Part shown: in pieces, positions 1-64,000 of the stretch
How the letters are laid out: the number at the start of each line of letters is the position of its first letter
Numbering within the stretch: the stretch's first letter is position 1
Sequence record: OV032902.1
Reading direction: 5' to 3' (one strand)
Length of the DNA: 64,000 bases
Notes under the pieces: generated by a model
Seen by the model: the letters and a program-made list of their open reading frames with translations, nothing else
Database searches by the model: none
What the model was told of the DNA's origin: nothing
Position numbers and translations under genes: made by a program

Positions 1-1
1 T

Positions 2-112
2 GCGGGAGCAACCGTTTTACTTGATCTGTCTGAAGCATGGGATTATGTAGACTCCCTACCTCCAGGTGATTACCACCACAAACACTTTGACCGTATGTTT
101 AAGAAGGACTAG
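2..112 (+). CDS. 3' end of a hypothetical protein (partial, runs off window start)
   Basis: Open frame AGATVLLDLSEAWDYVDSLPPGDYHHKHFDRMFKKD ending TAG at 110-112, just before the next ATG. Confidence 0.6.
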   Translation, partial: AGATVLLDLSEAWDYVDSLPPGDYHHKHFDRMFKKD

Positions 113-114
113 TT

Positions 115-426
115 ATGTTAGCTTTTCTTTTTGTTGCCTCTCTTGTAGTCAACGCCGCTTTACTTGTTCTATATAAGAGCAAGAAACGTTCTGTGCGCAT
201 TCTTAGTGAACGCAGTACACATCAGTATCGTCAACTGGCACGTTGGCGCGCTGTTCATGCTCACATGCGCAATGCCGCCTATAACCAGCAACTGGGCAAT
301 GTCGAGTACATGCAAACCATAAAGTCTGCTACTGATGCAGCATCGGAAGGAGATGAGTATGGTTTCACTGAACTCATCAAAACACTAAACGAACTAAACG
401 AGGAAGCTCGAAAATGCAAGCGTTAA
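115..426 (+). CDS. Hypothetical protein, N-terminal membrane anchor
   Basis: AAGGA RBS; hydrophobic residues 1-20 followed by basic KSKKR. Confidence 0.75.
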   Translation: MLAFLFVASLVVNAALLVLYKSKKRSVRILSERSTHQYRQLARWRAVHAHMRNAAYNQQLGNVEYMQTIKSATDAASEGDEYGFTELIKTLNELNEEARKCKR

Positions 427-1032
427 TGGAAACAGTATCCACCAACATCTACTTCTACATGATGGTCGCCTTTGGCGTATTGGCTTTTGTCTTTATGTGT
501 ATTGCCGGTCGCAAGCACAATCAAGTAATTGAACGTGACGACCAGTTATCCAGGCTCCGCGTTCATTGCTATGGCATCCGTGAAACTCTGACTACGTTAC
601 ATGCTAATCGTCTCGATTTGCCTTTGCCTTATGTTTGTGCACTCAGCAATTACATGCACGAACTACAATTAACGCTAGTAGATAAGTTCCGTCGTGAAAT
701 CCTGGAGCGAGACTTTGATCAGTTAAACGAATTCGTTCTTTATCTTCAGCGTACACAGGAACGAAGAAAGTTTGTTTTCTATATTACTGAAGGGAAGTAC
801 TACCTAGTAGATACACGAACCAACAAAGCTCATACATCCTCTGCTACCGCGATCATCTTAGATGGCAAAGAAGCTGATTGTAAAGTAATGGAAGTATGGA
901 TTGATCGTGAAGCACAATGCCTCAAGATGTTCGACCCTGATGGTACACTGCATGTCCCAAGTTTCTGGATTGCGGCATTCCCTGACGAGTACGACTTTGA
1001 GAAAGGTCTTCAAGAAATGGAGTTTAAGAACT

Positions 1033-1052
<20 letters not shown>
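414..1052 (+). CDS. Hypothetical protein, N-terminal membrane anchor
   Basis: 212-aa ORF overlapping neighbours; TM segment IYFYMMVAFGVLAFVFMCIAG; start 414 or 426. Confidence 0.75.
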
Positions 1053-3562
<2,510 letters not shown>

Positions 3563-3604
3563 TCCCCCATTTCATTGAATTCAAATAACTACTGGAGAAA
3601 TACC

Positions 3605-4111
3605 ATGCAATTCTTTCCGTTCAACCAAATCCAAAACGGCGTTTTCTTGATCAACAATATGAATGGTCTAAACCAACTACGTGACCAAGGCGCGCTGTCT
3701 CAGGCGAACTATGAAGCTCTATTGCAGACTTCTCCGTGGCCTATTCTTTACATTGCTTCTGAGCAAGGTCTAGCGGCAATGGTTCCTTGGGATGTACTTC
3801 AAGAGTACGCTAGCCAAGAATTCTGGATGATTGACGACAACACAACTGCCAATCAAATTCACGAGGTACTAACGTTCATTGGCGAAAAGCCAATGCATAC
3901 TGTTTGTAGGAAGTGCTGGGAAAAAGACGGCACTATCGTACACTGGAAAGACTTCGACGGTGAAGTTATCGAAACATGTCCAACATGTAAGGGCGAAGCT
4001 CTTAAAGAAGTACCATACGACCGTGAAGAAATGATTACTCACTTCAAAGCGGTTATCAAACTAAGCCCATCTAAGAAGGAGAAGCTACGTGATTTCGAAT
4101 TTGGTTCCTAA
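3605..4111 (+). CDS. Hypothetical protein with C-terminal CxxC..CxxC zinc ribbon
   Basis: GGAG RBS before ATG 3605; CRKC...CPTC. Confidence 0.7.
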   Translation: MQFFPFNQIQNGVFLINNMNGLNQLRDQGALSQANYEALLQTSPWPILYIASEQGLAAMVPWDVLQEYASQEFWMIDDNTTANQIHEVLTFIGEKPMHTVCRKCWEKDGTIVHWKDFDGEVIETCPTCKGEALKEVPYDREEMITHFKAVIKLSPSKKEKLRDFEFGS

Positions 4112-5069
4112 GACGCTTGACGTAAAGCATAATGAATCGTGGGCAGACGTCCTACTTAAAATCAATGCCATGATGGATGACGTTAAAGTTTCTGACTTTG
4201 ACTACATGCGCATCTATCGTGGCGACGATAAAGAGACTCGCATTAACTTCTGCGGCGAGCCACGTACTCTTGAGTTCGTGGTTAACGTGGACCTTCCGTT
4301 CTACGATCATTATCAGCAGCAGTCTTCTTCATTTCGCTATTTCCTATCGATGGACTTTACAAGTCTTCCAGCTAACAGCTATAAGGATGATCCCGTTGAA
4401 GTTCCTATTCTTTGGGAAGAGCGTGAAGAAGAGACTCCTTTCGATATCACGTACTTCGGATGGAATGAGTTTGCCGATGCAGTTCGCTGGTACAAACGTA
4501 TCAGCAAGGACACGTGGTATGTCCATAACGCATTAGGTCTGCTTCAGCTGTATGCGGTAAATGGTTTATCTAATAAACCTACACGTGGTCTTCGCTTCCC
4601 TGGTACAGTGACATTACGTCATGACCAAATTGCATACGTCGGCTTTACTAAGCAGATGACTATCTTTCCTGCACCTCAGATAGATATCACTAAGGACGCC
4701 TGGAAGCTTCTTCAAGAAGACTTTCATAAAGTTCTTAAGGAGAACTGTACGTCTGAGTTTGCCGGCGAGAAAGCTTGTCGTCTTTGTAAGAAGAATGGCA
4801 AGGAGACTATTGTTCTGGACTGGGTTAAGAAATGCCCTACCTGTAACAATATGACCTTTGACTGGGCATTCTCTGCCGAGGGTCATCAGGTTCCATATCT
4901 GGCAAACGTCATCCAAAAGCTGGCATTTGAGTTCGGACATGAACCTGCTACCTATGAAGATGTCAGTGACATTCCTTCTCCGGGCAGTAAGAACATGAAG
5001 CTCAAAGTTCGACTACCAATAGGATTGCGTGCCTTCGATGGAGATGCTAGCTCTAAACCTAAGGCTTGA
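4089..5069 (+). CDS. Hypothetical protein with CxxC..CxxC zinc ribbon
   Basis: 326-aa ORF; CRLC...CPTC. Confidence 0.7.
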   Translation: MISNLVPKTLDVKHNESWADVLLKINAMMDDVKVSDFDYMRIYRGDDKETRINFCGEPRTLEFVVNVDLPFYDHYQQQSSSFRYFLSMDFTSLPANSYKDDPVEVPILWEEREEETPFDITYFGWNEFADAVRWYKRISKDTWYVHNALGLLQLYAVNGLSNKPTRGLRFPGTVTLRHDQIAYVGFTKQMTIFPAPQIDITKDAWKLLQEDFHKVLKENCTSEFAGEKACRLCKKNGKETIVLDWVKKCPTCNNMTFDWAFSAEGHQVPYLANVIQKLAFEFGHEPATYEDVSDIPSPGSKNMKLKVRLPIGLRAFDGDASSKPKA

Positions 5070-5526
5070 TAAATCCGTGGTTTATGGTTTCCGAGGACGA
5101 TACGGGTTTCTATCTAACATGGCTAGATTAGATAACCCTATTGTCCTTAAAGACCCTGACGGCAATGATGTGAAGTTTCCTACGGTCGAACATTTCTTTC
5201 AGGCTGTTAAGTCAGAGGATTGGGATGACCGTAAGTATGTCGCCGCTATCAAAACTCCAGGTGAAGCTAAGAAGTGGGTTTATGCCAACGTAGCTACACG
5301 GGATGATTGGGACGACATTCAGATTGGCGTCATGTACCACGGATTAAAGTGGAAGTTCTCTGAGAATAATCCGACTATCCTGGAGAAAGCCAAAAAGCTG
5401 AAAGGTATGACTTTACTAGAAGCGAATATGTGGGGTGATCACTATTGGGGTGTCAACCACTTAACGGGTGACGGAGAAAATGTTCTCGGTCGCCTTATCA
5501 TGAAACGATTAAGAGAGATATTGTAA
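5029..5526 (+). CDS. NADAR family protein (YbiA / T4 gp30.3-like)
   Basis: YGFLSN, FPTVEHFFQAVK, PGEAKK, DW, KF, LLEAN.WGDHYWG, GENVLGRLIM are NADAR hallmarks; exact start uncertain. Confidence 0.88.
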   Translation: MPSMEMLALNLRLDKSVVYGFRGRYGFLSNMARLDNPIVLKDPDGNDVKFPTVEHFFQAVKSEDWDDRKYVAAIKTPGEAKKWVYANVATRDDWDDIQIGVMYHGLKWKFSENNPTILEKAKKLKGMTLLEANMWGDHYWGVNHLTGDGENVLGRLIMKRLREIL

Positions 5527-6101
5527 TGAGAGATCCTAAAGACGATGTTGGCCGAATTATTATGTTCATTGAGCGCCACGTAGAAACTAAGGGCATCTGC
5601 ACAATTGCCAAATGTATCGATACAGATGTTTTCTGGTTATACTACAGAGACCCAGAAGGACAGGAATACATGGTGCATCCAGCACTAGGTGCTTTCCCTA
5701 TCAAGAAACAACAACTCATGGAATACTTTACGCTTTATCAAAAGGCAACTAAGCAGTTAGTTACTTTTGGTACGCATTTTGAATTACATGGCGTTGGAGC
5801 TAAAGGCAAGACGGATATTCTTAAATATAATCTGCCTGGTCTTAAGCGCTTGAACAATCGAAACGATGGTATCTTTATTGACTGTGTGACAGGTGACGAA
5901 ATTAAGATACGTCGTCAGATGCGCACAGAAGTTCTTCCTGACTATCGCTTCAATGCAGGCGAAGTTAACAAAGAACTAATCATCGGCACCAAGCTATGCA
6001 AGTTTGGCAGAAGTCCTCGTGACATTTACAACAAAGACTTCGTTATTCTTCCTGAGTCGCATCTCATGTATCGACTAGTCGAAAAAGGTAAGAAAGTATG
6101 A
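5526..6101 (+). CDS. Hypothetical protein
   Basis: 191-aa ORF, TAATG-coupled to NADAR. Confidence 0.7.
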   Translation: MRDPKDDVGRIIMFIERHVETKGICTIAKCIDTDVFWLYYRDPEGQEYMVHPALGAFPIKKQQLMEYFTLYQKATKQLVTFGTHFELHGVGAKGKTDILKYNLPGLKRLNNRNDGIFIDCVTGDEIKIRRQMRTEVLPDYRFNAGEVNKELIIGTKLCKFGRSPRDIYNKDFVILPESHLMYRLVEKGKKV

Positions 6102-6283
6102 CGTTAACTATGGCAGTGACGGTGTCGGTAATCATCTATGGTCTTCTTTTAATAGGCATAGGTATTATCGTCAGTGATCTTCGAAAGGGCAATCCTATCG
6201 GAACTATCTTTCCATTAATCGTAGTCGCGTATGGTTTGCTAGCAGCCTGGCCGTGGTCATATATGGTCTATGACTTGATGTAA
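6098..6283 (+). CDS. Small two-TM membrane protein
   Basis: 61 aa, two hydrophobic segments, ATGA overlap with the upstream gene. Confidence 0.65.
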   Translation: MTLTMAVTVSVIIYGLLLIGIGIIVSDLRKGNPIGTIFPLIVVAYGLLAAWPWSYMVYDLM

Positions 6284-6330
6284 AGGAGATGCCTTCGGGC
6301 ATCTCCTCATCTTCTCTTATTTTTTTTTTT
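6284..6330 (+). terminator. Rho-independent terminator
   Basis: AGGAGATGCC-TTCG-GGCATCTCCT then a pyrimidine/T tract. Confidence 0.8.
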
Positions 6331-6386
6331 TATTTTTTACCCACGTCAGAAATATGATGTATACACCAACCATCAAGGATATAGAC

Positions 6387-7061
6387 ATGTCTAAAGGAAA
6401 ACTAATATCGTTCGACGGACTGGGCGGTAGTGGGAAATCGACACAGATCGAATTGCTTAAGAAAGCATTAGAAGAGAAAGGCTACAACGTAGTCGTTCAA
6501 AAGTTCCCTAACTACGATAGTCCTACCGGCAAGATTATCAAAGAATACCTAGACGGAAAGTTTGGCGAGAATATCCCACCAGACTTCGTACAATCACTGT
6601 ACGCACTTGACCGTGTTGCAATGAAGGATACGATAGCTACGTTCCTTAATCGCGGCGTATGGGTCATTCTGGACCGTTCTGCATATTCTGGCCTTGCATA
6701 TCAAAGTGCACGCTACTCGTTAGAAAACTTGTATTATCTGTCATTCATTGACGAGTGGGCAACAATTGAGTTTGAAGCCTGTGGTATTCGTGTACCTGAT
6801 TTACGCATCTATCTTCGTACTGACCCTGACGTTGCTATGAAGGCAATCGAAGAGCGTGCTAAGCTAGAAAAAGACCAAGGCAAAGATGTTCATGAAAATG
6901 ACGTCGAGCTTAACAAAGCTATCGTCAAATCTTTTGAGCATATTTCACTTCAATTCAGCCTAAAGCGAATTAACGTTTTGGATTCGAAGGGTCGTATGTA
7001 CGAACGCGAATATGTCCATGAACGAATCATGGAGAAAGTTGAACCTCACTTCCTAGGGTAG
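6387..7061 (+). CDS. tmk: Thymidylate (dTMP) kinase
   Basis: LISFDGLGGSGKSTQ P-loop, FP.Y, LYALDR, VILDRS..S..AYQ, PDL.IYL; AAGGA RBS before ATG 6387. Confidence 0.95.
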   Translation: MSKGKLISFDGLGGSGKSTQIELLKKALEEKGYNVVVQKFPNYDSPTGKIIKEYLDGKFGENIPPDFVQSLYALDRVAMKDTIATFLNRGVWVILDRSAYSGLAYQSARYSLENLYYLSFIDEWATIEFEACGIRVPDLRIYLRTDPDVAMKAIEERAKLEKDQGKDVHENDVELNKAIVKSFEHISLQFSLKRINVLDSKGRMYEREYVHERIMEKVEPHFLG

Positions 7062-7065
7062 AGTC

Positions 7066-7503
7066 ATGGATTTAAAGCAATTAGAGGACGAGTGGAAAGT
7101 TACCGAAGTCCTGTTCCATCAGTTTCTAGGTGACGAACACACCGAACACATCAGAAAGAAACTTATCTGTATGTTCTATTCCCGTTGGATATGTAAAGCA
7201 CGAGTACCGTTGTTTCTACTCAAAGGCTTAAAGAATGCACGTCCACAAGTTCTCTCTCGCTTCCTGAGAGACACGGAGAACAACGATGAGTTCTTTGTCT
7301 TTGCGATTGATCGCCTATTGCGCAAAAACGGCTATCAGGGCATTCCAAGCACAACTAAGTTGGTTAACTTGTCTGTGATACTTGGAGACTATGCTCCTGT
7401 CGTTATGGCACTCGATAACAAAGACGGCAATCTGAATGAGAAGCAGCTTGCACATCTAGCGAAGATCGCTGAAGAACTATCCGGTAAATCACGCCATAGT
7501 TAA
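7066..7503 (+). CDS. Hypothetical protein
   Basis: 145-aa ORF between tmk and a terminator. Confidence 0.7.
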   Translation: MDLKQLEDEWKVTEVLFHQFLGDEHTEHIRKKLICMFYSRWICKARVPLFLLKGLKNARPQVLSRFLRDTENNDEFFVFAIDRLLRKNGYQGIPSTTKLVNLSVILGDYAPVVMALDNKDGNLNEKQLAHLAKIAEELSGKSRHS

Positions 7504-7505
7504 GA

Positions 7506-7546
7506 TAACCCTGTCCTAGTTGGGCAGGGTTAATCTGTTATTTTTT
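7506..7546 (+). terminator. Terminator
   Basis: TAACCCTGTCC-loop-GGGCAGGGTTA then TTATTTTTT. Confidence 0.7.
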
Positions 7547-7619
7547 CCCTATTCATAAAAAATGGATACGGGCAATAATTTGAACTACAACCAACCATCT
7601 ATTGTTAAGGTATAAAACA

Positions 7620-8447
7620 ATGACTGATATTCAAGTTACAAAACGTATTGGCACTTCCGAACCATTCATGGAAGAGAAAATCCATAAGGTAGTTACGTGG
7701 GCCGCAGAAGGTCTTCAACACGTATCGGTTAGCCAAGTTGTTATGTCTGCTAAGTTGCAGATTCAAAACGGTACTGCGACATCAGATATCCACAGCGCAC
7801 TAATCAAAGCAGCTGTTGGTCTTATCACTGAACGCGCACCTGATTACCAAATCCTAGCAGGTCGCCTAATGGCGTTCTCTATTCGTAAACGTGCTTATGG
7901 CAAGTACGAACCATTCACTCTAAAAGAGCAAGTGCATCTTATGGTTGCAGATGGCCGTTACGACCACACTCTTTTAGAAGACTACACTGACGAAGACCTA
8001 GACCGTCTTAACCAGTACATCAAACACGACCGTGACCTTTCTATCGGTTGGGCAGGTATGGCACAGCTTAACGATAAGTATCTTGTGCAAGACCGTGACA
8101 CTGGCGAAATCTTTGAGTCTCCTCAGTTTATCTACTTCCTAGTAGGTGCTACATTGTTCTCTAAATATCCAGAGCCAATGCGTACTGAAAAGATCATCCG
8201 TTTCTACGAAGCAACATCTACTGGCCGTTCGTCTCTACCGACTCCTATCATGTCTGGTGTACGTACATCTCTGCGTCAGTTCTCATCTTGTGTTGTTATC
8301 GAAGCAGACGATTCTATCCGTGGTATCGGTGCAGCAGCAACAGCTGTAATGATCTACGTAGCACAGCGTGCAGGCATCGGTCTTAACTTTGGTGCTATCC
8401 GTGCTAAAGGTTCTAAGATTCGTGACGGGTCTACTGTACATACGGGT
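7620..8447 (+). CDS. nrdA: Class Ia ribonucleotide reductase alpha subunit, exon 1
   Basis: ATP cone (VTKR.G..EPF), ESPQ, SLPTPIM.GVRT..RQFSSCV, GIG; ends ...VHTG at the intron 5' splice site. Confidence 0.95.
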
Positions 8448-9495
8448 TAATTCGTAGCCCCTTCTAGGAGTAATCCTAGTCGATCACCTCTCTAAACGAA
8501 GGAAGTCCCATGTGGACAACTATCGTGCTAAATTAAATCAATGTCCTCCAATTAAAAACAGGAGGCATCTATGGGAAAATGGATATCTCTTGAAGAAGTT
8601 CAAGAAATAAATAAGGCTATTCAAAAACATACTGATCCAGAAATAAGAAAGAAATTTAATATCACTAAGCGTCAACTGGACTCACTTAAAAGTAATTACG
8701 GTCTAGTGAGAAACTGGTGGCTTTTCTTTCCTACTTTTCCTGGAGAAATATGGAAACGAATAAGAAATTCCGATACGGCGGTTTCTAACCTGGGAAGATT
8801 CAGAAGACTTAGGTCTGGAAAAATAATCCAACCATGGGAAGGAAGCAAAGGAAAATATCTTTATCTGGAAATAACCAAAGATAAAGAATTAAAAACCGTT
8901 CTTGCGCACCGCATGGTGGCAATTTCTTTCGTTAAAAACCCAAACCCCAAAACCAAAAAAGAAGTTAACCATCTGGATGGCAATAAAAGAAACATTTTGC
9001 CAGAAAATCTAGAATGGTGTACCCCAGAAGAAAACGTTCGACATGCTATAGAAACTGGCCTGAAGAAACCTAATCTGGGATTAAGTAACGGAATGTCTAA
9101 ACTCAGTCTGGATGAAGTCATAGCTATACGGTCGTGTACTACCAGCAGAAGAGTTAAAGAACTTTCTAAAACTTTGAATGTCAATGAAAAGACGGCGTTA
9201 AAGTGTTACTACAAATTAACTTATTTGGATATTGATTTATAAAAGCGTAACGACTATCGAAAGCATAACATAAGAGAAAGACTTATGTGAAGAAGCGAGT
9301 AGAGTACGGCCCAAGTGGGTGGACGTGAGAGTCCTTAAATGGAAATGGGAGGGAGCCTTTAGTTGGTAAAAGATTAAAGGTTCATGACATAGTCTCGACA
9401 GCAATTTCTTTGGGAATGGAAATTGTATTCTATGGTAACATAGAGCTGCGCGTAATGGCGCGGGTCAGAAGTAACGATTCTGACTGAAGATATCG
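8448..9495 (+). mobile_element. Group I self-splicing intron (1048 nt) with homing endonuclease
   Basis: P1 GGGU|UA-AUUCG-UAGCCC with U.G at the splice site; P4/P6-like CTCTAAACGAAGGAAG and CGTGCTAAAT; P7 GACTA (9252) pairs with TAGTC (9390); terminal G9495; splicing restores in-frame HTG-VVQFLK. Confidence 0.92.
8571..9242 (+). CDS. Intron-encoded HNH homing endonuclease (NUMOD4 + HNH, I-HmuI-like)
   Basis: VSNLGR, HRMVAISF..NP...EVNHLDGNKRN...NLEWCT.EEN..HA; GGAGG RBS; AT-richer, AGA/AAA-rich codon use. Confidence 0.92.
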   Translation: MGKWISLEEVQEINKAIQKHTDPEIRKKFNITKRQLDSLKSNYGLVRNWWLFFPTFPGEIWKRIRNSDTAVSNLGRFRRLRSGKIIQPWEGSKGKYLYLEITKDKELKTVLAHRMVAISFVKNPNPKTKKEVNHLDGNKRNILPENLEWCTPEENVRHAIETGLKKPNLGLSNGMSKLSLDEVIAIRSCTTSRRVKELSKTLNVNEKTALKCYYKLTYLDIDL

Positions 9496-10950
9496 GTCGT
9501 ACAATTCCTTAAGGTATTCGAAGCAGCGACTGGTTCATGTGCACAAGGCGGTATCCGTAAAGGTTCTGCGACTTCTTACTACCCGTTCTGGCACCGTGAT
9601 GTTCTAGAGTTCCTACCGCTTAAGAACAACCGTGGTACAGAAGAAAACCGCGTACGTCACCTAGACTATGCAATCCAATGGAACCGTCTATTGTTCGAAC
9701 GCATTAAAGCAGGTAAAGAACTAACCTTGTTCTCTCCGGCAGATGTTCCTGAGTTGAAGAAACTATTCTTCTCTGACGACTACGAAGGCTTTAAAGCTGA
9801 GTACGAGCGTTGTGAAGCACGTGACGATTTAATCGTTGAGAAAGTATCTGCTCTTGAGCTAATGCAAATCTTTATCCGTGAGCGTTCACAAACTGGTCGT
9901 TACTACTTCCAAGATGCTTACCACACAAATGCACATACACCGTTCAATCCAAAATATGCACCTGTGCGTCAGTCTAACCTGTGTCTAGAGATTGCTCTAC
10001 CAACTGAGCCTCTTGTACGCAACGTAGACGACGAAGATGCAGAGATTGCACTGTGTACTCTGTCTGCACTTAACTGGCTGGTTATCAATACCGAAGAAGA
10101 GATGGAAGAAATCTGTGACATCGTTATTGAAGCATTGGATATGGTTCTGTCTTACCAGGACTACCCACTGGCTGCGGCTGAGCGTTCTGTTCGTAAATAC
10201 CGTCCACTTGGTGTTGGCGTAATCAACTACGCTGCTGACATTGCACGTCACTCTTGGAAATACGGTGACCGTGAAGCATTGAACTACACTCACCGTAAGA
10301 TGGAAATGATGCAGTACTACTTAATGAAAGCATCTGTTCGTCTAGCGAAAGAGAAAGGTCGCTGTGACGGTTACGAAAACCTAAACATCGCTAACAACAA
10401 GCTGGTGATTGATTCATACTGTAAGAACGTTGACGAACTACACGACGAAGTTCTACATATGGATTGGGATAGCCTGCGTAAAGATATCGACAAGTACGGT
10501 ATCCGTAATGCAACAGTAACTGCCCTAATGCCATCTGAAACTTCTTCTCAAGTTGTTGGCGCTACCAACGGCATCGAGCCACCACGTAGCTACGTAACAG
10601 CTAAGAAGTCTAAGTCTGGTGCATTGTCGCTAGTTGTTCCTAACCCTGAAAAGCATTTGCATGATTACACTTATGCTTGGGACATGCCGAACAACAAAGG
10701 TTACCTACATACGGTTGCGGTATTCCAGAAGTTTGTTGACCAAACTATCTCGGCTAACTTCTACTACGACCCTAAGAAGTACCCTAACGACTTGGTACCA
10801 ACTAAGGTCATCATGGCCGATATGGCTCTATGTCAGAAGTATGGCATCAAGACCGGTTACTACCACAATACCCGTCCAGCTGGCGAAGATAAGATGACTA
10901 TCATCGACGACGCTACAGAGGACTGCGGTGGCGGCGGTTGTAAAATCTAA
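9496..10950 (+). CDS. nrdA: Class Ia ribonucleotide reductase alpha subunit, exon 2
   Basis: SCAQGGIRKGSAT, LKNNRGTEENRVRHLDY, SNLCLEI, ALCTLSA, RPLGVG, MPSETSS, NGIEP, KTGYY, C-terminal CGGGGCKI; spliced product 760 aa. Confidence 0.95.
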   Translation, partial: VVQFLKVFEAATGSCAQGGIRKGSATSYYPFWHRDVLEFLPLKNNRGTEENRVRHLDYAIQWNRLLFERIKAGKELTLFSPADVPELKKLFFSDDYEGFKAEYERCEARDDLIVEKVSALELMQIFIRERSQTGRYYFQDAYHTNAHTPFNPKYAPVRQSNLCLEIALPTEPLVRNVDDEDAEIALCTLSALNWLVINTEEEMEEICDIVIEALDMVLSYQDYPLAAAERSVRKYRPLGVGVINYAADIARHSWKYGDREALNYTHRKMEMMQYYLMKASVRLAKEKGRCDGYENLNIANNKLVIDSYCKNVDELHDEVLHMDWDSLRKDIDKYGIRNATVTALMPSETSSQVVGATNGIEPPRSYVTAKKSKSGALSLVVPNPEKHLHDYTYAWDMPNNKGYLHTVAVFQKFVDQTISANFYYDPKKYPNDLVPTKVIMADMALCQKYGIKTGYYHNTRPAGEDKMTIIDDATEDCGGGGCKI

Positions 10951-10960
10951 CTAGTTCTTT

Positions 10961-11010
10961 AGCCCCCGGAACTAGATGGTTGGTCAAAAGGTTTTGGGGG
11001 CTCTTTTTAT
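10961..11010 (+). terminator. Terminator after nrdA
   Basis: AGCCCCCGGAACT pairs with GGTTTTGGGGGCT, followed by CTTTTTAT. Confidence 0.6.
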
Positions 11011-11022
11011 TCGGAGCTAAAG

Positions 11023-11409
11023 ATGGACATTCAACAAGAATTTACTGTAAGTCGCCATATGGAATGGGTTGACTTTAAAGGACAAAAGTGTCTTAAGTCT
11101 GGGTCGACAATTGTCACTATACCCGCTTTAATCGAACTTGTTCATAACGAACTGAATCGCCAAGGTTACGGTGTGCCTTTAAATCTAGACGGCCTCTTCC
11201 TGGCTGCCGCTGATGCATTACGAACACCGCGTGGTCATATTCGTTTCGTTGAGATCAAGGAAGAACTTAAAGAAGATTATGAGATACTTAACGTTCATAG
11301 ATACCTTGAACAAAGCTACGCAGTTACGGTTGCGTGTCCATTCTTTGCTGACATTACCATCAATGGTCAGCGCGGCTTTTGTTGTCAGATTGTGGGGACA
11401 TTCCGATGA
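11023..11409 (+). CDS. Hypothetical protein
   Basis: GGAG RBS, 128 aa. Confidence 0.7.
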   Translation: MDIQQEFTVSRHMEWVDFKGQKCLKSGSTIVTIPALIELVHNELNRQGYGVPLNLDGLFLAAADALRTPRGHIRFVEIKEELKEDYEILNVHRYLEQSYAVTVACPFFADITINGQRGFCCQIVGTFR

Positions 11410-11990
11410 GTAGTTTTACGCTCGGCTTAGATGCCGAAATCGATATCGACGAAGAAGGTTTCGTCTCTTTTAAAGCTGATGATGAAAGCTTTGTATTTCA
11501 CATCAATGAAATCGTAGCAGCTATCCATGATGACCCTGCTGGCACAAAAGCAGACATTATGATTTCTGCAATGGCTTGTCAATATGACGAAGCTAAACTC
11601 TTTTCCAAACTAGCAAAGGACCGCTACTATGTTCAATCTGAAATGTATACTGGCACTGTCACTGATAGCTCAGACAATAGCGTCTCGTTCGACAACATCA
11701 ACATCGTCGGCACAAACAGAACAATCGAATTAGTTGTAGACGAAGTACCATACATAGACGCAGGCGATGAAGTTTTATTCTGTGAGAAATGGAATCTAAA
11801 ACTTACTGCCACTAAGCGCATGCGTGGTAGCTTCTTCTTAAGCATGGCAAAAGCACAAAACATAGATCTAGAAAACGTTACACGTGAAGACCTAGACAAA
11901 CTTGTGAGTACTACTTATTTTACTAAGAGAACTTCTACTCGCGTTCAAGTCGAACTAGAAGGCTCTGCTATCCACTTTAAAGGATGTTAA
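11406..11990 (+). CDS. Hypothetical acidic protein
   Basis: ATGA overlap at 11406; 194 aa, abuts nrdB. Confidence 0.7.
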   Translation: MSSFTLGLDAEIDIDEEGFVSFKADDESFVFHINEIVAAIHDDPAGTKADIMISAMACQYDEAKLFSKLAKDRYYVQSEMYTGTVTDSSDNSVSFDNINIVGTNRTIELVVDEVPYIDAGDEVLFCEKWNLKLTATKRMRGSFFLSMAKAQNIDLENVTREDLDKLVSTTYFTKRTSTRVQVELEGSAIHFKGC

Positions 11991-11992
11991 AA

Positions 11993-13108
11993 ATGGCTAA
12001 GATTTTTGAGGCTGGACCAACCAACTACCTAGCGCAACCAATGTTCCTAGGTGATGCTGTATCTACTGCACGTTACGACGTACAAACGCACCCATTGTTT
12101 GAAGAGCTAATCGATAAGCAATTGGGTTTCTTCTGGCGTCCTAACGAAGTGAATATCTCTAAAGATAAACACGACTTCGAAAACCTAACAGCTGCTGAAA
12201 AGCATATCTTCGTTGAGAACCTAAAATATCAAATCCTTCTGGATTCTATCCAAGGTCGTTCTCCGAACTTAGCTTTCCTAGAAATCTGTTCTATTCCTGA
12301 ATTGGAAACATGGATTGAGACATGGGCGTTCTCTGAAACTATCCACTCTCGTTCATACACGCACATCATCCGTAGTATCGTTAATGACCCATCTGAAATT
12401 CTAGATGACGTTACAGTTAACCCTGCGGTTGCAGCTCGTGCAGAAGCTTTCACTAAGCACTATGAAGACCTGATTGATGCGAACACAAAACGTCGTAACT
12501 ACGAAAACGCTGGTCAAGCTCTTCCTGCTGATTTCTTGAAAGAGTACAAATACCTTATCCTTAAGACACTGGTTGTAGTCAATGCTCTTGAGGCAATTGC
12601 GTTCTACGTTAGCTTTGCATGTAGCTTTGCTTTCGGTGAACGTGGTACTATGGTGGGTAACGCTAACATCATTAAGCTTATTGCTCGTGATGAGGCGTTA
12701 CACCTCCGTGGCACCGAATACATGATCAATACTCTGCGTAAGTCACCAGAGTATGCGGATGTTTGGGCAGAACATGAAGAAGAGTTCCGTGGACTTTTCT
12801 TACAAGCCGCAGAAAACGAGAAAGAGTGGGCTAACCATCTATTCTCACTAGGTACAACTCTTGGCCTTAACAAAGAGATTCTATGTGTGTTTGTTGAGTA
12901 CATCACAAATGCGCGTATGTCTACTGTTGGCCTGGGTGTTCCTTACCCTAACTCAAAAGAAAACCCTCTACCATGGATTTTCCAAAGTGGTTGGTTATCT
13001 TCGGATAACACGCAGGTTGCTCCACAAGAAGACGAAATCACTGATTACCTAACTGGCGGTCTAGATGAGAACGTTAATGCTGACGACCTTGACGAAATGG
13101 ATTTCTGA
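11993..13108 (+). CDS. nrdB: Class Ia ribonucleotide reductase beta subunit
   Basis: MFLG, GFFWRP.E, QILLDSIQGR, ETIHSRSYTHI (radical Tyr), LEAI.FYVSFACSFAF, IARDE.LH, VAPQE.EI..Y; start 11993 or 11984. Confidence 0.96.
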   Translation: MAKIFEAGPTNYLAQPMFLGDAVSTARYDVQTHPLFEELIDKQLGFFWRPNEVNISKDKHDFENLTAAEKHIFVENLKYQILLDSIQGRSPNLAFLEICSIPELETWIETWAFSETIHSRSYTHIIRSIVNDPSEILDDVTVNPAVAARAEAFTKHYEDLIDANTKRRNYENAGQALPADFLKEYKYLILKTLVVVNALEAIAFYVSFACSFAFGERGTMVGNANIIKLIARDEALHLRGTEYMINTLRKSPEYADVWAEHEEEFRGLFLQAAENEKEWANHLFSLGTTLGLNKEILCVFVEYITNARMSTVGLGVPYPNSKENPLPWIFQSGWLSSDNTQVAPQEDEITDYLTGGLDENVNADDLDEMDF

Positions 13109-13136
13109 TTAAATCGTATAGGGTTCGTTCCCTTGT

Positions 13137-13166
13137 GCCCCTCCCTTTAAGAGGGGCTTTGTTTTC
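13137..13166 (+). terminator. Terminator after nrdB
   Basis: GCCCCTC-loop-GAGGGGC then TTTGTTTT. Confidence 0.65.
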
Positions 13167-13183
13167 TTATCCGGAGAAAAAAC

Positions 13184-15700
13184 ATGAACAATCGAGACTT
13201 TCTCGTTCGCTTGAAAAAGACCGACCGCGATGGTGGCGATTACCTTAGTTGGGTAGTTTGGCCATCAAGCAATACACAGAACCTTCCTTCTGTGGTTGAG
13301 TCTTATGACGGCAACAAGTCTTACCCTGCTGGTATCTTCATTAACTATGAAGGTGCACTTTACAAATCTAATTCCAATGTTCCTGTAGGTTCTTGGGATG
13401 CCGCTAAATGGGATTCAGCTGAAGGCTACGAAGCGTACATTACGCCGCACAGTACTAATCTGGATTATCCTGCTGACTCAGTTATCTATGACGCCAACGG
13501 TGATCTATGGTATCTAGAAGACGCTGCTGCGAAAGGTTTGTTTGAAGACCAAGCATGGGTTAAGTTAACACCTGAAGAAAAGATCGAGACAGCGGTAGCT
13601 TATCTTGACCCTAATTCTCAGGTAGAAGCACCACGTGTTATTCGTGGTTCATTCGTAGATGTTGAAAAGACAGCAGTAGACCTACTAGGTATTGCGCTTG
13701 CTTACTACGATGCTTCTGACAAGTACACTCTTTTCCAGGACGTGTCTGGTAGTGTTCCAGTAACAACTCCTGGCCAATACGTTCGTTACATCTCTGACCA
13801 AATCGGTGAGAACGACGTCGTTATCAATGCGGCTATTCCACCTGTATATCGTGAAGATGCTAACGGTCGTGGTTTCCTAGAGAATGCGGACGGTACTAAC
13901 TTTAGCATTCAATCAGCTGGTGAAACTACTGCGGCACAAGTGTATCAGGCTATTCCAAATGTGGGCGTACTACGTTCTGCTGCTGGTAACCTAGATGCAG
14001 GCTTTGATGCTAAACCTTCTGAACAGGCTAATGTTCCTTTCACTCAAGCAGTTATCGTTGATGCAGCAGCTTCAGCAGAAGACCAAGACAAAGTGATCAT
14101 GGAACTACGTCGTTTCTCTAACCGTTACGACAACGGTGTTCTTACTAGTCTTAGCTACTTCTTCCGTGAGCAAACTGCTGGTTACACTTTCGTTGGTGAA
14201 GTAAACCTACGTAACGTGTTTACTCTGCGCGGCATGTTCTTTGCTTCTGAAGTAATTGAAGATCTAACAACTTGGGATGTTTCTAAAGTTGAAGACTTCT
14301 CTGAAATGTTCTGTGAGTCTACAGGTACGATCGACCTGTCTGGCTGGAATACTGCTTCTGCTAAGTACATGGACTCAATGTTCGAAAACAACACAGTGTT
14401 TGATTCTCCTATCTCTACACTGAATGTTTCTAGCGTTATTTCTGCTCGTCGTATGTTTGCTGGCGCTACTGTCTTTAACCAAGACATCACAGCACAAGAG
14501 TGGACTGCTCTTAACTATGCAGATGAAATGCTAGCAAACACAACTGTTTACGATACAACAGTTACGGGCTTTACTGCTCCTGCTCTTGTTGCAGCTAATG
14601 GTTTCTTGCGTAATGCTATTGCATACAACCAAGTAACGACGCTAAGTCTTCCGTCATTGACTACAGCACAGAACTTCTTTGAAGGCGCTACGCTAATGTC
14701 AAGTGACATCACTATCAATGCGATTGACTTGGTAAACATTAGTGCGTTCTTGCGTGACGTTACAGACTTCTCTGCTCGTGTACAGTTTAGCTCTACTGCT
14801 ATTACTGTTGCCGATGAAGCATTTAAAGGCTGTTCTCGCTTCAACGCTGCATTGAACATCAACATGGAAAACATCGTATCAGCTATCTCTATGATGGAAG
14901 GTTGTGCATCGTTCAACCAACCATTGGAAATTAGTCCTGCTAATATCCTAACAGCTAGCCGCATGTTCCATGGCTGTACTAGTCTAGTAACACAGCCGTT
15001 CACTTCACTGTTCTTTGAAGCTGCTACAGACATCGACTTCTTGTTCTATGACTGTGGTGCTTTGACAGCTGACCTAAGTGACATCCAAGCTCCATTTGCA
15101 GAGTCTCTTGAATCCATGTTCGAGAACTGTATTGGTGTTACTGGCCAAGTAACGGTTAACGCACGTAATGCTACAACTGCCCTTAACATGTTTAAAGGCT
15201 GTTCTGCATTCAACGGTCGAGTTGACATGACTCTGTACCGTGCAACAACTATCGAGTCTATCTTCGAAGAGTGTCTAATGCTTAACGACGATGTGACTAT
15301 CAACGCTCCTCGCTTGACGAGTGTTAAAGCTGCTTTCCGTGGCTGTGATGTAATGACTGGTAACATTATGATTACCACTGCTCTAGTTACAGACTGGTCT
15401 AGCTTCCTTGAGAATGCTCTCGTATGGAATGCTCCTCTGTTACTGGACATGACGTCTATCACTACAGCTGGTGCGATGTTTAAAGGTGCTGTAGCATTTA
15501 ATGCTGACATCTCTAACATCCCTCTGAATGACATCACTGACTTGACTGAGTTCTTGTCTGGCGCAACGGCGTTCGATCAGGACCTTTCTACTCTTTGTGT
15601 AGAGAAGCATCCTGTAATGCCTGCTGACTTCGTTTCTGAAGACATGCCATTCTTTACAGATACAGCTAAGCACCCTCAATGGGGCATTGCTTGTGCATAA
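13184..15700 (+). CDS. BspA / DUF285-type repeat protein, probable virion-associated adhesin
   Basis: Tandem ~25-aa repeats (WDVSKVEDFSEMF, WNTASAKYMDSMF, MFAGATVFNQDI, FKGC..FN); two aromatic N-terminal modules; TLFQDVSG..PVT..GQ.V module; C-terminal FDQDLS.LCV...P.WG. Confidence 0.8.
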   Translation: MNNRDFLVRLKKTDRDGGDYLSWVVWPSSNTQNLPSVVESYDGNKSYPAGIFINYEGALYKSNSNVPVGSWDAAKWDSAEGYEAYITPHSTNLDYPADSVIYDANGDLWYLEDAAAKGLFEDQAWVKLTPEEKIETAVAYLDPNSQVEAPRVIRGSFVDVEKTAVDLLGIALAYYDASDKYTLFQDVSGSVPVTTPGQYVRYISDQIGENDVVINAAIPPVYREDANGRGFLENADGTNFSIQSAGETTAAQVYQAIPNVGVLRSAAGNLDAGFDAKPSEQANVPFTQAVIVDAAASAEDQDKVIMELRRFSNRYDNGVLTSLSYFFREQTAGYTFVGEVNLRNVFTLRGMFFASEVIEDLTTWDVSKVEDFSEMFCESTGTIDLSGWNTASAKYMDSMFENNTVFDSPISTLNVSSVISARRMFAGATVFNQDITAQEWTALNYADEMLANTTVYDTTVTGFTAPALVAANGFLRNAIAYNQVTTLSLPSLTTAQNFFEGATLMSSDITINAIDLVNISAFLRDVTDFSARVQFSSTAITVADEAFKGCSRFNAALNINMENIVSAISMMEGCASFNQPLEISPANILTASRMFHGCTSLVTQPFTSLFFEAATDIDFLFYDCGALTADLSDIQAPFAESLESMFENCIGVTGQVTVNARNATTALNMFKGCSAFNGRVDMTLYRATTIESIFEECLMLNDDVTINAPRLTSVKAAFRGCDVMTGNIMITTALVTDWSSFLENALVWNAPLLLDMTSITTAGAMFKGAVAFNADISNIPLNDITDLTEFLSGATAFDQDLSTLCVEKHPVMPADFVSEDMPFFTDTAKHPQWGIACA

Positions 15701-15712
15701 GTAAAATATCAT

Positions 15713-15750
15713 CCTGTTCTCCTTCGGGAGAACAGGTTTGATTATTTCTT
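15713..15750 (+). terminator. Terminator
   Basis: CCTGTTCTCC-TTCG-GGAGAACAGG then TTTGATTATTTCTT. Confidence 0.8.
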
Positions 15751-15756
15751 TACTTC

Positions 15757-15764
15757 TATATTAC
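15757..15764 (+). promoter_or_regulatory. phiKZ-type early promoter motif TATATTAC
   Basis: Intergenic exact match to the phiKZ early consensus, upstream of the 15818 gene. Confidence 0.7.
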
Positions 15765-15817
15765 TGAGATGGATACATTCGGTATTCACTAATTTCATTA
15801 ATAATGAGGAAAACATT

Positions 15818-16612
15818 ATGAAAACAGATATCACTCTTCTTAAGCTAGCTGGTCTTGGTCTTGACTTTTACTTGGTTCAAAGCGTTCTTAAAGAAGGCAT
15901 GCTAGGTAACGTCGAAACTGCTAAAGGTCCACTTGCAGACAAAATCCGTAAGCGTCTTCGTTTCGGTGAAGGTCTTCAGTACCGCATCATCGATCGTGTT
16001 AACTCAACACACCACGCGCTTAACAATACTGTCGCTGGCCTTGGCTACAAACCTTACCGCCCATCTGGCGAGAAAGTTTACTGTCTGTTCCTTGACACTG
16101 CTTTCCGCGAAGTAGACCGTAACGGTGCACTGTTGTTCCAGAAGCCTTCTGATACATCAATGCCTGTTGAAGTTACTTGCTTCGATGAGAAAGGTAAGCG
16201 TCGTGTAACAATCGACCCGAATGGTAAAGAGTGTCTTCGCTGGCAACGTAGCAAGAAAGGCATTACTCGTAGCAATCGCGTTGATAACAAAACATTCCGT
16301 GCTAACCTTCGTGAAAACGAGTTCCTTGGTGAACACTCTGAAACTAAGGTATTTACTTCTGAGCGCATTGGCGGTAACGAGACTTCTCGTCACGTGGTTG
16401 AAAACGATCACATGATCATGATCTCTCACACCGACCAAACTGCACGTCTTACTCAGCACCTGTTGACTAAAGACGGATTCGGTCAAGTTACTTCTATCCT
16501 TAACGTTAACAAAGGCGTAGAAGACATTTACCAATACGGTACGTTTGAAGACACAGTCATCATCGTTCGTAACGGTAAGAAAATCCTAGAGATGGAAGTG
16601 GAGAAAGCGTAA
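15818..16612 (+). CDS. Hypothetical early protein
   Basis: GAGGA RBS, 264 aa, strongly biased (highly expressed-like) codons. Confidence 0.8.
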   Translation: MKTDITLLKLAGLGLDFYLVQSVLKEGMLGNVETAKGPLADKIRKRLRFGEGLQYRIIDRVNSTHHALNNTVAGLGYKPYRPSGEKVYCLFLDTAFREVDRNGALLFQKPSDTSMPVEVTCFDEKGKRRVTIDPNGKECLRWQRSKKGITRSNRVDNKTFRANLRENEFLGEHSETKVFTSERIGGNETSRHVVENDHMIMISHTDQTARLTQHLLTKDGFGQVTSILNVNKGVEDIYQYGTFEDTVIIVRNGKKILEMEVEKA

Positions 16613-17301
16613 TGGAAGTTATGTACAATCCTACGGCGATCATTAGTTTGATCGTCCTTTGTGTTTTCTTTCTTTGTATGTGGTGGATTGTCTGGTGCTG
16701 CTATTCAGATACCAAGAAAGAGCTAAGTTCTACTCGTAGCCGCAACCGTGAACTGGAACGAAAACTTGAGCGCGTAAACACCTTTATTGATTTGCTAGAT
16801 ACTAAGCACTGTAAAGGTCCTTTACGTCAATTGTTTCAAACAGGTGATCGTGCTGACCACATCATTGATGCTTCCAAAAGCCTGACTGATGTAACAAGCT
16901 ATATTCCGGTTTGCTACATTATCTGCGGTCAAGTGAAACCACAGCATCTTAAGATGTTCACTACTCGTTGTTGGGTTTATGATAACCTTGGTCATCACAC
17001 CATCGGTCAAAACCTTACGAACCATGTTTACACCAACAAAGCCATTCCTGGCTGGACTATGGCTGCGGCTCTAGTGCATCCGGATGACATAAAAGAAGTG
17101 GAGCAGTATCTAGTTTCTAATCATAGTCGCTATGCCGTGTACTATGGGACAGGACAGGGTCGCTTTAACTCTTTGGTGCGTGGACGTGGAGCTGATGCTT
17201 TGGCAATGGATATCGGTGAAGCTATCAATAACGCAATATCTTATCATCCTCTACGAAACATCGTAGAGACTGCATTTAAACATGAACTGGAGACCAAGTA
17301 A
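16612..17301 (+). CDS. Hypothetical protein, N-terminal TM + coiled coil
   Basis: TM AIISLIVLCVFFLCMWWIVW then heptad stretch; TAATG coupling. Confidence 0.75.
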   Translation: MEVMYNPTAIISLIVLCVFFLCMWWIVWCCYSDTKKELSSTRSRNRELERKLERVNTFIDLLDTKHCKGPLRQLFQTGDRADHIIDASKSLTDVTSYIPVCYIICGQVKPQHLKMFTTRCWVYDNLGHHTIGQNLTNHVYTNKAIPGWTMAAALVHPDDIKEVEQYLVSNHSRYAVYYGTGQGRFNSLVRGRGADALAMDIGEAINNAISYHPLRNIVETAFKHELETK

Positions 17302-17975
17302 TGGAAAACTACTTGATTGGCGTGATCGTCCTTTTGTTGATGATTATGGTTGTGATGTGCTGCTACGCAGTTAATCGCATTGGTACCTGGGGAGCAAAAG
17401 TCAGCGGTATAGAAAGCCGAAAGCTTGAGCTGGAAGAAGAGGTAGCGAAGTTAACTGCGATCAATGAAGAATATAACAGAATCAAAACATGTTCTGTCTA
17501 TATGGAAGATAACCCTGACATCTTCGAAAGTCTAGCCAAGCGATTGACTCCTATGGATTTCATCGAAAGCATGTCCTCTGCCGGATTAATAGAAGGCAAG
17601 CATCCGTATATCCTTGTTGCTCGCAGTGGTATCAATGCCAACTTCTCAAATACCAAGACTCACAAATTGGCAGTCATCAACGGTACTTTCTTTGAGAACG
17701 TCATGCTCGAAGCGAAGATACAAAAAGACGGTTGGTACATTGAGTTTGGTTTTGCACATGCAAACGAGATCGTAGATAAGGCAGATGATATCGGAAACAA
17801 TCATGGTGCTTATCGTCTATTTACACGCGGTCACTCTTTGCGTTCTTCTGGTTCTGGCGCAATGGTTGGAGCTTATCCTATTGTGAGTCAGGCGCTACAT
17901 ATTAGCATTGGTACTCCGGTACTAGTTAGTTTGCGTGATGAACTATTGAGAACTTTAAAGGAGTTTAATCAATGA
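17301..17975 (+). CDS. Hypothetical protein, N-terminal TM + coiled coil
   Basis: TM LIGVIVLLLMIMVVMCCYAV then RKLELEEEVAKL. Confidence 0.75.
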   Translation: MENYLIGVIVLLLMIMVVMCCYAVNRIGTWGAKVSGIESRKLELEEEVAKLTAINEEYNRIKTCSVYMEDNPDIFESLAKRLTPMDFIESMSSAGLIEGKHPYILVARSGINANFSNTKTHKLAVINGTFFENVMLEAKIQKDGWYIEFGFAHANEIVDKADDIGNNHGAYRLFTRGHSLRSSGSGAMVGAYPIVSQALHISIGTPVLVSLRDELLRTLKEFNQ

Positions 17976-18631
17976 CAAACACTACAGTTGTCATCATTGC
18001 TCTGATTGTATTGGTTTGTGCCCTAGCTTGGGCACTTAACCGAACGCTACGTCAGAAGCGTGAGTTGGAAGAGCGAATGCCTAACATCCAGCATTTCGCT
18101 GACCGTTGGTTCAATCTAACTAAAGCTTGTTCTCGTCTAACTGTCCTAAAGGGAGGACGAGAGTGGCTAGAGTATCGCCTGGTTAATTGCCAGTTTGAGG
18201 AAATCACGAAAGCAATTACCTTAGGGGCTGATATCAAGAAGCGTTACTTTATCCTGTTTTATTGGGACAAAGACGCGCGCGATAAAATGCCTGTCGGTTC
18301 TTCATCTGAGGAAGCTTACTTCCGTGGACATGGTCGATGGTACGGTTGGGATTATTGGGATAGAACTCGCTTGGTTCGTTCCGGTATTAACAAGAACACT
18401 TATGTTCGTCAGTTCTATGACTACGATGACGTAGAGTTCAACGACTTTATCGGCAAGCTTCAGCAAGCTGGTATCTCTTTTGTTGCCGCTAGTCCTGATG
18501 GAGTTACGCGCCCCAACGAAAAAGAGTCAATCTGTATTCCTTCCAATATAGCAGATATGCCTCCTGGCTACTGGCACGAAATGGAAGACATCATCGACCG
18601 AGTAACGCCTGGTGCATTAACTCGCTCATAA
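17972..18631 (+). CDS. Hypothetical protein, N-terminal TM + coiled coil
   Basis: TM VVIIALIVLVCALAWAL then RQKRELEER; ATGA overlap. Confidence 0.75.
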   Translation: MTNTTVVIIALIVLVCALAWALNRTLRQKRELEERMPNIQHFADRWFNLTKACSRLTVLKGGREWLEYRLVNCQFEEITKAITLGADIKKRYFILFYWDKDARDKMPVGSSSEEAYFRGHGRWYGWDYWDRTRLVRSGINKNTYVRQFYDYDDVEFNDFIGKLQQAGISFVAASPDGVTRPNEKESICIPSNIADMPPGYWHEMEDIIDRVTPGALTRS

Positions 18632-18699
18632 AAAACACCCACATGCAATCATGTGAACAAAACCACTAAACCACTAAAACAAAGAAAAAGGAGATCCTC

Positions 18700-19002
18700 A
18701 TGGACCCACGTAAAACGGCAGAACTACAAAACGACGCAACTGTTGGTGAGCTAGTTGAAGAAGTAACTCGTGAAGCAACAGCTGAAGAACTGAAAGACCT
18801 TAACGAAGCGCAAGAAGTTGCAGCGACTCAAGACGAGATTGCTGAACTTATGGCAGCTATGGGTCAAGGTGGTCTGCAACAAGGTAAAGGTCGTCTACGC
18901 GGTCCTGGTCTAACTCGACCAGTATTCAAGAAAACGACTGCACGTGCTAAAGGTAAAGCAGCACGTCTAGCGCGCCGTACTACTCGCCTAACTCGCAAGT
19001 AA
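18700..19002 (+). CDS. Small bipolar protein (acidic N-terminus, very basic C-terminus)
   Basis: AAGGAG RBS; 15 D/E in first 50 aa; 15 K/R and no D/E in last 39 aa. Confidence 0.8.
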   Translation: MDPRKTAELQNDATVGELVEEVTREATAEELKDLNEAQEVAATQDEIAELMAAMGQGGLQQGKGRLRGPGLTRPVFKKTTARAKGKAARLARRTTRLTRK

Positions 19003-19021
19003 TACAAGCACTCCGGTGAAC

Positions 19022-19070
19022 ATGACAGGGCTCGGTTGAGTCCTGTCATACTCTTATTTTATTTTTTCTT
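19022..19070 (+). terminator. Terminator-like hairpin upstream of rnl
   Basis: ATGACAGGGCTC-GGTT-GAGTCCTGTCAT then a T-rich tract. Confidence 0.65.
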
Positions 19071-19085
19071 TTGGAGAACTCTACA

Positions 19086-20297
19086 ATGAGTAAACGTCAA
19101 CGCAATACTTTTCGTCTGAATCCTGAGCAAGAGAAACAAGCAGCTAAGATGGCTGCAACGTTCGCTTGGAATTCATGTAACTTCTTGGCAGGTACTATTG
19201 CGCCTGCATCAGCTGACGCAGCTGCTAATGACATCGAATCCATTGAACTAGCATTTGAACAGTTCGCTAAGCTCGACCCAGAAATGGAGTTGATCGTTCA
19301 GGTTAAACACATGGGCTCTCGTGCTACCCTTTATCTACATCGTGACTTTGAGAAGTCTTACGCAACTACGCGTAATGGTTTCCAGATTAAACCGCGTGAA
19401 GGTAAAGAAGCAGCTACGCGCGAAGAGCTACATGCTAATCCAGATCTATGCGATCGTTACTTGCGTATTCGTGAAGCTATGTATGCACAGTGGAAGAAAG
19501 TCTACGGCGATGACGGCTGGGCTTTCGATACTACTGACGTAGTTATCTTGGATACAGAACTAATGCCATGGTCAATCATTGGTAAAGACCTCATCAAACG
19601 TGAGTTCACAGAATACGCAGAAGTGCATCGTTACGAAGACACCATGATCGAACAGCTTGGTTTCTACAGTCAACATTCTTCCCGTAACGAAGAAGCTGCG
19701 CGTGGTCTACAAGACCGTTTGCTAACAGCACGTCATGGTCTAGAGCAATTCGAACAACAAGTCGATATCTTTGGTGCCGACGATCAAGTCGAGTTCCGTC
19801 CGTTCAACATCCTTAAGTATGTTCGTAACGACGGTACTGAAAAGGTTGTCATGGATAACAACTTGCATAACTACGAAATCGTGGGCGATGCTCCATTTGC
19901 AGTAGTTAAAGCGGGTGACTGGGAAAGCAACGATTCTCTTAAGCTTCTACAGAACTATGTTCAGAAGTTTAATATGGAAGGCGTTGTCATTAAGCCAGCT
20001 ATTTATCCTGAAGGTCCTTGTGGTGTTCCGCCGTACATCAAAGTGCGTAACCCTGATTACTTGCACATCATCTACGGTCACGAATACCGCAACATCATTG
20101 CACTGAAAAAGCTAATCAGTAAGAAAGACATCCACAACAAGCTTAATGCTTCTATTAAGCAGTACCAGATGGGCCATGAATTACTTGGCATTTCTTACGC
20201 GTCTATTTCACCTCAGTCTGATACGTACTTTGAAAAGGTACGCGAAATCATTCGTCGTGTTATCCTAGACGAGCAATCAATCGACCCTGCACTTTAA
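19086..20297 (+). CDS. rnl: RNA ligase of the bacterial Pnkp/Hen1 (Pnkp1-Rnl-Hen1) family
   Basis: NFLAGTIAPA, motif I QVKHMGSRA (K74), TRNGF, LDTELMPWS, FRPFNILK, MEGVVIKP, KVRNPDYL.IIYG, C-terminal IDPAL. Confidence 0.88.
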   Translation: MSKRQRNTFRLNPEQEKQAAKMAATFAWNSCNFLAGTIAPASADAAANDIESIELAFEQFAKLDPEMELIVQVKHMGSRATLYLHRDFEKSYATTRNGFQIKPREGKEAATREELHANPDLCDRYLRIREAMYAQWKKVYGDDGWAFDTTDVVILDTELMPWSIIGKDLIKREFTEYAEVHRYEDTMIEQLGFYSQHSSRNEEAARGLQDRLLTARHGLEQFEQQVDIFGADDQVEFRPFNILKYVRNDGTEKVVMDNNLHNYEIVGDAPFAVVKAGDWESNDSLKLLQNYVQKFNMEGVVIKPAIYPEGPCGVPPYIKVRNPDYLHIIYGHEYRNIIALKKLISKKDIHNKLNASIKQYQMGHELLGISYASISPQSDTYFEKVREIIRRVILDEQSIDPAL

Positions 20298-20314
20298 TCA
20301 CCGGAGTATAAACA

Positions 20315-22495
20315 ATGTTAGTAACTATTAAAAGCAATAAGCCAGGCATCTCTTACGCAGTTGGTAAAAATCCAGCAGCAGGTATGCAAGTAGCAGTGTG
20401 TCGCGAAGGCCAAGCGGCGTCTTGGTACCACGATGAAACATACTGCATGTTGTTCCGTGACGGCATCAACAAAAACTCTTTCGCTAAGAAAGAATTCAAC
20501 TATCTTACTCAAGATGGTGTCCTATGTCCTATGGCAGCCAACGTACTTATCTCTACGGCTAACAAGTCGATCATGACAAGTAACTCTGGCGATAAGGCTA
20601 TCTACTCTGTAGAGCTTGCACAGGTGCAAATCAAGCGCCTTAAAACCGTAGAGCATCTAATGGCTCACTTTGGTGATGAGTGGACGTTTGTTCTTGACGA
20701 GCTTTCTGAGTTCCGCTGTTACCGCTTCGAGCTTGCTCCTAAGACAGAACAACCTCTAGGCAAAGTACTGCGCTTCGTTTGTATGCTTACGATGTTCCTT
20801 TCTTCGAAGGAAGAGTTGAACCTGTCTAAGCTAGATGATTCATTCATTAACCGCTACATGGGTTACTTGGACGAGTTTAATGCTCCTTACTTCGTTCGTT
20901 ACGTATTCGTACGTAACTTGTTTGATTACCCAGATCAATTCGAACGTCGTGAGCATCTGATCAACAAAGACCCGGAAATGGTTTTCCACTTTGGCGATAC
21001 TGGTCGTCAACGTATGGAAGCTATCAAGAAAGTCCTTCCTTGTATGGACCGCATTCTTGACTTGGGCTGTGGTGAAGGTAAAGTACTTTCTAATCTTGTT
21101 CGCTACAAGCAACAGATTGAAGAGTATCATGCGGTAGATATCGACGAGAACGTTCTTGCTGAGGCACAAACAGCAGCTCGTAAAACGCGCTCTGAGGTTG
21201 ATTTCCATTTCCATGGTAACTTGGATGAGTTCTTGACCAATCAAGGTGCTATGAACTTTACAGAGATTCTGTGTACGGAAGTAATCGAACACATGCCTCT
21301 GGAAGAAGCAGAAGCCCTAATCATCAAACTGTTAACAGAAGTTAACTGGACTAAAGCGGTATTCACCACACCTAACAAGTCGTTTAACAAAAACTATTTG
21401 CTAGGCGATGACGAGTTCCGTCATGACGACCATGATTGGGAAATGACTGTTGAAGAGTTCAACGAATGGTTTACTTCGGTAATGGATAAAGTTCCTGGCG
21501 CAGTTAGCTTTGAATGGTTCCCTATCGGTGACCGTGTGGGTGAAGAGCCAACGTCACAGGGCTTTGTTGTTCGCAACCAAGATCTACCTAAGCGCGCTAT
21601 CCTGACTATTGGTGCTCCTGGTTCTGGTAAGTCGCTATGGGCTTCTCGCTTCGATGACGATCATAACTGGATTGAAATCAACCGTGACATTGCTCGCTTT
21701 GGTCGTGGTAAACCTAAAGACTGGACACAGTACGAGTTCTGTCCTAAGAACGAAGCTATCGTTACTAAGAAGATCAATGCATCTCTTAAGAAAGCTTATC
21801 GTCTAGGTCGTAACATCATCTGTTCGGACACAAACCTAAATGACTTCTTCCGCACCAAGTTCGTAGACGAGCTAAATGCACAGGGTTACTTAGTTGAGTT
21901 CCGTTACTTTGATGTGGCGCTAAAAGAACTTATTCGTCGCAATGAAAACCGCCAAGGTGGTATTCCGTACGAGTCAGTTCTTAACTACTGGCACCGCATG
22001 CAGATGTTAACTCGTCCTGATCTACATGGCCTAAAGGTTTTAAACAAGCAAAACCAATACGCTTGTTACTGTGTAGACTTGGATGGTACTTTGTTTGATA
22101 TCCAAGATCGCCCTGGATATGAAGAGCATCGCTGTGACGAAGACAAAGTCAACGAGCATGTTGCATCTATTGTTCGTGGTCTATTGCTTGGCGGAAACGA
22201 AGTTGTGTTTACGTCCGGTCGTCGTGAAATGGCACGTGAGAAATCACTGAAGAAGATCGAAGAAGCACTAGGTCCTGATCTAGCAGGCCCTGCTTACGAG
22301 TGGTCTTTGAAGATGCGTGCTAACGATGATTCACGTCAAGATGCACTAGTCAAAATCGACATGGTGCGCGAATTGATTAGTTCTGACAAGTACGTCGTAG
22401 CAGCCATCGATGACCGTAAACAAGTTGTTGAAGAGTGCTGGTCTCTACTTGACATTCCTGTATTTAACATCGGTAAACCAACCGAGCGTTTTTAA
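20315..22495 (+). CDS. hen1: Hen1-Pnkp1 fusion: ligase-activating domain + RNA 3'-terminal 2'-O-methyltransferase + polynucleotide 5'-kinase + HAD 3'-phosphatase
   Basis: N-terminal SY...KNP..GM, PYFVR, FGDT..QR; MTase DLGCGEG (D249), EVIEH (322-326), TTPN, FRHDDH.WE; kinase LTIGAPGSGKS (433-440), NRD, DTNLN; HAD DLDGT (588), TSGR, AIDDRKQVV. Confidence 0.9.
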   Translation: MLVTIKSNKPGISYAVGKNPAAGMQVAVCREGQAASWYHDETYCMLFRDGINKNSFAKKEFNYLTQDGVLCPMAANVLISTANKSIMTSNSGDKAIYSVELAQVQIKRLKTVEHLMAHFGDEWTFVLDELSEFRCYRFELAPKTEQPLGKVLRFVCMLTMFLSSKEELNLSKLDDSFINRYMGYLDEFNAPYFVRYVFVRNLFDYPDQFERREHLINKDPEMVFHFGDTGRQRMEAIKKVLPCMDRILDLGCGEGKVLSNLVRYKQQIEEYHAVDIDENVLAEAQTAARKTRSEVDFHFHGNLDEFLTNQGAMNFTEILCTEVIEHMPLEEAEALIIKLLTEVNWTKAVFTTPNKSFNKNYLLGDDEFRHDDHDWEMTVEEFNEWFTSVMDKVPGAVSFEWFPIGDRVGEEPTSQGFVVRNQDLPKRAILTIGAPGSGKSLWASRFDDDHNWIEINRDIARFGRGKPKDWTQYEFCPKNEAIVTKKINASLKKAYRLGRNIICSDTNLNDFFRTKFVDELNAQGYLVEFRYFDVALKELIRRNENRQGGIPYESVLNYWHRMQMLTRPDLHGLKVLNKQNQYACYCVDLDGTLFDIQDRPGYEEHRCDEDKVNEHVASIVRGLLLGGNEVVFTSGRREMAREKSLKKIEEALGPDLAGPAYEWSLKMRANDDSRQDALVKIDMVRELISSDKYVVAAIDDRKQVVEECWSLLDIPVFNIGKPTERF

Positions 22496-22501
22496 CCACG
22501 T

Positions 22502-22519
22502 GGGGCTTCGGCCCCTTTT
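22502..22519 (+). terminator. Terminator closing the RNA repair operon
   Basis: GGGGC-TTCG-GCCCC-TTTT. Confidence 0.7.
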
Positions 22520-22530
22520 GGAGAACAACA

Positions 22531-23793
22531 ATGAATATCAAACCTATCTTTGATTCATACCATCATGGCGATGAACATGTCGTTACTAACACGGCACTTA
22601 AAAACGCCAACCTGTTCAAAGAGTATCTAAAGCTCAAAGACCACTTCTCTGAATCGCTGAAAGCTTTCACGATTACATTTGAAGACTTCCTTGAAATTGA
22701 TACTCCGGCGCTAAAGATCATGCTTCTTAACCGTCTTATCAATCGTCGTCTTTGGGAAGAAACTTATGACCATGAGTTTTCTTTCACTGAAAAAGAACGT
22801 ACTGAATTGTGGACCATGGAAAAGAAACTATTCGATCAAGTTCGCGATAGTCTAGATTCAAAATCTGTGGGCTCATACATTGGTACGCTTCCTACGATTG
22901 CAGCTATTGATGAGTTTGCAAAAGAATGGAATGCGTTAGATATGTTCCTTTCTCCTACGATCTGTATGGAGCGTTTGCTTTACAGCCTTCCTCGCAAGCT
23001 TACCGAAGGCGATGGTTTCTCTGAGCGCATTGCTCACATTACCAAAGTGATGAAAGTCAACAACGGCAATGTTAACACTCAGTCAGAAATCGAAGAATCG
23101 GCTAAGGTTAAAAAGTACATCCTGGAAGACTCTGAGTTGGACTTTGCTACAATCCAAGTTGCTTCTGTTCGCTCAATGCTTGTACTGGCTAATCGCATCA
23201 AACTTGACGATGGCCAATTCGATCGTGCTCTAGCTATTCTAGAATTCCTTGCTCCTAAGCTTGGAAATAACTGGGCGGCTACCAATGCGATTGGCTTCAA
23301 TAACAATAGCATTGATTCAACTGAACGCATGAAAAAGTACGACGAGTTCCTCAAGGCTCATTCGCCTCTTGAAGTTCTTGACGTTAAGACATGGGAAGTA
23401 GTAGGCAAAGACATTACGGCTAAGCTGATAGCTGATTCAATTAAGGCGGAAGTATCTGATAAAGGTACTATTACTGTCTTTGGTCTTGGTAACATTGCTG
23501 AGTTCTATGAAATCCCTATCGTAGAAACCAACAAGTTTTTTGATGATGCTTCGCTTAGAAAAGCCTGTGAAACTTACATCAAGAAACATGGCTTCTTAAT
23601 GCTGGATGCATCGCATCGTCATATCGGTAAGATGATTGACTGGAACTCCATCGATACTCTGATGTTGGAGCTAGGCGAGAAACACTTGGTTATCACCAGC
23701 CGTCTATGTTTCCGCATTGGCGTTCGAAAAGGTTCTCAGCGCATCGAGCACAAACTGACTCGTAAAGGTCTTACGTTCAGTCTGCGCAAATAA
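22531..23793 (+). CDS. Hypothetical protein
   Basis: GGAG RBS, 420 aa, no recognised motif. Confidence 0.8.
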   Translation: MNIKPIFDSYHHGDEHVVTNTALKNANLFKEYLKLKDHFSESLKAFTITFEDFLEIDTPALKIMLLNRLINRRLWEETYDHEFSFTEKERTELWTMEKKLFDQVRDSLDSKSVGSYIGTLPTIAAIDEFAKEWNALDMFLSPTICMERLLYSLPRKLTEGDGFSERIAHITKVMKVNNGNVNTQSEIEESAKVKKYILEDSELDFATIQVASVRSMLVLANRIKLDDGQFDRALAILEFLAPKLGNNWAATNAIGFNNNSIDSTERMKKYDEFLKAHSPLEVLDVKTWEVVGKDITAKLIADSIKAEVSDKGTITVFGLGNIAEFYEIPIVETNKFFDDASLRKACETYIKKHGFLMLDASHRHIGKMIDWNSIDTLMLELGEKHLVITSRLCFRIGVRKGSQRIEHKLTRKGLTFSLRK

Positions 23794-23797
23794 CATC

Positions 23798-23840
23798 TAG
23801 CCTATCTGCCTTCGGGCAGATAGGTTATTTATTTTGATTC
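23798..23840 (+). terminator. Terminator
   Basis: TAGCCTATCTGCC-TTCG-GGCAGATAGGTTA then TTTATTTT. Confidence 0.8.
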
Positions 23841-23851
23841 TGAATTGTTTT

Positions 23852-23867
23852 TTATCTCTATATTACC
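23852..23867 (+). promoter_or_regulatory. phiKZ-type early promoter (TTATCTCTATATTACC)
   Basis: 16-mer identical to 36661-36676; contains TATATTAC. Confidence 0.75.
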
Positions 23868-23908
23868 TTTATGAGTTTATTGGATATAAATCACAAAGGA
23901 GATTTATC

Positions 23909-24274
23909 ATGGGTCACAAAACATTACAAGCTTTATCTGACTTTGGTTTTCGAGTCAAAGTATCTGGAACATCCGATCTTGGCGAAAGCGGCATTCGCTT
24001 TAAAGTAAAGATCACAACAACCAACGATCGTTCGGTTGAATTCCAACAGGGTTCTTGTTTAACTAGTCCTTATGGTCTCATTACTTTACTTAACGGCCAA
24101 AAGGTAGAAAACCTATCTAAGATGGCATATGGCAAACTGGAAGATATGTTCGAACGTGTCGCTAAACAGAATGGCGGTCGACTTGTTGCGGTAACTTACG
24201 ATAAGTTCGGCAATCGCTCTGAAGCTGATCTTACCCATATCCTAAAAATCATCGGAGAAGAAAACAATGCTTAA
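23909..24274 (+). CDS. Hypothetical early protein
   Basis: AAGGAG RBS before ATG 23909. Confidence 0.75.
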   Translation: MGHKTLQALSDFGFRVKVSGTSDLGESGIRFKVKITTTNDRSVEFQQGSCLTSPYGLITLLNGQKVENLSKMAYGKLEDMFERVAKQNGGRLVAVTYDKFGNRSEADLTHILKIIGEENNA

Positions 24275-24656
24275 TCTAATAATTGTTATCGTCTGGGCAG
24301 TAGCCTTTTCAGTTGGCGGCTTTGTCGCTATTGACTCTGCACTAGAACTAACTGGACACTATGCAGTAGTCATGAAGATTCTTCTGGTTATTGCAGTTGT
24401 ACTTGTGGGTAAATTCTATATTGCCTACACTAAAGAACCAAAGAAAGAATATCTGCAATCTATGCTCTGTCTTATGATTGTGGTTTTCCCTTTCTTTCTT
24501 CTAGGCGTGGACTATCGATTCATCGAAGTATTCGAATGGGCCGAATGGAATAAAGATATGGCGGGTGCTGTTATGACCGTCGGCTGTGTGCTTGCTTTCG
24601 TGTTTGCTATCCTTATGGATAACTGGCACGATCGCAAGTATCCACAAAAGAAATGA
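24267..24656 (+). CDS. Four-TM membrane protein
   Basis: 129 aa, four hydrophobic segments. Confidence 0.75.
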   Translation: MLNLIIVIVWAVAFSVGGFVAIDSALELTGHYAVVMKILLVIAVVLVGKFYIAYTKEPKKEYLQSMLCLMIVVFPFFLLGVDYRFIEVFEWAEWNKDMAGAVMTVGCVLAFVFAILMDNWHDRKYPQKK

Positions 24657-24670
24657 ATCTGAAAAGATAT

Positions 24671-24686
24671 TCATCTCTATATTACC
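24671..24686 (+). promoter_or_regulatory. phiKZ-type early promoter (TCATCTCTATATTACC)
   Basis: TATATTAC at 24678-24685. Confidence 0.75.
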
Positions 24687-24791
24687 TATATGGATGAGAT
24701 GCATTAAACATCAATTCCCTCCCTCTTAGGCTTCGGCTTAAGAGGGGTTAATCAACTATCTAAACTAAAATTTTTGTTCAAGGAGAACATC

Positions 24792-25205
24792 ATGACTTTC
24801 GCACGTTCAACTTCAATCCTAACTGTTATCGCAATCCAAGTTCTATTTGTATCTATCTACCTGTTCCTACGTAACCAAGCTTTACCGGTTCTACCAGAAG
24901 GAATGGAGTGGGTAACTTACCGTGACATGGATATCCTGTCAGTCGGCCTAGGCTACATGGGTATGTGGTACTTTAAAGAAACTAAAACCGCTGCTGTATT
25001 CCAAGCGGTGTTCGGTGCACTACCTGGCTACATCGTATCTGTCGCAATGCTATCGTGGATTGGCGTACATTACAATGTTGTCTTCTCGTTCCTTGGTTTA
25101 ATTGTTGCTGCCGGATCTGCATGTTTCACCGGCATGATTACTCCATACTACGAAGCTCTACAAACTAAGCTAGGCTTCTTCGAGCGTCTATACGCTAAAC
25201 TATAG
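24792..25205 (+). CDS. Four-TM membrane protein
   Basis: AAGGAG RBS before ATG 24792; four hydrophobic segments. Confidence 0.75.
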   Translation: MTFARSTSILTVIAIQVLFVSIYLFLRNQALPVLPEGMEWVTYRDMDILSVGLGYMGMWYFKETKTAAVFQAVFGALPGYIVSVAMLSWIGVHYNVVFSFLGLIVAAGSACFTGMITPYYEALQTKLGFFERLYAKL

Positions 25206-25208
25206 TGA

Positions 25209-25250
25209 TAAACTCGGAGTCTCTTGCGAGAGGCTCCCATGATTATCATT
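25209..25250 (+). repeat. Intergenic hairpin element, copy 1
   Basis: TAAACTC-GGAGTCTCT-TGCG-AGAGGCTCC-CATGATTATCATT. Confidence 0.85.
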
Positions 25251-25273
25251 CACAACTAAATAAGGAAAACATT

Positions 25274-25546
25274 ATGTCTTTTACTGTATCTTTCATCATG
25301 CCACGTTTCATGGAATCTGAGTGTCTAGAAGTTATGCGTCCTGCTGAGATGCGTGACGGTGAACGCGCTTTCCGTGGTAAGATTACCTACAAGAAACAAT
25401 ACGTTGATCTATACCGTAACGGTAACAAGTTCAACGGTTGTATTCTTGCAATGAAAGAATTCGATTCTAAAGAAGAAGCTGAAGCATACAAAGCTAAGGT
25501 TTCTAAAGTAGAAGGAATTGACGAAATTCAAATCAACGAAAAGTAA
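25274..25546 (+). CDS. Hypothetical early protein
   Basis: TAAGGA RBS before ATG 25274; C-terminal FDSKEEAEAY. Confidence 0.75.
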   Translation: MSFTVSFIMPRFMESECLEVMRPAEMRDGERAFRGKITYKKQYVDLYRNGNKFNGCILAMKEFDSKEEAEAYKAKVSKVEGIDEIQINEK

Positions 25547-25589
25547 TAAACTCGATGTCGCTTACGAGCGGCATCTATGATTATTATTC
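25547..25589 (+). repeat. Intergenic hairpin element, copy 2
   Basis: TAAACTC-GATGTCGCT-TACG-AGCGGCATC-TATGATTATTATT. Confidence 0.85.
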
Positions 25590-25609
25590 ATACTGAAAAG
25601 GAAAACAAT

Positions 25610-25987
25610 ATGTACACAACTATCGCAATTATCATCATGGCTTCTGTAGCTTTCATCGTAGCAAACTTCTTGAAAGACAAGTGCGCTTACAAATCTCAAA
25701 AGCAAGAAGAGCTAAATGAAGTATTCGACCATTACGAAAAATGCATGTTCAAAGAATCTGAAGGCATCAACGTAATGACTCTTGAAGAAATTAGTGCAGT
25801 AGCGATGAATGCACCTAAAACAGAATTAGGTTACTGCTTCCGTCGCTACTTCCTAGTCCACCTAAAAGAAACAATGGATGCAGAAGACATTACGTTCAAC
25901 TCTATCCAAGCTAAGCAGGCAGCAGAAACAGCATACGGTTCTTGTATGACTGACTACGGCCTACCTGAAATGCAAATTCAACAGTAA
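25610..25987 (+). CDS. Hypothetical protein, N-terminal TM
   Basis: AAGGA RBS before ATG 25610; TM IAIIIMASVAFIVANFL. Confidence 0.75.
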   Translation: MYTTIAIIIMASVAFIVANFLKDKCAYKSQKQEELNEVFDHYEKCMFKESEGINVMTLEEISAVAMNAPKTELGYCFRRYFLVHLKETMDAEDITFNSIQAKQAAETAYGSCMTDYGLPEMQIQQ

Positions 25988-26030
25988 TATACTCGATGTC
26001 ATCTGCGGGTGGCATCCATGAATATTATTT
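25988..26030 (+). repeat. Intergenic hairpin element, copy 3
   Basis: TATACTC-GATGTCATC-TGCG-GGTGGCATC-CATGAATATTATT. Confidence 0.85.
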
Positions 26031-26051
26031 ACAGCACTTAAGGAAACTATT

Positions 26052-26357
26052 ATGAAAACTCTATCTTTTATTCTATCTGTAATGTTCGTTCTATTCGTAC
26101 AAAACGCAAACGCTGCACAAACTGATGTTAAACTAGAAATCATCGATGCTGTTGTTTGTTCTCAAATGTCTTTTACTGACGCTGCCTTTGAAGCTGAAAC
26201 TTACCTAGAAGAAGAACGTACAATGTACGCTCCTGAGTTCTTTGGTGAAGCGATGTCTAAAGGTAACGCTCGTGTATCTGAACTAACTATGTTAGAAAGC
26301 TTTGACGCTGACGCAGTTGAAGCTACTGTTAACAACCACTGTGAATCTTTCCTATAA
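26052..26357 (+). CDS. Secreted acidic protein (Sec signal peptide)
   Basis: MKTLSFILSVMFVLFVQNANA|AQ. Confidence 0.75.
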   Translation: MKTLSFILSVMFVLFVQNANAAQTDVKLEIIDAVVCSQMSFTDAAFEAETYLEEERTMYAPEFFGEAMSKGNARVSELTMLESFDADAVEATVNNHCESFL

Positions 26358-26381
26358 TCTAAAGTCTAAGGAGACTATATC

Positions 26382-27167
26382 ATGAAAAAAGTATCACCAT
26401 CAACAGCAGCAGCTATCGCTTGTGTAGGCTACATCGCCGCAGTTCTAATCGCATTCTCTTTCGCAATGAAAGCAGAAGCAAGTGAACTTGAGTTCGAACA
26501 GAAAGCACGCGCTATCGTAGAACACCATATCAATGCACAAGACGATATGGTACATGTCCAGCTCAAGGCTGTTGTTCCACTTGACAAGAAAGCAGACTAC
26601 GACGAAACATTAGCTATCGCATATTCAGAACTATGTGAGCGCTACTGTACATTTAATCGTGCAGAAGAAGCTAAAGCTCTTCGTCAACTTGCTGACGGTC
26701 TAGTACTACAAGGCGAAGCTATTTCAATTCAGAAATCTATCCTGTTTGAAAACATTCGCAAAGGCGATTGGAACAGCTACCAAGAAATCATGCACGATCA
26801 TCACATGACTGCATTCAACAAGTACATGGATAAAGAAATCAATGTACTAGCGGAACAGTACACCGACTGGCTAAACTCGCTAAGCAATGAATCTTTCCGT
26901 TTAGCATTAGCTGACTTGTGTACTAACAGTGGTACTGCTTGTGAACTATATCTATCTCGTGCAGCGGCAGCTTACAAATTTGCTCCTGATGGTATTGTGG
27001 GTAACACTAAGCAATACTTGATTGATCGTTCGGCTACTAGTGCAATTGATCGCATGATGATCAAGAACCTACTTCAAGACTTTGCTATGAACAATGTCGT
27101 ATATGAGGATATCGCAGCTGCTCTACTAGCTCGCGATTACCTAATCTACGAAGCAGCATACAAGTAA
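26382..27167 (+). CDS. Secreted or anchored helical protein (signal peptide)
   Basis: MKK...IAAVLIAFSFAMKAEA|SE. Confidence 0.75.
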   Translation: MKKVSPSTAAAIACVGYIAAVLIAFSFAMKAEASELEFEQKARAIVEHHINAQDDMVHVQLKAVVPLDKKADYDETLAIAYSELCERYCTFNRAEEAKALRQLADGLVLQGEAISIQKSILFENIRKGDWNSYQEIMHDHHMTAFNKYMDKEINVLAEQYTDWLNSLSNESFRLALADLCTNSGTACELYLSRAAAAYKFAPDGIVGNTKQYLIDRSATSAIDRMMIKNLLQDFAMNNVVYEDIAAALLARDYLIYEAAYK

Positions 27168-27210
27168 TATACTCGGAGTCTCTTGCGAGAGGCTCCTCTG
27201 AATATTATTT
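27168..27210 (+). repeat. Intergenic hairpin element, copy 4
   Basis: TATACTC-GGAGTCTCT-TGCG-AGAGGCTCC-TCTGAATATTATT; stem-loop identical to copy 1. Confidence 0.85.
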
Positions 27211-27234
27211 AATCTACCTCAAAAGGAATACAAA

Positions 27235-27711
27235 ATGAAAAACCTATTTGCAATCATCCTAGCTACTCTTTCAATCAACGTATTTGCAGCTGACTTCGAT
27301 AACATGACTCAAGCTGAAATCGATGCTTACTGGGCAGAACAAGATGCTGGTGAAGAATACGGCGAAGAATCTCCGTTCTACTTTACTAAAGAAGAAGGCG
27401 TAATTATTTACCAATACGCTGAAATGTGTGCAGCTGTTTGTCCAGCAGACGGCGGCATGTACGAAGCTAACGAAATGCTAGACGCGTTTAAAGTTGTTGG
27501 TCATGACCTTCACTTTACACAAGCTGGTATTGAAATCCGTTACGGCATCAAGCGCATCCGTAAAGCACTTGTTGAAGGTAACCAATACGCTGTTGACAAA
27601 GAAGTAAAACGCTTCATGTCCGATCACGATCTATTCTGGATGGCTTACGAGACTCTAGTAACTGAACGTGAAAACTGGGCAGTTGATTCAACTAACGCAT
27701 TTGAAAAGTAA
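27235..27711 (+). CDS. Secreted acidic protein (Sec signal peptide)
   Basis: MKNLFAIILATLSINVFA|ADF. Confidence 0.78.
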   Translation: MKNLFAIILATLSINVFAADFDNMTQAEIDAYWAEQDAGEEYGEESPFYFTKEEGVIIYQYAEMCAAVCPADGGMYEANEMLDAFKVVGHDLHFTQAGIEIRYGIKRIRKALVEGNQYAVDKEVKRFMSDHDLFWMAYETLVTERENWAVDSTNAFEK

Positions 27712-27768
27712 TAAACTCGATGTCGCTTTCGAGCGGCATCTATGATTATTATTTTATCTCTATATAAC
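27712..27768 (+). repeat. Intergenic hairpin element, copy 5, followed by promoter variant TATATAAC
   Basis: TAAACTC-GATGTCGCT-TTCG-AGCGGCATC-TATGATTATTATT-TTATCTCTATATAAC. Confidence 0.85.
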
Positions 27769-27783
27769 CTTAAGGACTATCCA

Positions 27784-28026
27784 ATGAAATCACTCCTAAC
27801 GCTACCAATCCGTGCTCAACAAATCGCTTGTATCATGGAAGACAAAAACGAAACACAATACATCTTTATCTGTAACCGTAAGTGTATCGTTCAGAAAACA
27901 AACAGTAGTCCTAAGAAGCCTTCTAAGTTCATCGCAACTACAAGCTTCTCTAGCATCAATGAAGCAATTGCGTTCGAGCAAAAGCTTAATGCTAAGGGCA
28001 TCGAATATTACGCAGCTCGTTACTAG
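27784..28026 (+). CDS. Hypothetical protein
   Basis: TAAGGA RBS before ATG 27784; SFSSINEAIAFEQKLNAKGI. Confidence 0.7.
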   Translation: MKSLLTLPIRAQQIACIMEDKNETQYIFICNRKCIVQKTNSSPKKPSKFIATTSFSSINEAIAFEQKLNAKGIEYYAARY

Positions 28027-28034
28027 GAGGTAAC

Positions 28035-28259
28035 ATGACTGAACTAGCAATCACCATTTTGCTTATTCTTGGCATCAGTACAGTAATAGGTTATGTTTGC
28101 TCTCTGGCCATCTATTATCGCGGCCAGTCAAATGACGACTTTAAACAATTTTTAATCACGATGCTGGTCTTATGCATCGTTGTAGTCGACGTGTTTCTCA
28201 TCATGGAGGCAATCGCCCTGTTTATTGAGAAGCACTATCTAATCCCACAGGCTCTATAA
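28035..28259 (+). CDS. Small two-TM membrane protein
   Basis: AGGAGG RBS; two hydrophobic segments. Confidence 0.7.
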   Translation: MTELAITILLILGISTVIGYVCSLAIYYRGQSNDDFKQFLITMLVLCIVVVDVFLIMEAIALFIEKHYLIPQAL

Positions 28260-28269
28260 GGAGATCATC

Positions 28270-28611
28270 ATGTCTGTAGCTAAACAACAACTATTCGCAA
28301 TCCTTCACACTTTCCCTCGTTCTCAAAAGTACGATATTCTTCCGCACATTAACGAAGCTCTGTATAGTGAACTCAAAGCTACACTTACAGACTTCTTCGA
28401 TAGCGCTCCGGAAGAAGTTCTTCATAAAGGTCGTAACTACTACGTTTGGCAAAACGTTGCAATCCTTGAGCCGTTTCCTAACGCGGATGGTGGTTGCTTC
28501 GAGTTTGAAGTATTCGTAGGCGGTAAGTCTTCAGCTATTCGTGATAGTCTTCGTGAAACTATCAATACGTGCTTCTTTGAAGTAATGGGAGATTTTGACG
28601 TATGCAAGTAA
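28270..28611 (+). CDS. Hypothetical protein
   Basis: AAGGAG RBS, 113 aa. Confidence 0.75.
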   Translation: MSVAKQQLFAILHTFPRSQKYDILPHINEALYSELKATLTDFFDSAPEEVLHKGRNYYVWQNVAILEPFPNADGGCFEFEVFVGGKSSAIRDSLRETINTCFFEVMGDFDVCK

Positions 28612-29195
28612 AACGATTCGTACTGACTGGATTCGATAAAACCGCTAAGCTGGACATGCCTTTGTCCAGCGTTCTTAAAACTCGTTCTGTGTATCAGACC
28701 CTCAAGTCAACTGCCTTTATGGGCCATGTTGAAATCAGCATCGATAAGCTTGTCAAGTGGACCACTGCCCAGATGAATGAGTATCCTAAAGATACGCGCC
28801 TCAGTCTGGTTTGTATGTGTCGTTTTCTTGGCGAGTTACCTGACAGTCTAGATGACTTTGCTTTATTGCCCACCGACCAAGCTCGTGCTTTAAGTCGCGT
28901 AAGTAAGAAGCAAGGCGATGCACTGATGTTCACTTTCCAAACGGAATCTGGACGTTGGCGCATGACAGCAGGTGGTGCTGCTTGGGGAATGTATGAATCA
29001 GAAGCCGAAGCACATGATGCTGGCCTAGCTGATTTCAATCGTCGCATCACAGAAGAGTTCTTGCCTGTAGCAGGTGAATCCGCTTCTAAGCAATTGAAAG
29101 AAATCCGTGATTGGGTTATCTATCATCGCATCAACAAGATGGCATGGCAACCACAAGGTGTAAACGTCATCAATCTAACTCGCTCATATGCGTAA
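28602..29195 (+). CDS. Hypothetical protein
   Basis: 197 aa, GGAG RBS. Confidence 0.7.
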   Translation: MQVKRFVLTGFDKTAKLDMPLSSVLKTRSVYQTLKSTAFMGHVEISIDKLVKWTTAQMNEYPKDTRLSLVCMCRFLGELPDSLDDFALLPTDQARALSRVSKKQGDALMFTFQTESGRWRMTAGGAAWGMYESEAEAHDAGLADFNRRITEEFLPVAGESASKQLKEIRDWVIYHRINKMAWQPQGVNVINLTRSYA

Positions 29196-29233
29196 TAACA
29201 AAGGGTCCTTTTGAGGGCCCTTGATTATTATTC
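29196..29233 (+). repeat. Divergent copy of the hairpin element
   Basis: TAACA-AAGGGTCCT-TTTG-AGGGCCCTT-GATTATTATTCA (downstream motif shared with copy 2). Confidence 0.6.
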
Positions 29234-29258
29234 ATCACTAACAAAAGGAAAAAATGTT

Positions 29259-29429
29259 ATGGAAACTATCAACATCTCTGACGTAGAAATTCGCAACACT
29301 GCTTGTACTGTTCGCATCCAAACTGAAATCGATGCTATCCGTTCTGAAGAACTTGAAAACCTTGTAGATGACGCTGACAAGTATGACAGCAACATCAACG
29401 AAATCGACTTCTCTGACTTCGTACTATAA
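29259..29429 (+). CDS. Small acidic protein (56 aa)
   Basis: AAGGA RBS; 15 D/E vs 4 K/R. Confidence 0.7.
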   Translation: METINISDVEIRNTACTVRIQTEIDAIRSEELENLVDDADKYDSNINEIDFSDFVL

Positions 29430-29438
29430 GGAGGTTCT

Positions 29439-30161
29439 ATGTGCTCTAACAATATCGTAGAACGCGCTACATTAATCAAAGCGTTATCTGGTAGTATGGT
29501 TATGCTGGCAACAGGCGGGAAGGTATTCGTTAAGCGCCAAACCATCGAATTCAAATGTCGTCGACATGGCAAGTTCCACACTACACCTAAAGACATCATG
29601 GACCGTGCAAAACAACGTGCGGGCTCAGCATGCAAGAAGTGTAACCATCGTCGTGCAGTAACCAATATCGAGATCGAACAAATCGAAGGCGAGATTGGTG
29701 AAATCCTGAAACGCTCTAAGATGATGCCGCTCACTGTAGAAATACCTACCTTATCTAAGGTATATCAATACAAGTGTAACAAAGGCCACATCACCGAGTG
29801 TCGTGCAAAAGAAATGAAGCATCAGCTAGAGTCCGGTGAGACTGTTATCTGTGCTGAGTGTAAGGCCATACGTCATAATGACTATGAGTCACGTGTTGCT
29901 AACATCAAGAAGTCTATTGATAAGCAACTTGAAAAATACCCTGATGTAAAACTAATCGATGACTACATCCCTGCTCGTAAGAATGCAGTGTTGAAATTCG
30001 AGTGTAAGCATCACGGTAAACTAAGGGTGAAAGTTGCAGACATGCAAGCTAACCCAATTTGTCAACAATGCGCCAAGTTGATTGCGGAGGAAACGATGTC
30101 TCCAATTGAAGCTTGGCTTAAGAATAATTTCTCATGGAGAAGGAAAGGTTATGAGCTCTAA
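29439..30161 (+). CDS. Protein with three CxxH..CxxC zinc-binding repeats
   Basis: CRRHG..CKKC, CNKGH..CAEC, CKHHG..CQQC; GGAGG RBS. Confidence 0.75.
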   Translation: MCSNNIVERATLIKALSGSMVMLATGGKVFVKRQTIEFKCRRHGKFHTTPKDIMDRAKQRAGSACKKCNHRRAVTNIEIEQIEGEIGEILKRSKMMPLTVEIPTLSKVYQYKCNKGHITECRAKEMKHQLESGETVICAECKAIRHNDYESRVANIKKSIDKQLEKYPDVKLIDDYIPARKNAVLKFECKHHGKLRVKVADMQANPICQQCAKLIAEETMSPIEAWLKNNFSWRRKGYEL

Positions 30162-30441
30162 CGTTTATGTAAAGTACACTGGTCGCGTAGTTGAAAACGG
30201 TCAAGCTGTTCCTGTATGGAAAACTCGTCCGTCTGTAAAGGAAGACGTTAAGACTGGCGCTAAGATTCCAGTTCCTGGCGTTCCTCTAATCGCAATGAAT
30301 GGTCCATACGACCGTGAAACTGCGCAGAACTTCCTAGACATGCGCGAGCGCGAAAGCAACGGTTTATCTGTATGGGAAATCGTTGAAGAAGCTGACCTAG
30401 CTAAACACACGGATGTAACTGAAAGCAATATCCGCAAGTAG
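30151..30441 (+). CDS. Hypothetical protein
   Basis: AAGGAAAGG RBS before ATG 30151. Confidence 0.7.
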   Translation: MSSNVYVKYTGRVVENGQAVPVWKTRPSVKEDVKTGAKIPVPGVPLIAMNGPYDRETAQNFLDMRERESNGLSVWEIVEEADLAKHTDVTESNIRK

Positions 30442-30442
30442 A

Positions 30443-30492
30443 AAACTAGATGCCTCACCTTCGGGTGAGGTATCCATGATTTTTATTTTTTC
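30443..30492 (+). terminator. Terminator related to the hairpin element
   Basis: AAACTA-GATGCCTCACC-TTCG-GGTGAGGTATC-CATGATTTTTATTTTT. Confidence 0.7.
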
Positions 30493-30508
30493 TTAAAAGG
30501 AGAAACAC

Positions 30509-31123
30509 ATGAACCATCGTAATAATGAAGTAAAGGAAATAAAAGGCTTCCGAGTCAAAAAGATTCATCTGGTAGGCGACCATGAAAAGATTTCAAAGCG
30601 TTCGTTAGAAAGTACTCCTGCTGGTATGTTCTGTTACAACTTGATTGTTCAATATGCTGAGGAAGGCTTTGAGGAATTCTCTCATAAAGAATGCATTGAG
30701 TTCTACAAAGAACATTATCGTGGTACTTATGGAGACTTCCGTCTACTTAACGTGGCGGCACGCATGGGTCGTCCTGCACGCAGTCTAGATGACTTTGTCT
30801 ATATTCATCGCGGACTATGGGATGTTCTACGTATGGCAGTTAACAAAGGCGACCAACCTTGTTATACGTCATTTAACAAATGGACACAGCGTTATCATAT
30901 CGGACAATCTAGAACCATCGGTGAAGCTCGTTGTTTTGTTAACAAGCACGAGAGTCATGAATATGGCGTTAAATGCGTTACAGATAAAATCCTAGAATAT
31001 GTCGCTACCTGTCCGCATGAACATGCTAATCGTAAACTAAATGAACTTGTAGACCATATGCTACATAAAGTATTGAATGGCGATTACTGGGAAACACTAC
31101 CGACCAGTTTCTACAAGCTGTAA
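30509..31123 (+). CDS. Hypothetical protein
   Basis: AAGGAG RBS, 204 aa. Confidence 0.75.
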   Translation: MNHRNNEVKEIKGFRVKKIHLVGDHEKISKRSLESTPAGMFCYNLIVQYAEEGFEEFSHKECIEFYKEHYRGTYGDFRLLNVAARMGRPARSLDDFVYIHRGLWDVLRMAVNKGDQPCYTSFNKWTQRYHIGQSRTIGEARCFVNKHESHEYGVKCVTDKILEYVATCPHEHANRKLNELVDHMLHKVLNGDYWETLPTSFYKL

Positions 31124-31144
31124 AAAATTAATGGGGTAACTAAT

Positions 31145-31297
31145 ATGATGACCTTACTGTTTATCTGGGGAATTGTCTCAGTTGCGATAGCAGGAGTTGT
31201 TCTGGCTAATCTCAGAATACGAGTATCAAAAGTGAAGACTAAGCAACCCGTCAAACGTAAGGTTAGTCATCGCAAACGAATTAGCATCAAAGTATAG
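31145..31297 (+). CDS. Small membrane protein (50 aa, absent from the ORF track)
   Basis: GGGG RBS; MMTLLFIWGIVSVAIAGVVLANLRIRVSKVKTKQPVKRKVSHRKRISIKV, TM + basic tail. Confidence 0.6.
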   Translation: MMTLLFIWGIVSVAIAGVVLANLRIRVSKVKTKQPVKRKVSHRKRISIKV

Positions 31298-31311
31298 CAA
31301 GGAGCTAAGAA

Positions 31312-31584
31312 ATGATTGATGTGTTTGTAATTACCCTTTCTGTTTTAGTAGGCATCGTACTCGGGTGGTACGTCAGACCTGCTAGAAAGGAACGAGATGA
31401 AGACATGGAGATTCTAGATTCTCTTCTCATCTCGTATCTATGGACTATGCGTTCTAAGTATGGTTGTGCCTACAGTATACTAAAGGCACTCAACGAAGAC
31501 GCCTATGGTCTTTCACCCGACAATCGTAAACGTTTACAGTTGCTGATAGCAAAGCTTGATGCAACAAAATCAAATCACCTCTAG
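31312..31584 (+). CDS. Hypothetical protein, N-terminal TM
   Basis: AAGGAG RBS; TM VFVITLSVLVGIVLGWYV. Confidence 0.7.
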   Translation: MIDVFVITLSVLVGIVLGWYVRPARKERDEDMEILDSLLISYLWTMRSKYGCAYSILKALNEDAYGLSPDNRKRLQLLIAKLDATKSNHL

Positions 31585-31593
31585 GAGACTATC

Positions 31594-31974
31594 ATGTCTA
31601 TTACATCAGCACAAGTGCTACTAGCAATTCTTACCGTCGTTATCCTTGGCCTTCTTTACGTACTAAAGAAAGTACGCAGTGAAAAGAGCGACAAAGAGAA
31701 TGTTTTGAAAACTACCAAAGCAGACCTTCAACGTGCGTTCAGCCGAAACGATGAGCTAGTCACGAAGAACCACGCTCTCGACGAAGCCAATCAAACGCTT
31801 CAATATCAAGTAGAACAACTTGAAGCAAAACTTGAAGAGTTGCGAAATCACGATCAAGATTTGTCTGACTATGCACACAAGTCAAAGATCGAAACTGCGG
31901 CCGCCAAGATTCAGCGCGCCCACGGTGCTAAAGCTCGTGACATCTTTAAGAAGCTCTTCCCAGAGTTCTTTTAG
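31594..31974 (+). CDS. Hypothetical protein, N-terminal TM + long coiled coil
   Basis: AGGAG RBS; TM then heptad region. Confidence 0.75.
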   Translation: MSITSAQVLLAILTVVILGLLYVLKKVRSEKSDKENVLKTTKADLQRAFSRNDELVTKNHALDEANQTLQYQVEQLEAKLEELRNHDQDLSDYAHKSKIETAAAKIQRAHGAKARDIFKKLFPEFF

Positions 31975-31981
31975 CATTAAG

Positions 31982-32035
31982 CCTACTAGCCTTCGGGCTA
32001 GTAGGTTATTCTCTTTTCTTTTTTTTTCTTTTTAT
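31982..32035 (+). terminator. Terminator
   Basis: CCTACTAGCC-TTCG-GGCTAGTAGG then TTATT and a T tract. Confidence 0.85.
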
Positions 32036-32088
32036 TAGCATGGCAAATCATATGCATGCAAAGCAAACCTTTTCCTAGGAGAAACAAA

Positions 32089-32523
32089 ATGCCTAATATC
32101 GATTACACCAAGTCAATCACATTCAAAGTGAACGGTGATGACTGGATCAAACTCGCAGTACGCGAAGGCGAAGAACCAAGTCCTGCATGGGACGTACTAA
32201 TCGGCAATGGACGTACAGCCACTGTTAAGATTGGTAAAGTAAAAGATGTAGATGATGTGGAAATCACACTATCATCTATTCAGCAAGTTATTGTTAATGG
32301 TCACGCTGTTGTCATCGCTAAGATGGACGGAGTCGTGGGTAATACCGTTGACCCTATCTTTGTACTGAAGAAAATCAATGTCTCTGGCGTTAATGCTTTC
32401 GAAGTAGTCTACACTGAGCTAACAACAGCCGGTGCTAAAATCTCTTTCTATCCTTACTTGGAAGAAGAAGGTTACGGTGACTACAACGGCATCATCCGTG
32501 CCATGTTGGAAAACAATATCTAA
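32089..32523 (+). CDS. Hypothetical protein (possibly virion)
   Basis: AGGAG RBS before ATG 32089; TATG at 32051 (phiKZ late-promoter-like). Confidence 0.7.
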   Translation: MPNIDYTKSITFKVNGDDWIKLAVREGEEPSPAWDVLIGNGRTATVKIGKVKDVDDVEITLSSIQQVIVNGHAVVIAKMDGVVGNTVDPIFVLKKINVSGVNAFEVVYTELTTAGAKISFYPYLEEEGYGDYNGIIRAMLENNI

Positions 32524-33656
32524 TGAGTCTACTTAACGACGAACTCTTTGGCGAGGATTTAGGCTATCGCTATCAAGAGATGTCGAAAGAAGAAGCCTAC
32601 GAATATTCTAAAATTGATATGTTGCCAGATATTGGCGAGTATCTATTCCCTAATGACCTGATGGCTAACCTGCAACGAGACTTTGTTGAACTGGAAGCCC
32701 TAGGTCGTCTAGAGCGCGAGTGTACTGTCTTCGACAATGCCATGGCAAGTAACCCATCGCAAGAAGCTATGGAAGTTCACTTTGCTCGCATCCAAGGTGC
32801 TTTCGATCACCACGAAGTAGACCTTGCTGGCAAACCTAAAGTTGGCATGGGTAAAGCATTACGCAATGCAGCAACTAAAATCTTTAGACGCATCATGAAG
32901 TTTCTTACCGACACATTTAAGCGCGCTAAGAAAGCAGTAACTTCACGTCTGCCTGGCGCAAGAAAGATTGAAGAGCTAGCAAATGAAATCAACGAGTATA
33001 ATGACGGCGCAGAGTTTAAACTACACTCTAATTTCCAAATCTTTCTTGTTGATGCTGGTCGTGAAATGGTTCGTGAATCACAAATCATTAAAACTATCCA
33101 AGATGTAGAACAAGTTGTTCGCATGCTGGACACAGTAGAGACAGAAGACCTTAAAGAAGTGTTCATGTCTTTAGCGTCAGGCAAAGAACTAAACAACATG
33201 TTCCCATCAGTCGTTCAAACCGATAACCGCATGGCTCTTAAGACATACAACATGGGTCTACATAAAGACTCTGTTCATTTCTACACGGCGACGTTCGATA
33301 CCGTTAATCTAAGCGGTAACACTACACGTCAACTTGTAAATCTTAAGCGTCCTCTAGGTACGGAAGATGTATTTGCACGTGAGACTGTTAAAGAACTGAC
33401 TCGTGCTTGTACTGAAAGCATGGAGCGTTTAGAGAAGCTTGACCTTGACCGTCTAGGTAAGAAGATTGCTAAAGCTCAAACGAAACGCTTTGATGCAATC
33501 CCTGAAGGTGAACTTACTGAAAACACACCTATCGTTCGTGCTGTAACATCTTACTTGATGTCGGCAGTTAACTATCAAATGACTCTTGCCGACCACGGCA
33601 TGAAGTTGGCGAGTGTAAACCTCACTCAAGCGCGCAAAAAAGTAAAGGCAGATTAA
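32523..33656 (+). CDS. phiKZ-like internal head (ejection) protein paralogue
   Basis: Acidic N-terminal propeptide with S/A-x-E sites, then amphipathic basic helix KIFRRIMKFLTDTFKR typical of the family. Confidence 0.5.
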   Translation: MSLLNDELFGEDLGYRYQEMSKEEAYEYSKIDMLPDIGEYLFPNDLMANLQRDFVELEALGRLERECTVFDNAMASNPSQEAMEVHFARIQGAFDHHEVDLAGKPKVGMGKALRNAATKIFRRIMKFLTDTFKRAKKAVTSRLPGARKIEELANEINEYNDGAEFKLHSNFQIFLVDAGREMVRESQIIKTIQDVEQVVRMLDTVETEDLKEVFMSLASGKELNNMFPSVVQTDNRMALKTYNMGLHKDSVHFYTATFDTVNLSGNTTRQLVNLKRPLGTEDVFARETVKELTRACTESMERLEKLDLDRLGKKIAKAQTKRFDAIPEGELTENTPIVRAVTSYLMSAVNYQMTLADHGMKLASVNLTQARKKVKAD

Positions 33657-33657
33657 A

Positions 33658-34749
33658 ATGAACACTAATCTAGACGCGGAAAGTTTTTCGTTTGAAAATC
33701 TTTTCGATACAAAACAAACTGAAGCACCTGCGCCTGTTCTTAAGCAAGACACTCATACTGAAGGTTTCCATCATCCAGAAGAGTTTGAGCTTGAGATGTT
33801 GTTTAACCAACTCAATAAACTGGCAATCGCAGAAAAAGAAATCCTTGCTTCTGAGCAAGAGCTAGATGAAGAAGGCATGGCAGTACTTAATGCTCGTCTA
33901 TCTGTTATCTTTAGCGAAGAAGTTGTTCTTAAAGCTGAAGGCAAGAAAGGTCTTTTGGCTCGTGCTAAAGGCACGGCAAGTAAGATTATTTCTCGCATCA
34001 TTGAAACACTTAAGAAGTGGATGAGCAAGATCTTTGGCAAAGGCTCTAAGGTTGAAAAGAAAACTAAAGAGATCGAAACAAAGAATCAAGCATCTGAATC
34101 AGAAACGTACTTTGCTAGCGCCATGAGTGTTAAAGCACCTACGCTTACTGAGTTAGGTGGGAAGCATCTCACTCTTCAATCTATGGGCAAGGTTGTAGAA
34201 GAAGGCGCACGCCTCAGCAATAACATCACACGTGAACTAGTCAGTCGCGTGAGTGCTGACGTTTCTGACGAAATGGGTCTCAGAGGTATTATTGGGGAAG
34301 TTGCTGGTCTGTACTTCATGGACCATGGATTTGATGAGCGTGGTCTTTTCTGGGCGGCACATACCAAGAATACTGCTGGAGCTGTAGAAAGTAATGGCCC
34401 TGTTAATCCTGCTAGTAGCAGCTCGGTTACTTTCCGTTACGCTGTACACCCGCAAGCCAATAAGCGTGTAGCTATGGAGTTCGGCACAGTTAAGAAGGCG
34501 GATGTAGCTAAACTTAACGAAGGCATTTCTAACTTAATTAAGGCTCTTACTTCTCTTCAAGATGACTTGGACAACGACCTCAAGATCAAGTTGGAAGAAG
34601 TAGCAGAACCACATCACGCAGCATCTGCTTTAGCGCTGATGGCTCAAGGTGTACGTTACTACTACTACACTATCGAAGATATTCAACGTCTACTGGCAAT
34701 GATTATCTCTATCGATACTAACCGCAAAGAAGCTGGTAAAGACGCATAA
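33658..34749 (+). CDS. phiKZ-like internal head (ejection) protein paralogue
   Basis: Acidic N-terminus (SFE, ASE, SEE), AEGKKG..KIISRIIETLKKWMSKIFG helix; same layout as the upstream gene. Confidence 0.55.
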   Translation: MNTNLDAESFSFENLFDTKQTEAPAPVLKQDTHTEGFHHPEEFELEMLFNQLNKLAIAEKEILASEQELDEEGMAVLNARLSVIFSEEVVLKAEGKKGLLARAKGTASKIISRIIETLKKWMSKIFGKGSKVEKKTKEIETKNQASESETYFASAMSVKAPTLTELGGKHLTLQSMGKVVEEGARLSNNITRELVSRVSADVSDEMGLRGIIGEVAGLYFMDHGFDERGLFWAAHTKNTAGAVESNGPVNPASSSSVTFRYAVHPQANKRVAMEFGTVKKADVAKLNEGISNLIKALTSLQDDLDNDLKIKLEEVAEPHHAASALALMAQGVRYYYYTIEDIQRLLAMIISIDTNRKEAGKDA

Positions 34750-34757
34750 TAAGATTA

Positions 34758-34792
34758 ACGTACTGGCCTCCGGGTCAGTACGTATCTTTTTT
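34758..34792 (+). terminator. Terminator
   Basis: ACGTACTGGCC-TCCG-GGTCAGTACGT then ATCTTTTTT. Confidence 0.8.
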
Positions 34793-34840
34793 AACCGCTA
34801 TTTGAAATTTTGTGAACTAACTAACACTAAGGACGTCAAC

Positions 34841-35584
34841 ATGTCGAAACGTTACTTTACACTGAACGCTGACTTTGAATCAAACGGCTTTAACAAACCT
34901 GTATTCTTGCCAAGCGGCGGTGTTGTTTTAGGTGCTAATCATCATGCGCTATTGGAAGGTGCGTTCCAATTACTGGACGAAGACAATAACATCATTGATG
35001 AAGTAGAAGGCTACATCTTCGATAAAGACCGCTACGATAACTGGAACAAGTCCACTCTTGAGTTTCACCAGACTTCTCATGAAGAAGGCATTCCTCCATT
35101 CATGGACGGTTATACCGAAGCGCTTGAAGAAAAGAATTACTTTACTCCTGCTCAAATGGAAACCGCAGTTATCACGATGCTGCAACGTAGCCTAGGTAGA
35201 CTTGAGTCTGCACATCCTAAGAACGATATCCAGATTAACTTGTCTGCTCGTTCTGTTCACTTCGATGCATCGTTTATTGATAACCAAATGCCTCGTCTAA
35301 GTGACCTGCTGTCACATCAGCTTATGGATGTTACGACATTCCGTCTGGCTATGTACAAATGGCATCCGACTCTGAAAGGAATCATTCCTGGACAAACGAA
35401 TCATAATGCAATGGACGACTGTGAATTCATTCGTGAAGAAATGAATGTAATGAAAGAGTTCTTCCAGGGCATTGACACCGAGCGCAAATATCTTGTCGAC
35501 TACAATGCCGACATGAACAAAGATCTTACTTGGAAAGAACTTGGCGAAGCTTTCCTATGTAAGTTAATGTCTTACTTTGTATAG
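34841..35584 (+). CDS. orn: Oligoribonuclease-like DEDDh 3'-5' exonuclease
   Basis: ExoI DFE, H..SG-like segment, SVHFDASFI..QMP.L...LSHQLMDVTTF, ExoIII HNAMDD. Confidence 0.7.
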   Translation: MSKRYFTLNADFESNGFNKPVFLPSGGVVLGANHHALLEGAFQLLDEDNNIIDEVEGYIFDKDRYDNWNKSTLEFHQTSHEEGIPPFMDGYTEALEEKNYFTPAQMETAVITMLQRSLGRLESAHPKNDIQINLSARSVHFDASFIDNQMPRLSDLLSHQLMDVTTFRLAMYKWHPTLKGIIPGQTNHNAMDDCEFIREEMNVMKEFFQGIDTERKYLVDYNADMNKDLTWKELGEAFLCKLMSYFV

Positions 35585-35594
35585 GAGTCCATAC

Positions 35595-36659
35595 ATGGAC
35601 AATAACAAATCTACAAAACTTTTCTATCTTGAGTTCGAACAAGAAAACGGTTTTTCACCTGATGCAATCTGGTCTGCTTTACTACGTGACAAGATTGAGC
35701 AAAAGCTAGGCGTTGAAGTCTTTGATGATGGACGCATGCTTGAGTTCACCGGTGAGAATTGTAAGTTTGCCCGCAAGCTATGGAAACAACTGGCAGTTCG
35801 CGTCCTAGAAGAGTTCGGTCCAGAAGCAACACCAGAAGATGTTGTGGAAGAATTCGACTCTATGTTTGAAACGGTTCGTAAGGAAGAAGGATACAACTCA
35901 ATCCAGATTCCTGGCTTGGCCCCTATTAAAGCTAAGACTCCTAACCAATCCGATTACGTGGCACGTCTGCAAGACTACACGCTTAACTTCGGTTTTGGTC
36001 CAGCTGGTACAGGTAAAACATACCTGGCTATGCTTATGTTGATTGCACGTCTTAAAGCAAAAGAAATCGACGGCATCGTTATCACTCGTCCACCTGTTGA
36101 TGCTGGCGAAGCAATTGGTTTCCTTCCTGGCTCAGAAGCCGAGAAGCTTGACCCTTATCTTCGTCCTTGTCTTGATGTACTTGAAGAAGTATTCGGCGTG
36201 GAAGACGTTAAGAAGATGATCGAAGAAAAGGTTATCCAATGTAACCACTTAGGTTTCTTCCGTGGTCGTACGTTTAAGAACAAAGGCGTTCTACTAGACG
36301 AAGGTCAGAATGCTACTCCAGAAAACTGGCGTATGATTCTTACTCGTTTAGGCGAAGGCTCTTTCATGATTGTTAACGGTGACCCAGAACAGGTTGATAT
36401 CCGTGGCATGGATGGCGTAAGCTATATCGAAGAAGTATTCCACCAGAACGGTCGTTTACCTCTTGATACAGCGGTAAGCTACTTCTCTGATGAAGACTGT
36501 GTACGTCACCCTATCGTTGCTGATCTTCTGACTATGTTCTCTACTCACAAAGACTGGTGGGAAGAGTACAAAGAAGAGCAGAAAGAAAAGCGCGCTAAAG
36601 AAGCCGTAGAAAAAGCTTTAATCAAGTCAGGTGATTTACCACCACTTGATGAAGAGTAA
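35595..36659 (+). CDS. phoH: PhoH family ATPase
   Basis: AKTPNQ, GPAGTGKTYLA, TRP.V.AGE.IGFLPG, PYLRP, FFRGRTF, LDEGQN, TRLGEGS, GDPEQVD, VRHP.V. Confidence 0.95.
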   Translation: MDNNKSTKLFYLEFEQENGFSPDAIWSALLRDKIEQKLGVEVFDDGRMLEFTGENCKFARKLWKQLAVRVLEEFGPEATPEDVVEEFDSMFETVRKEEGYNSIQIPGLAPIKAKTPNQSDYVARLQDYTLNFGFGPAGTGKTYLAMLMLIARLKAKEIDGIVITRPPVDAGEAIGFLPGSEAEKLDPYLRPCLDVLEEVFGVEDVKKMIEEKVIQCNHLGFFRGRTFKNKGVLLDEGQNATPENWRMILTRLGEGSFMIVNGDPEQVDIRGMDGVSYIEEVFHQNGRLPLDTAVSYFSDEDCVRHPIVADLLTMFSTHKDWWEEYKEEQKEKRAKEAVEKALIKSGDLPPLDEE

Positions 36660-36660
36660 T

Positions 36661-36676
36661 TTATCTCTATATTACC
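36661..36676 (+). promoter_or_regulatory. phiKZ-type early promoter (TTATCTCTATATTACC)
   Basis: Identical to 23852-23867. Confidence 0.75.
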
Positions 36677-36712
36677 AAAGTGATCATCCACCCTTAAACT
36701 TTGGAGTATGTC

Positions 36713-37015
36713 ATGTATCAACATGTTTTGAAAGACCTTCTCGACGCCATGAAGATTGCCCCTCGAAAAAGATTCGTACGCATCAAGCGAGATATCGCTA
36801 GTGCTACTTATCCTGACATGGTGTTCGAAAAAGGTTCCTACGGAGTCGAGCTTGAAGGCAATGGCTTAATGCGTCAATGTATCTTGATTGCTTATTCTAA
36901 CAATCCTGATTCTGACCCAATTCCTGAGCTGTGGTTTGTTGAGGTTCCTTTCATTGATTTGGAAACCGCAGACTGTGGTATCAAGGATGCCTTTAAGCGA
37001 GGCTATATCAAATAA
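36713..37015 (+). CDS. Hypothetical protein
   Basis: GGAG RBS before ATG 36713. Confidence 0.7.
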   Translation: MYQHVLKDLLDAMKIAPRKRFVRIKRDIASATYPDMVFEKGSYGVELEGNGLMRQCILIAYSNNPDSDPIPELWFVEVPFIDLETADCGIKDAFKRGYIK

Positions 37016-37024
37016 GGAAACAGT

Positions 37025-37555
37025 ATGGACACATACAATGCTCTCGCCGTGGCGGGCGAGTTCAATGTCCAGAAAATGAGCGATTCGATACATCGTCTCA
37101 TGTACAACGTCTTTTGTTACGACCCAGTGATTGGTAAACCTGGTCACTGGCTCAGAGATAAGAAAGTATGCCTGCCTAACGGCATACATAAGGAAGACTA
37201 CGTACGTCTAACGGACAGACACATCTGTGAATGGGAATGGAATGGAACTAACATGTTCCTCTCTAAAGAAAAGACTTTAGAGATAAGTAACATTTCCCAA
37301 ACTAAATCCAGTGAACAAGCTCTACGGTCACTGATAAACATTATGGGTAAGTACGTCGTTAATGAAGGCGAGGTATTTGCCATCTTGGGGACTAACGAAG
37401 GTGAAGACGGTTTAACACTGGAACTATTCTGGTCAATCAATGGCAAGGTAGATTCTATTCATGTCGTGGGCGATGAGCTTTATCACATGAATCCGTTCTT
37501 AGAAGAACACCTTTGGTTTGATGCGAGGGAAAAGTTATGCTTGACTTCGACATAA
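37025..37555 (+). CDS. Hypothetical protein
   Basis: TAAGGA RBS, 176 aa. Confidence 0.7.
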   Translation: MDTYNALAVAGEFNVQKMSDSIHRLMYNVFCYDPVIGKPGHWLRDKKVCLPNGIHKEDYVRLTDRHICEWEWNGTNMFLSKEKTLEISNISQTKSSEQALRSLINIMGKYVVNEGEVFAILGTNEGEDGLTLELFWSINGKVDSIHVVGDELYHMNPFLEEHLWFDAREKLCLTST

Positions 37556-38022
37556 AGCCGTCACCAGAAAAGCATATTGTTTGCGGTGGCATGACAATAA
37601 AGGGCAAAGAGGATAACAAAGACCAAATCACACTTTCTGGTTTGGAGCCTGGTTACTATGACTTTAACATCGAGATTGACATGTATGCTTTTGTCAATAC
37701 AGCGGGATGGGAAGAAAAGCTCGTCTTTCTGTTCGGGGGAACCGATGTAGTCAATGCCTGCAAAAAGGATGGGCGTAAATCTACAGCTGCTGCTTATATG
37801 AAGTCACATGGCTTAGTTTACGCTTATGAAAAATTCGGGGATGCTGCTACTTCGAAAGGTAAGTCGATTGAAAAGACTTATTACATTTCTGGTACAGTTC
37901 GTGTTGAAGAACACAAACCACTTATTCTAAATATCCGACGCATGTATCGTAACCGCAAGGCAGCATTGAAAGTTGAACAAATACAATGCTACTTTGTAAA
38001 CCATAAGGACTTGGACCTATGA
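37537..38022 (+). CDS. Hypothetical protein
   Basis: 161 aa, overlaps neighbours. Confidence 0.7.
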   Translation: MLDFDIKPSPEKHIVCGGMTIKGKEDNKDQITLSGLEPGYYDFNIEIDMYAFVNTAGWEEKLVFLFGGTDVVNACKKDGRKSTAAAYMKSHGLVYAYEKFGDAATSKGKSIEKTYYISGTVRVEEHKPLILNIRRMYRNRKAALKVEQIQCYFVNHKDLDL

Positions 38023-38465
38023 CTCCCTTAGAGCTTAAAGAAATAAAACACCCTAACGAAGACACTTCTGCGTATCAGAGCATTTGGAGTAAACCAAAAC
38101 TGGTTGACCCTAAAGAACCTCTAGAACTTTCGTTTCCTTTACCTAAGGGAAAAGATAAGTTCGTGTCTGCTAAGATAGCACTTCGTATCAAAGGCAAGAT
38201 TAACAGAGCCGGAATTCAACTAGAGCTCCGTAGTCTTACCGATGCAAACAAAGGCACAATGGCATACCGCACAATCAAAGAACCGGATACCATTGTACTT
38301 ACTCTAACTCTTAACGGTGAACGCAAGGACAAGGAAGCGGTCTTAAAGATCTCTACTATGTTCCAACAGCTTGGCATCTCATATCGCGTTGACGAACTCT
38401 TAATTACTGACAATGAGTTCCGACGCAACTCTGCTGACGATTTCACCGGCTACATTGACGTATAA
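38019..38465 (+). CDS. Hypothetical protein
   Basis: ATGA overlap, 148 aa. Confidence 0.7.
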   Translation: MTPLELKEIKHPNEDTSAYQSIWSKPKLVDPKEPLELSFPLPKGKDKFVSAKIALRIKGKINRAGIQLELRSLTDANKGTMAYRTIKEPDTIVLTLTLNGERKDKEAVLKISTMFQQLGISYRVDELLITDNEFRRNSADDFTGYIDV

Positions 38466-38475
38466 GGAAAGACCA

Positions 38476-38943
38476 ATGCTAGAATCATCTAAGCTACTTA
38501 CTAAAGACCAGTACGAGCGAAAGGTATCTGGTTACAAGAAATCCAAGAAGTCTACTCTGTCTAAATCAATCACAGTAGATCTTCCTGCTTGGTTCCGTGC
38601 ATACTATCAGGTTTCACCTAGCTGCACATCTATTTTGGTTACCGCTCCTAACGAATCTAACTTTACCAAGTTCCCAAAAGTCAACGGCGACATTGCATAC
38701 ATGCAACTGGGCGGTAAAGTAGTTTACGTTCCTTTCGACCCTAAGAAGCCAGATGTGGTTCCGGGCATGCATTTTGAATTCAATGTTCCTGACCGTGTTC
38801 GCAAGACAGCTTCTCTAGGCGAAGAGCGTGTTGACTGGGAGCAAGTCCTAGTTGAAATGGCTGAGCGCGAATGCTCATATAAGGAAACCCCGGAATACCG
38901 TGGTTATGTTGAAATGATTTCAGGTAAGAACGATGCATCATAA
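38476..38943 (+). CDS. Hypothetical protein
   Basis: TAAGGA RBS before ATG 38476. Confidence 0.7.
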   Translation: MLESSKLLTKDQYERKVSGYKKSKKSTLSKSITVDLPAWFRAYYQVSPSCTSILVTAPNESNFTKFPKVNGDIAYMQLGGKVVYVPFDPKKPDVVPGMHFEFNVPDRVRKTASLGEERVDWEQVLVEMAERECSYKETPEYRGYVEMISGKNDAS

Positions 38944-39865
38944 ACCATACACAGGCTGGCACGACGGCCTTAAACTAATCGTGGAACAAGGTCACTGGGA
39001 AATTAACGAGCGTACTGGCAAACAGTGTCGCGCTATCTGGGGTCTAGATACATCGATTGATGTTGGTGCTGGCATCTTCCCATTGGAAACAACACGTGCT
39101 TGTGGTAAGCGTTTATGGATGACAGCGATCAAAGAGATCATCGGTTACATCCGTGGCTATCGTAACTCACAGTTGTTCGACGACATGGGCTGTCCTACTT
39201 GGGATGCTAATGCAAACAAGAACGAAGCATGGTTGAATAACCCACTTCGTAAAGGTCACGGTGACATGGGTCAGGCTTACCTTTTCCGTCCTCGTGGTTA
39301 TGTGCCAATGATTCTTCGCAATGAAGACGACCCAATGGAAGTCAAAGCTGCTTATGAAGGTGAAGGCAAAGACATGGTTCGCCATATCTACGAAAGCCTT
39401 AAGCAAGGCAAAGACGATCGTGGTCTTATTGCTACGGCTTGGAATGTAGATAGTTTCTCTGAGTCTTGTCTGCGTCCTTGTATGCACACCTGGGCGTTTT
39501 CACTGATCAATGGCACACTTAATGCCCGTACGTTCCAACGTTCAAATGACTGGCTTCTAGGTGGCGTATTCAATGAAGTACAATCATACTTCTTGTTAGC
39601 TATCATGGCGCACATCACCAATCAGAAACCTGGCGTGGTTCGTCATCATTCTGACAACTGTCATATCTACGAAGATCAATGGGAAATCCTAATGGAACAC
39701 AAGCAACACGAACGTGAACCATTACCGGCTCCTACTTTATGGATTTCTCCTGAGATTGATTCTCTAGAGAAACTAGAAACTTTCGACATGGATAAGTTCG
39801 AAGACTACTTCAAAGTAGAAGGCTACCAAGGCCATCCTTCAATCATGTATCCTATGACTGCTTAA
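38933..39865 (+). CDS. thyA: Thymidylate synthase (Vibrionaceae/Pasteurellaceae-type ThyA)
   Basis: NERTGK.C, FPL.TTR, GYIRGY, TWDANAN.N.AWLNNP.RKG..DMG, DDRG, CLRPCM, QRS.D..LG..FN, HIYEDQ. Confidence 0.95.
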   Translation: MHHKPYTGWHDGLKLIVEQGHWEINERTGKQCRAIWGLDTSIDVGAGIFPLETTRACGKRLWMTAIKEIIGYIRGYRNSQLFDDMGCPTWDANANKNEAWLNNPLRKGHGDMGQAYLFRPRGYVPMILRNEDDPMEVKAAYEGEGKDMVRHIYESLKQGKDDRGLIATAWNVDSFSESCLRPCMHTWAFSLINGTLNARTFQRSNDWLLGGVFNEVQSYFLLAIMAHITNQKPGVVRHHSDNCHIYEDQWEILMEHKQHEREPLPAPTLWISPEIDSLEKLETFDMDKFEDYFKVEGYQGHPSIMYPMTA

Positions 39866-39867
39866 TC

Positions 39868-39897
39868 ACAACGTCCTCCTTCGGGAGGACATTGTTT
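39868..39897 (+). terminator. Terminator
   Basis: GTCCTCC-TTCG-GGAGGAC with short T-rich tail. Confidence 0.6.
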
Positions 39898-39914
39898 CGC
39901 TCGGAGTAATTATT

Positions 39915-40526
39915 ATGTCAACAGCAATTCAACGTCGCATTAATGCATACGCAGGTTTAGTTCGTAGCAAGCAACGCTACATCGTAGACGCACTGGCGGA
40001 CTTGTCACATCGCTTCATTGTGGATGACAATGACTTCACTCTTCAGTTTGTTGTAGGTCGCATCTACAACGACGAGACATTTGCTTTCATTGATCAATTA
40101 GAAGAGTTGTCTGCACATCCTTCTGTGGAAGTAGAAGTAGATAAAGGCTCTGGCGTTATACTGGCTCGAATGCAGCTGCTTCCTGCGTCTCTCAATCAAA
40201 CAGTTGAGACTCTGCGTGCTAGTGAACCTAATGCAGTTCACTACTTCCGTTTCTACACCGAGTCAACTAAAGATGACGTCGACAAGCATCTTCGTATTCC
40301 TGCTGCCTTTATTAACCGCGTTTGGTTTGACGCAGTTTCTACAGAAGAAGGTGAACTTACGAAAGACTTTGGCTTCTTCGATTTTGGCGTAGGCTCTATG
40401 GAGTTCTACATGGGCGTAGAAGATGAAACAGATGAAAACATCTATATCGACTACGGTCAAGCACTGGCTAATGCTGATGACGTTATGGATACGTTAGCAG
40501 TAACTACTCCAACGACATTGCAATAA
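39915..40526 (+). CDS. Hypothetical acidic protein
   Basis: GGAG RBS, 203 aa. Confidence 0.75.
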   Translation: MSTAIQRRINAYAGLVRSKQRYIVDALADLSHRFIVDDNDFTLQFVVGRIYNDETFAFIDQLEELSAHPSVEVEVDKGSGVILARMQLLPASLNQTVETLRASEPNAVHYFRFYTESTKDDVDKHLRIPAAFINRVWFDAVSTEEGELTKDFGFFDFGVGSMEFYMGVEDETDENIYIDYGQALANADDVMDTLAVTTPTTLQ

Positions 40527-40535
40527 GGAAAGACA

Positions 40536-41009
40536 ATGCAATTCAATACACTTCAAGATTATGCTCGCCGTTTCTTCTTTGAACAACAGCAAGCAAAGAA
40601 TGTCCTTCAGTGGGCACTTGATGAAAACAAAGGCGATACCATTGCTATTCGCTTCTTGGTCGGTCAAGGGACAAGCGACTTCTTTGACACCTTGGTTCAA
40701 CCACATGCTTTAAAAGTAGAATACAATAGCGACTTAATGTTTACGACTATTACTGTTCCTAATCAAGTCGTTGCTGATCTTCTTGAAAAGAAGCATGCAT
40801 GGAACGAGCCTCTGTACTTTGGTGCACGTGGCGGTAACCCTTTAATGCTGGCTACCATCAATGCGGTTGGTTATCATCCCGATAAGTCTTCTACTGGCAT
40901 GCAGGTATTCATGACACCTAGTGCTCTGACTCAGTACAAGACCACTGACTTTGGTGACGTTACTCTTGCACAATTGTTAGAACGTTACGAAATAACATAC
41001 AGACTATAA
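40536..41009 (+). CDS. Hypothetical protein
   Basis: TAAGGA RBS, 157 aa. Confidence 0.75.
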   Translation: MQFNTLQDYARRFFFEQQQAKNVLQWALDENKGDTIAIRFLVGQGTSDFFDTLVQPHALKVEYNSDLMFTTITVPNQVVADLLEKKHAWNEPLYFGARGGNPLMLATINAVGYHPDKSSTGMQVFMTPSALTQYKTTDFGDVTLAQLLERYEITYRL

Positions 41010-41018
41010 ATAAGATAA

Positions 41019-41040
41019 CCTGTCTCCCTAGGGAGACAGG
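41019..41040. terminator. Bidirectional terminator (perfect 22-bp palindrome)
   Basis: CCTGTCTCCCTAGGGAGACAGG between convergent genes. Confidence 0.75.
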
Positions 41041-41047
41041 CATCTAT

Positions 41048-41245
41048 TTAAAAGTCAAATTCGTCAAGTAAGTCTGCTTCTTCAAGAACCACGATCTGAT
41101 TCTTAACGTCAGCTATATCTTTACGATAAGCATGATAATCATTTTCGCCATCTTCTAGAAGAAGACAAGCTAGAGCTTTATCTGTTAAGCTCTCTAAATA
41201 TGTCTGTAGTTCAGCCAACGACATTTCTTTTATATTCGGTTCCAT
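41048..41245 (-). CDS. Small acidic protein (65 aa), lone reverse-strand gene
   Basis: GAGG RBS; 17 D/E vs 5 K/R; ends ADLLDEFDF. Confidence 0.7.
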   Translation of the reverse strand: MEPNIKEMSLAELQTYLESLTDKALACLLLEDGENDYHAYRKDIADVKNQIVVLEEADLLDEFDF

Positions 41246-41295
41246 TTTACAGGCCTCAGTAATTTTTTAGTCATAAAATTTAGTGGAATAGTAAA

Positions 41296-41730
41296 ATGAA
41301 AATTCTATTTAACAAGTGTCATGAGAAGGACGCTTGCATAGTGTCATGTGTCTCTATGATACTTGACAAGAATCCCGAGCATGTGTTTGCGGAGATCTAT
41401 AAGACATACGTTTCACTAAGAGACGCGGATGAGGAAAAGACTTTCCTTAAAAGCTACATTGAAATGCATGGACTTTCTTGTACGTACGAATTACCCCATG
41501 AACTAGACGAGGGTCTTTATCTTGCTGTTATCTCAACACGCAGCGGAGGTTGGCACGCAGTACTAGTTAGTATCTATAAGGGAGAACTCAAAGTAGTTGA
41601 CCCTGACATGATCACACAACGAACCTTTTACGGCTTTGATGCCCAGGCTTATACCCCGCGTGGTTTCTATCCTGTTCTAAAAATAGACTGGGACGACTAC
41701 GCAAACTTTCACGGAGATAAAGTATTATGA
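41296..41730 (+). CDS. Peptidase C39-like (papain-fold) protein
   Basis: DACIVSCVSMIL (Cys), WHAVLV (His), VVDP (Asp). Confidence 0.6.
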   Translation: MKILFNKCHEKDACIVSCVSMILDKNPEHVFAEIYKTYVSLRDADEEKTFLKSYIEMHGLSCTYELPHELDEGLYLAVISTRSGGWHAVLVSIYKGELKVVDPDMITQRTFYGFDAQAYTPRGFYPVLKIDWDDYANFHGDKVL

Positions 41731-42473
41731 TCGATTATCAAGATCACATCGAAATCGCACCTTTCTTTCAAGTAGCTGGTTTGAATAGTAAGGAAGAACG
41801 CATTGGCTATCTTCCTACGCAGATTCGTTGCTTCATCGAAGAAGCTGAAGAAATCGGAGCTACTCTTGACAAGACCTTCGAGTCAACAGGAGAGTTACTT
41901 GAGAATATCGCAGATGATGTGGGCGATACACTATTCTCTGGTGCTGGCGTTATCTACATGCTTTGCGGTGAGTATCCAGAAGATGACCCTTACGAATACA
42001 TTGACGAGTTGTTTGACTTGACAATGAAGTCTGACCCAGAAGTGGATAGCTGTTACTTTATCATCAAGAACGAGATTAAAAACCTCAAGCATTTCTTGGC
42101 GACAAACAAACGCAAGAAGAAACCTTCTTGGTCAGAGAAAGCTATCGTGTCTTCTGTACAGCGCATCATCATGAATGCGATCATCATCGCCCGTTTGTAT
42201 AAGGTAGATGACGAACATGCGTTACAAGTCGTTACAGCTTCAAATTTCGACAAGTTCGACTACACACAAGACGAAGCATTCAAGACTCAAGTAAAATACG
42301 CAAACATGGGTCTAGACACGGCTGTCTTTAAACATCATGTTGACGGAGATCATCCTTTAACTGTTTTCACTAACCGTATCAACAGTGACCAGAAAGTCGG
42401 AGATAAGGTTTATCCTCATCGCAAGATTATGAAGTCACATACATGGGGCGAACCTAAGTTCGGTTATTTGTAA
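41727..42473 (+). CDS. MazG-like / all-alpha NTP pyrophosphohydrolase
   Basis: IEEAEE..., DDVGDTLF, V.ASNFDK, KIMKS.TW.EP. Confidence 0.7.
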   Translation: MIDYQDHIEIAPFFQVAGLNSKEERIGYLPTQIRCFIEEAEEIGATLDKTFESTGELLENIADDVGDTLFSGAGVIYMLCGEYPEDDPYEYIDELFDLTMKSDPEVDSCYFIIKNEIKNLKHFLATNKRKKKPSWSEKAIVSSVQRIIMNAIIIARLYKVDDEHALQVVTASNFDKFDYTQDEAFKTQVKYANMGLDTAVFKHHVDGDHPLTVFTNRINSDQKVGDKVYPHRKIMKSHTWGEPKFGYL

Positions 42474-42511
42474 CACGCAAACGGAATCCTGTAGATTATA
42501 GGAGAACCATC

Positions 42512-43051
42512 ATGCAAGAAAAGAAACACGACCCTGTACTGCGTGACGGAAAAGGCAAACCTGCTATGTTTAAAGTTACTGAACAAAAGAAGTATAAGAC
42601 TTCTGAAAAAGTTCAGCAAACTCCACAGGTAAAGCCTATGGCACCAGTTAACAGTGATTGGTTAAAGAAGATAAGTCTTCAGCCAACAGACCAAGACTTG
42701 GACCGTTTTCTTAATTGCGTTGTTGAACATCTTAATGTTGCTAAGGGCATCGCGCATAAGCGTTGTCCTTTCTTCGTTAAGATTAACAGCGGTGCAGCTA
42801 AGAGTACTTACGGCATTTGTATTGGTAAGTATTACAACATGCGTGAAGTATGGCATTATCGCGTACTGACATTTAGTCAGAATGCGAAAGACGCAAGCTT
42901 GGATGCTGTGCGTACCAATGACTACGAAGCGTATGTCCTAACTCCTGTCGAGGAAGATATTTTAACAACACATCAACGCGACATGTTAGTTAAGATTCGT
43001 AAACTCGACCGAACCATTAACCCCAAACCTGGTGAAGTAGACCAGTTTTAG
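42512..43051 (+). CDS. Hypothetical basic protein
   Basis: AGGAG RBS, 179 aa. Confidence 0.75.
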   Translation: MQEKKHDPVLRDGKGKPAMFKVTEQKKYKTSEKVQQTPQVKPMAPVNSDWLKKISLQPTDQDLDRFLNCVVEHLNVAKGIAHKRCPFFVKINSGAAKSTYGICIGKYYNMREVWHYRVLTFSQNAKDASLDAVRTNDYEAYVLTPVEEDILTTHQRDMLVKIRKLDRTINPKPGEVDQF

Positions 43052-43059
43052 GAGATAAG

Positions 43060-43587
43060 ATGCTACGATTTAAGAAGCCTTTTGAATTGGCTCAAATCGA
43101 AAACGGCACCGTGCATGATATAAGCGGCTGGATTATCGAAGGAAGCGATAACGTTTACATTCGATATGTGGGCTGCTTTTATCATCCATATCAGCCAGAG
43201 GTAGAAACCGAAGAAGTCCCACAAGAAGATGTTAACGTAGGTTTAATCTTCTATGCCGTTAAGAACGGCGCGGCTAGTCTTCGTGTTTACACTAAAGGCT
43301 CGGAAGTCGATATTTATACTCGTCCTATGGTTGGTGATGCACTGATTGAAATCGATGAAGATTTATTTGACCGTCGATTCGCAGTTATCATTAAAGACCA
43401 CAAGTACGAATACTTTGACCAAGATGATGGTGAATCCCTAGCGAGTGCATTGGCAGATGCTTACTTCCCAGTGGATGAAGCTGTTATGACTCTAGGTCAG
43501 TTTAAAGCTCAGCCTACATATGCTCAGCTTACTTACTTTTTAACCAATGCCGAAGAACTCGGCTACGACTATATAAAAATAATCTAG
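43060..43587 (+). CDS. Hypothetical acidic protein
   Basis: AGGAG RBS, 175 aa. Confidence 0.75.
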   Translation: MLRFKKPFELAQIENGTVHDISGWIIEGSDNVYIRYVGCFYHPYQPEVETEEVPQEDVNVGLIFYAVKNGAASLRVYTKGSEVDIYTRPMVGDALIEIDEDLFDRRFAVIIKDHKYEYFDQDDGESLASALADAYFPVDEAVMTLGQFKAQPTYAQLTYFLTNAEELGYDYIKII

Positions 43588-43597
43588 GAGAACTATC

Positions 43598-44446
43598 ATG
43601 ACTCGCATGGTAACAGAGGCAGTACTTAATCTAATCGGCTTGGACCCAGAAAACGTTTCTCTTCTGGCCGAACAAAAGATTATCCCATGTACTGTAGAAG
43701 AATTCCGCGGTATCACAATCCAAGACGAAAACTTCCGTAACTTCAATACGCTAGAGTGGAATGAAGACGATACAGTTAAGTCTTGGTACTTTGGTGACAT
43801 GTTAATGAGTGTCACAAGCTACGATAAAGAAACTGGTTGGGTAACTGAATCTCCTGCTGGTACTAACCTTGGTCGTCGTGACAAGTTTACGACTGCTGGT
43901 GCTCAGTACTACACAGAGATTTACACTGACAAAGAAACAGTTGCTATCTTTAAAGTAGAGTTTAACGAACATGGTGTACCTGTAGAAATTGCACGCCGCC
44001 ATGTTAACGTAGAACGCATTGGTGGTTCTGATGATGAACCTGAACTAAAACTAAACGCTGGTCACCAATCAGTAGAATACAACAAGCTAGATAAAACTGG
44101 CAAGTTCATTCTACGTCGTGTTGATGCAGAAGGCGAAGTACTTGAAACATTTGAGTACGACGAAGACGACCGCATCAAGCACATCACTAATGGCATTAAC
44201 CATACCGAGTTCGAATATACTGAGTACGGTCATGTTAAGTGCGTAACAAGTTGGATTAGTGGCGAAGGTGTTCTTGAAATGAAAACTCAAGAAACAGATG
44301 ACCAACGTGAAATCAGCAACGTAAGCATTGAATACAATCTAGAAATCCCTGGACGCATCGAAACAGTATCAGTAGGCCGTGACATCATCATGTCGTTTAC
44401 TTCATACTGGCGTAACAAGAAACAAAAGCTTGCGATTGAGATGTAA
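43598..44446 (+). CDS. Hypothetical beta-rich protein with YD-like repeats
   Basis: AGGAG RBS; SYDKETG, FEYDEDDRI, FEYTEYGHV. Confidence 0.55.
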   Translation: MTRMVTEAVLNLIGLDPENVSLLAEQKIIPCTVEEFRGITIQDENFRNFNTLEWNEDDTVKSWYFGDMLMSVTSYDKETGWVTESPAGTNLGRRDKFTTAGAQYYTEIYTDKETVAIFKVEFNEHGVPVEIARRHVNVERIGGSDDEPELKLNAGHQSVEYNKLDKTGKFILRRVDAEGEVLETFEYDEDDRIKHITNGINHTEFEYTEYGHVKCVTSWISGEGVLEMKTQETDDQREISNVSIEYNLEIPGRIETVSVGRDIIMSFTSYWRNKKQKLAIEM

Positions 44447-44449
44447 GTA

Positions 44450-44464
44450 ATACTGCCTTTGGAA
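44450..44464 (+). repeat. 15-bp direct repeat, copy 1 (ATACTGCCTTTGGAA)
   Basis: Exact match at 45004-45018. Confidence 0.8.
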
Positions 44465-44481
44465 GAAATTAATTCCTTCAC

Positions 44482-44532
44482 CCGTGTCCCTTCGTGGGAC
44501 ACGGTATTTTATCTTCTTTATTTTTTTTTTTT
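44482..44532 (+). terminator. Terminator (plus strand)
   Basis: CCGTGTCCC-TTCGT-GGGACACGG then a long T tract. Confidence 0.8.
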
Positions 44533-44541
44533 GCTTTGACG

Positions 44542-44570
44542 AAAATAATAACCCTCCCGAAGGAGGGCTA
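44542..44570 (-). terminator. Terminator (minus strand)
   Basis: Minus strand TAGCCCTCC-TTCG-GGAGGGTTA-TTATTTT. Confidence 0.75.
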
Positions 44571-44579
44571 CTAACTTCT

Positions 44580-44990
44580 TTAGATAGGCTTAAGATGATT
44601 GGCATCTTCCGTGGGTTCAACAGCTTTAGCTGCTTCCATGATGCGCTCATAAAAGAAAACATCCGAACACTGATCAATCTGAAGTACGGCACTAATGGCC
44701 CAGATTACTTCGATAGACATATGAGTCTGACCGACAAAACTCATGTCCACTTCATGGAACATGTAGTCAGAGTCAACATATTCTTGAATCAAATCAATTA
44801 AAAGCTCTACAGCTTGTTCAGCACTAGTCAGAACTCGGTATTGTGCCAAAGCACAACCGATGCTGTATGAATGGTTAGCCAACCAGGTAAGGCCTATTTC
44901 TTCTTGACCACAAACTGCATAAGAAGCCGCAATCTCTTGTGCGCGTTCGTCATCTGTGAAGATATTTGAATATACGATTGTTTCAATCAT
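44580..44990 (-). CDS. Hypothetical acidic protein
   Basis: GAGG RBS, own terminator, 136 aa. Confidence 0.7.
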   Translation of the reverse strand: MIETIVYSNIFTDDERAQEIAASYAVCGQEEIGLTWLANHSYSIGCALAQYRVLTSAEQAVELLIDLIQEYVDSDYMFHEVDMSFVGQTHMSIEVIWAISAVLQIDQCSDVFFYERIMEAAKAVEPTEDANHLKPI

Positions 44991-45003
44991 ATTAATCCCT
45001 CAG

Positions 45004-45018
45004 ATACTGCCTTTGGAA
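45004..45018 (+). repeat. 15-bp direct repeat, copy 2 (ATACTGCCTTTGGAA)
   Basis: Exact match at 44450-44464. Confidence 0.8.
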
Positions 45019-45112
45019 ATAGATACTTTATGGAGGGTTGTTTATTTATGGTTTACCTCTCCACAGGATTCGCCCTAAAGGCTTTAAAACTAAAAGACGA
45101 GTAATGTATCGA

Positions 45113-45152
45113 ATAAAAGAATAAGACCCCCTCCCTTGCGGGAGAGGGCTTA
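45113..45152 (-). terminator. Terminator of the tail operon
   Basis: Minus-strand GC-rich stem with GCAA loop then TCTTATTCTTTT. Confidence 0.7.
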
Positions 45153-45162
45153 TTAGGTTTAC

Positions 45163-45594
45163 TTAAGGTGCTGCGTGTGTAGCTGTCATCAGATACAAGT
45201 CGTATGGGGTTGTCAAACGTGCTAACTTTAACTTCTTCCCAGTAGCCGCTTCAAAGACCTGACGTCCTAATTCACTGCAAAAGAAGTCGTTATCATTTTG
45301 CATCTTAATGCCGAGGATAAAACCAACAAGAGCTTTATAGTCGTAACGGCGACCATAAATGTTATTCGCAGCCAAACGGGCTTTGTAATACTTGTCGTTC
45401 TCTACCTCAATGGTAACAGAGTAAACAGGTTTACGTTTTAGTTCTCGACGAGCCATCTTAATGTTACCTTTGAAGGTATCACTTTCGAAGTACATGCCGT
45501 CATCAAACTCTACTCCTACATGAGTAACCGGAGTACCAAAACGAATTTTGATAAGTGGGCTTCCTGAGAAGTAATGAAAGATGATCTTTTTCAC
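45163..45594 (-). CDS. Permuted papain-like amidase (YiiX/YaeF-type, NlpC/P60 superfamily)
   Basis: N-terminal THVGV (His), YGRRYDY, C-terminal FFCSEL (Cys), TTPYDL; GTG start with AAGGAG. Confidence 0.8.
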   Translation of the reverse strand: MKKIIFHYFSGSPLIKIRFGTPVTHVGVEFDDGMYFESDTFKGNIKMARRELKRKPVYSVTIEVENDKYYKARLAANNIYGRRYDYKALVGFILGIKMQNDNDFFCSELGRQVFEAATGKKLKLARLTTPYDLYLMTATHAAP

Positions 45595-45603
45595 GAGGAC
45601 TCC

Positions 45604-46608
45604 TTATAGTACTGAATAGTACTTAACCTTTAGTTCTCCACCACGGGAGGATTTAACTTGAATAACAAGTGACGTATTCGTAGTCACTGCTTCAAGTTCG
45701 AGAAAGTAGTTACCGACATCAGTATTCGCCACTGCCATCTCCTGGATGTTAGGTACAAGACCCGGGCCAGAAGAACAGATGAAGTCTACAGTCTCTACGT
45801 GTGTGCCTGTATCAAGTACAACGACACCACGAAGCGAAGACACCTCTGATAAAGCAAATGTAGAAATAGCTACAGTACCACTTGGTGTGATCACGGCGAC
45901 ATCGTCTTCCGTTCTCACATAATTAGACACTAAGTCGAGGACTTGGTCTAACTTATCTTTGTATTCCGTAGACACTTCACCCGATACAATGTTCAATCGG
46001 TTATACATACGACCAAGCAAACCAAGGAGTCTGTCGATTTGTTCTTGGAAGTGTAAACCACTATTGTTCATTGGTACGCGCATTACAAGTGCATTGAAAA
46101 CATCATCAAACTTTTGAGAAAGCTTGTAAAGGTCTTCCATGTCTTGTAGTACGTGTTTGTGTGGACCAGGCATGAAGAAACTAGGCTTGTTCTTTACATG
46201 GATATTGTAATCGATGTCCGGCTGGTTAATCGCATTATCAATTGCTTCTTTAAGAAGATTGATCATCGAGATTGGATTACCTTCTGGACCACCAACGACT
46301 TGCATGTGAACTTCATAAACATCAACCGCAGCTTTATCTAGAAAGTCAATAGCGGCATATGGATCAGGGTCAGCAATTTCTGATACCCACTTTTCCCAAC
46401 CTTTGAGTTCATAGTCTACGCCCTTGGTCATTGTTGCACCATCACTGGTACGAACAACACGAAGGTTTTGATCATAGAACAAACCGTAAGGTGCTACCTG
46501 AGGAAGATGGTTAATCGCTTGAAGTTCAATACGCCAAGTAACAAAGTTAGTCGGAGCATTACCCAATGGGTCGAACTGAAAACGATACGGAGTCGTAAGA
46601 GTAGACAT
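45604..46608 (-). CDS. phiKZ-like virion structural (baseplate / fibre attachment) protein
   Basis: YRFQFDPLGNAPTN start, APYGLFY, MT.GVDY, QVVGG, PS.F.PGPH.H; paralogous to 57572-58561. Confidence 0.65.
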   Translation of the reverse strand: MSTLTTPYRFQFDPLGNAPTNFVTWRIELQAINHLPQVAPYGLFYDQNLRVVRTSDGATMTKGVDYELKGWEKWVSEIADPDPYAAIDFLDKAAVDVYEVHMQVVGGPEGNPISMINLLKEAIDNAINQPDIDYNIHVKNKPSFFMPGPHKHVLQDMEDLYKLSQKFDDVFNALVMRVPMNNSGLHFQEQIDRLLGLLGRMYNRLNIVSGEVSTEYKDKLDQVLDLVSNYVRTEDDVAVITPSGTVAISTFALSEVSSLRGVVVLDTGTHVETVDFICSSGPGLVPNIQEMAVANTDVGNYFLELEAVTTNTSLVIQVKSSRGGELKVKYYSVL

Positions 46609-46609
46609 C

Positions 46610-47281
46610 TTAATCTCCTAGGAATTGTTCAGCTAATTCCAAAGCATCCTCGTAAGCTTTTACGAGTTGTTCAGATGACTGAGTATTGTTGATAGCCTCA
46701 TGTGCTGCAATGTAAACACGAGACGACATGATATTCCAAACGCCCAAGCGCTCACGGTAAGCCAATGATTTTAGACGGAAGTCGTCCTCATCTGTTCCTA
46801 GCTTAACGAAAGTAGTTTCATTGATCATGATCATTTCTGCTTGCAGGATAGCCGCATAAACACAATCCATGGTTCGATCTACATCATTGCCCAATTGCAC
46901 TTTAGCATCAATGTCGTTACCGTTAATGTCACAAAAGATACCTTCGAAGATAATACCCTCTGTAAACGCACGCTTACGAATTGAATCAACTAAACCTTTT
47001 AAAGCTTTGCGCATGGCTTCAAGTGGCAAGTCGACTGCTTTCACATATTGAGTCATAGTACGAGTTTCTTGGTCTAGCTCAACTCGTTCTTGTTTTAGTT
47101 CTTGAAGAGGACCTTTTTCGTCGCCTTCTACAACTAGTTTGAATAGATCGTAATGACGCAACTCTTCTACCGATAAATCTTCCGGTAGCTTTACAAGTTC
47201 ATTTGAATTAGGAACTTGATAGCGAGATGGGTCAATGATTACAAAGCCACTAGGATTAATGGCTGTTCTTGCATAAGTCAT
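46610..47281 (-). CDS. Putative tail fibre assembly chaperone (DUF4376-like)
   Basis: Immediately follows the adhesin; helical C-terminus with IAAHEAI. Confidence 0.45.
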   Translation of the reverse strand: MTYARTAINPSGFVIIDPSRYQVPNSNELVKLPEDLSVEELRHYDLFKLVVEGDEKGPLQELKQERVELDQETRTMTQYVKAVDLPLEAMRKALKGLVDSIRKRAFTEGIIFEGIFCDINGNDIDAKVQLGNDVDRTMDCVYAAILQAEMIMINETTFVKLGTDEDDFRLKSLAYRERLGVWNIMSSRVYIAAHEAINNTQSSEQLVKAYEDALELAEQFLGD

Positions 47282-47302
47282 TTAAAACGTCCTTATGATA
47301 AA

Positions 47303-47320
47303 AGGGGGCCGTAGCCCCCT
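47303..47320 (-). terminator. Terminator / hairpin after the adhesin gene
   Basis: Minus strand AGGGGGC-TACG-GCCCCCT-TTTA. Confidence 0.6.
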
Positions 47321-47322
47321 AT

Positions 47323-50300
47323 TTATTTTTTGCTTGAAGGTGAATAGATCAATGGACCATCACCAAAGTAAATACCGAAGTACTTCATTTCCGAACGAGT
47401 TGCTCCAGGGGCAGGATAAGCCTCGGTGTTATAACCACCATGTATCATCACACCCTCAGAGAATCGGACTGGAGATTTATCCCCATTAAATTCCGGCGAA
47501 CCAGATGCTCTTGCACGCAAGAAGCGCCATGAACCTTCTGTAACAAATACGCCCGAACCAGCACTCGAAGAACTAGGGTCATCGATATCATAAATATCGG
47601 TACACCAATATTGCCACGGGCCAGTGTAAGACGAACTCGTAGAAGCTGATGCGAAGATACCTGCCTTAACGTTAGTGTCTAGACTTTGTGCTTCGTTAAT
47701 ACCTGTTATTGTTTGTCCGCGAGTACGAACATTCAGAATACCAGGAGTATCAGCAAAGAACACAACCGAGTACTTTCTACCTGAACGGTTAAAGTTAGGC
47801 TGTGAACCAGAAGGAGCAGTAGCAATAGTTGCACGACCATCGTACGTACCCGTCAAGTAGAATGGACCTGTCGCCCAGCCACTTGTTGAAATGTTCGTCG
47901 TAGCACCCGCAGGAAGATAATAGTGTTGACCATTTCCTTCGCTATAGAAAACCCAGTAAGGAGTCTCTCCGGACGTATGAGGAAGTATCAGGGCAGCTGT
48001 TGGTCTATTAGCAAGTTCCACTGGAATCTCACGAGAACCATTTATGCCGTTACCTGTGTAAGTATGAACAAACACACCATAACAAGTTTGTGCAGATAGA
48101 CCGATTGACATGAAGTCAAACGAACCAGAAGACCATCGACTATGGTTAATACGGTAACCATTACTTAGGTCAGTGATGACAGCACCACCTGCATTAACAG
48201 CACCGTTAGTTCCATCTAAGTCAAAGCGGTACTCGTAACCAACATCTTTCAGGACAACATGCGAACCACCTGCTCCTGGTGTAGAAGCCAGAAGGAAAAC
48301 AACATCCGCATCGCTGATCATAGGAACAGTCGTCGTACTGCCGGAAGAGGTACTTGCTGCGATCTTACCCATAGCTCTTGTTGAGATATAGTTATGACGA
48401 TATGTACCTGCCAGAGTAGCACCACTTACAGTTTGAGTACCAGAAGGCATCGTATGCGTAAATGGAATCTGACCAAAGTTCAATGTCAAGTAAGAAGTCT
48501 GCAATGGACCATAAGCTTTTCGCAACATACCACGAACGCGCATATCGAAAGACGGCATCGTGTAAGTAGTACGAAGTGTACCATTGATGTATGTTTGAAT
48601 GCGATCGTTATCGTAGTCGAATACATAACCAATCATGAAGTCACGACGGTTACCATCTACCGGATAACTACCGGTCAAGTCAAATCCGCCTGTTGCTGGA
48701 CTCCAGGCATTAGAGTTTCTTACGTGTCCAAAGTACTGTCCTTCATTACCACCTTCGATAATGAATGCACCTTCTGCTAGTTCAGTAGGAGCAATATCAC
48801 AGTTATGGAAGCCTGCTTCAAAGTAAAGCTTGCCAGAAGACTTACGATGCTTTCCAGGGAATATCAACGGCGTAACAATCATACCTGGTTCGTCTCGTTG
48901 AATTAATGCATCCAACTGGAACTTAGTATTGCCGTTCGCCAGGTTAACTGACTCGTCATCTTGGTCAGTATCATTACCAGTCAAACCCGTAGGAGTAGGA
49001 TAGTAATGTGACTTCCAGTTTTCGATAAACGGATAATCCATTTCTTCCCAACGATAATCAGTAATGAATCCAGTAAACGGACTAGCGAATCCTGAACCAG
49101 CCGCTATCTTCAATACCATGTCATTACCGCCGGCACCATATGCAGAGTTAGCTCCGGTTGGACCATCTAAGTCAGGAGCCATAAATGGAACACCGCCAAA
49201 GTACTCTACGTTGTAGCGACTAGGACGATAGAAGAAACCTTTACCTTGGTTATCATCGATAACTAAGCTATCGGTATTCAGTAGACCATAGGCCATCTTA
49301 CCACCAGCATAACTAGCAATGATTGGGTGTGCTTGTAAGTCATATTCCGAAGTCGTATTGTAACGAGGAATACCAAACACAAGTGGAGTCTCTACGCCAG
49401 ACCAGAGAGGAGAAGTCGTAAATGAACCTTTCTCTGGAATGAATTTAAAGATACACATCGATTGCTCGGCCTCGGTATAGCCGAATGGATAACTGTGACT
49501 TGTTTCACTTGCCACGCCTCCATACCAGTACCATTCATTGTTCCACTTAAACGGACGGTCCGCCATCTTAGAGTAATGCATTTCCGGAACGTGTCCTTGA
49601 CGCTCAAACTTCCAACTTGCAGTATTAAGCTTATACATTACAACATGACCACAAGAGTGATCGGCCGTATTGCCAGACATGTTACAGAAAACGTACATGT
49701 AAGTATTGCCGCCATCACTAAATATCTTAACGTCCTTAGCTTTATCAAAGCTACCGCCATAACGGTTAACGCCAAAGCCTCCAGGAGAGATAGTCTCAGA
49801 AGGATTAAGTGGTGTTGTTTGGTTAGTCGTCAAGTTTACCCAGTAATGCAGGCGACCACTAGAATCAACTGCTGCACAACATGTAAAGCGAGAGCTGCCT
49901 GTAGCTACGCAAATATCGAATGCAATGTTTGCACTACCGCTATGAGCGTAACCGCCAAATGATGCCCAGCCTGTCGAGTTAGTACTAAAGCCACCGTCTA
50001 ATCGAGCATCGATGCCCGCTAGATGGATTTGAGCTCCGTCTGTCTTAGACTGGAAACATACTGCTACCATGTTGGTATTAGAGTTACCAATACGCATGTC
50101 GTGAACACGGCGCATATCAATAACGCGTCCTGACTTAGTTGGAAGCTCGGTGATAGTACCCATTGTTCTTGCAGTAGGTGATACCTTAGCCACAGCTATG
50201 CGACCATTAGTTCCAGACCAGTTAGACACAGCGATACAAGGTTGGTCACTTCGGTCACGGAACATCTCTACACGTGTTCCTGCTTGGAACGATTTAGAGC

Positions 50301-53300
50301 GATGCGTGTTACTAGGGTTGAACCAGAACGGGATACCTTTGCCGTCTTCTTCGGTATTGAAGTGTCCATAAACACCCACGGCTATCTTCTTGTGGAAGTA
50401 GTCGTACGTAGCAATAAAGCTTTGGTCACCATAAGAAATAGAACGCGTACCTCGTGAACCGGTATTAAAGTTGGTCACGGCGACCATTTCTTTCTGATTC
50501 AAGTCTGGCTGGAATATACAGCCTTGTAGACCAACGTTACTGCTGCGCATATAATCGTCCAACGCACAGTGAGGTAACTCATTACCCCATGGGATATCCA
50601 CAGTACCCAGTTCGAACTGATAAGCTGCGCGGACAGCCGACGAACGGAAAGGCAAGTCATCATCCTTGGTTACTGAAGCACCTTCGGTGAACAGAATTAG
50701 TTTTGCTGTACCTGCCGCAACGCCATGATTCATGTCAGACATTAACCAGCTATTAACAAAGCTATTTGAAGTTGCATTCCATTGAAACACTAGACAGCGA
50801 CGATTGTTAACGATATCATCATTGTTTATCCTATCTGTCGAAACGGCAAGATACATGTTGTTACCATTAACTATTAGTTTTGGTCTATGGTAGCCAGAGA
50901 TATCCAGTTTACCTGCCGAGCCAGAACTGTTAATATAAGCCCAGGTACCGATACTATGTAAGTGATCGAAACTGTTCTTACTGTAGTCGTACTTCATGAC
51001 ATGCATGTTCATACTACCGCCAACAGTAGGACAGCCTAAAACAACATATGTTTCGTTTTGGAACTGTACGGCATCCAGATAGCCGACAGGACGGGTCTGG
51101 GAGAAACTACCCATAAACTCTTTACGATAGCGCAGAGGTGCACTGGAGACGTTTTCTACGACCAAACGAGAAGCTGTCACTTTACCATGACCGGTTGTAG
51201 TAGTCCAAGAGTTAGCCGATGTTTCAAACAGCCAGGTTTCATTACCGTTGATTGTCAGTCCGACAGTCTGGTAGTTCCATGCGTTCGAGATAGAGTTACC
51301 TTCGAAACCTGAGTTACCCATCTTAAGAATGCTACCGGTGCTATCCATGTAGAACTGTTCAACTACTTCACTCTGAGAGCCTTTAACACCAACAGTAATA
51401 ATAGCTGCGTTTTCGCCAGCAATCGGAATGATTGAGATTTCAGGAACAATTTGTAAACGAACATCATCGCCAAAGTTTAACTCAAACTCAGAACGACGGT
51501 ACGAGTTCACACCACCTGCATAACCACCAGGGATAGGAATATTATCCAAGCCCAATTGACGGTAAGTAGAAATCCAAATCTTAACTGGACGACTATCACC
51601 ACGTGCTGTGCCGAATGCTCTTTCAGAACGATCACTAAAGCCAGGCTCTTGATCGATATCGCTTATCAGTTCACTCTGTCCCGGAATACCACCAGGGTCA
51701 GGAGGGAAAGTACCACCTCCACCGCCACCTGAAGTTGCACCGCCAGGAGGGTTATCCGAATAAACTGCAACACCGATAATGTTTTCAGTAGTTGTCGAGT
51801 TATGGATATCAGCGGACTTCCATGCGATAAGTTGACGAGCATCTGCATCAGCAGTAGAAGTTGTAGGATCAAGCCAACGCGTATTGTTAACGTTTTCTTG
51901 TTTCTGTACCATGGTCCAAGTTTTAGAACCTGCTTCCCATCGGAATGCATACATGCTTGTGTAACCAGTTGCATCTTGACGCCAGCCTGTTGCCTTAACA
52001 AAGACATGCATATAAATACGACCAGTAGACTTATCTTTAAGAATACTTACATGCTTGGCACGAGGAAGCAAAGTAGAGTCCGTCATACTGTGACGCTTTG
52101 TCAATCCCGTTGAAGTAATCTCATAAGTAAAGAAGCCAGGGTTTTGACCCATATGGATTGTGTCATCCCAGTGACCTACGTTTGTAGCAAAGATTGCATA
52201 AGAACGACCTTGCTCATCAGTAAAGCCATCTACTACACGAGGAGAGCGAATGATCTCTGTGTAGCGACTAGTGTTACCTAGCAGACTAGTACGACCCAGG
52301 AAGGTCATAGAAGACGTATTAGCGGTACGTAAACAGAATGGGCTATACATACGAGATGCAAAGCTTGCGCCGTTGTAGTCCTCGATTACTGGACGCATGA
52401 TATCAGATTTTTCACTAGCAAAGAACTTATTGCCAGAAGAGTCCACTAGAATAGCAGCGATTGGCTTTTTACCGAGACTATGATTGATAGTCATCGACGT
52501 CGCATTGGATGGAATGTTAACAGTCTGAATGTCTACACCACCAGTTGGACTGTCACCTAGCGCAGCAGTATTTGCCTGCGTACTGTGACCGGTCATTTTC
52601 CAAACACCGCCAGAAATAGCAAAGTTAGCACGAGCCGCTGTACGGGTAGCGTTTTTGTCGTACTTGTGTTCGATGACACTATTGCTGTTTCTCGTCAATG
52701 ATACTTTACCTTGTTCAACACCATGCTTTGAAATGTGTGGCGTAGTGAACAGGATAGCATCACGGTTAAACTTGCTAAAGGTATGGATAGACGGAGAAGT
52801 ATATTTGATAACTTCTGCCGATGGCTGTACCTCGACAAGTTCGCCTTTAATGGCAAAAGATGCAGGGTTAGAACTTACTACGAAAGTAGAAGGAGTCCAT
52901 TGACCTGTTTCTTGGTTAATGCTACCACTTACATTAAAGAAGTAGTTAGCGGAGAATTTAAAATCGTACAGCATGATATTGCCGCGATGTGGAGGGAAAG
53001 ACTGAGAGTCTACGTTACCCATTAACATGTAGCTTGGGGCTGTACCGATTGGTTGGTTTGTATAAGTACCACTAGTGGAGACTTTCTCGTCTTGAGATTC
53101 TCCGTCGACATATAGGTTTACGTCATTGCCGTCCTCATTACAAACAATATGAATCGTCATGATTCTAGATGGACCAGATTGGTCTAGCTGCTTAGTCAAA
53201 GTGTGACTACGATTCAGCGTACCATGAACGAATTTAACACGACCACGATCAAACTCAAGATAGCTATCACGGTTTGTTTGTGTGTCGTTAATACAGCGGA

Positions 53301-53556
53301 ACAGTGTAATCTTTCCATCAGGACTTCCGGATAGTGCCATTACGATTTCCATCGACCATGTGTTTAGTCGAGTAGCACTACCGAAGTTTAGTCTATGTTG
53401 AATCTGGGGATTATTCCAGTCATCATTAGACATGTTGATTGCCGTTCGTACTGTACTGCCGTAAGCAGCAATAGAACTAGGCTTGCTTGAATAACCACAG
53501 TCTTGCCACTCTTTAGGAAGAGGGACACCACCGAAGTTTACAAAAGGATATGGCAT
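47323..53556 (-). CDS. Very large tail adhesin / receptor-binding protein (~2077 aa)
   Basis: LamG-like N-terminus (NLYVDGE), beta-propeller-like blades (VFQWNATSNSF, AFRWEAGSKTW, VMYKLNTASWKF), SPRY-like region (SGKLYFE..IGYVFDYDNDRI..YING..LNFGQ.PF), TYTGNG module; S/G/T/N-rich. Confidence 0.75.
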   Translation of the reverse strand: MPYPFVNFGGVPLPKEWQDCGYSSKPSSIAAYGSTVRTAINMSNDDWNNPQIQHRLNFGSATRLNTWSMEIVMALSGSPDGKITLFRCINDTQTNRDSYLEFDRGRVKFVHGTLNRSHTLTKQLDQSGPSRIMTIHIVCNEDGNDVNLYVDGESQDEKVSTSGTYTNQPIGTAPSYMLMGNVDSQSFPPHRGNIMLYDFKFSANYFFNVSGSINQETGQWTPSTFVVSSNPASFAIKGELVEVQPSAEVIKYTSPSIHTFSKFNRDAILFTTPHISKHGVEQGKVSLTRNSNSVIEHKYDKNATRTAARANFAISGGVWKMTGHSTQANTAALGDSPTGGVDIQTVNIPSNATSMTINHSLGKKPIAAILVDSSGNKFFASEKSDIMRPVIEDYNGASFASRMYSPFCLRTANTSSMTFLGRTSLLGNTSRYTEIIRSPRVVDGFTDEQGRSYAIFATNVGHWDDTIHMGQNPGFFTYEITSTGLTKRHSMTDSTLLPRAKHVSILKDKSTGRIYMHVFVKATGWRQDATGYTSMYAFRWEAGSKTWTMVQKQENVNNTRWLDPTTSTADADARQLIAWKSADIHNSTTTENIIGVAVYSDNPPGGATSGGGGGGTFPPDPGGIPGQSELISDIDQEPGFSDRSERAFGTARGDSRPVKIWISTYRQLGLDNIPIPGGYAGGVNSYRRSEFELNFGDDVRLQIVPEISIIPIAGENAAIITVGVKGSQSEVVEQFYMDSTGSILKMGNSGFEGNSISNAWNYQTVGLTINGNETWLFETSANSWTTTTGHGKVTASRLVVENVSSAPLRYRKEFMGSFSQTRPVGYLDAVQFQNETYVVLGCPTVGGSMNMHVMKYDYSKNSFDHLHSIGTWAYINSSGSAGKLDISGYHRPKLIVNGNNMYLAVSTDRINNDDIVNNRRCLVFQWNATSNSFVNSWLMSDMNHGVAAGTAKLILFTEGASVTKDDDLPFRSSAVRAAYQFELGTVDIPWGNELPHCALDDYMRSSNVGLQGCIFQPDLNQKEMVAVTNFNTGSRGTRSISYGDQSFIATYDYFHKKIAVGVYGHFNTEEDGKGIPFWFNPSNTHRSKSFQAGTRVEMFRDRSDQPCIAVSNWSGTNGRIAVAKVSPTARTMGTITELPTKSGRVIDMRRVHDMRIGNSNTNMVAVCFQSKTDGAQIHLAGIDARLDGGFSTNSTGWASFGGYAHSGSANIAFDICVATGSSRFTCCAAVDSSGRLHYWVNLTTNQTTPLNPSETISPGGFGVNRYGGSFDKAKDVKIFSDGGNTYMYVFCNMSGNTADHSCGHVVMYKLNTASWKFERQGHVPEMHYSKMADRPFKWNNEWYWYGGVASETSHSYPFGYTEAEQSMCIFKFIPEKGSFTTSPLWSGVETPLVFGIPRYNTTSEYDLQAHPIIASYAGGKMAYGLLNTDSLVIDDNQGKGFFYRPSRYNVEYFGGVPFMAPDLDGPTGANSAYGAGGNDMVLKIAAGSGFASPFTGFITDYRWEEMDYPFIENWKSHYYPTPTGLTGNDTDQDDESVNLANGNTKFQLDALIQRDEPGMIVTPLIFPGKHRKSSGKLYFEAGFHNCDIAPTELAEGAFIIEGGNEGQYFGHVRNSNAWSPATGGFDLTGSYPVDGNRRDFMIGYVFDYDNDRIQTYINGTLRTTYTMPSFDMRVRGMLRKAYGPLQTSYLTLNFGQIPFTHTMPSGTQTVSGATLAGTYRHNYISTRAMGKIAASTSSGSTTTVPMISDADVVFLLASTPGAGGSHVVLKDVGYEYRFDLDGTNGAVNAGGAVITDLSNGYRINHSRWSSGSFDFMSIGLSAQTCYGVFVHTYTGNGINGSREIPVELANRPTAALILPHTSGETPYWVFYSEGNGQHYYLPAGATTNISTSGWATGPFYLTGTYDGRATIATAPSGSQPNFNRSGRKYSVVFFADTPGILNVRTRGQTITGINEAQSLDTNVKAGIFASASTSSSYTGPWQYWCTDIYDIDDPSSSSAGSGVFVTEGSWRFLRARASGSPEFNGDKSPVRFSEGVMIHGGYNTEAYPAPGATRSEMKYFGIYFGDGPLIYSPSSKK

Positions 53557-53572
53557 TTTAATCACCTTAAAG

Positions 53573-53595
53573 AAAGCCCTCCGAAGAGGGCCTTG
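53573..53595 (-). terminator. Terminator / hairpin between fibre genes
   Basis: Minus strand AAGGCCCTC-TTCG-GAGGGCTTT-CTTT. Confidence 0.6.
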
Positions 53596-53598
53596 TTA

Positions 53599-56500
53599 TT
53601 AAGCGTACACGGAGACGTTGTAGAACGTGACTCCTTGTATATGCGTACCTTGGATAAGGTTGTATGTATTAGGAGCCATACTAAAGTCTTCCGAGCCAGA
53701 AGATTTCTTCCACGAAGATGGAAGATTGATTGCTCTGTTACCCGAACCATCTTGAACAAGCAGGATGATGAAGGTCGTTGCTACGCGCCCAGGGAAGCGA
53801 CAGTTCGCATCCGTCAGAGTAAACGTAGATGTTAGTGTGCGTGTAAACGTGTTGACGTCATCAGCAAAGTTAAGGATAGGCGTAGTACCTAAACCAGCAA
53901 TACGAGAATGAGTAACATCTCGCTGCGCTTCTACCCAGTTATTAGAACCCAGGTGAACAAACGTAGCTGACGAACCTCCCAGTTCAAGAGGAGGATAGTT
54001 AGACGATGAATGGCGACCGATTGTTGAACCGCCGCGAATATAGACGCGACGACCGTTACGGTTTTCGCCTTCAAGTGAAACAGCAACTACAGTTCCCGCA
54101 TCAGTACCAGAAGGCAGCGTTAACGTTCGGTCAGCAGTCATGCTGTCGGTCAAGTAGTTATAGCCGTAGTTTTCGCTTGCCGTCAATGAACCAGTTACCT
54201 CAGACCAACTAAGGTTAGTAACAAGATCTAACTTACCGCTAGAAAGCATACGTAGGTTCAAGTCAGTAATATGCCAGCTATTGTAAGCTTCCATAAATGT
54301 GACTTCAACTGAACTACATTCTTTTGGAACGATGAATGTAGCGTTAGCGCTATGCATGATTTCTTGGCCACCCTGAGAAAGGAATCGAGGCTGGCCTGTT
54401 TTCCATGTCGCAGAAGTGTACTCAAGAATCTTGATGCGATCGCCGTTAGTCGCAGTAGTAGGTAGACGGATAGTTCGCGCACCATTAATCGGCATAATGG
54501 TATTTGGCAATGGATAGTCAGTCTCGTTAAGTTCATACATGTATAAACCTTTAGACTCCGGAGTGATTACCGGCATCCATACTTTGGCATCTGTTGTTGA
54601 TACATCTTGGTATCGACATTCAAATAGATACATACCGCCAGAAGAAGCCAGCAATGCACGATTCCTGTGACCCCCGATTTGGTTACCTGCTGCTGTGGCA
54701 ATCTTAATCGGATTACGGTCTGCTTGTCCGCCATGGTCAACGATGGCAATCTGAGAACCAATACGCGCACTAGCCGCATTAGGCAGCGTCATCGTAAAAC
54801 TACCCGAACGAGTATGAACGTTATAGAAACGACCCGCCACACATGTTGTATTAGCGGCTACCTTATGATAGCTATCGATTCCTCGATAAATATCCACCGG
54901 TTTCGGAGTAGTATTGCTTGAGGAAATATCACGAACATCATCAAAACGCTCAGAGATTAGAGACCAGCCATCAGGAGTTCTTTCAAACTCTAGACGTGCC
55001 CAGCCTTTATGGAAAGAGCGCGCTGACCATCCGTCCAATGAACCAGACTGAGGACTAATCGTGATTGTTCTTCCTGCCCAACCGCCATCTGCATCGATGA
55101 TGGTTGTACGCTGACCAATACGAGTGTATGTCGTATCCAAAGTAATATTCGCATTAGCTGCAAAGTCGGTACGATAGTTCAATCGACCGTAAGCAGTAAA
55201 CGAACCTGTCTTGCGTTTGTAGTGACCATTACTTTCGTTGGTCGAAGCAAGATACCAATACTTAGTAGAGCCGTTTTCCTTGATGCGGAATTCCCACGCC
55301 TCGCGACCACCCATGATCATAGGACCATCGATTAGCGAAGTACCAGTAACTACAATGAGCTGGCCAGAATCATCTGCCTGTGAATCACTAGATACGTTTA
55401 CAAGTCGAATTACTTCGTCATTGTTTTGGGCACTCGGCGAAGGAAGCGTAACAGTAAAGCTAGCGGAAGTAGCTAGACGGTAACCCATGTCAGGTGCAGC
55501 TGTAAAGCTACCTGTTTTAGTTTCCCAACCAACCACATCAGTTTCAAACTCAGAACTGATAAGGTCCCACTTTTGTGTACCTTCATTAAAGATACAGATA
55601 GCAAAGCCAAATTTGCGAATACAAGTTAAACCACCAGGCAAAGACAATGAGCCTTTTGTGCCGAAGTTAATCACGAAGTGGTTCTGATGCCATGTACCAC
55701 GAGAATCGGTAAACGTTAACACTTGACCAGGACGAGGGTCGCTTGGAAGAGTAACTGTGATAGTACCACCTGCTGTGTTTACAGGATAGTAAGTATCTTC
55801 ACGATAGCCGACAGTAATACTCGTGGTAAGCTCTGTTCGAGTAATAGGAGTATTGTTAGCATTCTCGTTAACAATCAGCCAACGCTTTGTGCTGTTAACC
55901 AAATACATCTGGAAGGTAACTGAACCGAATCGATTACCTAACTCATAGCTTGAGTTATTTCCGTTTACATTACTCGTAGCAGAAGTAACAACAACCTTGC
56001 GATCATCACCAGCAGCTGCACCATCGACTAAACGAATCTGCGCGCCAATAGGAGCATCGGCAGGAAGAGCTAAAGCAACGTTAGCATCAGAAACGATAAG
56101 ATACTCATAGCGAGGCTGAGCATTCGTATTGCCAGTGATATTGATAGTGCCAAGAAAGCCAGACTCATCTGCTTTAAAGTCACCATCGATTACAACCCAT
56201 CCTTCAGTATTATCAATGAAGAAAAGTTCAATAGCACCGTCTTCACTATTGACTGCCAGGTTGCCAGAGCTACCCTCGATGTCATGTACAGACGATATAG
56301 TAATTGGATTATCGTACCACGTTTTATTGTGGTTGATGAGGACAACACGGTCCCCAGGAATAGATAGCGCATCTAGCGTAATCGTGAAAGAACCACCACT
56401 AGAGTCAACAGGGACAAATGCACTACCTGTTTGTGTGTACGCAGAAGTACGCACAGGTGTCAAAGGCATAGAGTCCTGACCAAACAGAACCCAACGTCCA

Positions 56501-56652
56501 TTGACGTAGATCTCACCGTAGCCTTTAGTCTTAGAGGCACGAATCGAACCATTGACGGGAGGATATTCAAATTCATTATCCTCAGCGTATGGTACGATCA
56601 TTTGACCTTTTTCTGCAACTGCAAGCTGGCGAAAAGTAGCTGGATTTCTCAT
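53599..56652 (-). CDS. Tail fibre protein with ~8 T4 gp34-like repeats
   Basis: Repeated VD/NTxGG.FT.TLP....G..V...D..G.W..N.I.I units ending in W; C-terminal LLVQDGSGNR..LP..W domain. Confidence 0.8.
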   Translation of the reverse strand: MRNPATFRQLAVAEKGQMIVPYAEDNEFEYPPVNGSIRASKTKGYGEIYVNGRWVLFGQDSMPLTPVRTSAYTQTGSAFVPVDSSGGSFTITLDALSIPGDRVVLINHNKTWYDNPITISSVHDIEGSSGNLAVNSEDGAIELFFIDNTEGWVVIDGDFKADESGFLGTINITGNTNAQPRYEYLIVSDANVALALPADAPIGAQIRLVDGAAAGDDRKVVVTSATSNVNGNNSSYELGNRFGSVTFQMYLVNSTKRWLIVNENANNTPITRTELTTSITVGYREDTYYPVNTAGGTITVTLPSDPRPGQVLTFTDSRGTWHQNHFVINFGTKGSLSLPGGLTCIRKFGFAICIFNEGTQKWDLISSEFETDVVGWETKTGSFTAAPDMGYRLATSASFTVTLPSPSAQNNDEVIRLVNVSSDSQADDSGQLIVVTGTSLIDGPMIMGGREAWEFRIKENGSTKYWYLASTNESNGHYKRKTGSFTAYGRLNYRTDFAANANITLDTTYTRIGQRTTIIDADGGWAGRTITISPQSGSLDGWSARSFHKGWARLEFERTPDGWSLISERFDDVRDISSSNTTPKPVDIYRGIDSYHKVAANTTCVAGRFYNVHTRSGSFTMTLPNAASARIGSQIAIVDHGGQADRNPIKIATAAGNQIGGHRNRALLASSGGMYLFECRYQDVSTTDAKVWMPVITPESKGLYMYELNETDYPLPNTIMPINGARTIRLPTTATNGDRIKILEYTSATWKTGQPRFLSQGGQEIMHSANATFIVPKECSSVEVTFMEAYNSWHITDLNLRMLSSGKLDLVTNLSWSEVTGSLTASENYGYNYLTDSMTADRTLTLPSGTDAGTVVAVSLEGENRNGRRVYIRGGSTIGRHSSSNYPPLELGGSSATFVHLGSNNWVEAQRDVTHSRIAGLGTTPILNFADDVNTFTRTLTSTFTLTDANCRFPGRVATTFIILLVQDGSGNRAINLPSSWKKSSGSEDFSMAPNTYNLIQGTHIQGVTFYNVSVYA

Positions 56653-56661
56653 TGTCTTACC

Positions 56662-57561
56662 TTAACTTACGTTTAGTGGTTTGATGAAGAACTTACCTGC
56701 CTTGGTAGTCAATGCGCGTAGAACTACTCGTCCTGTATCGATGCGATATGACAGCGTCACGTTCATCCCACCGATGTTATTCGGAGTTAGTTGTTGAAGG
56801 TCACCCAAGTTATTGTGATGAGCCATAGTACAAACGGTAGACCAAGTACCTGAATCATCATCAGGAACGAAACGAACTTGTGCAACACCGAAGTCGCCTG
56901 CCATGTTCACAAAGATGTCCGTTACCGTGTTAGCGGCAATAGGTGTCTCTGTAAGACGAGTAGCAATGAAGTCGTTTACATCGGTTTCTAGTGTACCTAG
57001 ACGAGAGTCTAACTGGGTTACCTTAGGACCTAGGTTATCGTCAGAAGTATATGGATTAGCAATCGACGCACGTAAGCGAGAGATTTCTTGAACTAATAGT
57101 TCTGCTAGTCCATGTTCTGCAAACTTAGGATTACGAGCAATCGTTTCCCAATAAGCTTGCTGACCACGAATACTTAACCAGCTTCGTAATTGGTTACGCT
57201 GAAGATCTGTACGACCTAGGATTTCTTGTAGAAGATATTCGTCTTCATACATACCTACTGCTTGGTACGTCAAACGGATTTGCGTTTGAGTGTCCAATAG
57301 AAGAATGTAGGTCACTGCATCTTTCGATGTGGATGCCGATATACCTAAGTAGACCGGAGAGTAAACGTAATCTTTCTGTTCTTCTAGCTCTACCCAGATG
57401 CCGCCTTGTAGGGCTTCAACTTTCATGTCTTCTGCATAAACAGGACCATGTAGAGGAAAGACAGAGATGTCTACGTTTGTGTTAACATTGTGGACTTCGT
57501 TAACAATACGGTTTGCAGCCGCTTGACCGGTAGGGTCGTATGCATAGTTATTAGCTGGCAT
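56662..57561 (-). CDS. phiKZ-like virion structural (baseplate) protein
   Basis: YAYDPTGQAAANRIVNEVH start, P.HGP.Y, DYVYSP, LTYQAVG. Confidence 0.7.
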   Translation of the reverse strand: MPANNYAYDPTGQAAANRIVNEVHNVNTNVDISVFPLHGPVYAEDMKVEALQGGIWVELEEQKDYVYSPVYLGISASTSKDAVTYILLLDTQTQIRLTYQAVGMYEDEYLLQEILGRTDLQRNQLRSWLSIRGQQAYWETIARNPKFAEHGLAELLVQEISRLRASIANPYTSDDNLGPKVTQLDSRLGTLETDVNDFIATRLTETPIAANTVTDIFVNMAGDFGVAQVRFVPDDDSGTWSTVCTMAHHNNLGDLQQLTPNNIGGMNVTLSYRIDTGRVVLRALTTKAGKFFIKPLNVS

Positions 57562-57571
57562 TTCCTACTCC

Positions 57572-58561
57572 TTAGTTGCTGACACGCATAATTGTCAAAG
57601 ATGAGCCACCGCCCTCACGTGCAATGTAAAAGTGAGGAGCTAAAGATTTAGTTACGCGCACTTGCTGTTTAATTACCGCGCCAGCAGGCAAGGAAACAAA
57701 ACAACTATGCAAGTAACTTTCTGTAACCACGCCGCCGTCAACTAAGAATCGTTGTTGATGGGTATTATCATGATCATCTAGTGGAGCATGATTGATGTGG
57801 TTCTTAATGTCATAGCGACCATCTACAGGGACGGTTACAGTTAGACCGGTATCTGTCCAGTCATTGACATTCATTGCACCCAGGTTAACTTGAACGTTAC
57901 CAGGGAAGTAATGCTGCTCGTGGGCAAGAGTCATGTTAAGAGTCTTAGCCGCAAGCGTGCCATTTAAGTTACTCAGTGCATTAAGCAAAGGAGTAATAAA
58001 GGCAGTGTCCAAATCTGTCACGTCACCTAGCGTTAGGCTATTGAACGGGTCTGCAAGGACATCGCGAATATCCTGCATGATTTGGATAACATCAGCTACA
58101 GCATCTAAGTCAGTAAGAGGCTGCGTATGGAAAGTTGGTGGGAACGTAGGAGGTACGCCAACCAAGTCAGTCCAGTCGATGTTAATAAGAGAGTTAAGTG
58201 TATCAAAGCCGTTAGCGATTGCTTGAGTAGTACTCGTTACGAAATCACCACCTAGCGTTTGATAGTTGATAATGAAGCGTCCAGTTCTATTCGGGTCCAA
58301 GAAAGCAAACGAACCATAGACCCCTAGGGCCAGGTTATCTTCTGCCTCCTGAAACTTATGCGAGAGAACATAGTCAGTACCTTCTACAAGGAACTTGTTA
58401 CTGGTCTCATCGAATACCGTTAGAGTGGTAGCAAAGAACGGTGCGTTAACAGGAACAATGTAGTTTAGGTTAATGCCGTTAATGGAGTTAACCTCTTGAA
58501 CTTCATTCAAGATTTTATTGTTCGGGTTTACGCCTCGCTGGTCAAATGGAAAAATAGCCAT
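57572..58561 (-). CDS. phiKZ-like virion structural (baseplate) protein
   Basis: FPFDQRGVNPNNKILNE start, APFF, EGTDY, YQTLGG, W..L.GVPPTFPP..HTQP. Confidence 0.72.
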   Translation of the reverse strand: MAIFPFDQRGVNPNNKILNEVQEVNSINGINLNYIVPVNAPFFATTLTVFDETSNKFLVEGTDYVLSHKFQEAEDNLALGVYGSFAFLDPNRTGRFIINYQTLGGDFVTSTTQAIANGFDTLNSLINIDWTDLVGVPPTFPPTFHTQPLTDLDAVADVIQIMQDIRDVLADPFNSLTLGDVTDLDTAFITPLLNALSNLNGTLAAKTLNMTLAHEQHYFPGNVQVNLGAMNVNDWTDTGLTVTVPVDGRYDIKNHINHAPLDDHDNTHQQRFLVDGGVVTESYLHSCFVSLPAGAVIKQQVRVTKSLAPHFYIAREGGGSSLTIMRVSN

Positions 58562-58702
58562 CTTGCGATGCTCCTAAATTTTTTGCAAAAAATCTATCTA
58601 TAGTCGGTTGGTAGCGTCCCACCGTAATTACCGCTATAGCTCATTTAATTTGTCAGGCAAGTATTGCATTAATTTTATAGATTTAAACCGAGGGAAATCA
58701 AC

Positions 58703-59914
58703 ATGTACACTTTGCAACGAAGCTATGTTTTTGATGACGTGTTTCAAACATGGTCACGTAAAGATCTTAGCTTATTCAAAATCAGTGAGATTATGGAAAT
58801 CCCAGACTTCAAACTTGTCTTAACGACTGCTGAAGACCCAGACGAAGAATTCGTAGTCATGAAACAAACTCTGACTGAATGGCACAGTGACTTCGTTGGT
58901 CGTTTCGCTTTATCGATTTGGCTCAGTACTTTTACTGAAGACTTGTTAGTAAGATCTGATCGTCCTGTTAAACTTCCTGATATCAAATATCTAGAAAGCC
59001 GCGAGCTATTCCGAACCGGTGCCCGTGTAATCAACGTTAATGTTATCGGTGATGACTTAGAAGTTAAAGCACGTCGTACCCCTGAACAACAATACGGTAC
59101 ACTCTACTTCCACAGAAACTGTCTAGCGGTTATCAATCGCCGAGTCTATAAGTTTGACGAATATCTAGAAGACGTCTATATCTATCATGGTGCTACTCGC
59201 CTAAGAGAAGACGACGACTACGCAGTCAACGTTCTGGACTTTGGTGACTTAGGTGGCGTGGGTCATACATGGGTTCGTGAAGACCAGGTAACTGACTTAA
59301 CCAATGATGACGACCGTCAGAATAACAACATTCGCTTTCGAGTTGTTTTAGATGAAGACGTAATAGGTAAGACTCCATTTGTTGTTGTCGGTGGTGACCT
59401 TAATCTACTTAACGATACTATCTTCCAAGCAGACGCAAGAACGTTCGTTATTACCTTAGACCGAGAGAAGCTAATCAAGCAAGTATTCAAGGATAAGGTT
59501 CAGGGAGAGAAACTAGACTTTATCTATAATGCCAATATCCGTGGCGGTGGCTTACGAGAAGATACATTAGACATCGCTAAGCTTATGGCTCATTGGTCAA
59601 GCTTTATGGGTTGGGTTAACTTTACTAATCTACTTGTTCGTGTAGAGCATATACCTCAGCCTCGTACACCTGACATGTATCAGTTCTATCGCTATCCTAA
59701 AGGAATGATTCATTTCTCCGACGGCGAGATTGCACAGCCTACTATCTTTGACTACAATCAACATCTATGTTCTTTCATGATTAAGAACACAGTAGAAAAA
59801 GACTGGATGATGAATCACCAGAATTGGGACGAGACTGTAGCTAAGACACAGACGGGTGCCAGTCAGCCGTTTAGAATACGCGATATCTATGTTCGTGATA
59901 TTTATTGGTTCTAG
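58703..59914 (+). CDS. Probable virion structural protein
   Basis: GAGG RBS, 403 aa, divergent from the baseplate genes; assignment by context and weak recall only. Confidence 0.5.
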   Translation: MYTLQRSYVFDDVFQTWSRKDLSLFKISEIMEIPDFKLVLTTAEDPDEEFVVMKQTLTEWHSDFVGRFALSIWLSTFTEDLLVRSDRPVKLPDIKYLESRELFRTGARVINVNVIGDDLEVKARRTPEQQYGTLYFHRNCLAVINRRVYKFDEYLEDVYIYHGATRLREDDDYAVNVLDFGDLGGVGHTWVREDQVTDLTNDDDRQNNNIRFRVVLDEDVIGKTPFVVVGGDLNLLNDTIFQADARTFVITLDREKLIKQVFKDKVQGEKLDFIYNANIRGGGLREDTLDIAKLMAHWSSFMGWVNFTNLLVRVEHIPQPRTPDMYQFYRYPKGMIHFSDGEIAQPTIFDYNQHLCSFMIKNTVEKDWMMNHQNWDETVAKTQTGASQPFRIRDIYVRDIYWF

Positions 59915-59931
59915 GAAAAAAAAGAAAAAAG

Positions 59932-59963
59932 CTACCGACCCCGCGAGGGGCCGGTAGTCTTTT
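59932..59963. terminator. Bidirectional terminator
   Basis: CTACCGACCCC-GCGA-GGGGCCGGTAG flanked by A and T tracts between convergent genes. Confidence 0.8.
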
Positions 59964-62442
59964 ATGCTAACATGATATTCTCGTTAAAGGCTTGCTGAGG
60001 TATACCGATGTTGTCAGGATTCATTACCACCAAATCTGCATTAGTGAAACCGCCATACTCAGAAGCATAGTGGGATACCAAGTAGATTGATTTAAATTCA
60101 CCTGTGTCAACGAGTTCTCGGATGTATCTCATAAAGTTGCCACGATGGAGACTATCCATATTTGCCGATGTTTCGTCCAGTAAAAGAGGGAAAGATTCCA
60201 GTTCTAACTGGCGCATGATAACTAAGGTCATTGCGAAATTAACAATTTCTTTTTGACCCTCTGAGAGGTCCTTGATATCAGGCCCTTCTCTGCCTTCGAT
60301 TTGAGTCATGAACTTAAAGTCCAGAGTTTTGCCGAATTCCGGCGGAACAAGCAGCAGTTCTTTTTCCCAAACCTCGTCTATGATTTCATTGATTGATAAA
60401 GATACATTTGTAATCACAGCGTGCAGTTGTTGACCAACGATTCCTTTCTTAGAGCTTAAACAGTGAAGCAAAATTTCCAGTGTTTGCTTGCGGCTAACCA
60501 GTCCTTTCTCTTCTTCCTGTAGCTCTTCAAGTTTAGTAGTAACGAGACGATAATCATTGATAGTCTTGTTCATTTCCGCCAATCTATCCTGCTTGTGTCT
60601 AACAAGCGAATTAACGTTCTCGTCTACAATATCATCTGAGAGTTTAGTTATCAAACTTTCATATTGCGGGACATACTTGTCGTTAAGTAGATTCATGTAC
60701 TGTTCCATCTCCGTGAATATAGTACGAATCTGACAGTAGTGTTTGAACTCCTCTTCGAGCATCTGCTTTTGCTTATAGAACCCGTCGAGTTCAGTTTCAA
60801 CTTGTTTGAACCGGTCTAGTACTTTTTCTTTACCGGACGTCTTCATCAAGCTCAATACGAACTCTTTGTCTTCAATGGTCTTTTGTAACTCAGCTCTGTG
60901 AATAGCGGTTTTTGCATCACAGTGTTCCGCGTGCACCTTTGCGATTACTTCTTTTGTAAACTCAATGACGTACTTCGGACCTTCGCTTGCGAATACCTTT
61001 CGAGCGAGGGGGTATCGATTGGCTAATTCGCGTACATGATTTAAAGACTTGCGATAGTAGTCTTGCGATTCGAGTGTTTCCTTAACGGCTTTGATACCGT
61101 CTTCGGCTTGAGCCATAGCTTTGTCCGCTTTTGCTTTCATTTCCTTAAGGACAGCGATGCGTTCTTCAGTTAAAGCTCCTGATGCCAGAATCTCCTCATC
61201 ACACTTAGGACACTTAATGTTTCCTTCGCGTGCTGCCTCAGCATGAGATATTTTCATACCCACAGCGTCAGAGAAAGATTTCGCTTTTTGATACTTGGCA
61301 TTCAGTTCTTGATGTAACTCGTCAGTTTGCTTGACTTCATCTTGCGTGAAGAACTTTGGCACTTCTGGAAATACTTCCATGTAATGAAGCAATGCCGAAT
61401 GGCAAGCCAATAGTTCATCGACGTAGTTCTGTAAGTTATCTATTTCCAAAGACACTTCTGGTAGGGCGTTGAGTTGCGAGCGCAGTAAATCAAGTTCTGC
61501 TTCGTATTGCTCTCGGCTAGATTGCACAGGTAAGTTTGCAAACTTGGCCGCCTGCTCTTCCAATTTGGAGTGTTCTTGCAGGTGCTCTCCTATTTTTGTT
61601 TCAACATCAGCTAGACGTGCTTGTGCAACGCTTGCGACATCCACCAATTGGTTTTTGTCTTGCACACGTACGCCGTTTCTGAGACGGTACTCTGGCATTA
61701 GCTCTTTCAGCTTCTTGTGTAGTTTATTGTACTGACGATACAGTCCTTCTATCTTCTTAGACAGATTCAACAACTCAGACTTGGTTCCGGCCTTGTCTAC
61801 AGAGAAGTTGGTTTTAGGAATCAAAGAAGTAAGTTCGTCATGGAGAATTTTAGCTTTCTCTTCTAACTCATCTACACTATCCATAGCAGCAAGCTGTTTC
61901 GCAGTATCGGAATACTTAGACGCTAGGTGTTTTAAAGCGCCAACGATATCACGGTGAACAACACGGATTTTATCGAAGCAATCAATAGCGTAATCCAGCT
62001 CCAGCCCAGAAATCATTACCAGCAAGTCTTTGCGTGCATTAGGAGACATCTCCGTAAATGCTAACTTACCGGTTAAAAGTTTATGATGGAAAGCAGTATA
62101 GCCTAAATGACTTTCTGTTAACTGCTTTTGAACAGCGGATGTTCCGCCAGGGTTTAGGTTCTCGCCATCTACCCAGAACTCATGATGTGGTGCACCACCT
62201 TTATAGTGGCTGACTAGACGATATTGTTTTTCATGGAATGTCGCTTCTAGTTCACGCACGCCGCCTTTCATGAAGTCACTTTTGTCAAGAGGTGCTAACG
62301 ATAATGCTCGAAGCAATGATGATTTGCCTGAACCGTTTGTACCTATAATAATTTGTAGCAATGCTTTAGGAGTATAGGTTACTTGCATGGTTCCACAAAA
62401 CGTTAGTGGAATGTAACCATACAGATAAAGTTTACTAATCAT
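59962..62442 (-). CDS. sbcC: SbcC / Rad50-like SMC ATPase
   Basis: Walker A GTNGSGKSS, long coiled coil with CPKC hook, signature LSEGQ, Walker B LLLDE, VSH; start moved to ATG 62442. Confidence 0.92.
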   Translation of the reverse strand: MISKLYLYGYIPLTFCGTMQVTYTPKALLQIIIGTNGSGKSSLLRALSLAPLDKSDFMKGGVRELEATFHEKQYRLVSHYKGGAPHHEFWVDGENLNPGGTSAVQKQLTESHLGYTAFHHKLLTGKLAFTEMSPNARKDLLVMISGLELDYAIDCFDKIRVVHRDIVGALKHLASKYSDTAKQLAAMDSVDELEEKAKILHDELTSLIPKTNFSVDKAGTKSELLNLSKKIEGLYRQYNKLHKKLKELMPEYRLRNGVRVQDKNQLVDVASVAQARLADVETKIGEHLQEHSKLEEQAAKFANLPVQSSREQYEAELDLLRSQLNALPEVSLEIDNLQNYVDELLACHSALLHYMEVFPEVPKFFTQDEVKQTDELHQELNAKYQKAKSFSDAVGMKISHAEAAREGNIKCPKCDEEILASGALTEERIAVLKEMKAKADKAMAQAEDGIKAVKETLESQDYYRKSLNHVRELANRYPLARKVFASEGPKYVIEFTKEVIAKVHAEHCDAKTAIHRAELQKTIEDKEFVLSLMKTSGKEKVLDRFKQVETELDGFYKQKQMLEEEFKHYCQIRTIFTEMEQYMNLLNDKYVPQYESLITKLSDDIVDENVNSLVRHKQDRLAEMNKTINDYRLVTTKLEELQEEEKGLVSRKQTLEILLHCLSSKKGIVGQQLHAVITNVSLSINEIIDEVWEKELLLVPPEFGKTLDFKFMTQIEGREGPDIKDLSEGQKEIVNFAMTLVIMRQLELESFPLLLDETSANMDSLHRGNFMRYIRELVDTGEFKSIYLVSHYASEYGGFTNADLVVMNPDNIGIPQQAFNENIMLA

Positions 62443-62506
62443 TGTCTTAATCCCTTTAAATTCTCTATACGAATTATGTAGGTTATTAAAATAGAAGGAT
62501 ATTCCA

Positions 62507-63328
62507 ATGGGACCTGTAGTCCGAAGGATTTCTCGTGGAGTGGTAGCCGTCAACAAAGAACGTGATAGCGATATCATTTCTGCTTGGCCTATTGACCTCC
62601 TACCTGAAATAGATGACGACTTGACCGATGCTCAAGAAGTTGTCGAAATCAAAACAATAGATGACATGGGCAAGCCCGTGTATTACAAATCTAAACGTAG
62701 TGCCGTGATGAAGAATCTTAAATGGGGTGGCGAAACAAACCGTGACACTTCTCCTGATGTTCGTCGTGGTGAACGTATTGAGATTTACCAAATCGGTGAT
62801 GATGACAGATACTACTGGACTAGTGCTGGTTTAGATGATCACCTACGTCGCCTAGAAACGATTGTGCGCACTTGTAATGCTAACCCTAGCAATGATATCC
62901 CTAATGACGATACAAACGTTTATCGTGAAGAATGGAGCGGCCACGACGGACACATTACTCTAGTGACCACACAGGCCAATGGCGAAGCTGCCGCATGGAC
63001 ACGTCAGTACAACTGTACCGACGGTATCTATATCGTAGAAGATGAGAAAGGTAATATCATCTATGTAGATAGTGTGAATACCGACATCATGATTCGCAAT
63101 GCGGAAGGCACATACATCCAAGCCGTAAAAGACACAATCAACATGAAATGTGTTAACTGGAATGTGGATGCCGAAAACATTAAGATTAATTCCAAGCAAA
63201 CTTCGTGGAGCAATAGCGATGGTTGGACTCTCAACACTGGTACGTTTACAGCATCTGCTGGTCAAAGCGCTACCCTCAAAGCTGGCGGAACTGTTACTAT
63301 CAATGGTTCTTCTGTTGCAATTAACTAA
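62507..63328 (+). CDS. Baseplate central spike (gp5/VgrG-like, phiKZ gp164-type)
   Basis: OB-like N-terminus (SPDVRRGERIEIY), C-terminal beta-helix repeats, PAAR gene two ORFs downstream. Confidence 0.7.
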   Translation: MGPVVRRISRGVVAVNKERDSDIISAWPIDLLPEIDDDLTDAQEVVEIKTIDDMGKPVYYKSKRSAVMKNLKWGGETNRDTSPDVRRGERIEIYQIGDDDRYYWTSAGLDDHLRRLETIVRTCNANPSNDIPNDDTNVYREEWSGHDGHITLVTTQANGEAAAWTRQYNCTDGIYIVEDEKGNIIYVDSVNTDIMIRNAEGTYIQAVKDTINMKCVNWNVDAENIKINSKQTSWSNSDGWTLNTGTFTASAGQSATLKAGGTVTINGSSVAIN

Positions 63329-63337
63329 GGACGAGTC

Positions 63338-63940
63338 ATGGCATTACCAGGAACCGTCACAGCGTCAAGTAACCCATTTATAATCTCTGGTTCTCCCGTC
63401 GAGAATCCTCTCCTATTCCAACTAGCGGAGACTTCTGTAATAGACGACCAATATATCGTCTTTACTGTAGAAGAAGACGCAGGGACCGGAGGAGGGCCTC
63501 CTATGGCAAGATCAGGTGACGGAGACGATGGGGGAGGAGAAACTGGACCACCTGAGTTTCAGTTTACTCCCAAGAGCGTTAAGGTTACTACGAATGTTCC
63601 TACCGGACTAACTATAGAAGAAGACGGCGAGGCTATATTGTCGGGCAAGTATTCTAATGGTTTGTTCGGGGGAGCTACATTACAGTATCTAACCAACGAT
63701 TTAGAAATAGTTACTATTAACTCATGGGACGATTTACCAGAGAGCTATTTCTCTTTACTCAGATTCCAAGATACTTCTGTTCGAAGTGTTATGGCTGAGT
63801 TCACTGTTACCGCTATCATAGAACAGGATGACTTAGGTGAGATTACCGAGATAGTCATGACTGAGACTTGGACACAGGAAGTAACCAATAACTGGGACGC
63901 TGGTAACCAAGCACTAAAGGAGGCTACCGGAAATGGGTAA
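63338..63940 (+). CDS. Hypothetical acidic virion-region protein
   Basis: AAGGA RBS; Gly/Pro-rich linker; lies between spike and PAAR. Confidence 0.65.
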   Translation: MALPGTVTASSNPFIISGSPVENPLLFQLAETSVIDDQYIVFTVEEDAGTGGGPPMARSGDGDDGGGETGPPEFQFTPKSVKVTTNVPTGLTIEEDGEAILSGKYSNGLFGGATLQYLTNDLEIVTINSWDDLPESYFSLLRFQDTSVRSVMAEFTVTAIIEQDDLGEITEIVMTETWTQEVTNNWDAGNQALKEATGNG

Positions 63941-64000
63941 ACCTGCTGCTATGGGAACACAACCTACCACGGGTCATGGTTGTTATCCTCCAACGACTGT
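63933..64000 (+). CDS. PAAR-like spike tip protein (partial)
   Basis: MGKPAAMGTQPTTGHGCYPPTT, with AGGAGG RBS; absent from the ORF track. Confidence 0.8.
   Translation, partial: MGKPAAMGTQPTTGHGCYPPTT

What the first reader, a model, noticed from the sequence alone, without database searches (positions are those of the whole stretch)
19086..22495. Phage-encoded repair-and-immunise RNA system: Rnl plus a Hen1-Pnkp1 fusion
Seen: two adjacent genes (17-nt gap, closed by a UUCG terminator) carry all four active sites of bacterial RNA break repair. These are a ligase (KHMGSR, EGVVIKP, KVRN), a Hen1 methyltransferase (DLGCGEG, EVIEH, RHDDH), a P-loop kinase (GAPGSGKS) and a HAD phosphatase (DLDGT, DDR). 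Known: in bacterial Pnkp/Hen1 and the three-protein Pnkp1-Rnl-Hen1 complex of Capnocytophaga, broken RNA is healed, 2'-O-methylated at the junction and sealed, so the same ribotoxin cannot recut it. T4 Pnkp/Rnl1 repairs without methylation. Inference: this jumbo phage counters host anticodon nucleases or other RNA-cleaving defences and leaves repaired RNA resistant. That would matter for a phiKZ-like phage whose DNA may be shielded but whose RNA is exposed. I cannot tell from the window whether phage copies have already been reported.
Basis: partly seen in the sequence, partly recalled or inferred. Interest (0 to 1): 0.92.

Follow-up and report, generated by a model that had tools for sequence, protein, structure and literature searches.

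The report
Phage RNA repair-and-methylation gene pair
A giant, nucleus-forming Vibrio phage carries two adjacent genes holding all four enzyme activities needed to mend cut RNA and methylate the mended site against re-cutting; this is a rare fused, phage-borne version of a known bacterial repair system, probably used against host defences that cut tRNA.

Summary
The window is Vibrio phage vB_VpaM_sm033 (320 kb), a phiKZ-like phage with a nuclear-shell protein homologue.

- **Gene 1 (19086-20297):** a full-length homologue of the stand-alone RNA ligase Rnl of the Capnocytophaga Pnkp1-Rnl-Hen1 complex (PDB 4XRP, E 1.6e-40).
- **Gene 2 (20315-22495):** one 726-aa chain joining a complete Hen1 to a T4-type polynucleotide kinase / HAD phosphatase. 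Hen1 contributes its ligase-activating N-domain and its 2'-O-methyltransferase.
- **Active sites:** every quoted motif is present. The catalytic positions are kept in 15 of 15 fused relatives, or 13-14 of 15 at five positions, and in 10 of 10 ligases.

The fusion is real but rare. It forms 12 clusters among 1.84 billion representative proteins, and among 50,697 phage records it occurs in two (sm033 and Vibrio phage RYC). No cellular genome showed it. Rnl lies directly upstream in all 11 contexts read, and the domain junction has a near-fixed length.

The heal-methylate-seal function is inferred from homology, and the counter-defence role is not tested. A looser Hen1 and ligase set was noted in phage XacN1 in 2018, so this is a new variant of a known kind. 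RNA repair is reportedly uncommon in phiKZ-like phages, and sm033 has no tRNA genes.

The parts
19022..19049 (+). Strong hairpin (12 pairs) followed by a T-rich tract up to about 19070. It is the likely terminator of the preceding gene and so the upstream boundary of the two-gene unit.
   Evidence: -20.7 kcal/mol, z -6.5, 0 of 200 shuffles fold as well.
19086..20297 (+). rnl: a 403-aa stand-alone ATP-dependent RNA ligase of the Pnkp C-terminal ligase type. It carries the motif I lysine K74, motif III D156/E158, motif IV E298-G299-K303 and motif V K319/R321.
   Evidence: Pfam PNKP_ligase 1.4e-28. PDB 4xrp_B E 1.6e-40 over nearly the full length. AF2 model pLDDT 79.5, top folds 4xrp_B/4xru_B at E 2.6e-21, TM 0.63-0.67. 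The listed residues are invariant in 10 of 10 phage Rnl homologues.
20298..20314 (+). 17-nt intergenic spacer with a GGAG ribosome-binding site at 20303-20306. No hairpin lies between the genes, so they are probably co-transcribed (inferred).
20315..22495 (+). hen1-pnkp1 fusion gene: one uninterrupted 726-aa ORF.
   Evidence: The same collinear architecture occurs in 15 proteins from different sources.
20321..20962 (+). Hen1 N-terminal domain (residues 3-216). In the bacterial systems this domain binds and activates the ligase.
   Evidence: Pfam Hen1_N E 2.3e-34. Fold match to full-length 4xrp_C/F with target TM 0.77-0.78. Its role is taken from PMC4411300.
21005..21535 (+). Hen1 3'-terminal ribose 2'-O-methyltransferase domain (residues about 231-407). 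The SAM motif is at G251-C252-G253 and the metal-site residues are E322, E325, H326 and H373.
   Evidence: TIGR04074 region match 4e-23. PDB 4xrp_C, 3jwg, 3jwh and 3htx. The listed residues are kept in 15 of 15 fusions, C252 in 14 of 15.
21590..22009 (+). T4-type polynucleotide 5'-kinase domain (residues about 426-565). The P-loop spans 433-440, and D458, R461 and R542 align with T4 Pnk D35, R38 and R126.
   Evidence: AAA_33 2.8e-12. phrog_505 polynucleotide kinase 1.3e-58. 1ltq alignment. 15 of 15 conservation.
22064..22471 (+). HAD-type 3'-phosphatase domain (residues 584-719). It has the DxDxT motif at 588-592, S634/R636, K680 and D699-D700.
   Evidence: Pfam HAD_PNKP 4.8e-25. PDB 5uj0 and 1ltq. 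15 of 15 conservation.
22502..22519 (+). A 5-bp GC stem with a UUCG loop, followed by TTTT. It is a possible terminator closing the pair. The next gene starts at 22531.
   Evidence: -14 kcal/mol, z -1.86. It does not pass the scan.

Best explanation
The two genes encode a complete heal-methylate-seal RNA repair machine of the Pnkp1-Rnl-Hen1 ('hybrid') type, packed into two polypeptides.

**Shown by sequence and fold**
- Four catalytic modules are present with intact active sites: a 5'-kinase, a HAD 3'-phosphatase, a Hen1 2'-O-methyltransferase and an adenylyl-lysine RNA ligase.
- The Hen1 N-domain, which activates the ligase in the bacterial systems, is also present.
- The ligase gene always travels with the fusion gene.
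- The methyltransferase runs into the kinase through a connector of about four residues whose length is almost fixed.

**Inferred from the characterised homologues (T4 Pnkp; Pnkp/Hen1; CgPnkp1-Rnl-Hen1, PMC4411300)**
1. An RNA cut by a metal-independent ribonuclease has 2',3'-cyclic phosphate or 3'-phosphate and 5'-OH ends.
2. The phosphatase clears the 3' end and the kinase phosphorylates the 5' end.
3. Hen1 methylates the 2'-OH of the 3'-terminal nucleotide.
4. Rnl, held and activated by Hen1_N, seals the nick.
5. The junction then lacks the 2'-OH nucleophile and cannot be re-cut at that site.

**Inferred from context**
- Translation of a nucleus-forming phage takes place in the host cytoplasm, and sm033 has no tRNA genes of its own. 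The likely substrates are therefore host tRNAs, or possibly rRNA, cut by abortive-infection or anticodon nucleases.
- The cassette would be an accessory counter-defence that moves between unrelated phage lineages.
- The fusion probably makes permanent a Pnkp1-Hen1 contact that is weak in the bacterial complex.
For: **Identity of the parts:** by sequence and by fold. The Rnl model's best match is 4xrp_B. The fusion model's best matches are 4xrp_C/F for residues about 1-420 and T4 Pnkp / 4xrp_A for the rest.

**Catalytic positions:** 15 of 15 at 22 of the 27 positions checked and 13-14 of 15 at the other five in the fusions. 10 of 10 in the ligases.

**Linkage:** Rnl lies directly upstream of the fusion in 11 of 11 contexts, from two unrelated phage backgrounds plus metagenomic contigs. 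The other neighbours are not shared between lineages. Identity of Rnl and of the fusion fall together across lineages.

**Junction:** 28 residues from the GDxV landmark to the P-loop in 12 of 15 fusions, 27-29 in two and 34 in one. pLDDT is 90-94 across the junction.

**Bacterial complex (PMC4411300):** all three proteins are needed for repair in vitro, Hen1 activates Rnl, and the Pnkp1-Hen1 contact buries only about 700 A2 and is not seen in solution.

**Phage context:** a nuclear shell homologue, no tRNA genes in 320 kb, and a separate NAD-dependent DNA ligase at 1616-3562. Nucleus-forming phages are known to be exposed to RNA-targeting immunity (papers listed).
Against: - No activity, expression or RNA-modification data exist for any phage Hen1 system.
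- The host nuclease that would make the cassette useful is unknown and could not be searched for here.
- The closest isolated relatives lack the cassette, so it is dispensable for this phage type.
- RNA repair is reported as less common in phiKZ-like phages.
- The near-absent linker might force a geometry different from the bacterial heterohexamer, and the oligomeric state could not be tested.
- The NCBIfam equivalog models for bacterial Pnkp and Hen1 are matched only well below their cut-offs, so this is a distant branch.
- The downstream terminator is weak.
Confidence: 0.7

Rival explanations
1. The chemistry is the same but the enemy is different. The cassette would protect the infected cell's translation apparatus against ribotoxins delivered by competing bacteria (colicin-like or contact-dependent toxins), or against nucleases of co-infecting phages, rather than against the host's own abortive-infection nucleases.
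For: The bacterial Pnkp/Hen1 and Pnkp1-Rnl-Hen1 systems are discussed as generic protection against ribotoxins released by neighbouring species, with little substrate specificity (PMC4411300). Nothing in the window points to a particular host nuclease.
Against: The infected cell survives only until lysis, which leaves little time for protection against outside toxins to pay off. The one phage precedent, T4 Pnkp with Rnl1, counters a host anticodon nuclease (background cited).
Confidence: 0.1
2. The pair serves programmed RNA processing or 3'-end protection rather than damage repair. Hen1 would methylate the 3' ends of particular phage or host RNAs to stabilise them, as eukaryotic HEN1 does for small RNAs. 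The kinase-phosphatase and ligase would tidy or join ends made by the phage's own nucleases.
For: The methyltransferase domain also matches eukaryotic HEN1 and small-RNA 2'-O-methyltransferases (3htx, 5wy0, 4xcx). The phage encodes its own ribonuclease (record gene SM033_00151).
Against: The Hen1_N ligase-activating domain and the obligate pairing with Rnl in 11 of 11 contexts argue for methylation coupled to sealing. Rfam found no structured RNA in the window, and there are no tRNA genes or tRNA introns to process.
Confidence: 0.1
3. The pair acts on DNA ends. The T4-type kinase/phosphatase and the ligase would heal and seal nicks with 3'-phosphate or 5'-OH ends in phage DNA, with the methyltransferase as a passenger.
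For: T4 Pnkp acts on DNA as well as RNA, and PDB entries 1rc8, 1rpz and 1rrc show it bound to single-stranded DNA.
Against: Hen1 chemistry needs a ribose 2'-OH. The ligase belongs to the RNA-repair Pnkp-C/Rnl clade. The phage already has an NAD-dependent DNA ligase. The methyltransferase active site is conserved in 15 of 15 fusions, so it is not a passenger.
Confidence: 0.04
4. The pair is a recently acquired cargo without function in this phage.
For: It sits in a region with no DNA or protein match in any other isolated phage. The nearest isolates lack it.
Against: Both reading frames are intact and all active sites are kept. The pair persists at 33-55% identity across 11 contexts with a fixed junction. 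Its G+C content is like its surroundings.
Confidence: 0.03

Closest known systems
[quoted passage not shown]
   Same: It has the same three module types: a stand-alone Pnkp-C-type ligase, a Hen1 with its N-domain and methyltransferase, and a T4-like kinase with a HAD phosphatase. CgRnl is the best solved match for gene 1 (E 1.6e-40). CgHen1 is the best solved match, by sequence and by fold, for the first 420 residues of gene 2.
   Different: - Here Hen1 and Pnkp1 are one chain joined by about four residues, giving two proteins instead of three.
- The genes are adjacent, whereas in those bacteria hen1 lies far from the pnkp1-rnl operon.
- The carrier is a phage, not a bacterium.
- Identity is only about 22-28%.
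- The kinase-phosphatase half is closer to T4 Pnk (104.8 bits) than to CgPnkp1 (70.8 bits).
Canonical bacterial Pnkp/Hen1 (Clostridium thermocellum, Anabaena variabilis)
   Same: The logic is the same: heal, 2'-O-methylate, seal. Hen1_N pairs with a ligase of the same fold (3ty5/8/9, 4drf, 4e6n). The closest stand-alone Hen1 found by the profile search sits in such an operon.
   Different: The phosphatase there is a binuclear metallophosphoesterase inside a single trifunctional Pnkp of about 850 aa. Here it is a HAD domain, and the ligase is a separate protein. The NCBIfam equivalog scores fall far below their cut-offs: 92.6 against 750 for Pnkp and 81.6 against 340 for Hen1.
Phage T4 PseT (Pnkp) with Rnl1, the classical phage tRNA repair pair
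   Same: The kinase-HAD phosphatase half is of this family (1ltq E 3.6e-29; phrog_505 1.3e-58). That family is present in 1,670 phage records. The presumed purpose, undoing tRNA cleavage during infection, is the same.
   Different: T4 has no methyltransferase, so the repaired RNA can be cut again. Its ligase is of the Rnl1 family (PF09511, as beside P0032), not the Pnkp-C/Rnl type.
Vibrio phage RYC genes VCPH_00185/00184 (AP014858)
   Same: The architecture and gene order are identical: Rnl followed by a 717-aa Hen1-Pnkp1 fusion. It is the only other isolated phage with this arrangement.
   Different: Identity is 33-37%. The genome is 158 kb, and the genes flanking the pair are not shared with sm033. 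The genes are annotated only as 'hypothetical protein' and 'polynucleotide kinase'.
Xanthomonas phage XacN1 ORF199-197 and Stenotrophomonas phages CM1 and RAS14
   Same: These are jumbo phages with a Hen1 (N-domain plus methyltransferase) next to a stand-alone Pnkp-C-type ligase. The XacN1 pair was already noted in print.
   Different: - All genes are separate and the order is kinase, Hen1, ligase.
- The kinase is a lone AAA_33 protein of 164-176 aa.
- No phosphatase domain was found within 5 kb.
- XacN1 carries 56 tRNA genes, whereas sm033 has none.
- The gene called 'PNKP' in that paper is ligase-only.

Membership tests
Pnkp1-Rnl-Hen1 hybrid RNA repair system | A stand-alone ligase homologous to the C-terminal ligase domain of bacterial Pnkp, with the adenylylation lysine and nucleotidyltransferase motifs | tested here: met
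Pnkp1-Rnl-Hen1 hybrid RNA repair system | Hen1 with an N-terminal ligase-binding domain and a C-terminal metal-dependent 2'-O-methyltransferase | tested here: met
Pnkp1-Rnl-Hen1 hybrid RNA repair system | End-healing by a T4-like P-loop kinase fused to a HAD (DxDxT) phosphatase, not a metallophosphoesterase | tested here: met
   No Metallophos hit.
Pnkp1-Rnl-Hen1 hybrid RNA repair system | Three separate polypeptides | tested here: not met
   Hen1 and Pnkp1 are one 726-aa chain. The fusion is conserved in 15 sequences.
Pnkp1-Rnl-Hen1 hybrid RNA repair system | Heterohexamer of two rings joined at a Pnkp1 dimer | not testable with these tools
   Only single chains could be modelled.
Pnkp1-Rnl-Hen1 hybrid RNA repair system | Repair of ribotoxin-cut RNA needs all components and leaves a 2'-O-methylated junction | not testable with these tools
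   This is a biochemical property. It is known for the bacterial complex.
Canonical bacterial Pnkp/Hen1 | Trifunctional Pnkp (kinase, metallophosphoesterase, ligase) in one protein | tested here: not met
   TIGR04075 scores 92.6 bits against a cut-off of 750, and only profile positions 463-820 are matched.
Canonical bacterial Pnkp/Hen1 | Hen1 reaching the equivalog score of TIGR04074 | tested here: not met
   81.6 bits against a cut-off of 340.
T4-type Pnkp-Rnl1 tRNA repair | PseT-type kinase/phosphatase | tested here: met
T4-type Pnkp-Rnl1 tRNA repair | An Rnl1 (PF09511) or Rnl2 ligase partner, and no methyltransferase | tested here: not met
   The ligase is of the PNKP_ligase type, and a Hen1 methyltransferase is present.
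phiKZ-like nucleus-forming jumbo phages (carrier of the cassette) | Nuclear shell protein, split multisubunit RNA polymerases and the divergent family B DNA polymerase | tested here: met
   phrog_4795 at E 1e-25. The polymerase subunit genes are taken from the record's annotation. divDNApol homologue at 45% identity to BONAISHI ORF69. Virion protein family.

The most novel reading that the evidence does not exclude
The fused cassette would be a phage invention. A T4-type PseT was welded to a Hen1 captured from a bacterial Pnkp/Hen1 operon, together with its ligase. The result would be an obligate two-protein ring that moves between unrelated phages. The puzzling 'hybrid' three-protein system of a few oral Capnocytophaga would then descend from such phage cassettes rather than the reverse. 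In nucleus-forming phages the cassette would give lasting, site-specific immunity of host tRNA or rRNA to the RNA-cutting defences, which are these phages' main remaining weakness.
Probability: 0.25. Interest if true: 0.75.

Novelty: new variant of a known kind. Interest (0 to 1): 0.6.

Why it matters
RNA repair that also blocks re-cutting has been studied only in bacteria, and its natural role there is still unknown (PMC4411300). A phage copy gives it an obvious biological setting: infection under attack by tRNA-cutting defences.

The fusion works as a natural 'Rosetta stone'. It supports the weak Pnkp1-Hen1 contact seen only in the crystal, and it suggests the order of steps is hard-wired.

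For nucleus-forming phages, whose DNA is shielded but whose translation depends on cytoplasmic host RNA, this would be a counter-defence aimed at the exposed layer. It may help explain host-range differences among otherwise similar phages.

It also corrects annotation. 'Hypothetical protein' and 'polynucleotide kinase' in sm033 and RYC hide a four-activity system, and XacN1's 'PNKP' is a ligase only.

Tried and rejected
- **A conserved third component downstream.** The genes of about 420-439 aa that follow the fusion in several contexts are unrelated to one another. One is an AAA/BCS1-like ATPase and the others have no Pfam hit. BLASTP E values were 1.3-5.9, and sm033's has no match in any other isolated phage.
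- **Phage tRNAs as substrates.** ARAGORN finds none in the window or in the rest of the 320-kb record.
- **Structured RNAs nearby.** There are no Rfam matches at gathering score in the window.
- **A shared regulatory motif.** The 10-mer ahead of gene 1 and of the gene after the pair occurs only twice in the window, so it is not a motif family.
- **An empty-site comparison with the nearest isolates.** The region 16600-24300 has no DNA match in other phage records, so no clean presence/absence junction could be shown.
- **Fused forms in cellular genomes.** The scan of 185,579 species representatives found only separate Hen1 or separate Pnkp. It used just two peptide patterns and is not exhaustive. 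The exhaustive profile search carries no taxonomy. Of the eight full-length hits that were new in that search, the only one with a source name is phage RYC.
- **Literature.** The comparative survey of RNA repair systems by Burroughs & Aravind (2016) is not held in the library. I could not check whether it mentions this fusion.

Full report
**What is there**

The window is a stretch of Vibrio phage vB_VpaM_sm033 (OV032902.1, 320,253 bp). Window position equals record position minus 62,000.

On the + strand, an ORF of 403 aa (19086-20297) is followed, after exactly 17 nt, by an ORF of 726 aa (20315-22495). Both have a GGAG a few bases ahead of the ATG. The record calls them 'hypothetical protein' and 'polynucleotide kinase'.

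**Identity of gene 1**

- It matches Pfam PNKP_ligase (E 1.4e-28).
- Among solved structures, its best match is the stand-alone ligase Rnl of the Capnocytophaga gingivalis Pnkp1-Rnl-Hen1 complex. The match has E 1.6e-40 and covers residues 23-383 of 403.
- That is far better than its match to the ligase domain of Clostridium thermocellum Pnkp (about E 1e-10).
- An AlphaFold2 model (mean pLDDT 79.5) finds the same order by fold: 4xrp_B/4xru_B at E 2.6e-21, then the CthPnkp ligase entries, then generic DNA and RNA ligases much lower.
- In an alignment of ten phage-borne homologues, these residues are invariant: the motif I lysine (K74), G77, R79, R96, G98, D156, E158, E298, G299, K303, K319 and R321.

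**Identity of gene 2**

Pfam places four domains in order along the protein:

| Domain | Residues | E-value |
|---|---|---|
| Hen1_N | 3-216 | 2.3e-34 |
| Class I methyltransferase | about 231-407 | |
| AAA_33 kinase | 429-548 | 2.8e-12 |
| HAD_PNKP | 584-719 | 4.8e-25 |

Solved-structure matches are T4 polynucleotide kinase (E 3.6e-29, residues 426-717), CgHen1 (E 3.1e-27, residues 151-419) and CgPnkp1 (E 6.8e-19). PHROG 505 'polynucleotide kinase' covers residues 427-721 (E 1.3e-58).

The model has mean pLDDT 83.3 and pTM 0.68. It matches full-length CgHen1 with target TM 0.77-0.78, and it matches T4 Pnkp / CgPnkp1 with the remainder.

The residue-by-residue alignments show where the two parts meet:

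- CgHen1 ends three residues after the point aligned to residue 419.
- CgPnkp1 begins nine residues before the point aligned to residue 424.
- The phage protein therefore joins the two almost end to start, with a connector of about four residues.

**Is the fusion real and under selection?**

A profile of seven fused proteins was scored against all 1.84 billion representative proteins. It found exactly 12 full-length matches. The score then drops sharply from 578 to 358 bits, to stand-alone Hen1 proteins of about 425 aa.

Together with closer relatives, this gives 15 distinct fused sequences. The conservation counts are:

| Site | Positions kept in 15 of 15 | Exceptions |
|---|---|---|
| SAM site | G251, G253 | C252 in 14 of 15; D249 in 13 of 15 |
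| Methyltransferase metal site | E322, E325, H326, R369, D372, H373 | H370 in 14 of 15 |
| P-loop and kinase | G433, G438, K439, D458, R461, R542 | S440 in 13 of 15; R457 in 14 of 15 |
| HAD site | D588, D590, T592, S634, R636, K680, D699, D700 | none |

The spacing across the junction is 28 residues in 12 of the 15, 27-29 in two and 34 in one. An assembly or annotation artefact is excluded.

**Linkage**

An Rnl gene lies immediately upstream of the fusion in all 11 genomic contexts that could be read:

- sm033 itself.
- Vibrio phage RYC.
- One IMG/VR contig of 180 kb.
- Eight metagenomic contigs.

Three contigs are syntenic with sm033 over the whole neighbourhood. The others share nothing but the pair. 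The similarly sized downstream genes are unrelated to one another.

Identity of Rnl and of the fusion fall in step across lineages, from about 54/49-68% down to about 33/29-40%. The pair therefore behaves as a two-gene module that moves between phage backgrounds.

**Rarity**

Among 50,697 GenBank phage records, only five have any Hen1 or Rnl-type ligase. They are sm033, RYC, XacN1 and the Stenotrophomonas phages CM1 and RAS14. Only the first two have the fusion.

By contrast, the kinase-phosphatase half has homologues in 1,670 records.

In XacN1 and RAS14 the set is a lone kinase, Hen1 and a ligase-only protein. No phosphatase lies within 5 kb.

A pattern-limited scan of 185,579 species genomes found only separate Hen1 genes (next to full-length Pnkp in Listeria, Saccharibacillus and Enterococcus) or separate Pnkp genes.

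The closest stand-alone relatives point to the two parent systems:

- The nearest Hen1 sits in a bacterial Hen1-Pnkp operon beside RtcB.
- The nearest kinase-phosphatase sits beside a T4 Rnl1-type ligase.

The cassette is therefore a true hybrid of the bacterial and the T4-type repair systems, as was said of the Capnocytophaga complex.

**The carrier phage**

- sm033 has a homologue of the phage nuclear shell protein (phrog_4795, E 1e-25).
- Its record annotates several split RNA polymerase beta-type genes.
- It has the divergent family B polymerase typical of phiKZ-like phages, at 45% identity to BONAISHI.
- It has a phiKZ-type virion protein family.
- BONAISHI has two multisubunit polymerase sets and a tubulin (PMC6207643).

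The whole genome has no tRNA gene, and the window has no Rfam match. A separate NAD-dependent DNA ligase lies at 1616-3562. The nearest isolates (vB_pir03, C-ZP2022, BONAISHI) lack Hen1 and Rnl. The region around the pair has no match in other isolates. G+C content is unremarkable.

**Boundaries**

A strong hairpin with a T-rich tail (19022-19049, z -6.5) precedes gene 1. No hairpin separates the two genes. A short GC stem with a UUCG loop and four T (22502-22519) follows gene 2, but it is only modestly better than shuffled sequence. Co-transcription is likely but is inferred.

**How it most likely works**

This follows the characterised homologues:

1. The HAD domain removes the 2',3'-cyclic or 3'-phosphate.
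2. The kinase phosphorylates the 5'-OH.
3. Hen1 methylates the terminal 2'-OH.
4. Rnl, bound and activated by Hen1_N, seals the break.
5. The methylated junction cannot be re-cleaved by transesterifying ribonucleases.

In the bacterial complex, Pnkp1 and Hen1 touch over only about 700 A2 and do not associate in solution. The phage fusion replaces that weak contact with a covalent, length-constrained link.

Since sm033 brings no tRNAs, the substrates would be host tRNAs or rRNA in the cytoplasm, where a nucleus-forming phage's messages are translated. None of these steps was measured. They rest on conserved active sites and on the published biochemistry of relatives.

**Comparison with what is known**

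- The system works like, and is closest to, the Pnkp1-Rnl-Hen1 complex, but it fails that system's 'three polypeptides' description.
- It is not a canonical Pnkp/Hen1. It has no metallophosphoesterase, and its equivalog scores are far below the cut-offs.
- It is not the T4 Pnkp-Rnl1 pair. The ligase family differs and a methyltransferase has been added.

Prior mentions of phage or element-borne Hen1 sets exist: XacN1 in 2018 and Borgs in 2024. The large jumbo-phage survey by Iyer et al. discusses kinase-HAD proteins and Rnl1, Rnl2 and RtcB ligases. It does not contain the word Hen1, and it reports RNA repair as less common in the phiKZ-like group. I found no report of the fusion. One relevant survey could not be read.

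**Verdict**

The counter-defence role remains an inference. This is a new, fused and phage-borne variant of a known RNA repair system. It is rare, conserved and mobile, and it sits in a phage type where such systems are unusual.

Noticed in passing
window 7620-10950: The ribonucleotide reductase alpha gene is annotated in two pieces (7620-8450 and 9691-10950) with an HNH endonuclease gene (8571-9242) between them. This suggests a homing-endonuclease-bearing intervening sequence. Rfam found no group I intron at gathering score.
   Followed up: partly
L039:1985-3103 and L050:2858-3997: Two metagenomic contigs with the fused cassette carry an extra protein of 372-379 aa two genes upstream of Rnl. 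Its only recognisable domain is Hen1_N, so it may be a second ligase-binding partner without a methyltransferase.
   Followed up: partly
whole record OV032902.1 (window plus L043-L048): ARAGORN finds no tRNA gene anywhere in this 320-kb jumbo phage.
   Followed up: yes
record OV032902.1 305434-319195 (outside the window; L047:29434-43195): About 13.7 kb near the right end of the record has no annotated gene.
   Followed up: no
L003:4427-7501 (XacN1) and L004:4394-7611 (RAS14): The gene published as XacN1 'PNKP' is a ligase-only protein. A separate 164-176 aa AAA_33 kinase lies upstream of Hen1, and no phosphatase domain lies within 5 kb. This is a third arrangement of the system in phages.
   Followed up: yes
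window 47323-53565 (- strand): A 2080-aa ORF next to tail and virion protein genes has no PHROG match at E 1e-5.
   Followed up: no
window 13184-15700 and L005, L006, L041: A large DUF285-repeat protein (838 aa here, up to about 1240 aa in relatives) and three small genes upstream are syntenic with the cassette in the sm033-like metagenomic contigs.
   Followed up: partly
L002:3901-3928 (RYC): Similarity to Rnl begins upstream of the annotated start of RYC gene VCPH_00185, so that gene may be annotated too short.
   Followed up: no

Follow-up and report, generated by a model that had tools for sequence, protein, structure and literature searches.

[quoted passage not shown]

A single gene of Vibrio phage vB_VpaM_sm033 encodes a Hen1 2'-O-methyltransferase and a T4-type polynucleotide kinase-phosphatase in one polypeptide. 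The gene, hen1::pnkp1, lies at positions 20315-22495 on the plus strand of the window, the whole stretch of 64,000 nucleotides that was analyzed and that is 100% identical to the phage record (OV032902.1). Its assignment is based on domain searches, an AF2 model and structural superposition. The reading frame is open over 726 codons from ATG to TAA, and a GGAG Shine-Dalgarno sequence is located 8 nt 5' of the start codon. We conclude that the product is most aptly regarded as the Pnkp1-Rnl-Hen1 'hybrid' in fused form and not as an unrelated design. Together with the RNA ligase encoded by the rnl gene, it quite probably constitutes a 'repair and immunise' machine of the phage, that is, a two-chain form of Pnkp1-Rnl-Hen1, for which we infer the activities, oligomeric state, substrate and counter-defence function. 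Phage sm033 is a giant Vibrio phage of 320 kb, and the existing annotation of the fusion gene in OV032902.1 reads 'polynucleotide kinase' and nothing more.

The Pfam domains and the 726-aa reading frame confirmed the domain order proposed in the sequence-only reading, i.e., Hen1_N, methyltransferase, kinase and HAD phosphatase in one unbroken chain, and the domain limits given there matched those of Pfam within a few residues. The N-terminal domain of Hen1 (residues 3-216, positions 20321-20962, plus strand; Pfam Hen1_N 2.3e-34) matches the Hen1-N chains in 4e6n/4drf structurally with Z-scores of 18-19 and, by analogy, would be the ligase-binding and ligase-activating module. It is followed on the same strand by the Hen1 2'-O-methyltransferase (residues ~231-421, positions 21005-21577), in which the Pfam class-I methyltransferase spans residues ~231-407 and the NCBIfam bacterial Hen1 model (TIGR04074, 4e-23) likewise covers 231-407. 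This domain resembles bacterial Hen1 methyltransferase structures with Z-scores of 19-20. The third domain is a T4-type polynucleotide 5'-kinase (residues ~426-575, positions 21590-22039, plus strand; Pfam AAA_33 429-548, 2.8e-12), and the fourth a HAD-type 3'-phosphatase (residues 584-719, positions 22064-22471, plus strand; Pfam HAD_PNKP 4.8e-25) that superposes on the T4 phosphatase 5uj0 with a Z-score of 18.9 and an rmsd of 1.7. No Metallophos domain was found in the fusion by Pfam, the phosphatase being of the HAD type.

Altogether 16 fused proteins with 28-55% identity were found, two isolate phage genomes being among their sources, and their catalytic residues could be compared. The SAM-motif glycines G251 and G253 and the metal ligands E322, E325, H326 and H373 of the methyltransferase are invariant in all 16, as are the kinase residues K439, D458, R461 and R542, aligned with K15, D35, R38 and R122 of T4, and the phosphatase residues D588, D590, T592, R599, S634, R636, K680, D699 and D700. 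Over the whole chain, 19 of the 23 catalytic positions are invariant and two others vary only conservatively (D/E, S/T), while R546 is replaced by M or Q in two of the proteins. The best solved relatives of the fusion are T4 Pnkp (1ltq; 3.6e-29), Capnocytophaga Hen1 (3.1e-27) and Pnkp1 (6.8e-19).

The AF2 model of the fusion has a pLDDT of 92.9 and a pTM of 0.83. Its residues 1-421 superpose on residues 1-435 of CgiHen1, the whole Capnocytophaga protein, with a Z-score of 31.8, and residues 425-725 on the complete T4 Pnkp (1-301) with a Z-score of 25.7; Foldseek gave TM-scores of 0.80-0.83 for the two halves. As modeled, the protein is therefore two complete enzymes joined end to end through about 3-4 residues. 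The junction (residues 422-425, positions 21578-21589, plus strand) appears by DSSP on the model as a 4-residue turn that links the last methyltransferase strand (411-421) to the first kinase strand (426-433), with pLDDT values above 90 throughout. The kinase and the phosphatase are oriented as in T4 Pnkp (TM 0.83), unlike in Pnkp1 within its complex (TM 0.40, rmsd 19 Å).

Two arrangements of bacterial RNA repair with Hen1 have been described, the canonical one with Pnkp (kinase-metallophosphoesterase-ligase) and a separate Hen1, and the hybrid one with Pnkp1, Rnl and Hen1 as three separate chains (PMC4411300). The activities and a proposed pathway of the Capnocytophaga Pnkp1-Rnl-Hen1 complex have been published, and the complex repairs ribotoxin-cleaved RNA in vitro (PMC4411300). 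The phage shares with it all module types, namely a T4-like kinase, a phosphatase of the HAD type, a ligase that is Pnkp-like but stands alone, and a Hen1 with its N-domain. All three proteins of the complex (4XRP) are among the top solved relatives, Rnl and Hen1 ranking highest. The gene order rnl to pnkp1 is also retained, but two chains in the phage take the place of three, with the C-terminus of Hen1 joined to the N-terminus of Pnkp1; hen1 of Capnocytophaga is located far from its rnl-pnkp1 operon. The phage Pnkp half is, by the E-values above, nearer to T4 Pnkp than to Pnkp1, and the carrier is a phage instead of an oral bacterium. With the canonical systems of Clostridium thermocellum and Anabaena variabilis, the phage pair has in common the Hen1 N-domain, the Mn-dependent 2'-O-methyltransferase, the Pnkp-type ligase fold, the two-gene layout and the logic of 'repair with immunity'. 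There, however, the phosphatase is a metallophosphoesterase, and kinase, phosphatase and ligase are fused while Hen1 is free, whereas the phage fuses kinase, phosphatase and Hen1 and leaves the ligase free. Compared with the Pnkp and Rnl1 of phage T4, which have an established role in reversing anticodon-nuclease damage, the C-terminal 300 residues of the fusion are a complete T4-type Pnkp and both systems are phage-encoded, but the sealing ligase of sm033 is of the Pnkp type instead of Rnl1, and Hen1 methylation, which T4 lacks, is added.

These comparisons bear on the proposal that the fusion represents a third arrangement. Healing and methylation indeed share one chain and the ligase is free, yet among phages it is not the sole further arrangement: in XacN1 and RAS14 the kinase, Hen1 and the ligase each have a gene of their own. 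The suggestion that the fusion simplifies the phage operon is a weak argument, since two genes also make up the canonical system. The fusion might fix an order of healing, methylation and sealing, as the sequence-only reading suggested, but such an order has already been proposed to come from the ring geometry of the unfused complex.

The 403-aa product of the rnl gene (positions 19086-20297, plus strand) is a stand-alone RNA ligase of the Pnkp type (Pfam PNKP_ligase 1.5e-28). The ATG at 19086 is preceded by GGAG 9 nt upstream; the alternative start codon TTG at 19071 is unlikely. No kinase or phosphatase domain was found in this reading frame by Pfam, and TIGR04075 matches its ligase part alone, scoring 93 bits where the cut-off is 750. 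Among solved structures, the Capnocytophaga Rnl comes closest (4xrp_B, 1.8e-40), while the ligase domains of canonical Pnkp reach about 1e-10. The ligase motifs KxMG (K74), DxELMPW, EGVVIKP and KVR are invariant in nine orthologues.

Just 5' of rnl, a terminator-like hairpin with a 12-bp stem and a T-rich tract (19022-19049, plus strand), a pattern match from a consensus scan and the sequence, probably ends the preceding transcription unit. A small hairpin of GC pairs, GGGGC-TTCG-GCCCC, with TTTT after it (22502-22519, plus strand), can be read from the sequence between the stop codon of the fusion and the ribosome-binding site of the next gene; it falls under the T-run threshold of the terminator scan and could act as a weak terminator delimiting a two-gene unit. 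The next gene (22531-23793, plus strand) encodes a 420-aa protein of no recognizable family, without Pfam, NCBIfam or PHROG matches. With the product of the syntenic gene in L005 it shares 28% identity; the homologues found were confined to the nearest sm033-like contigs, and the structural atlas gave no useful match. We rejected it as a third component because it is unrelated to the genes downstream of distant fused loci. Beyond it, the consensus scan gave a strong terminator-like hairpin with a 13-bp stem and a T-tract (23798-23827, plus strand), again a pattern match. Nothing relevant was found among the neighbors at 13184-19002 and 23909-25987, just DUF285 and weak transmembrane matches. 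The locus is surrounded by early-type genes of unknown function, and nrdA and nrdB lie a few kb upstream.

The fusion carries the only HAD_PNKP copy of the phage, and no tRNA genes, RtcB, Rnl1 or Rnl2 were found in the phage record. The Rnl1 family model PF09511 had no match across the whole record, and it gave none in the control genomes either. Without these genes, the phage would depend on host tRNAs and have no other RNA-sealing route.

In known systems, the Hen1 N-domain binds Rnl through a large activating interface. For the phage proteins, docking of Rnl to Hen1_N as in the Capnocytophaga crystal structure was predicted with an ipSAE of 0.73, compared with 0.00 for the best control, in a family for which homologous solved structures exist, so that the score may reflect the predictor's memory of 4XRP or 4E6N. 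In the calibration, 58 of 80 solved complexes came up to this ipSAE mark, as did two of 110 mismatched pairs; because custom alignments were used, these counts are rough. The docking alignment was made without the RYC ligase row, and the model held one copy of each chain with the phosphatase omitted. The predicted contact surface for Rnl on the fusion consists of residues 2-135, i.e., of Hen1_N alone, and this 1:1 model contained no confident contact between Rnl and the kinase. In the Capnocytophaga complex, R29, R33 and K110 of Pnkp1 form salt bridges to Rnl and the ring is closed. Of these, R29 and R33 are not conserved in the phage fusion, which has S444 opposite the former and a gap opposite the latter. 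As no confident kinase contact was predicted and R29 and R33 are not conserved, a ring closed in the manner of the crystal complex is unsupported. By analogy with the 2:2:2 heterohexamer of Pnkp1-Rnl-Hen1, the fusion and Rnl would probably assemble as a 2:2 heterotetramer through dimerization of the Pnkp part.

The fusion is rare. It was found in 12 of 1.84 billion protein representatives, every one on phage or phage-like contigs, and a scan of ~186,000 cellular species genomes by two peptide patterns, which is not proof of absence, returned only Hen1-only or Pnkp-only matches. No description of the fusion was found in the part of the literature that was searched, an earlier mention elsewhere being possible; the fusion is neither common nor, within that literature, characterized. 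In all ten fused loci inspected, an Rnl gene lies immediately 5' on the same strand, and one fused locus has an additional protein consisting of the Hen1_N domain alone. The Hen1 halves of 15 fused proteins (L016 was left out of the tree) form one clade with a FastTree support of 98, an SH-like value, and by this phylogeny they have a single origin. The Pnkp halves, on the other hand, are not monophyletic, and their nearest unfused relatives are still paired with Rnl1. Canonical Pnkp and Hen1 are also present on other phage-like contigs.

A pathway can be proposed from the conserved active sites. A host ribotoxin, e.g., an anticodon nuclease, would cut tRNA or another RNA of translation and leave a 2',3'-cyclic phosphate and a 5'-OH. 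The HAD domain, with D588 as the nucleophile, would remove the 3' phosphate, the kinase (K439, D458) would phosphorylate the 5'-OH, and the Hen1 methyltransferase (E322, E325, H326, H373) would methylate the 2'-OH of the 3'-terminal nucleoside. Rnl (K74), which the Hen1 N-domain would bind and activate, would then seal the ends, and the 2'-O-methyl group at the junction would stop re-cleavage by transesterifying nucleases. In the unfused complex, the Hen1-Pnkp1 contact is the weakest one (~700 Å2), being undetectable by gel filtration and seen only in the crystal. The fusion would turn this contact into a covalent one, and as a consequence the 1:1 stoichiometry and the assembly would be guaranteed. 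We infer that the role of the machine is directed against RNA-cutting defences of the host. Whether the fused pair is a dedicated counter-defence that permanently immunises host tRNAs by 2'-O-methylation, and thereby ends a futile cleave-repair cycle, is a more tentative matter, to which we would give a little less than an even chance.

The enzymes could instead be active on the phage's own RNA, serving the processing, end-protection or stabilization of transcripts or small RNAs via 3'-terminal 2'-O-methylation. Eukaryotic HEN1, which methylates the 3' ends of small RNAs, is a structural match to the model (3htx, Z 21.5), no host nuclease target emerged from the analysis, and the early-type neighborhood with nrdA and nrdB would suit such a use as well. 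Nevertheless, we regard it as unlikely: the 10/10 linkage of the sealing ligase with end-healing domains fits the repair of breaks and not simple end-capping, and the nearest homologous system acts on ribotoxin-cleaved RNA (PMC4411300). The chance is smaller still that the Hen1 part has been retained chiefly as a scaffold for binding and activating the ligase, with methylation dispensable and the system a plain T4-like heal-and-seal one. Such a scaffold would agree with ligase activation by the Hen1 N-domain in known systems, with the confinement of the predicted interface to residues 2-135 and with the extra Hen1_N-only protein, but the SAM and metal-ligand residues have stayed invariant in 16 proteins with an overall identity of only about 30-55%, a pattern that points to selection for catalytic activity.

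The possibility that two adjacent genes were joined by an artefact of assembly, sequencing or gene calling can, for practical purposes, be dismissed, since one and the same uninterrupted fusion is present in 15 further proteins of 28-55% identity from independent assemblies, and since the junction length is kept across the fused homologues, the spacing from GDxV to the P-loop being 28 residues in 13 of the 16. The joint is moreover modeled confidently as strand-turn-strand, and the DNA around it (21540-21640) contains no homopolymer or slippery run.

Repair and immunisation by two chains thus being the preferred reading, the complex would offer a simpler target for studying the structure and mechanism of 3'-end routing from phosphatase to methylase to ligase. 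A polypeptide with kinase, phosphatase and 3'-end 2'-O-methylase is also of modest practical interest as a possible reagent for modifying RNA ends. The fusion provides independent 'Rosetta stone' support for the weak Hen1-Pnkp1 contact and, if the reading is true, would be a natural one that determines the pairing of Hen1 and Pnkp1 protomers. Host defences that cut tRNA or rRNA, among them newer systems besides the anticodon nucleases of the PrrC/RloC type, are under active study, and to our knowledge RNA repair with immunity, the property of the Hen1 systems, has been characterized so far only in bacteria. A compact fused machinery on large lytic phages, paired with its ligase, places it in the phage-host arms race in a testable form. 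If host tRNAs are indeed immunised, such protection could take the place of phage-borne replacement tRNA genes, none of which were found in the 320-kb genome of sm033.

The window was 100% identical to the genome of Vibrio phage vB_VpaM_sm033 (OV032902.1; 320,253 bp, linear), of which it forms positions 62001-126000, so that record positions equal window positions plus 62,000. The ORF at 20315-22495 (+) runs through 726 open codons, with a GGAG 8 nt 5' of its ATG. Pfam placed Hen1_N at residues 3-216 (2.3e-34), a class-I methyltransferase at about 231-407, the kinase AAA_33 at 429-548 (2.8e-12) and the phosphatase HAD_PNKP at 584-719 (4.8e-25), and the NCBIfam equivalog for bacterial Hen1 (231-407) and PHROG 505 'polynucleotide kinase' (427-721) agreed. 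The sequence-only reading of a single Hen1-kinase-phosphatase chain was thereby confirmed, its domain order and limits were correct, and its interpretation was largely right. The record labels this ORF no further than 'polynucleotide kinase' and lists the two adjoining genes as 'hypothetical protein'.

The best solved sequence match for the N-terminal half was the Hen1 of Capnocytophaga gingivalis (4xrp_C, 3.1e-27), and the C-terminal half matched T4 Pnkp (3.6e-29) and C. gingivalis Pnkp1 (6.8e-19). An AlphaFold2 model built from a 52-sequence alignment had a mean pLDDT of 92.9 and a pTM of 0.83, with nothing below 50. Foldseek gave TM-scores of 0.80 against full-length C. gingivalis Hen1 and 0.80-0.83 against T4 Pnkp, and a second structural aligner superposed model residues 1-421 on residues 1-435 of the 436 of this Hen1 (Z 31.8) and 425-725 on all 301 of T4 Pnkp (1-301; Z 25.7). 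This near-complete superposition shows that two complete enzymes are joined end to end. In the model, the predicted junction is a turn of four residues (422-425) linking the last methyltransferase strand to the first kinase strand.

The ORF directly upstream encodes a stand-alone Pnkp-type ligase (PNKP_ligase, Pfam 1.5e-28). This gene, rnl (19086-20297, +), starts at the ATG at 19086 with a GGAG 9 nt 5' and encodes 403 aa. Its closest solved relative was C. gingivalis Rnl (4xrp_B, 1.8e-40), canonical Pnkp ligase domains scoring only about 1e-10. A PNKP_ligase gene of 350-417 aa lay directly upstream and on the same strand in all ten fused loci read (sm033, RYC, L005, L006, L007/8, L009, L010, L011, L015 and L016), and the ligase motifs were invariant in nine Rnl orthologues. 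Two genes upstream of rnl, locus L010 encodes a 372-aa protein (L010:1985-3103) with Hen1_N (Pfam 9.6e-11) and without methyltransferase, which may serve as an additional subunit that binds the ligase or has a regulatory role.

Downstream of the fusion gene, after a small hairpin with TTTT (22502-22519), lies a 420-aa ORFan (22531-23793) without family or fold match. Homologues (28% identity) were confined to the metagenomic contigs most like sm033, and for this reason it was rejected as a core component. Further upstream, an 838-aa protein (13184-15700) carries seven DUF285 repeats; DUF285 proteins occupy the equivalent position in the related contigs L005, L006 and L009.

The same module types make up Pnkp1-Rnl-Hen1, a system that Wang, Selvadurai & Huang (2015; PMC4411300) reported from about 10 Capnocytophaga species and regarded as a 'hybrid' between T4 and Pnkp-Hen1 repair. 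There, rnl and pnkp1 share an operon and hen1 has a separate locus, whereas in the phage Hen1 and Pnkp1 are one chain. The 270-kDa heterohexamer is built on a Pnkp1 dimer (interface ~6,800 A2) and has a large Rnl-Hen1 interface (~3,200 A2), but weak Pnkp1-Rnl (~600 A2) and Pnkp1-Hen1 (~700 A2) contacts, the latter undetected in gel filtration; the 3' end is proposed to pass from the phosphatase to the methyltransferase and on to the ligase (PMC4411300). The contact made covalent by the fusion is the weakest one of the unfused complex.

Co-folding of fusion residues 1-590 with Rnl, from paired alignments of eight rows, predicted docking with an ipSAE of 0.73, whereas the best of three controls scored 0.00. 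Among solved complexes 58 of 80 reach this mark, as do 2 of 110 mismatched pairs, a calibration that is rough here since we supplied our own alignments. The confidently predicted interface joined Hen1_N residues 2-135 to Rnl 172-212, 328-343 and 400-402, in agreement with the known Hen1-N/ligase binding mode, though the score may reflect recall of the solved homologues. In the same predicted complex there was no confident contact between Rnl and the kinase. In the crystal, Pnkp1 reaches Rnl through salt bridges of R29 and R33; opposite these arginines the sequence alignment places S444 of the fusion and a gap, respectively. These results thus do not establish that the ring closes as it does in the solved complex (4XRP).

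A word-indexed search found six further fused proteins (33-53% identity), and an exhaustive HMMER search through 1.84 billion representative proteins yielded 12 fused ones of 702-745 aa, ranked above the stand-alone proteins, of which more than 130 were Hen1 and about 8 were Pnkp. With copies including those of Vibrio phage RYC (717 aa) and a 180-kb IMG/VR contig, the total was 16, and the fusion is rare. Across these, 19 of 23 catalytic positions were invariant, two more varied only conservatively (D/E, S/T), and R546, fourth of the variable positions, was M or Q in two proteins. The positions checked included G251, G253, E322, E325, H326, R369 and H373 (methyltransferase), K439, D458, R461 and R542 (kinase), and D588, D590, T592, R599, S634, R636, K680, D699 and D700 (phosphatase). 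Equivalents of T4 Pnkp K15, D35, R38, D165, D167, R176, R213 and D277/D278, whose functional roles are established, were read from the sequence alignment. The distance from the conserved GDxV motif to the P-loop was 28 residues in 13 of the 16, which indicates a rigid joint, not a floppy tether.

In a tree of 144 Hen1 sequences, the 15 fused halves included (all but L016) formed one clade with SH-like support of 98, which fits one fusion event. The fused Pnkp halves were not monophyletic: those of P0018 and P0020, two proteins whose Hen1 halves lie inside the single clade, clustered with stand-alone Pnkps (support 92/92). This could reflect exchange of the Pnkp module, or else weak resolution or a tree artefact.

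All fused copies came from isolate phages or phage-like contigs of 12-320 kb. A pattern-based scan of one genome per species from about 186,000 prokaryote species found Hen1 alone at 15 loci (Saccharibacillus, Listeria, Enterococcus) and Pnkp alone at 8 (seven cyanobacterial, one actinobacterial), but no locus where the two are fused. Neighbours were read in one of the seven cyanobacterial MAGs (L038:1919-3849), in which an Rnl1-family ligase and a Pnkp with HAD phosphatase are encoded by overlapping genes, in this case a T4-type two-gene repair system in a cellular genome. The nearest unfused Pnkp likewise adjoins an Rnl1 ligase. The nearest unfused Hen1 lies beside a canonical 891-aa Pnkp (kinase-Metallophos-ligase) on a 228-kb phage-like contig (L012:5001-8984), and the canonical bacterial system is thus phage-borne too; this pair adjoins NAMPT and nucleotide-metabolism genes. 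In the jumbo phages XacN1 (L003:4427-7501) and RAS14 (L004:4394-7611), an AAA_33 kinase-only protein, Hen1 and a PNKP_ligase-only protein are encoded by three neighbouring ORFs, and no phosphatase domain lies beside these. The annotation of XacN1 ORF197 is 'metallophosphoesterase' and the paper names this protein PNKP; its only domain is the ligase. Hen1-linked repair therefore occurs in phages in at least three arrangements, of which the fused one is among the rarest. The XacN1 paper only mentions PNKP and Hen1 homologues as present, and the Borg paper a putative Pnkp1-Rnl-Hen1 cluster. The literature covered, which did not extend to Burroughs & Aravind 2016, held nothing on sm033, a Hen1-Pnkp fusion or a phage Hen1 tested as counter-defence.

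The whole sm033 record gave no Rfam tRNA match (control positive in 14 of 14 genomes), which implies dependence on host tRNAs; many other jumbo phages carry tRNA genes, XacN1 as many as 56. Neither RtcB nor Rnl2 was found in the record, nor was there a match for Rnl1, for which the control gave no match either, leaving rnl and the fusion as the only recognisable RNA-sealing route of sm033. The pair represents a known type of RNA repair system in a new form: fused, phage-borne and encoded by two genes. T4 Pnkp and Rnl1 counteract the PrrC anticodon nuclease, and by analogy the most likely role of the sm033 pair would be to reverse host ribotoxin damage and to protect the repaired RNA from being cut again.

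Follow-up and report, generated by a model that had tools for sequence, protein, structure and literature searches.

Repeated intercistronic hairpins in the Vibrio jumbo phage vB_VpaM_sm033 resemble the RNase III processing signals of T7

The hairpins that are repeated between early genes of Vibrio phage vB_VpaM_sm033 belong to a known kind of element, met here in a phage type where it was not expected. In structure and sequence they match the RNase III processing signals of T7, which bears out one of several options in the original prediction, that of an mRNA processing or stabilising site. Judged by sequence, each of them is very probably a T7-type RNase III processing signal, cut by the host enzyme between the U and the G of a YAUGA motif. 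sm033 is a 320-kb jumbo phage that encodes a nuclear shell protein and multisubunit RNA polymerases, and the window analysed here is a stretch of 64,000 nucleotides, bases 62001-126000 of its genome (OV032902.1). No relevant Rfam family was found in window 24500-31500, even at E <= 10, and the ten proteins flanking the sm033 sites have no Pfam family above cut-off. In the literature searched there is no prior report of RNase III sites of the T7 type in a jumbo phage or a Vibrio phage.

Five copies had been predicted from the sequence, and all five are in place (sites 1 to 5 in the table), with the loops UGCG, UACG, UGCG, UGCG and UUCG. The element begins with a lower stem of 8 bp. This leads into an asymmetric internal loop, with 4 nt (ACUC) on its 5' strand and 5 nt (YMUGA) on its 3' strand, and then into an upper stem of 9-11 bp capped by a tetraloop. 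In the lower stem, element positions 1-8 pair with positions 40-47, and the pairs switch between G-C and A-U at 4:44 and between A-U and U-A at 8:40. The original prediction had combined an RNA structure with a sequence signal; the structure stands, but the flanks are not a single-stranded signal, as they pair with each other and covary, and the element is therefore a hairpin of two helices, both of which covary. This two-helix fold with its 4/5 loop is predicted for every sm033 copy and likewise for T7 R1.1. Compensatory changes in the 9-bp stem are confirmed across seven copies: the stem is 100% paired, both sides have changed in 8/9 pairs, and 0/500 shuffles are as good. The U.G pair at stem position 5, proposed as invariant, is present in 5/5 window copies and in 6/7 tight copies in the genome. 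When 25 sequences from 7 phages are aligned, 99.3% of cells are paired and 14/17 pairs show both-side changes, a result that 0/500 shuffles reach; six of the eight lower-stem pairs covary in this alignment, and the model behind it did not include the lower stem. Conservation also extends beyond what pairing needs, for example in ACUC, GUC/GGC and YAUGA. The 11-nt 3' motif occurs six times in the window against 0.18 times expected from shuffles, and none of 100 shuffles reached six.

A covariance-model scan of the full genome had been suggested as a check, and the model R2 finds 11 copies in sm033, with no further match up to E = 1. Five of these are outside the window, at genome positions 155854, 170783, 267720, 269715 and 275224. 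All 11 lie on the plus strand, as do their genes, so that they are read in sense. Their position is fixed at 31-40 nt upstream of start codons, and in 9/11 copies element positions 3-5 are the stop codon of the preceding gene. The predicted location just after a stop codon holds for 10/11 copies and fails for the one at 170783, which has no upstream gene on its strand and is found in a 5' leader directly 3' of an early-promoter-like motif. Two looser relatives had also been pointed out. The one at 30449 turns out to be a full member (site 6), while the one at 29201 is a related variant with a lower stem, a symmetric 2-nt CA/GA internal loop and a 9-bp upper stem. There are four such CA/GA-loop hairpins in the sm033 genome, and a like element is found at the syntenic place in phage C-ZP2022 (L010:3643); going by its modelled fold, the variant is probably a related RNase III substrate. 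It is probable that the start codons of SM033_00101 and SM033_00105 are miscalled, being annotated from the AUG in the internal loop. In most copies this AUG opens a short M-I-I-I-like frame; a reading as a mini-ORF was rejected because the bases in question make up the 3' half of the covarying lower stem and recur in the T7 sites.

Table. RNase III-type sites of sm033 and neighbouring transcription signals (window coordinates; the predicted cut falls between the two positions given).
Feature	Position	Strand	Score or fold	Predicted cut	Details
Early-promoter-like motif	24654..24695	+			TATATTAC at 24678; one of ~27 plus-strand copies
Site 1, RNase III-type	25204..25252	+	R2 70.1 bits, E 1.2e-11; fold -19.3 kcal/mol, z -4.6	25240, 25241	between SM033_00099 and 00100; lower stem 25204-25211/25243-25250, upper stem 25216-25224/25229-25237
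Site 2, RNase III-type	25542..25590	+	R2 73.2 bits; two-helix fold	25578, 25579	00100 stop codon at element positions 3-5
Site 3, RNase III-type	25983..26031	+	R2 70 bits; two-helix fold	26019, 26020	00101 stop codon at positions 3-5; compensatory U8-A40 pair in lower stem (alignment)
Site 4, RNase III-type	27163..27211	+	R2 72.3 bits; two-helix fold	27199, 27200	00103 stop codon at element positions 3-5
Site 5, RNase III-type	27707..27755	+	R2 74.2 bits; two-helix fold	27743, 27744	00104 stop codon at positions 3-5; early-promoter-like TATATAAC motif downstream at 27761
Variant hairpin, 3' of SM033_00108	29191..29234	+	fold -21 kcal/mol, z -5.3; no R2 match
Site 6, RNase III-type	30437..30489	+	R2 48.3 bits, E 5.8e-7; fold -23.2 kcal/mol, z -5.5	30477, 30478	11-bp upper stem, UUCG loop; 00111 stop codon at positions 3-5
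First canonical terminator-like hairpin 3' of the sites	31980..32017	+			12 bp, UUCG loop, T-rich tail

The likeness to T7 was found with a model (R1) that was built from seven sm033 copies only and covers the upper stem only. With filters switched off, its six top-scoring matches in T7 (1429-1480, 13855-13904, 36818-36868, 5849-5899, 18503-18565 and 3102-3150) are all intercistronic, and R2 scores the same six at E 2.6e-10 to 1e-3. We take them to be the RNase III sites R0.5, R1, R1.1, R4.7, R6.5 and R18.5, which are reportedly cut at 1468, 3138, 5887, 13892, 18563 and 36856 (Dunn and Studier 1983). All six of these cuts coincide exactly with the boundary between model positions 37 and 38. 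The feature tables consulted for the T7 records NC_001604 and V01146 list no RNase III sites. Two of the matches can be placed by other means. One lies between genes 1 and 1.1, where R1.1 is located, a site described as having an asymmetric 4-nt/5-nt internal loop (PMC6121014). Another has the annotated phi6.5 promoter (18545) within its loop, in agreement with the placing of the phi6.5 start site a short way 5' of the R6.5 cut (PMC6938266).

In both sets of elements a 4/5 asymmetric internal loop separates a lower from an upper stem, and the two sets share their unpaired bases (5' ACUC and 3' YAUGA) and a GUC/GGC core with its U.G pair. They are also alike in being intercistronic and on the sense strand, with a lower stem that takes in the stop codon of the preceding gene (those of T7 genes 0.4, 6.3 and 18 are again at element positions 3-5) and with phage promoters adjoining some copies. 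The sm033 copies are more compact, having a 9-bp upper stem and a UNCG-type tetraloop where T7 has 9-10 bp and loops of 5-7 nt or longer. The distal-box base pairs that are optimal in R1.1 (UA/UG) are not readily recognised in the upper stems of sm033, which look more like T7 R0.5. The carriers themselves are very different, sm033 being a 320-kb nucleus-forming phage with its own multisubunit RNA polymerases and T7 a 40-kb podovirus.

Sites 1-6 sit in what is probably a single polycistronic unit. In jumbo phages, a conserved AT-rich motif upstream of early operons has been described in general terms as the early promoter of the virion RNA polymerase (PMC7598289). The corresponding motif of sm033, built around TATATTAC, has ~27 plus-strand copies in the genome; the one at window 24678 probably starts the unit, and sites 1-6 fall between it and the next terminator-like hairpin at 31980. 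A promoter was among the functions first proposed for the element. The fixed distance to the start codons and the conservation of bases beyond pairing need could indeed suit a promoter read by a phage RNA polymerase, or an operator at which an RNA-binding protein of the phage represses the gene that follows. Such a role is scarcely credible given that the early promoter of sm033 is a different and far more abundant motif, that the conserved unpaired bases are the same as in T7 RNase III sites, and that no candidate binding protein was found. With the genome's real early motif in hand, the identity of the element as an early promoter was rejected.

Termination had likewise been proposed, and here the elements would be factor-independent terminators or pause sites for one of the phage's multisubunit RNA polymerases, with the hairpin and its U/A-rich tail UGAUUAUUAUU as release signal. 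Many ordinary GC-rich hairpins in sm033 are followed by similar UUAUUAUU-like tails, and a loose scan (5 T in 8) flags 4/7 window hairpins, namely sites 2, 5 and 6 and the 29201 variant. Yet no uninterrupted U run follows the stem, as the original prediction had itself remarked, and the T-rich tail is itself the strand of a helix, covarying with the 5' flank. Canonical terminators, each a GC hairpin with a T run, stand apart at window 23798, 31980 and 34758. The matching T7 elements are processing sites, and termination at the 170783 copy, which lies between an early-promoter-like motif and its gene, would abort the message. We consider terminators highly improbable.

For RNase III processing, cutting of the sm033 elements is predicted from their likeness to the T7 sites, and the enzyme, the bond that is cut and any gain in message stability are predictions likewise. 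No RNase III gene (PF14622) was found in the sm033 record, and its annotated "ribonuclease" is an RNase H; the enzyme would be that of the Vibrio host. It would bind the helix of roughly two turns, and the internal loop would confine cleavage to a single 3'-side phosphodiester, the one that joins the U and the G of YAUGA. In this way a long early transcript from the phage early promoters would be cut into single-gene messages. The upstream message would end ~35 nt past its stop codon in an intact hairpin, which may protect it from 3'-to-5' exonucleases, and the downstream message would start 31-40 nt before its start codon, ahead of the ribosome-binding site. Internal loops are known to limit RNase III to a single cut and to leave a protective 3' hairpin, with a minimum length of 11 bp between cut and loop (PMC1540722). 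In sm033 the corresponding length, with a geometry inferred from the alignment, is 9-11 upper-stem bp plus three internal-loop positions, which is long enough by this measure. T7 grows without RNase III (PMC6938266), and the benefit of such sites may therefore be small. It is also worth keeping in mind the layout of the infected cell. Early transcripts of nucleus-forming phages are made inside a compartment, and before export they may be out of reach of RNase III, a cytoplasmic enzyme.

The same module is found in other phages, counting R2 matches at E <= 1e-4 that are intergenic and on the sense strand. Vibrio phage N4, a T7-like phage of Vibrio cholerae, has six copies, and Vibrio hosts are therefore among those in which the signal is used. 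A further 13 copies are found in Vibrio phage 150E35-1 (161 kb) and two in Pantoea phage TacPo2. Among Vibrio jumbo phages there are three copies in pir03, three in C-ZP2022 and two in Yong XC31; sm033 has its nearest relatives in pir03 and C-ZP2022 (53% chimallin identity), both of which have copies at the syntenic place. BONAISHI, phiKZ and SPN3US have none by R2, and the element is therefore not a general trait of nucleus-forming phages, where copy numbers in those checked are patchy (11, 3, 3, 2, 0, 0, 0) and highest in sm033. A BLAST search with a single 57-nt copy finds few phages, and the covariance model reached further. Copy 1 of sm033 and a copy from a T7-like Vibrio phage are 81% identical across 76 nt.

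This distribution bears on another proposal, that of recombination boundaries in a shuffleable gene array. On this account the repeats of ~51 nt act at the DNA level, comparable to the promoter-early stem-loops (PeSL) of T4-type phages, accessory genes are swapped as cassettes between them, and the RNA fold is secondary. There is a likeness, as PeSL too are short repeated stem-loops that bracket small accessory early genes. Similarity between sm033 copies ends at ~51 nt and the flanking genes are unrelated. For the site-bracketed genes 00100, 00101, 00103 and 00104, a set of 50,697 phage records yields no relative, while unbracketed neighbours have homologues in C-ZP2022; sm033 has 11 copies against three in each nearest relative, and the module is also present in unrelated phages. 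With orphans directly between the sites, swapping may occur, but the backbone gene order is collinear with C-ZP2022. PeSL carry an attached sigma-70 early promoter; promoter-like sites of the sigma-70 type are fewer in the sm033 region than in its shuffles, and none is beside the hairpins. The fold and sequence, unlike those of PeSL, are those of RNase III sites, and selection on RNA is suggested by the U.G pairs and by the confinement of all copies to the sense strand. It is very unlikely that the main role of the elements is that of such boundaries.

There is a related idea that combines both roles. The unit of ~50 nt, a stop codon plus an RNase III hairpin, might be a portable "gene-end" module that moves between unrelated phage families and multiplies within a genome along with newly acquired orphan genes, serving both as an RNA processing signal and as a homology patch for accessory-gene insertion. 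We regard this as rather doubtful. The patchy distribution, the similarity of copy 1 to its counterpart in a T7-like Vibrio phage and the orphan status of 4/4 bracketed genes fit it without proving it.

On the usual view, nucleus-forming jumbo phages depend little on the host transcription machinery. The elements described here suggest that the sm033 lineage still relies on a host RNA-processing enzyme for the maturation of its early messages, by a signal that it has in common with T7. The sites give exact predicted cut positions for transcript maps, and are of interest as insulators in Vibrio expression constructs. As a small RNA-processing module common to otherwise unrelated phage families, they also bear on how regulatory parts spread.

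All five copies of the hairpin element described in the original prediction for this part of Vibrio phage sm033 are present at the places and with the sequence claimed, and the 11-nt motif on their 3' side occurs six times in the window, where 0.18 would be expected. The compensatory changes read in the 9-bp stem were borne out as well: in seven tight copies pairing is 100%, both-sided changes are seen in 8 of 9 pairs, and neither shuffles nor slid registers come near this. What had been overlooked is that the conserved flanks form a helix of their own, positions 1-8 of the element with 40-47, and that within this lower stem the pairs 4:44 (G-C/A-U) and 8:40 (A-U/U-A) switch in step among the sm033 copies. 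The predicted fold of every copy (z-scores -2.5 to -5.5) has a lower stem and an upper stem capped by a tetraloop, with an internal loop between the stems that counts 4 nt on the 5' strand and 5 nt on the 3' strand. Likeness among the copies ends at about 51 nt and the flanking genes are unrelated, so remnants of a tandem gene duplication are ruled out. A looser relative proposed at window 30449 is a true member of the family; the one at 29201 is a related hairpin, in a variant form with a symmetric CA/GA internal loop of 2 nt. Four such variants exist in sm033, each directly 3' of a gene and built from a lower stem, the CA/GA loop and an upper stem running from AAGG to CCUU, and Vibrio phage C-ZP2022 carries one that is syntenic with 29201.

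Coordinates of the features discussed (window and genome coordinates of sm033 unless T7 is named)
Feature	Window	Genome	Record locus
Element, sites 1-6	25204-25252, 25542-25590, 25983-26031, 27163-27211, 27707-27755, 30437-30489
Element, copies beyond the window		155854, 170783, 267720, 269715, 275224
CA/GA-loop variant hairpins	29199	260313, 264632, 277418
T7, six best matches of model R1		1429-1480, 13855-13904, 36818-36868, 5849-5899, 18503-18565, 3102-3150
TCTCTATATTAC motif, plus strand (genome: examples)	23859, 24678, 15757, 36668	12813, 21522, 48995, 58434, 135533, 170761, 258373
CACTTCTATATAAC motif		154836, 190038, 190240, 266095
GC hairpin between convergent genes		~173057-173130	L005:23057-23130
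Annotated starts, SM033_00101, SM033_00105	25577, 27742
Starts with ribosome-binding site, same genes	25610, 27784
Small orphan genes between sites	26052-26357, 26382-27167, 27235-27711
nrdA_1 to nrdA_2	7620-10950	69620-72950
Right end, no annotated gene		305433-319196	L008:5433-19196
Stretch near 179 kb, no annotated gene			L005:28665-30423

With blastn, the region gives short matches that coincide exactly with the elements and come from widely differing phages, namely the T7-like Vibrio phage N4 and its kin, Pantoea phage TacPo2, the 161-kb Vibrio phage 150E35-1, pir03 and C-ZP2022. A covariance model trained solely on the upper stem of seven sm033 copies (R1) was searched against T7 with filters off, and its six best matches all lie between cistrons. 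Dunn and Studier 1983 reportedly placed the T7 cuts at 1468, 3138, 5887, 13892, 18563 and 36856, sites that the T7 records consulted do not annotate; each of these positions lies between model positions 37 and 38 (YAU|GA) of the respective match. One match sits between genes 1 and 1.1, the source of the classic RNase III substrate R1.1. This RNA of 60 nt has a single primary cut and an asymmetric internal loop, 4-nt/5-nt (PMC6121014), and its predicted fold in T7 is the same as that of the sm033 copies. The annotated phi6.5 promoter falls within the loop of another match, and R6.5 is cut just downstream of the phi6.5 start site (PMC6938266). Across 25 aligned matches from seven phages, 99.3% of cells are paired and both-sided changes occur in 14 of 17 pairs, with 0 of 500 shuffles and no slid register close. 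The lower stem covaries in 6 of 8 pairs, an independent result because the alignment was made with a model from which this stem was absent. Overall, the element is a real feature with good support.

In E. coli, internal loops restrict RNase III to one phosphodiester, leaving a protective 3' hairpin on the processed RNA, and the minimum length from cut to loop is 11 bp (PMC1540722); the predicted sm033 folds have this geometry. No RNase III gene was found in sm033 and its annotated 'ribonuclease' is an RNase H, which makes the host enzyme the likely agent. Host RNase III would cut the elements at YAU|GA, if the reported T7 positions are a guide, and the six copies in N4, a T7-like Vibrio cholerae phage, fit the use of such a signal in Vibrio. 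We infer cleavage, cut position and effect alike. After cutting at the predicted bonds, 31-40 nt of leader would remain ahead of the downstream start codons.

Nine of the 11 sm033 copies hold the stop codon of the upstream gene at element positions 3-5, and T7 genes 0.4, 6.3 and 18 end at these positions too. At site 1 the stop comes one codon earlier and is followed by in-frame stops, and the copy at 170783 has no upstream gene and occupies the leader of SM033_00183, downstream of an early-promoter-like motif. Sites 1-6 are flanked by an early-promoter-like motif (window 24678) and the next canonical terminator-like hairpin (31980), much as the T7 early operon has internal RNase III sites, and phage promoters adjoin some copies in both phages (in sm033, site 5 and the copies at 170783 and 275224). 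The elements are less likely to be terminators themselves, as they have no uninterrupted U run, the T-rich tail forms one strand of a helix, a 5' leader holds one of the copies, and canonical terminators are present separately; a loose rule (5 T in 8) does flag four of the seven window hairpins. A GC hairpin followed by a run of more than 10 T and then an A run is probably a bidirectional terminator.

A promoter function is also less likely: the early motif of sm033 differs from the element and is far more abundant, an argument that draws on a general rule on early promoter motifs (PMC7598289). This strongly conserved motif precedes plus-strand gene arrays, with about 27 plus-strand copies genome-wide; in it a TTGA-rich stretch leads into TCTCTATATTAC, and RTGG follows some 5 nt further on. 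Very probably the virion RNA polymerase uses it as its early promoter, and an alternative form, CACTTCTATATAAC, may represent a promoter class of its own. The annotated starts of SM033_00101 and SM033_00105 are AUGs inside the RNase III-type internal loop; given the starts with a ribosome-binding site further downstream, both annotated proteins are probably too long, by 11 and 14 residues. Several small orphan genes between the sites have signal-peptide-like N-termini and thus possibly encode secreted or membrane accessory proteins; for that at 26052-26357, C-ZP2022 has a homologue (39% identity) located right behind the second site of that phage.

The covariance-model scan originally suggested was run with both stems (R2). 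It finds 11 copies in sm033, all on the plus strand at E <= 1.2e-6 and with no further match up to E = 1, 13 in 150E35-1, six each in T7 and in the T7-like N4, three each in the relatives pir03 and C-ZP2022, two each in TacPo2 and Yong XC31, and none in BONAISHI, phiKZ or SPN3US. In IMG/VR, a strict pattern scan gave 98 stretches, and almost every one is on a contig of 38-41 kb, a length that fits T7-like podoviruses. Judged by census and scan, the module is typical of T7-like phages and only sporadic elsewhere.

The original prediction also saw the elements as possible boundaries of a shuffleable gene array. This is less likely, since the region is collinear with C-ZP2022, but the phage collection contains no relative of the four genes that the sites directly bracket, and sm033 holds 11 copies against three in each nearest relative, and for these reasons a secondary role in gene gain may exist.

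The 6-kb region matches Vibrio phage vB_VpaM_sm033 (OV032902.1, 320,253 bp) at 100% identity, and the window corresponds to bases 62001-126000 of this record. Genes for a nuclear shell protein, for many split beta-type subunits of RNA polymerase and for the usual structural proteins of jumbo phages mark sm033 as a nucleus-forming (phiKZ-like) jumbo phage; among 50,697 phage records, pir03 and C-ZP2022 are nearest (53% shell-protein identity). The annotation splits its ribonucleotide reductase alpha gene into two parts, separated by an HNH endonuclease gene, an arrangement that suggests an intron or another kind of intervening element. No gene is annotated in about 14 kb at the right end of the genome or in 1.8 kb near 179 kb; these stretches might contain terminal repeats, tRNA genes or other RNA genes. 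Among the papers searched, none reports T7-type RNase III sites in jumbo phages; the element is of a known kind, but its carrier is unusual and its distribution across phage families is interesting.
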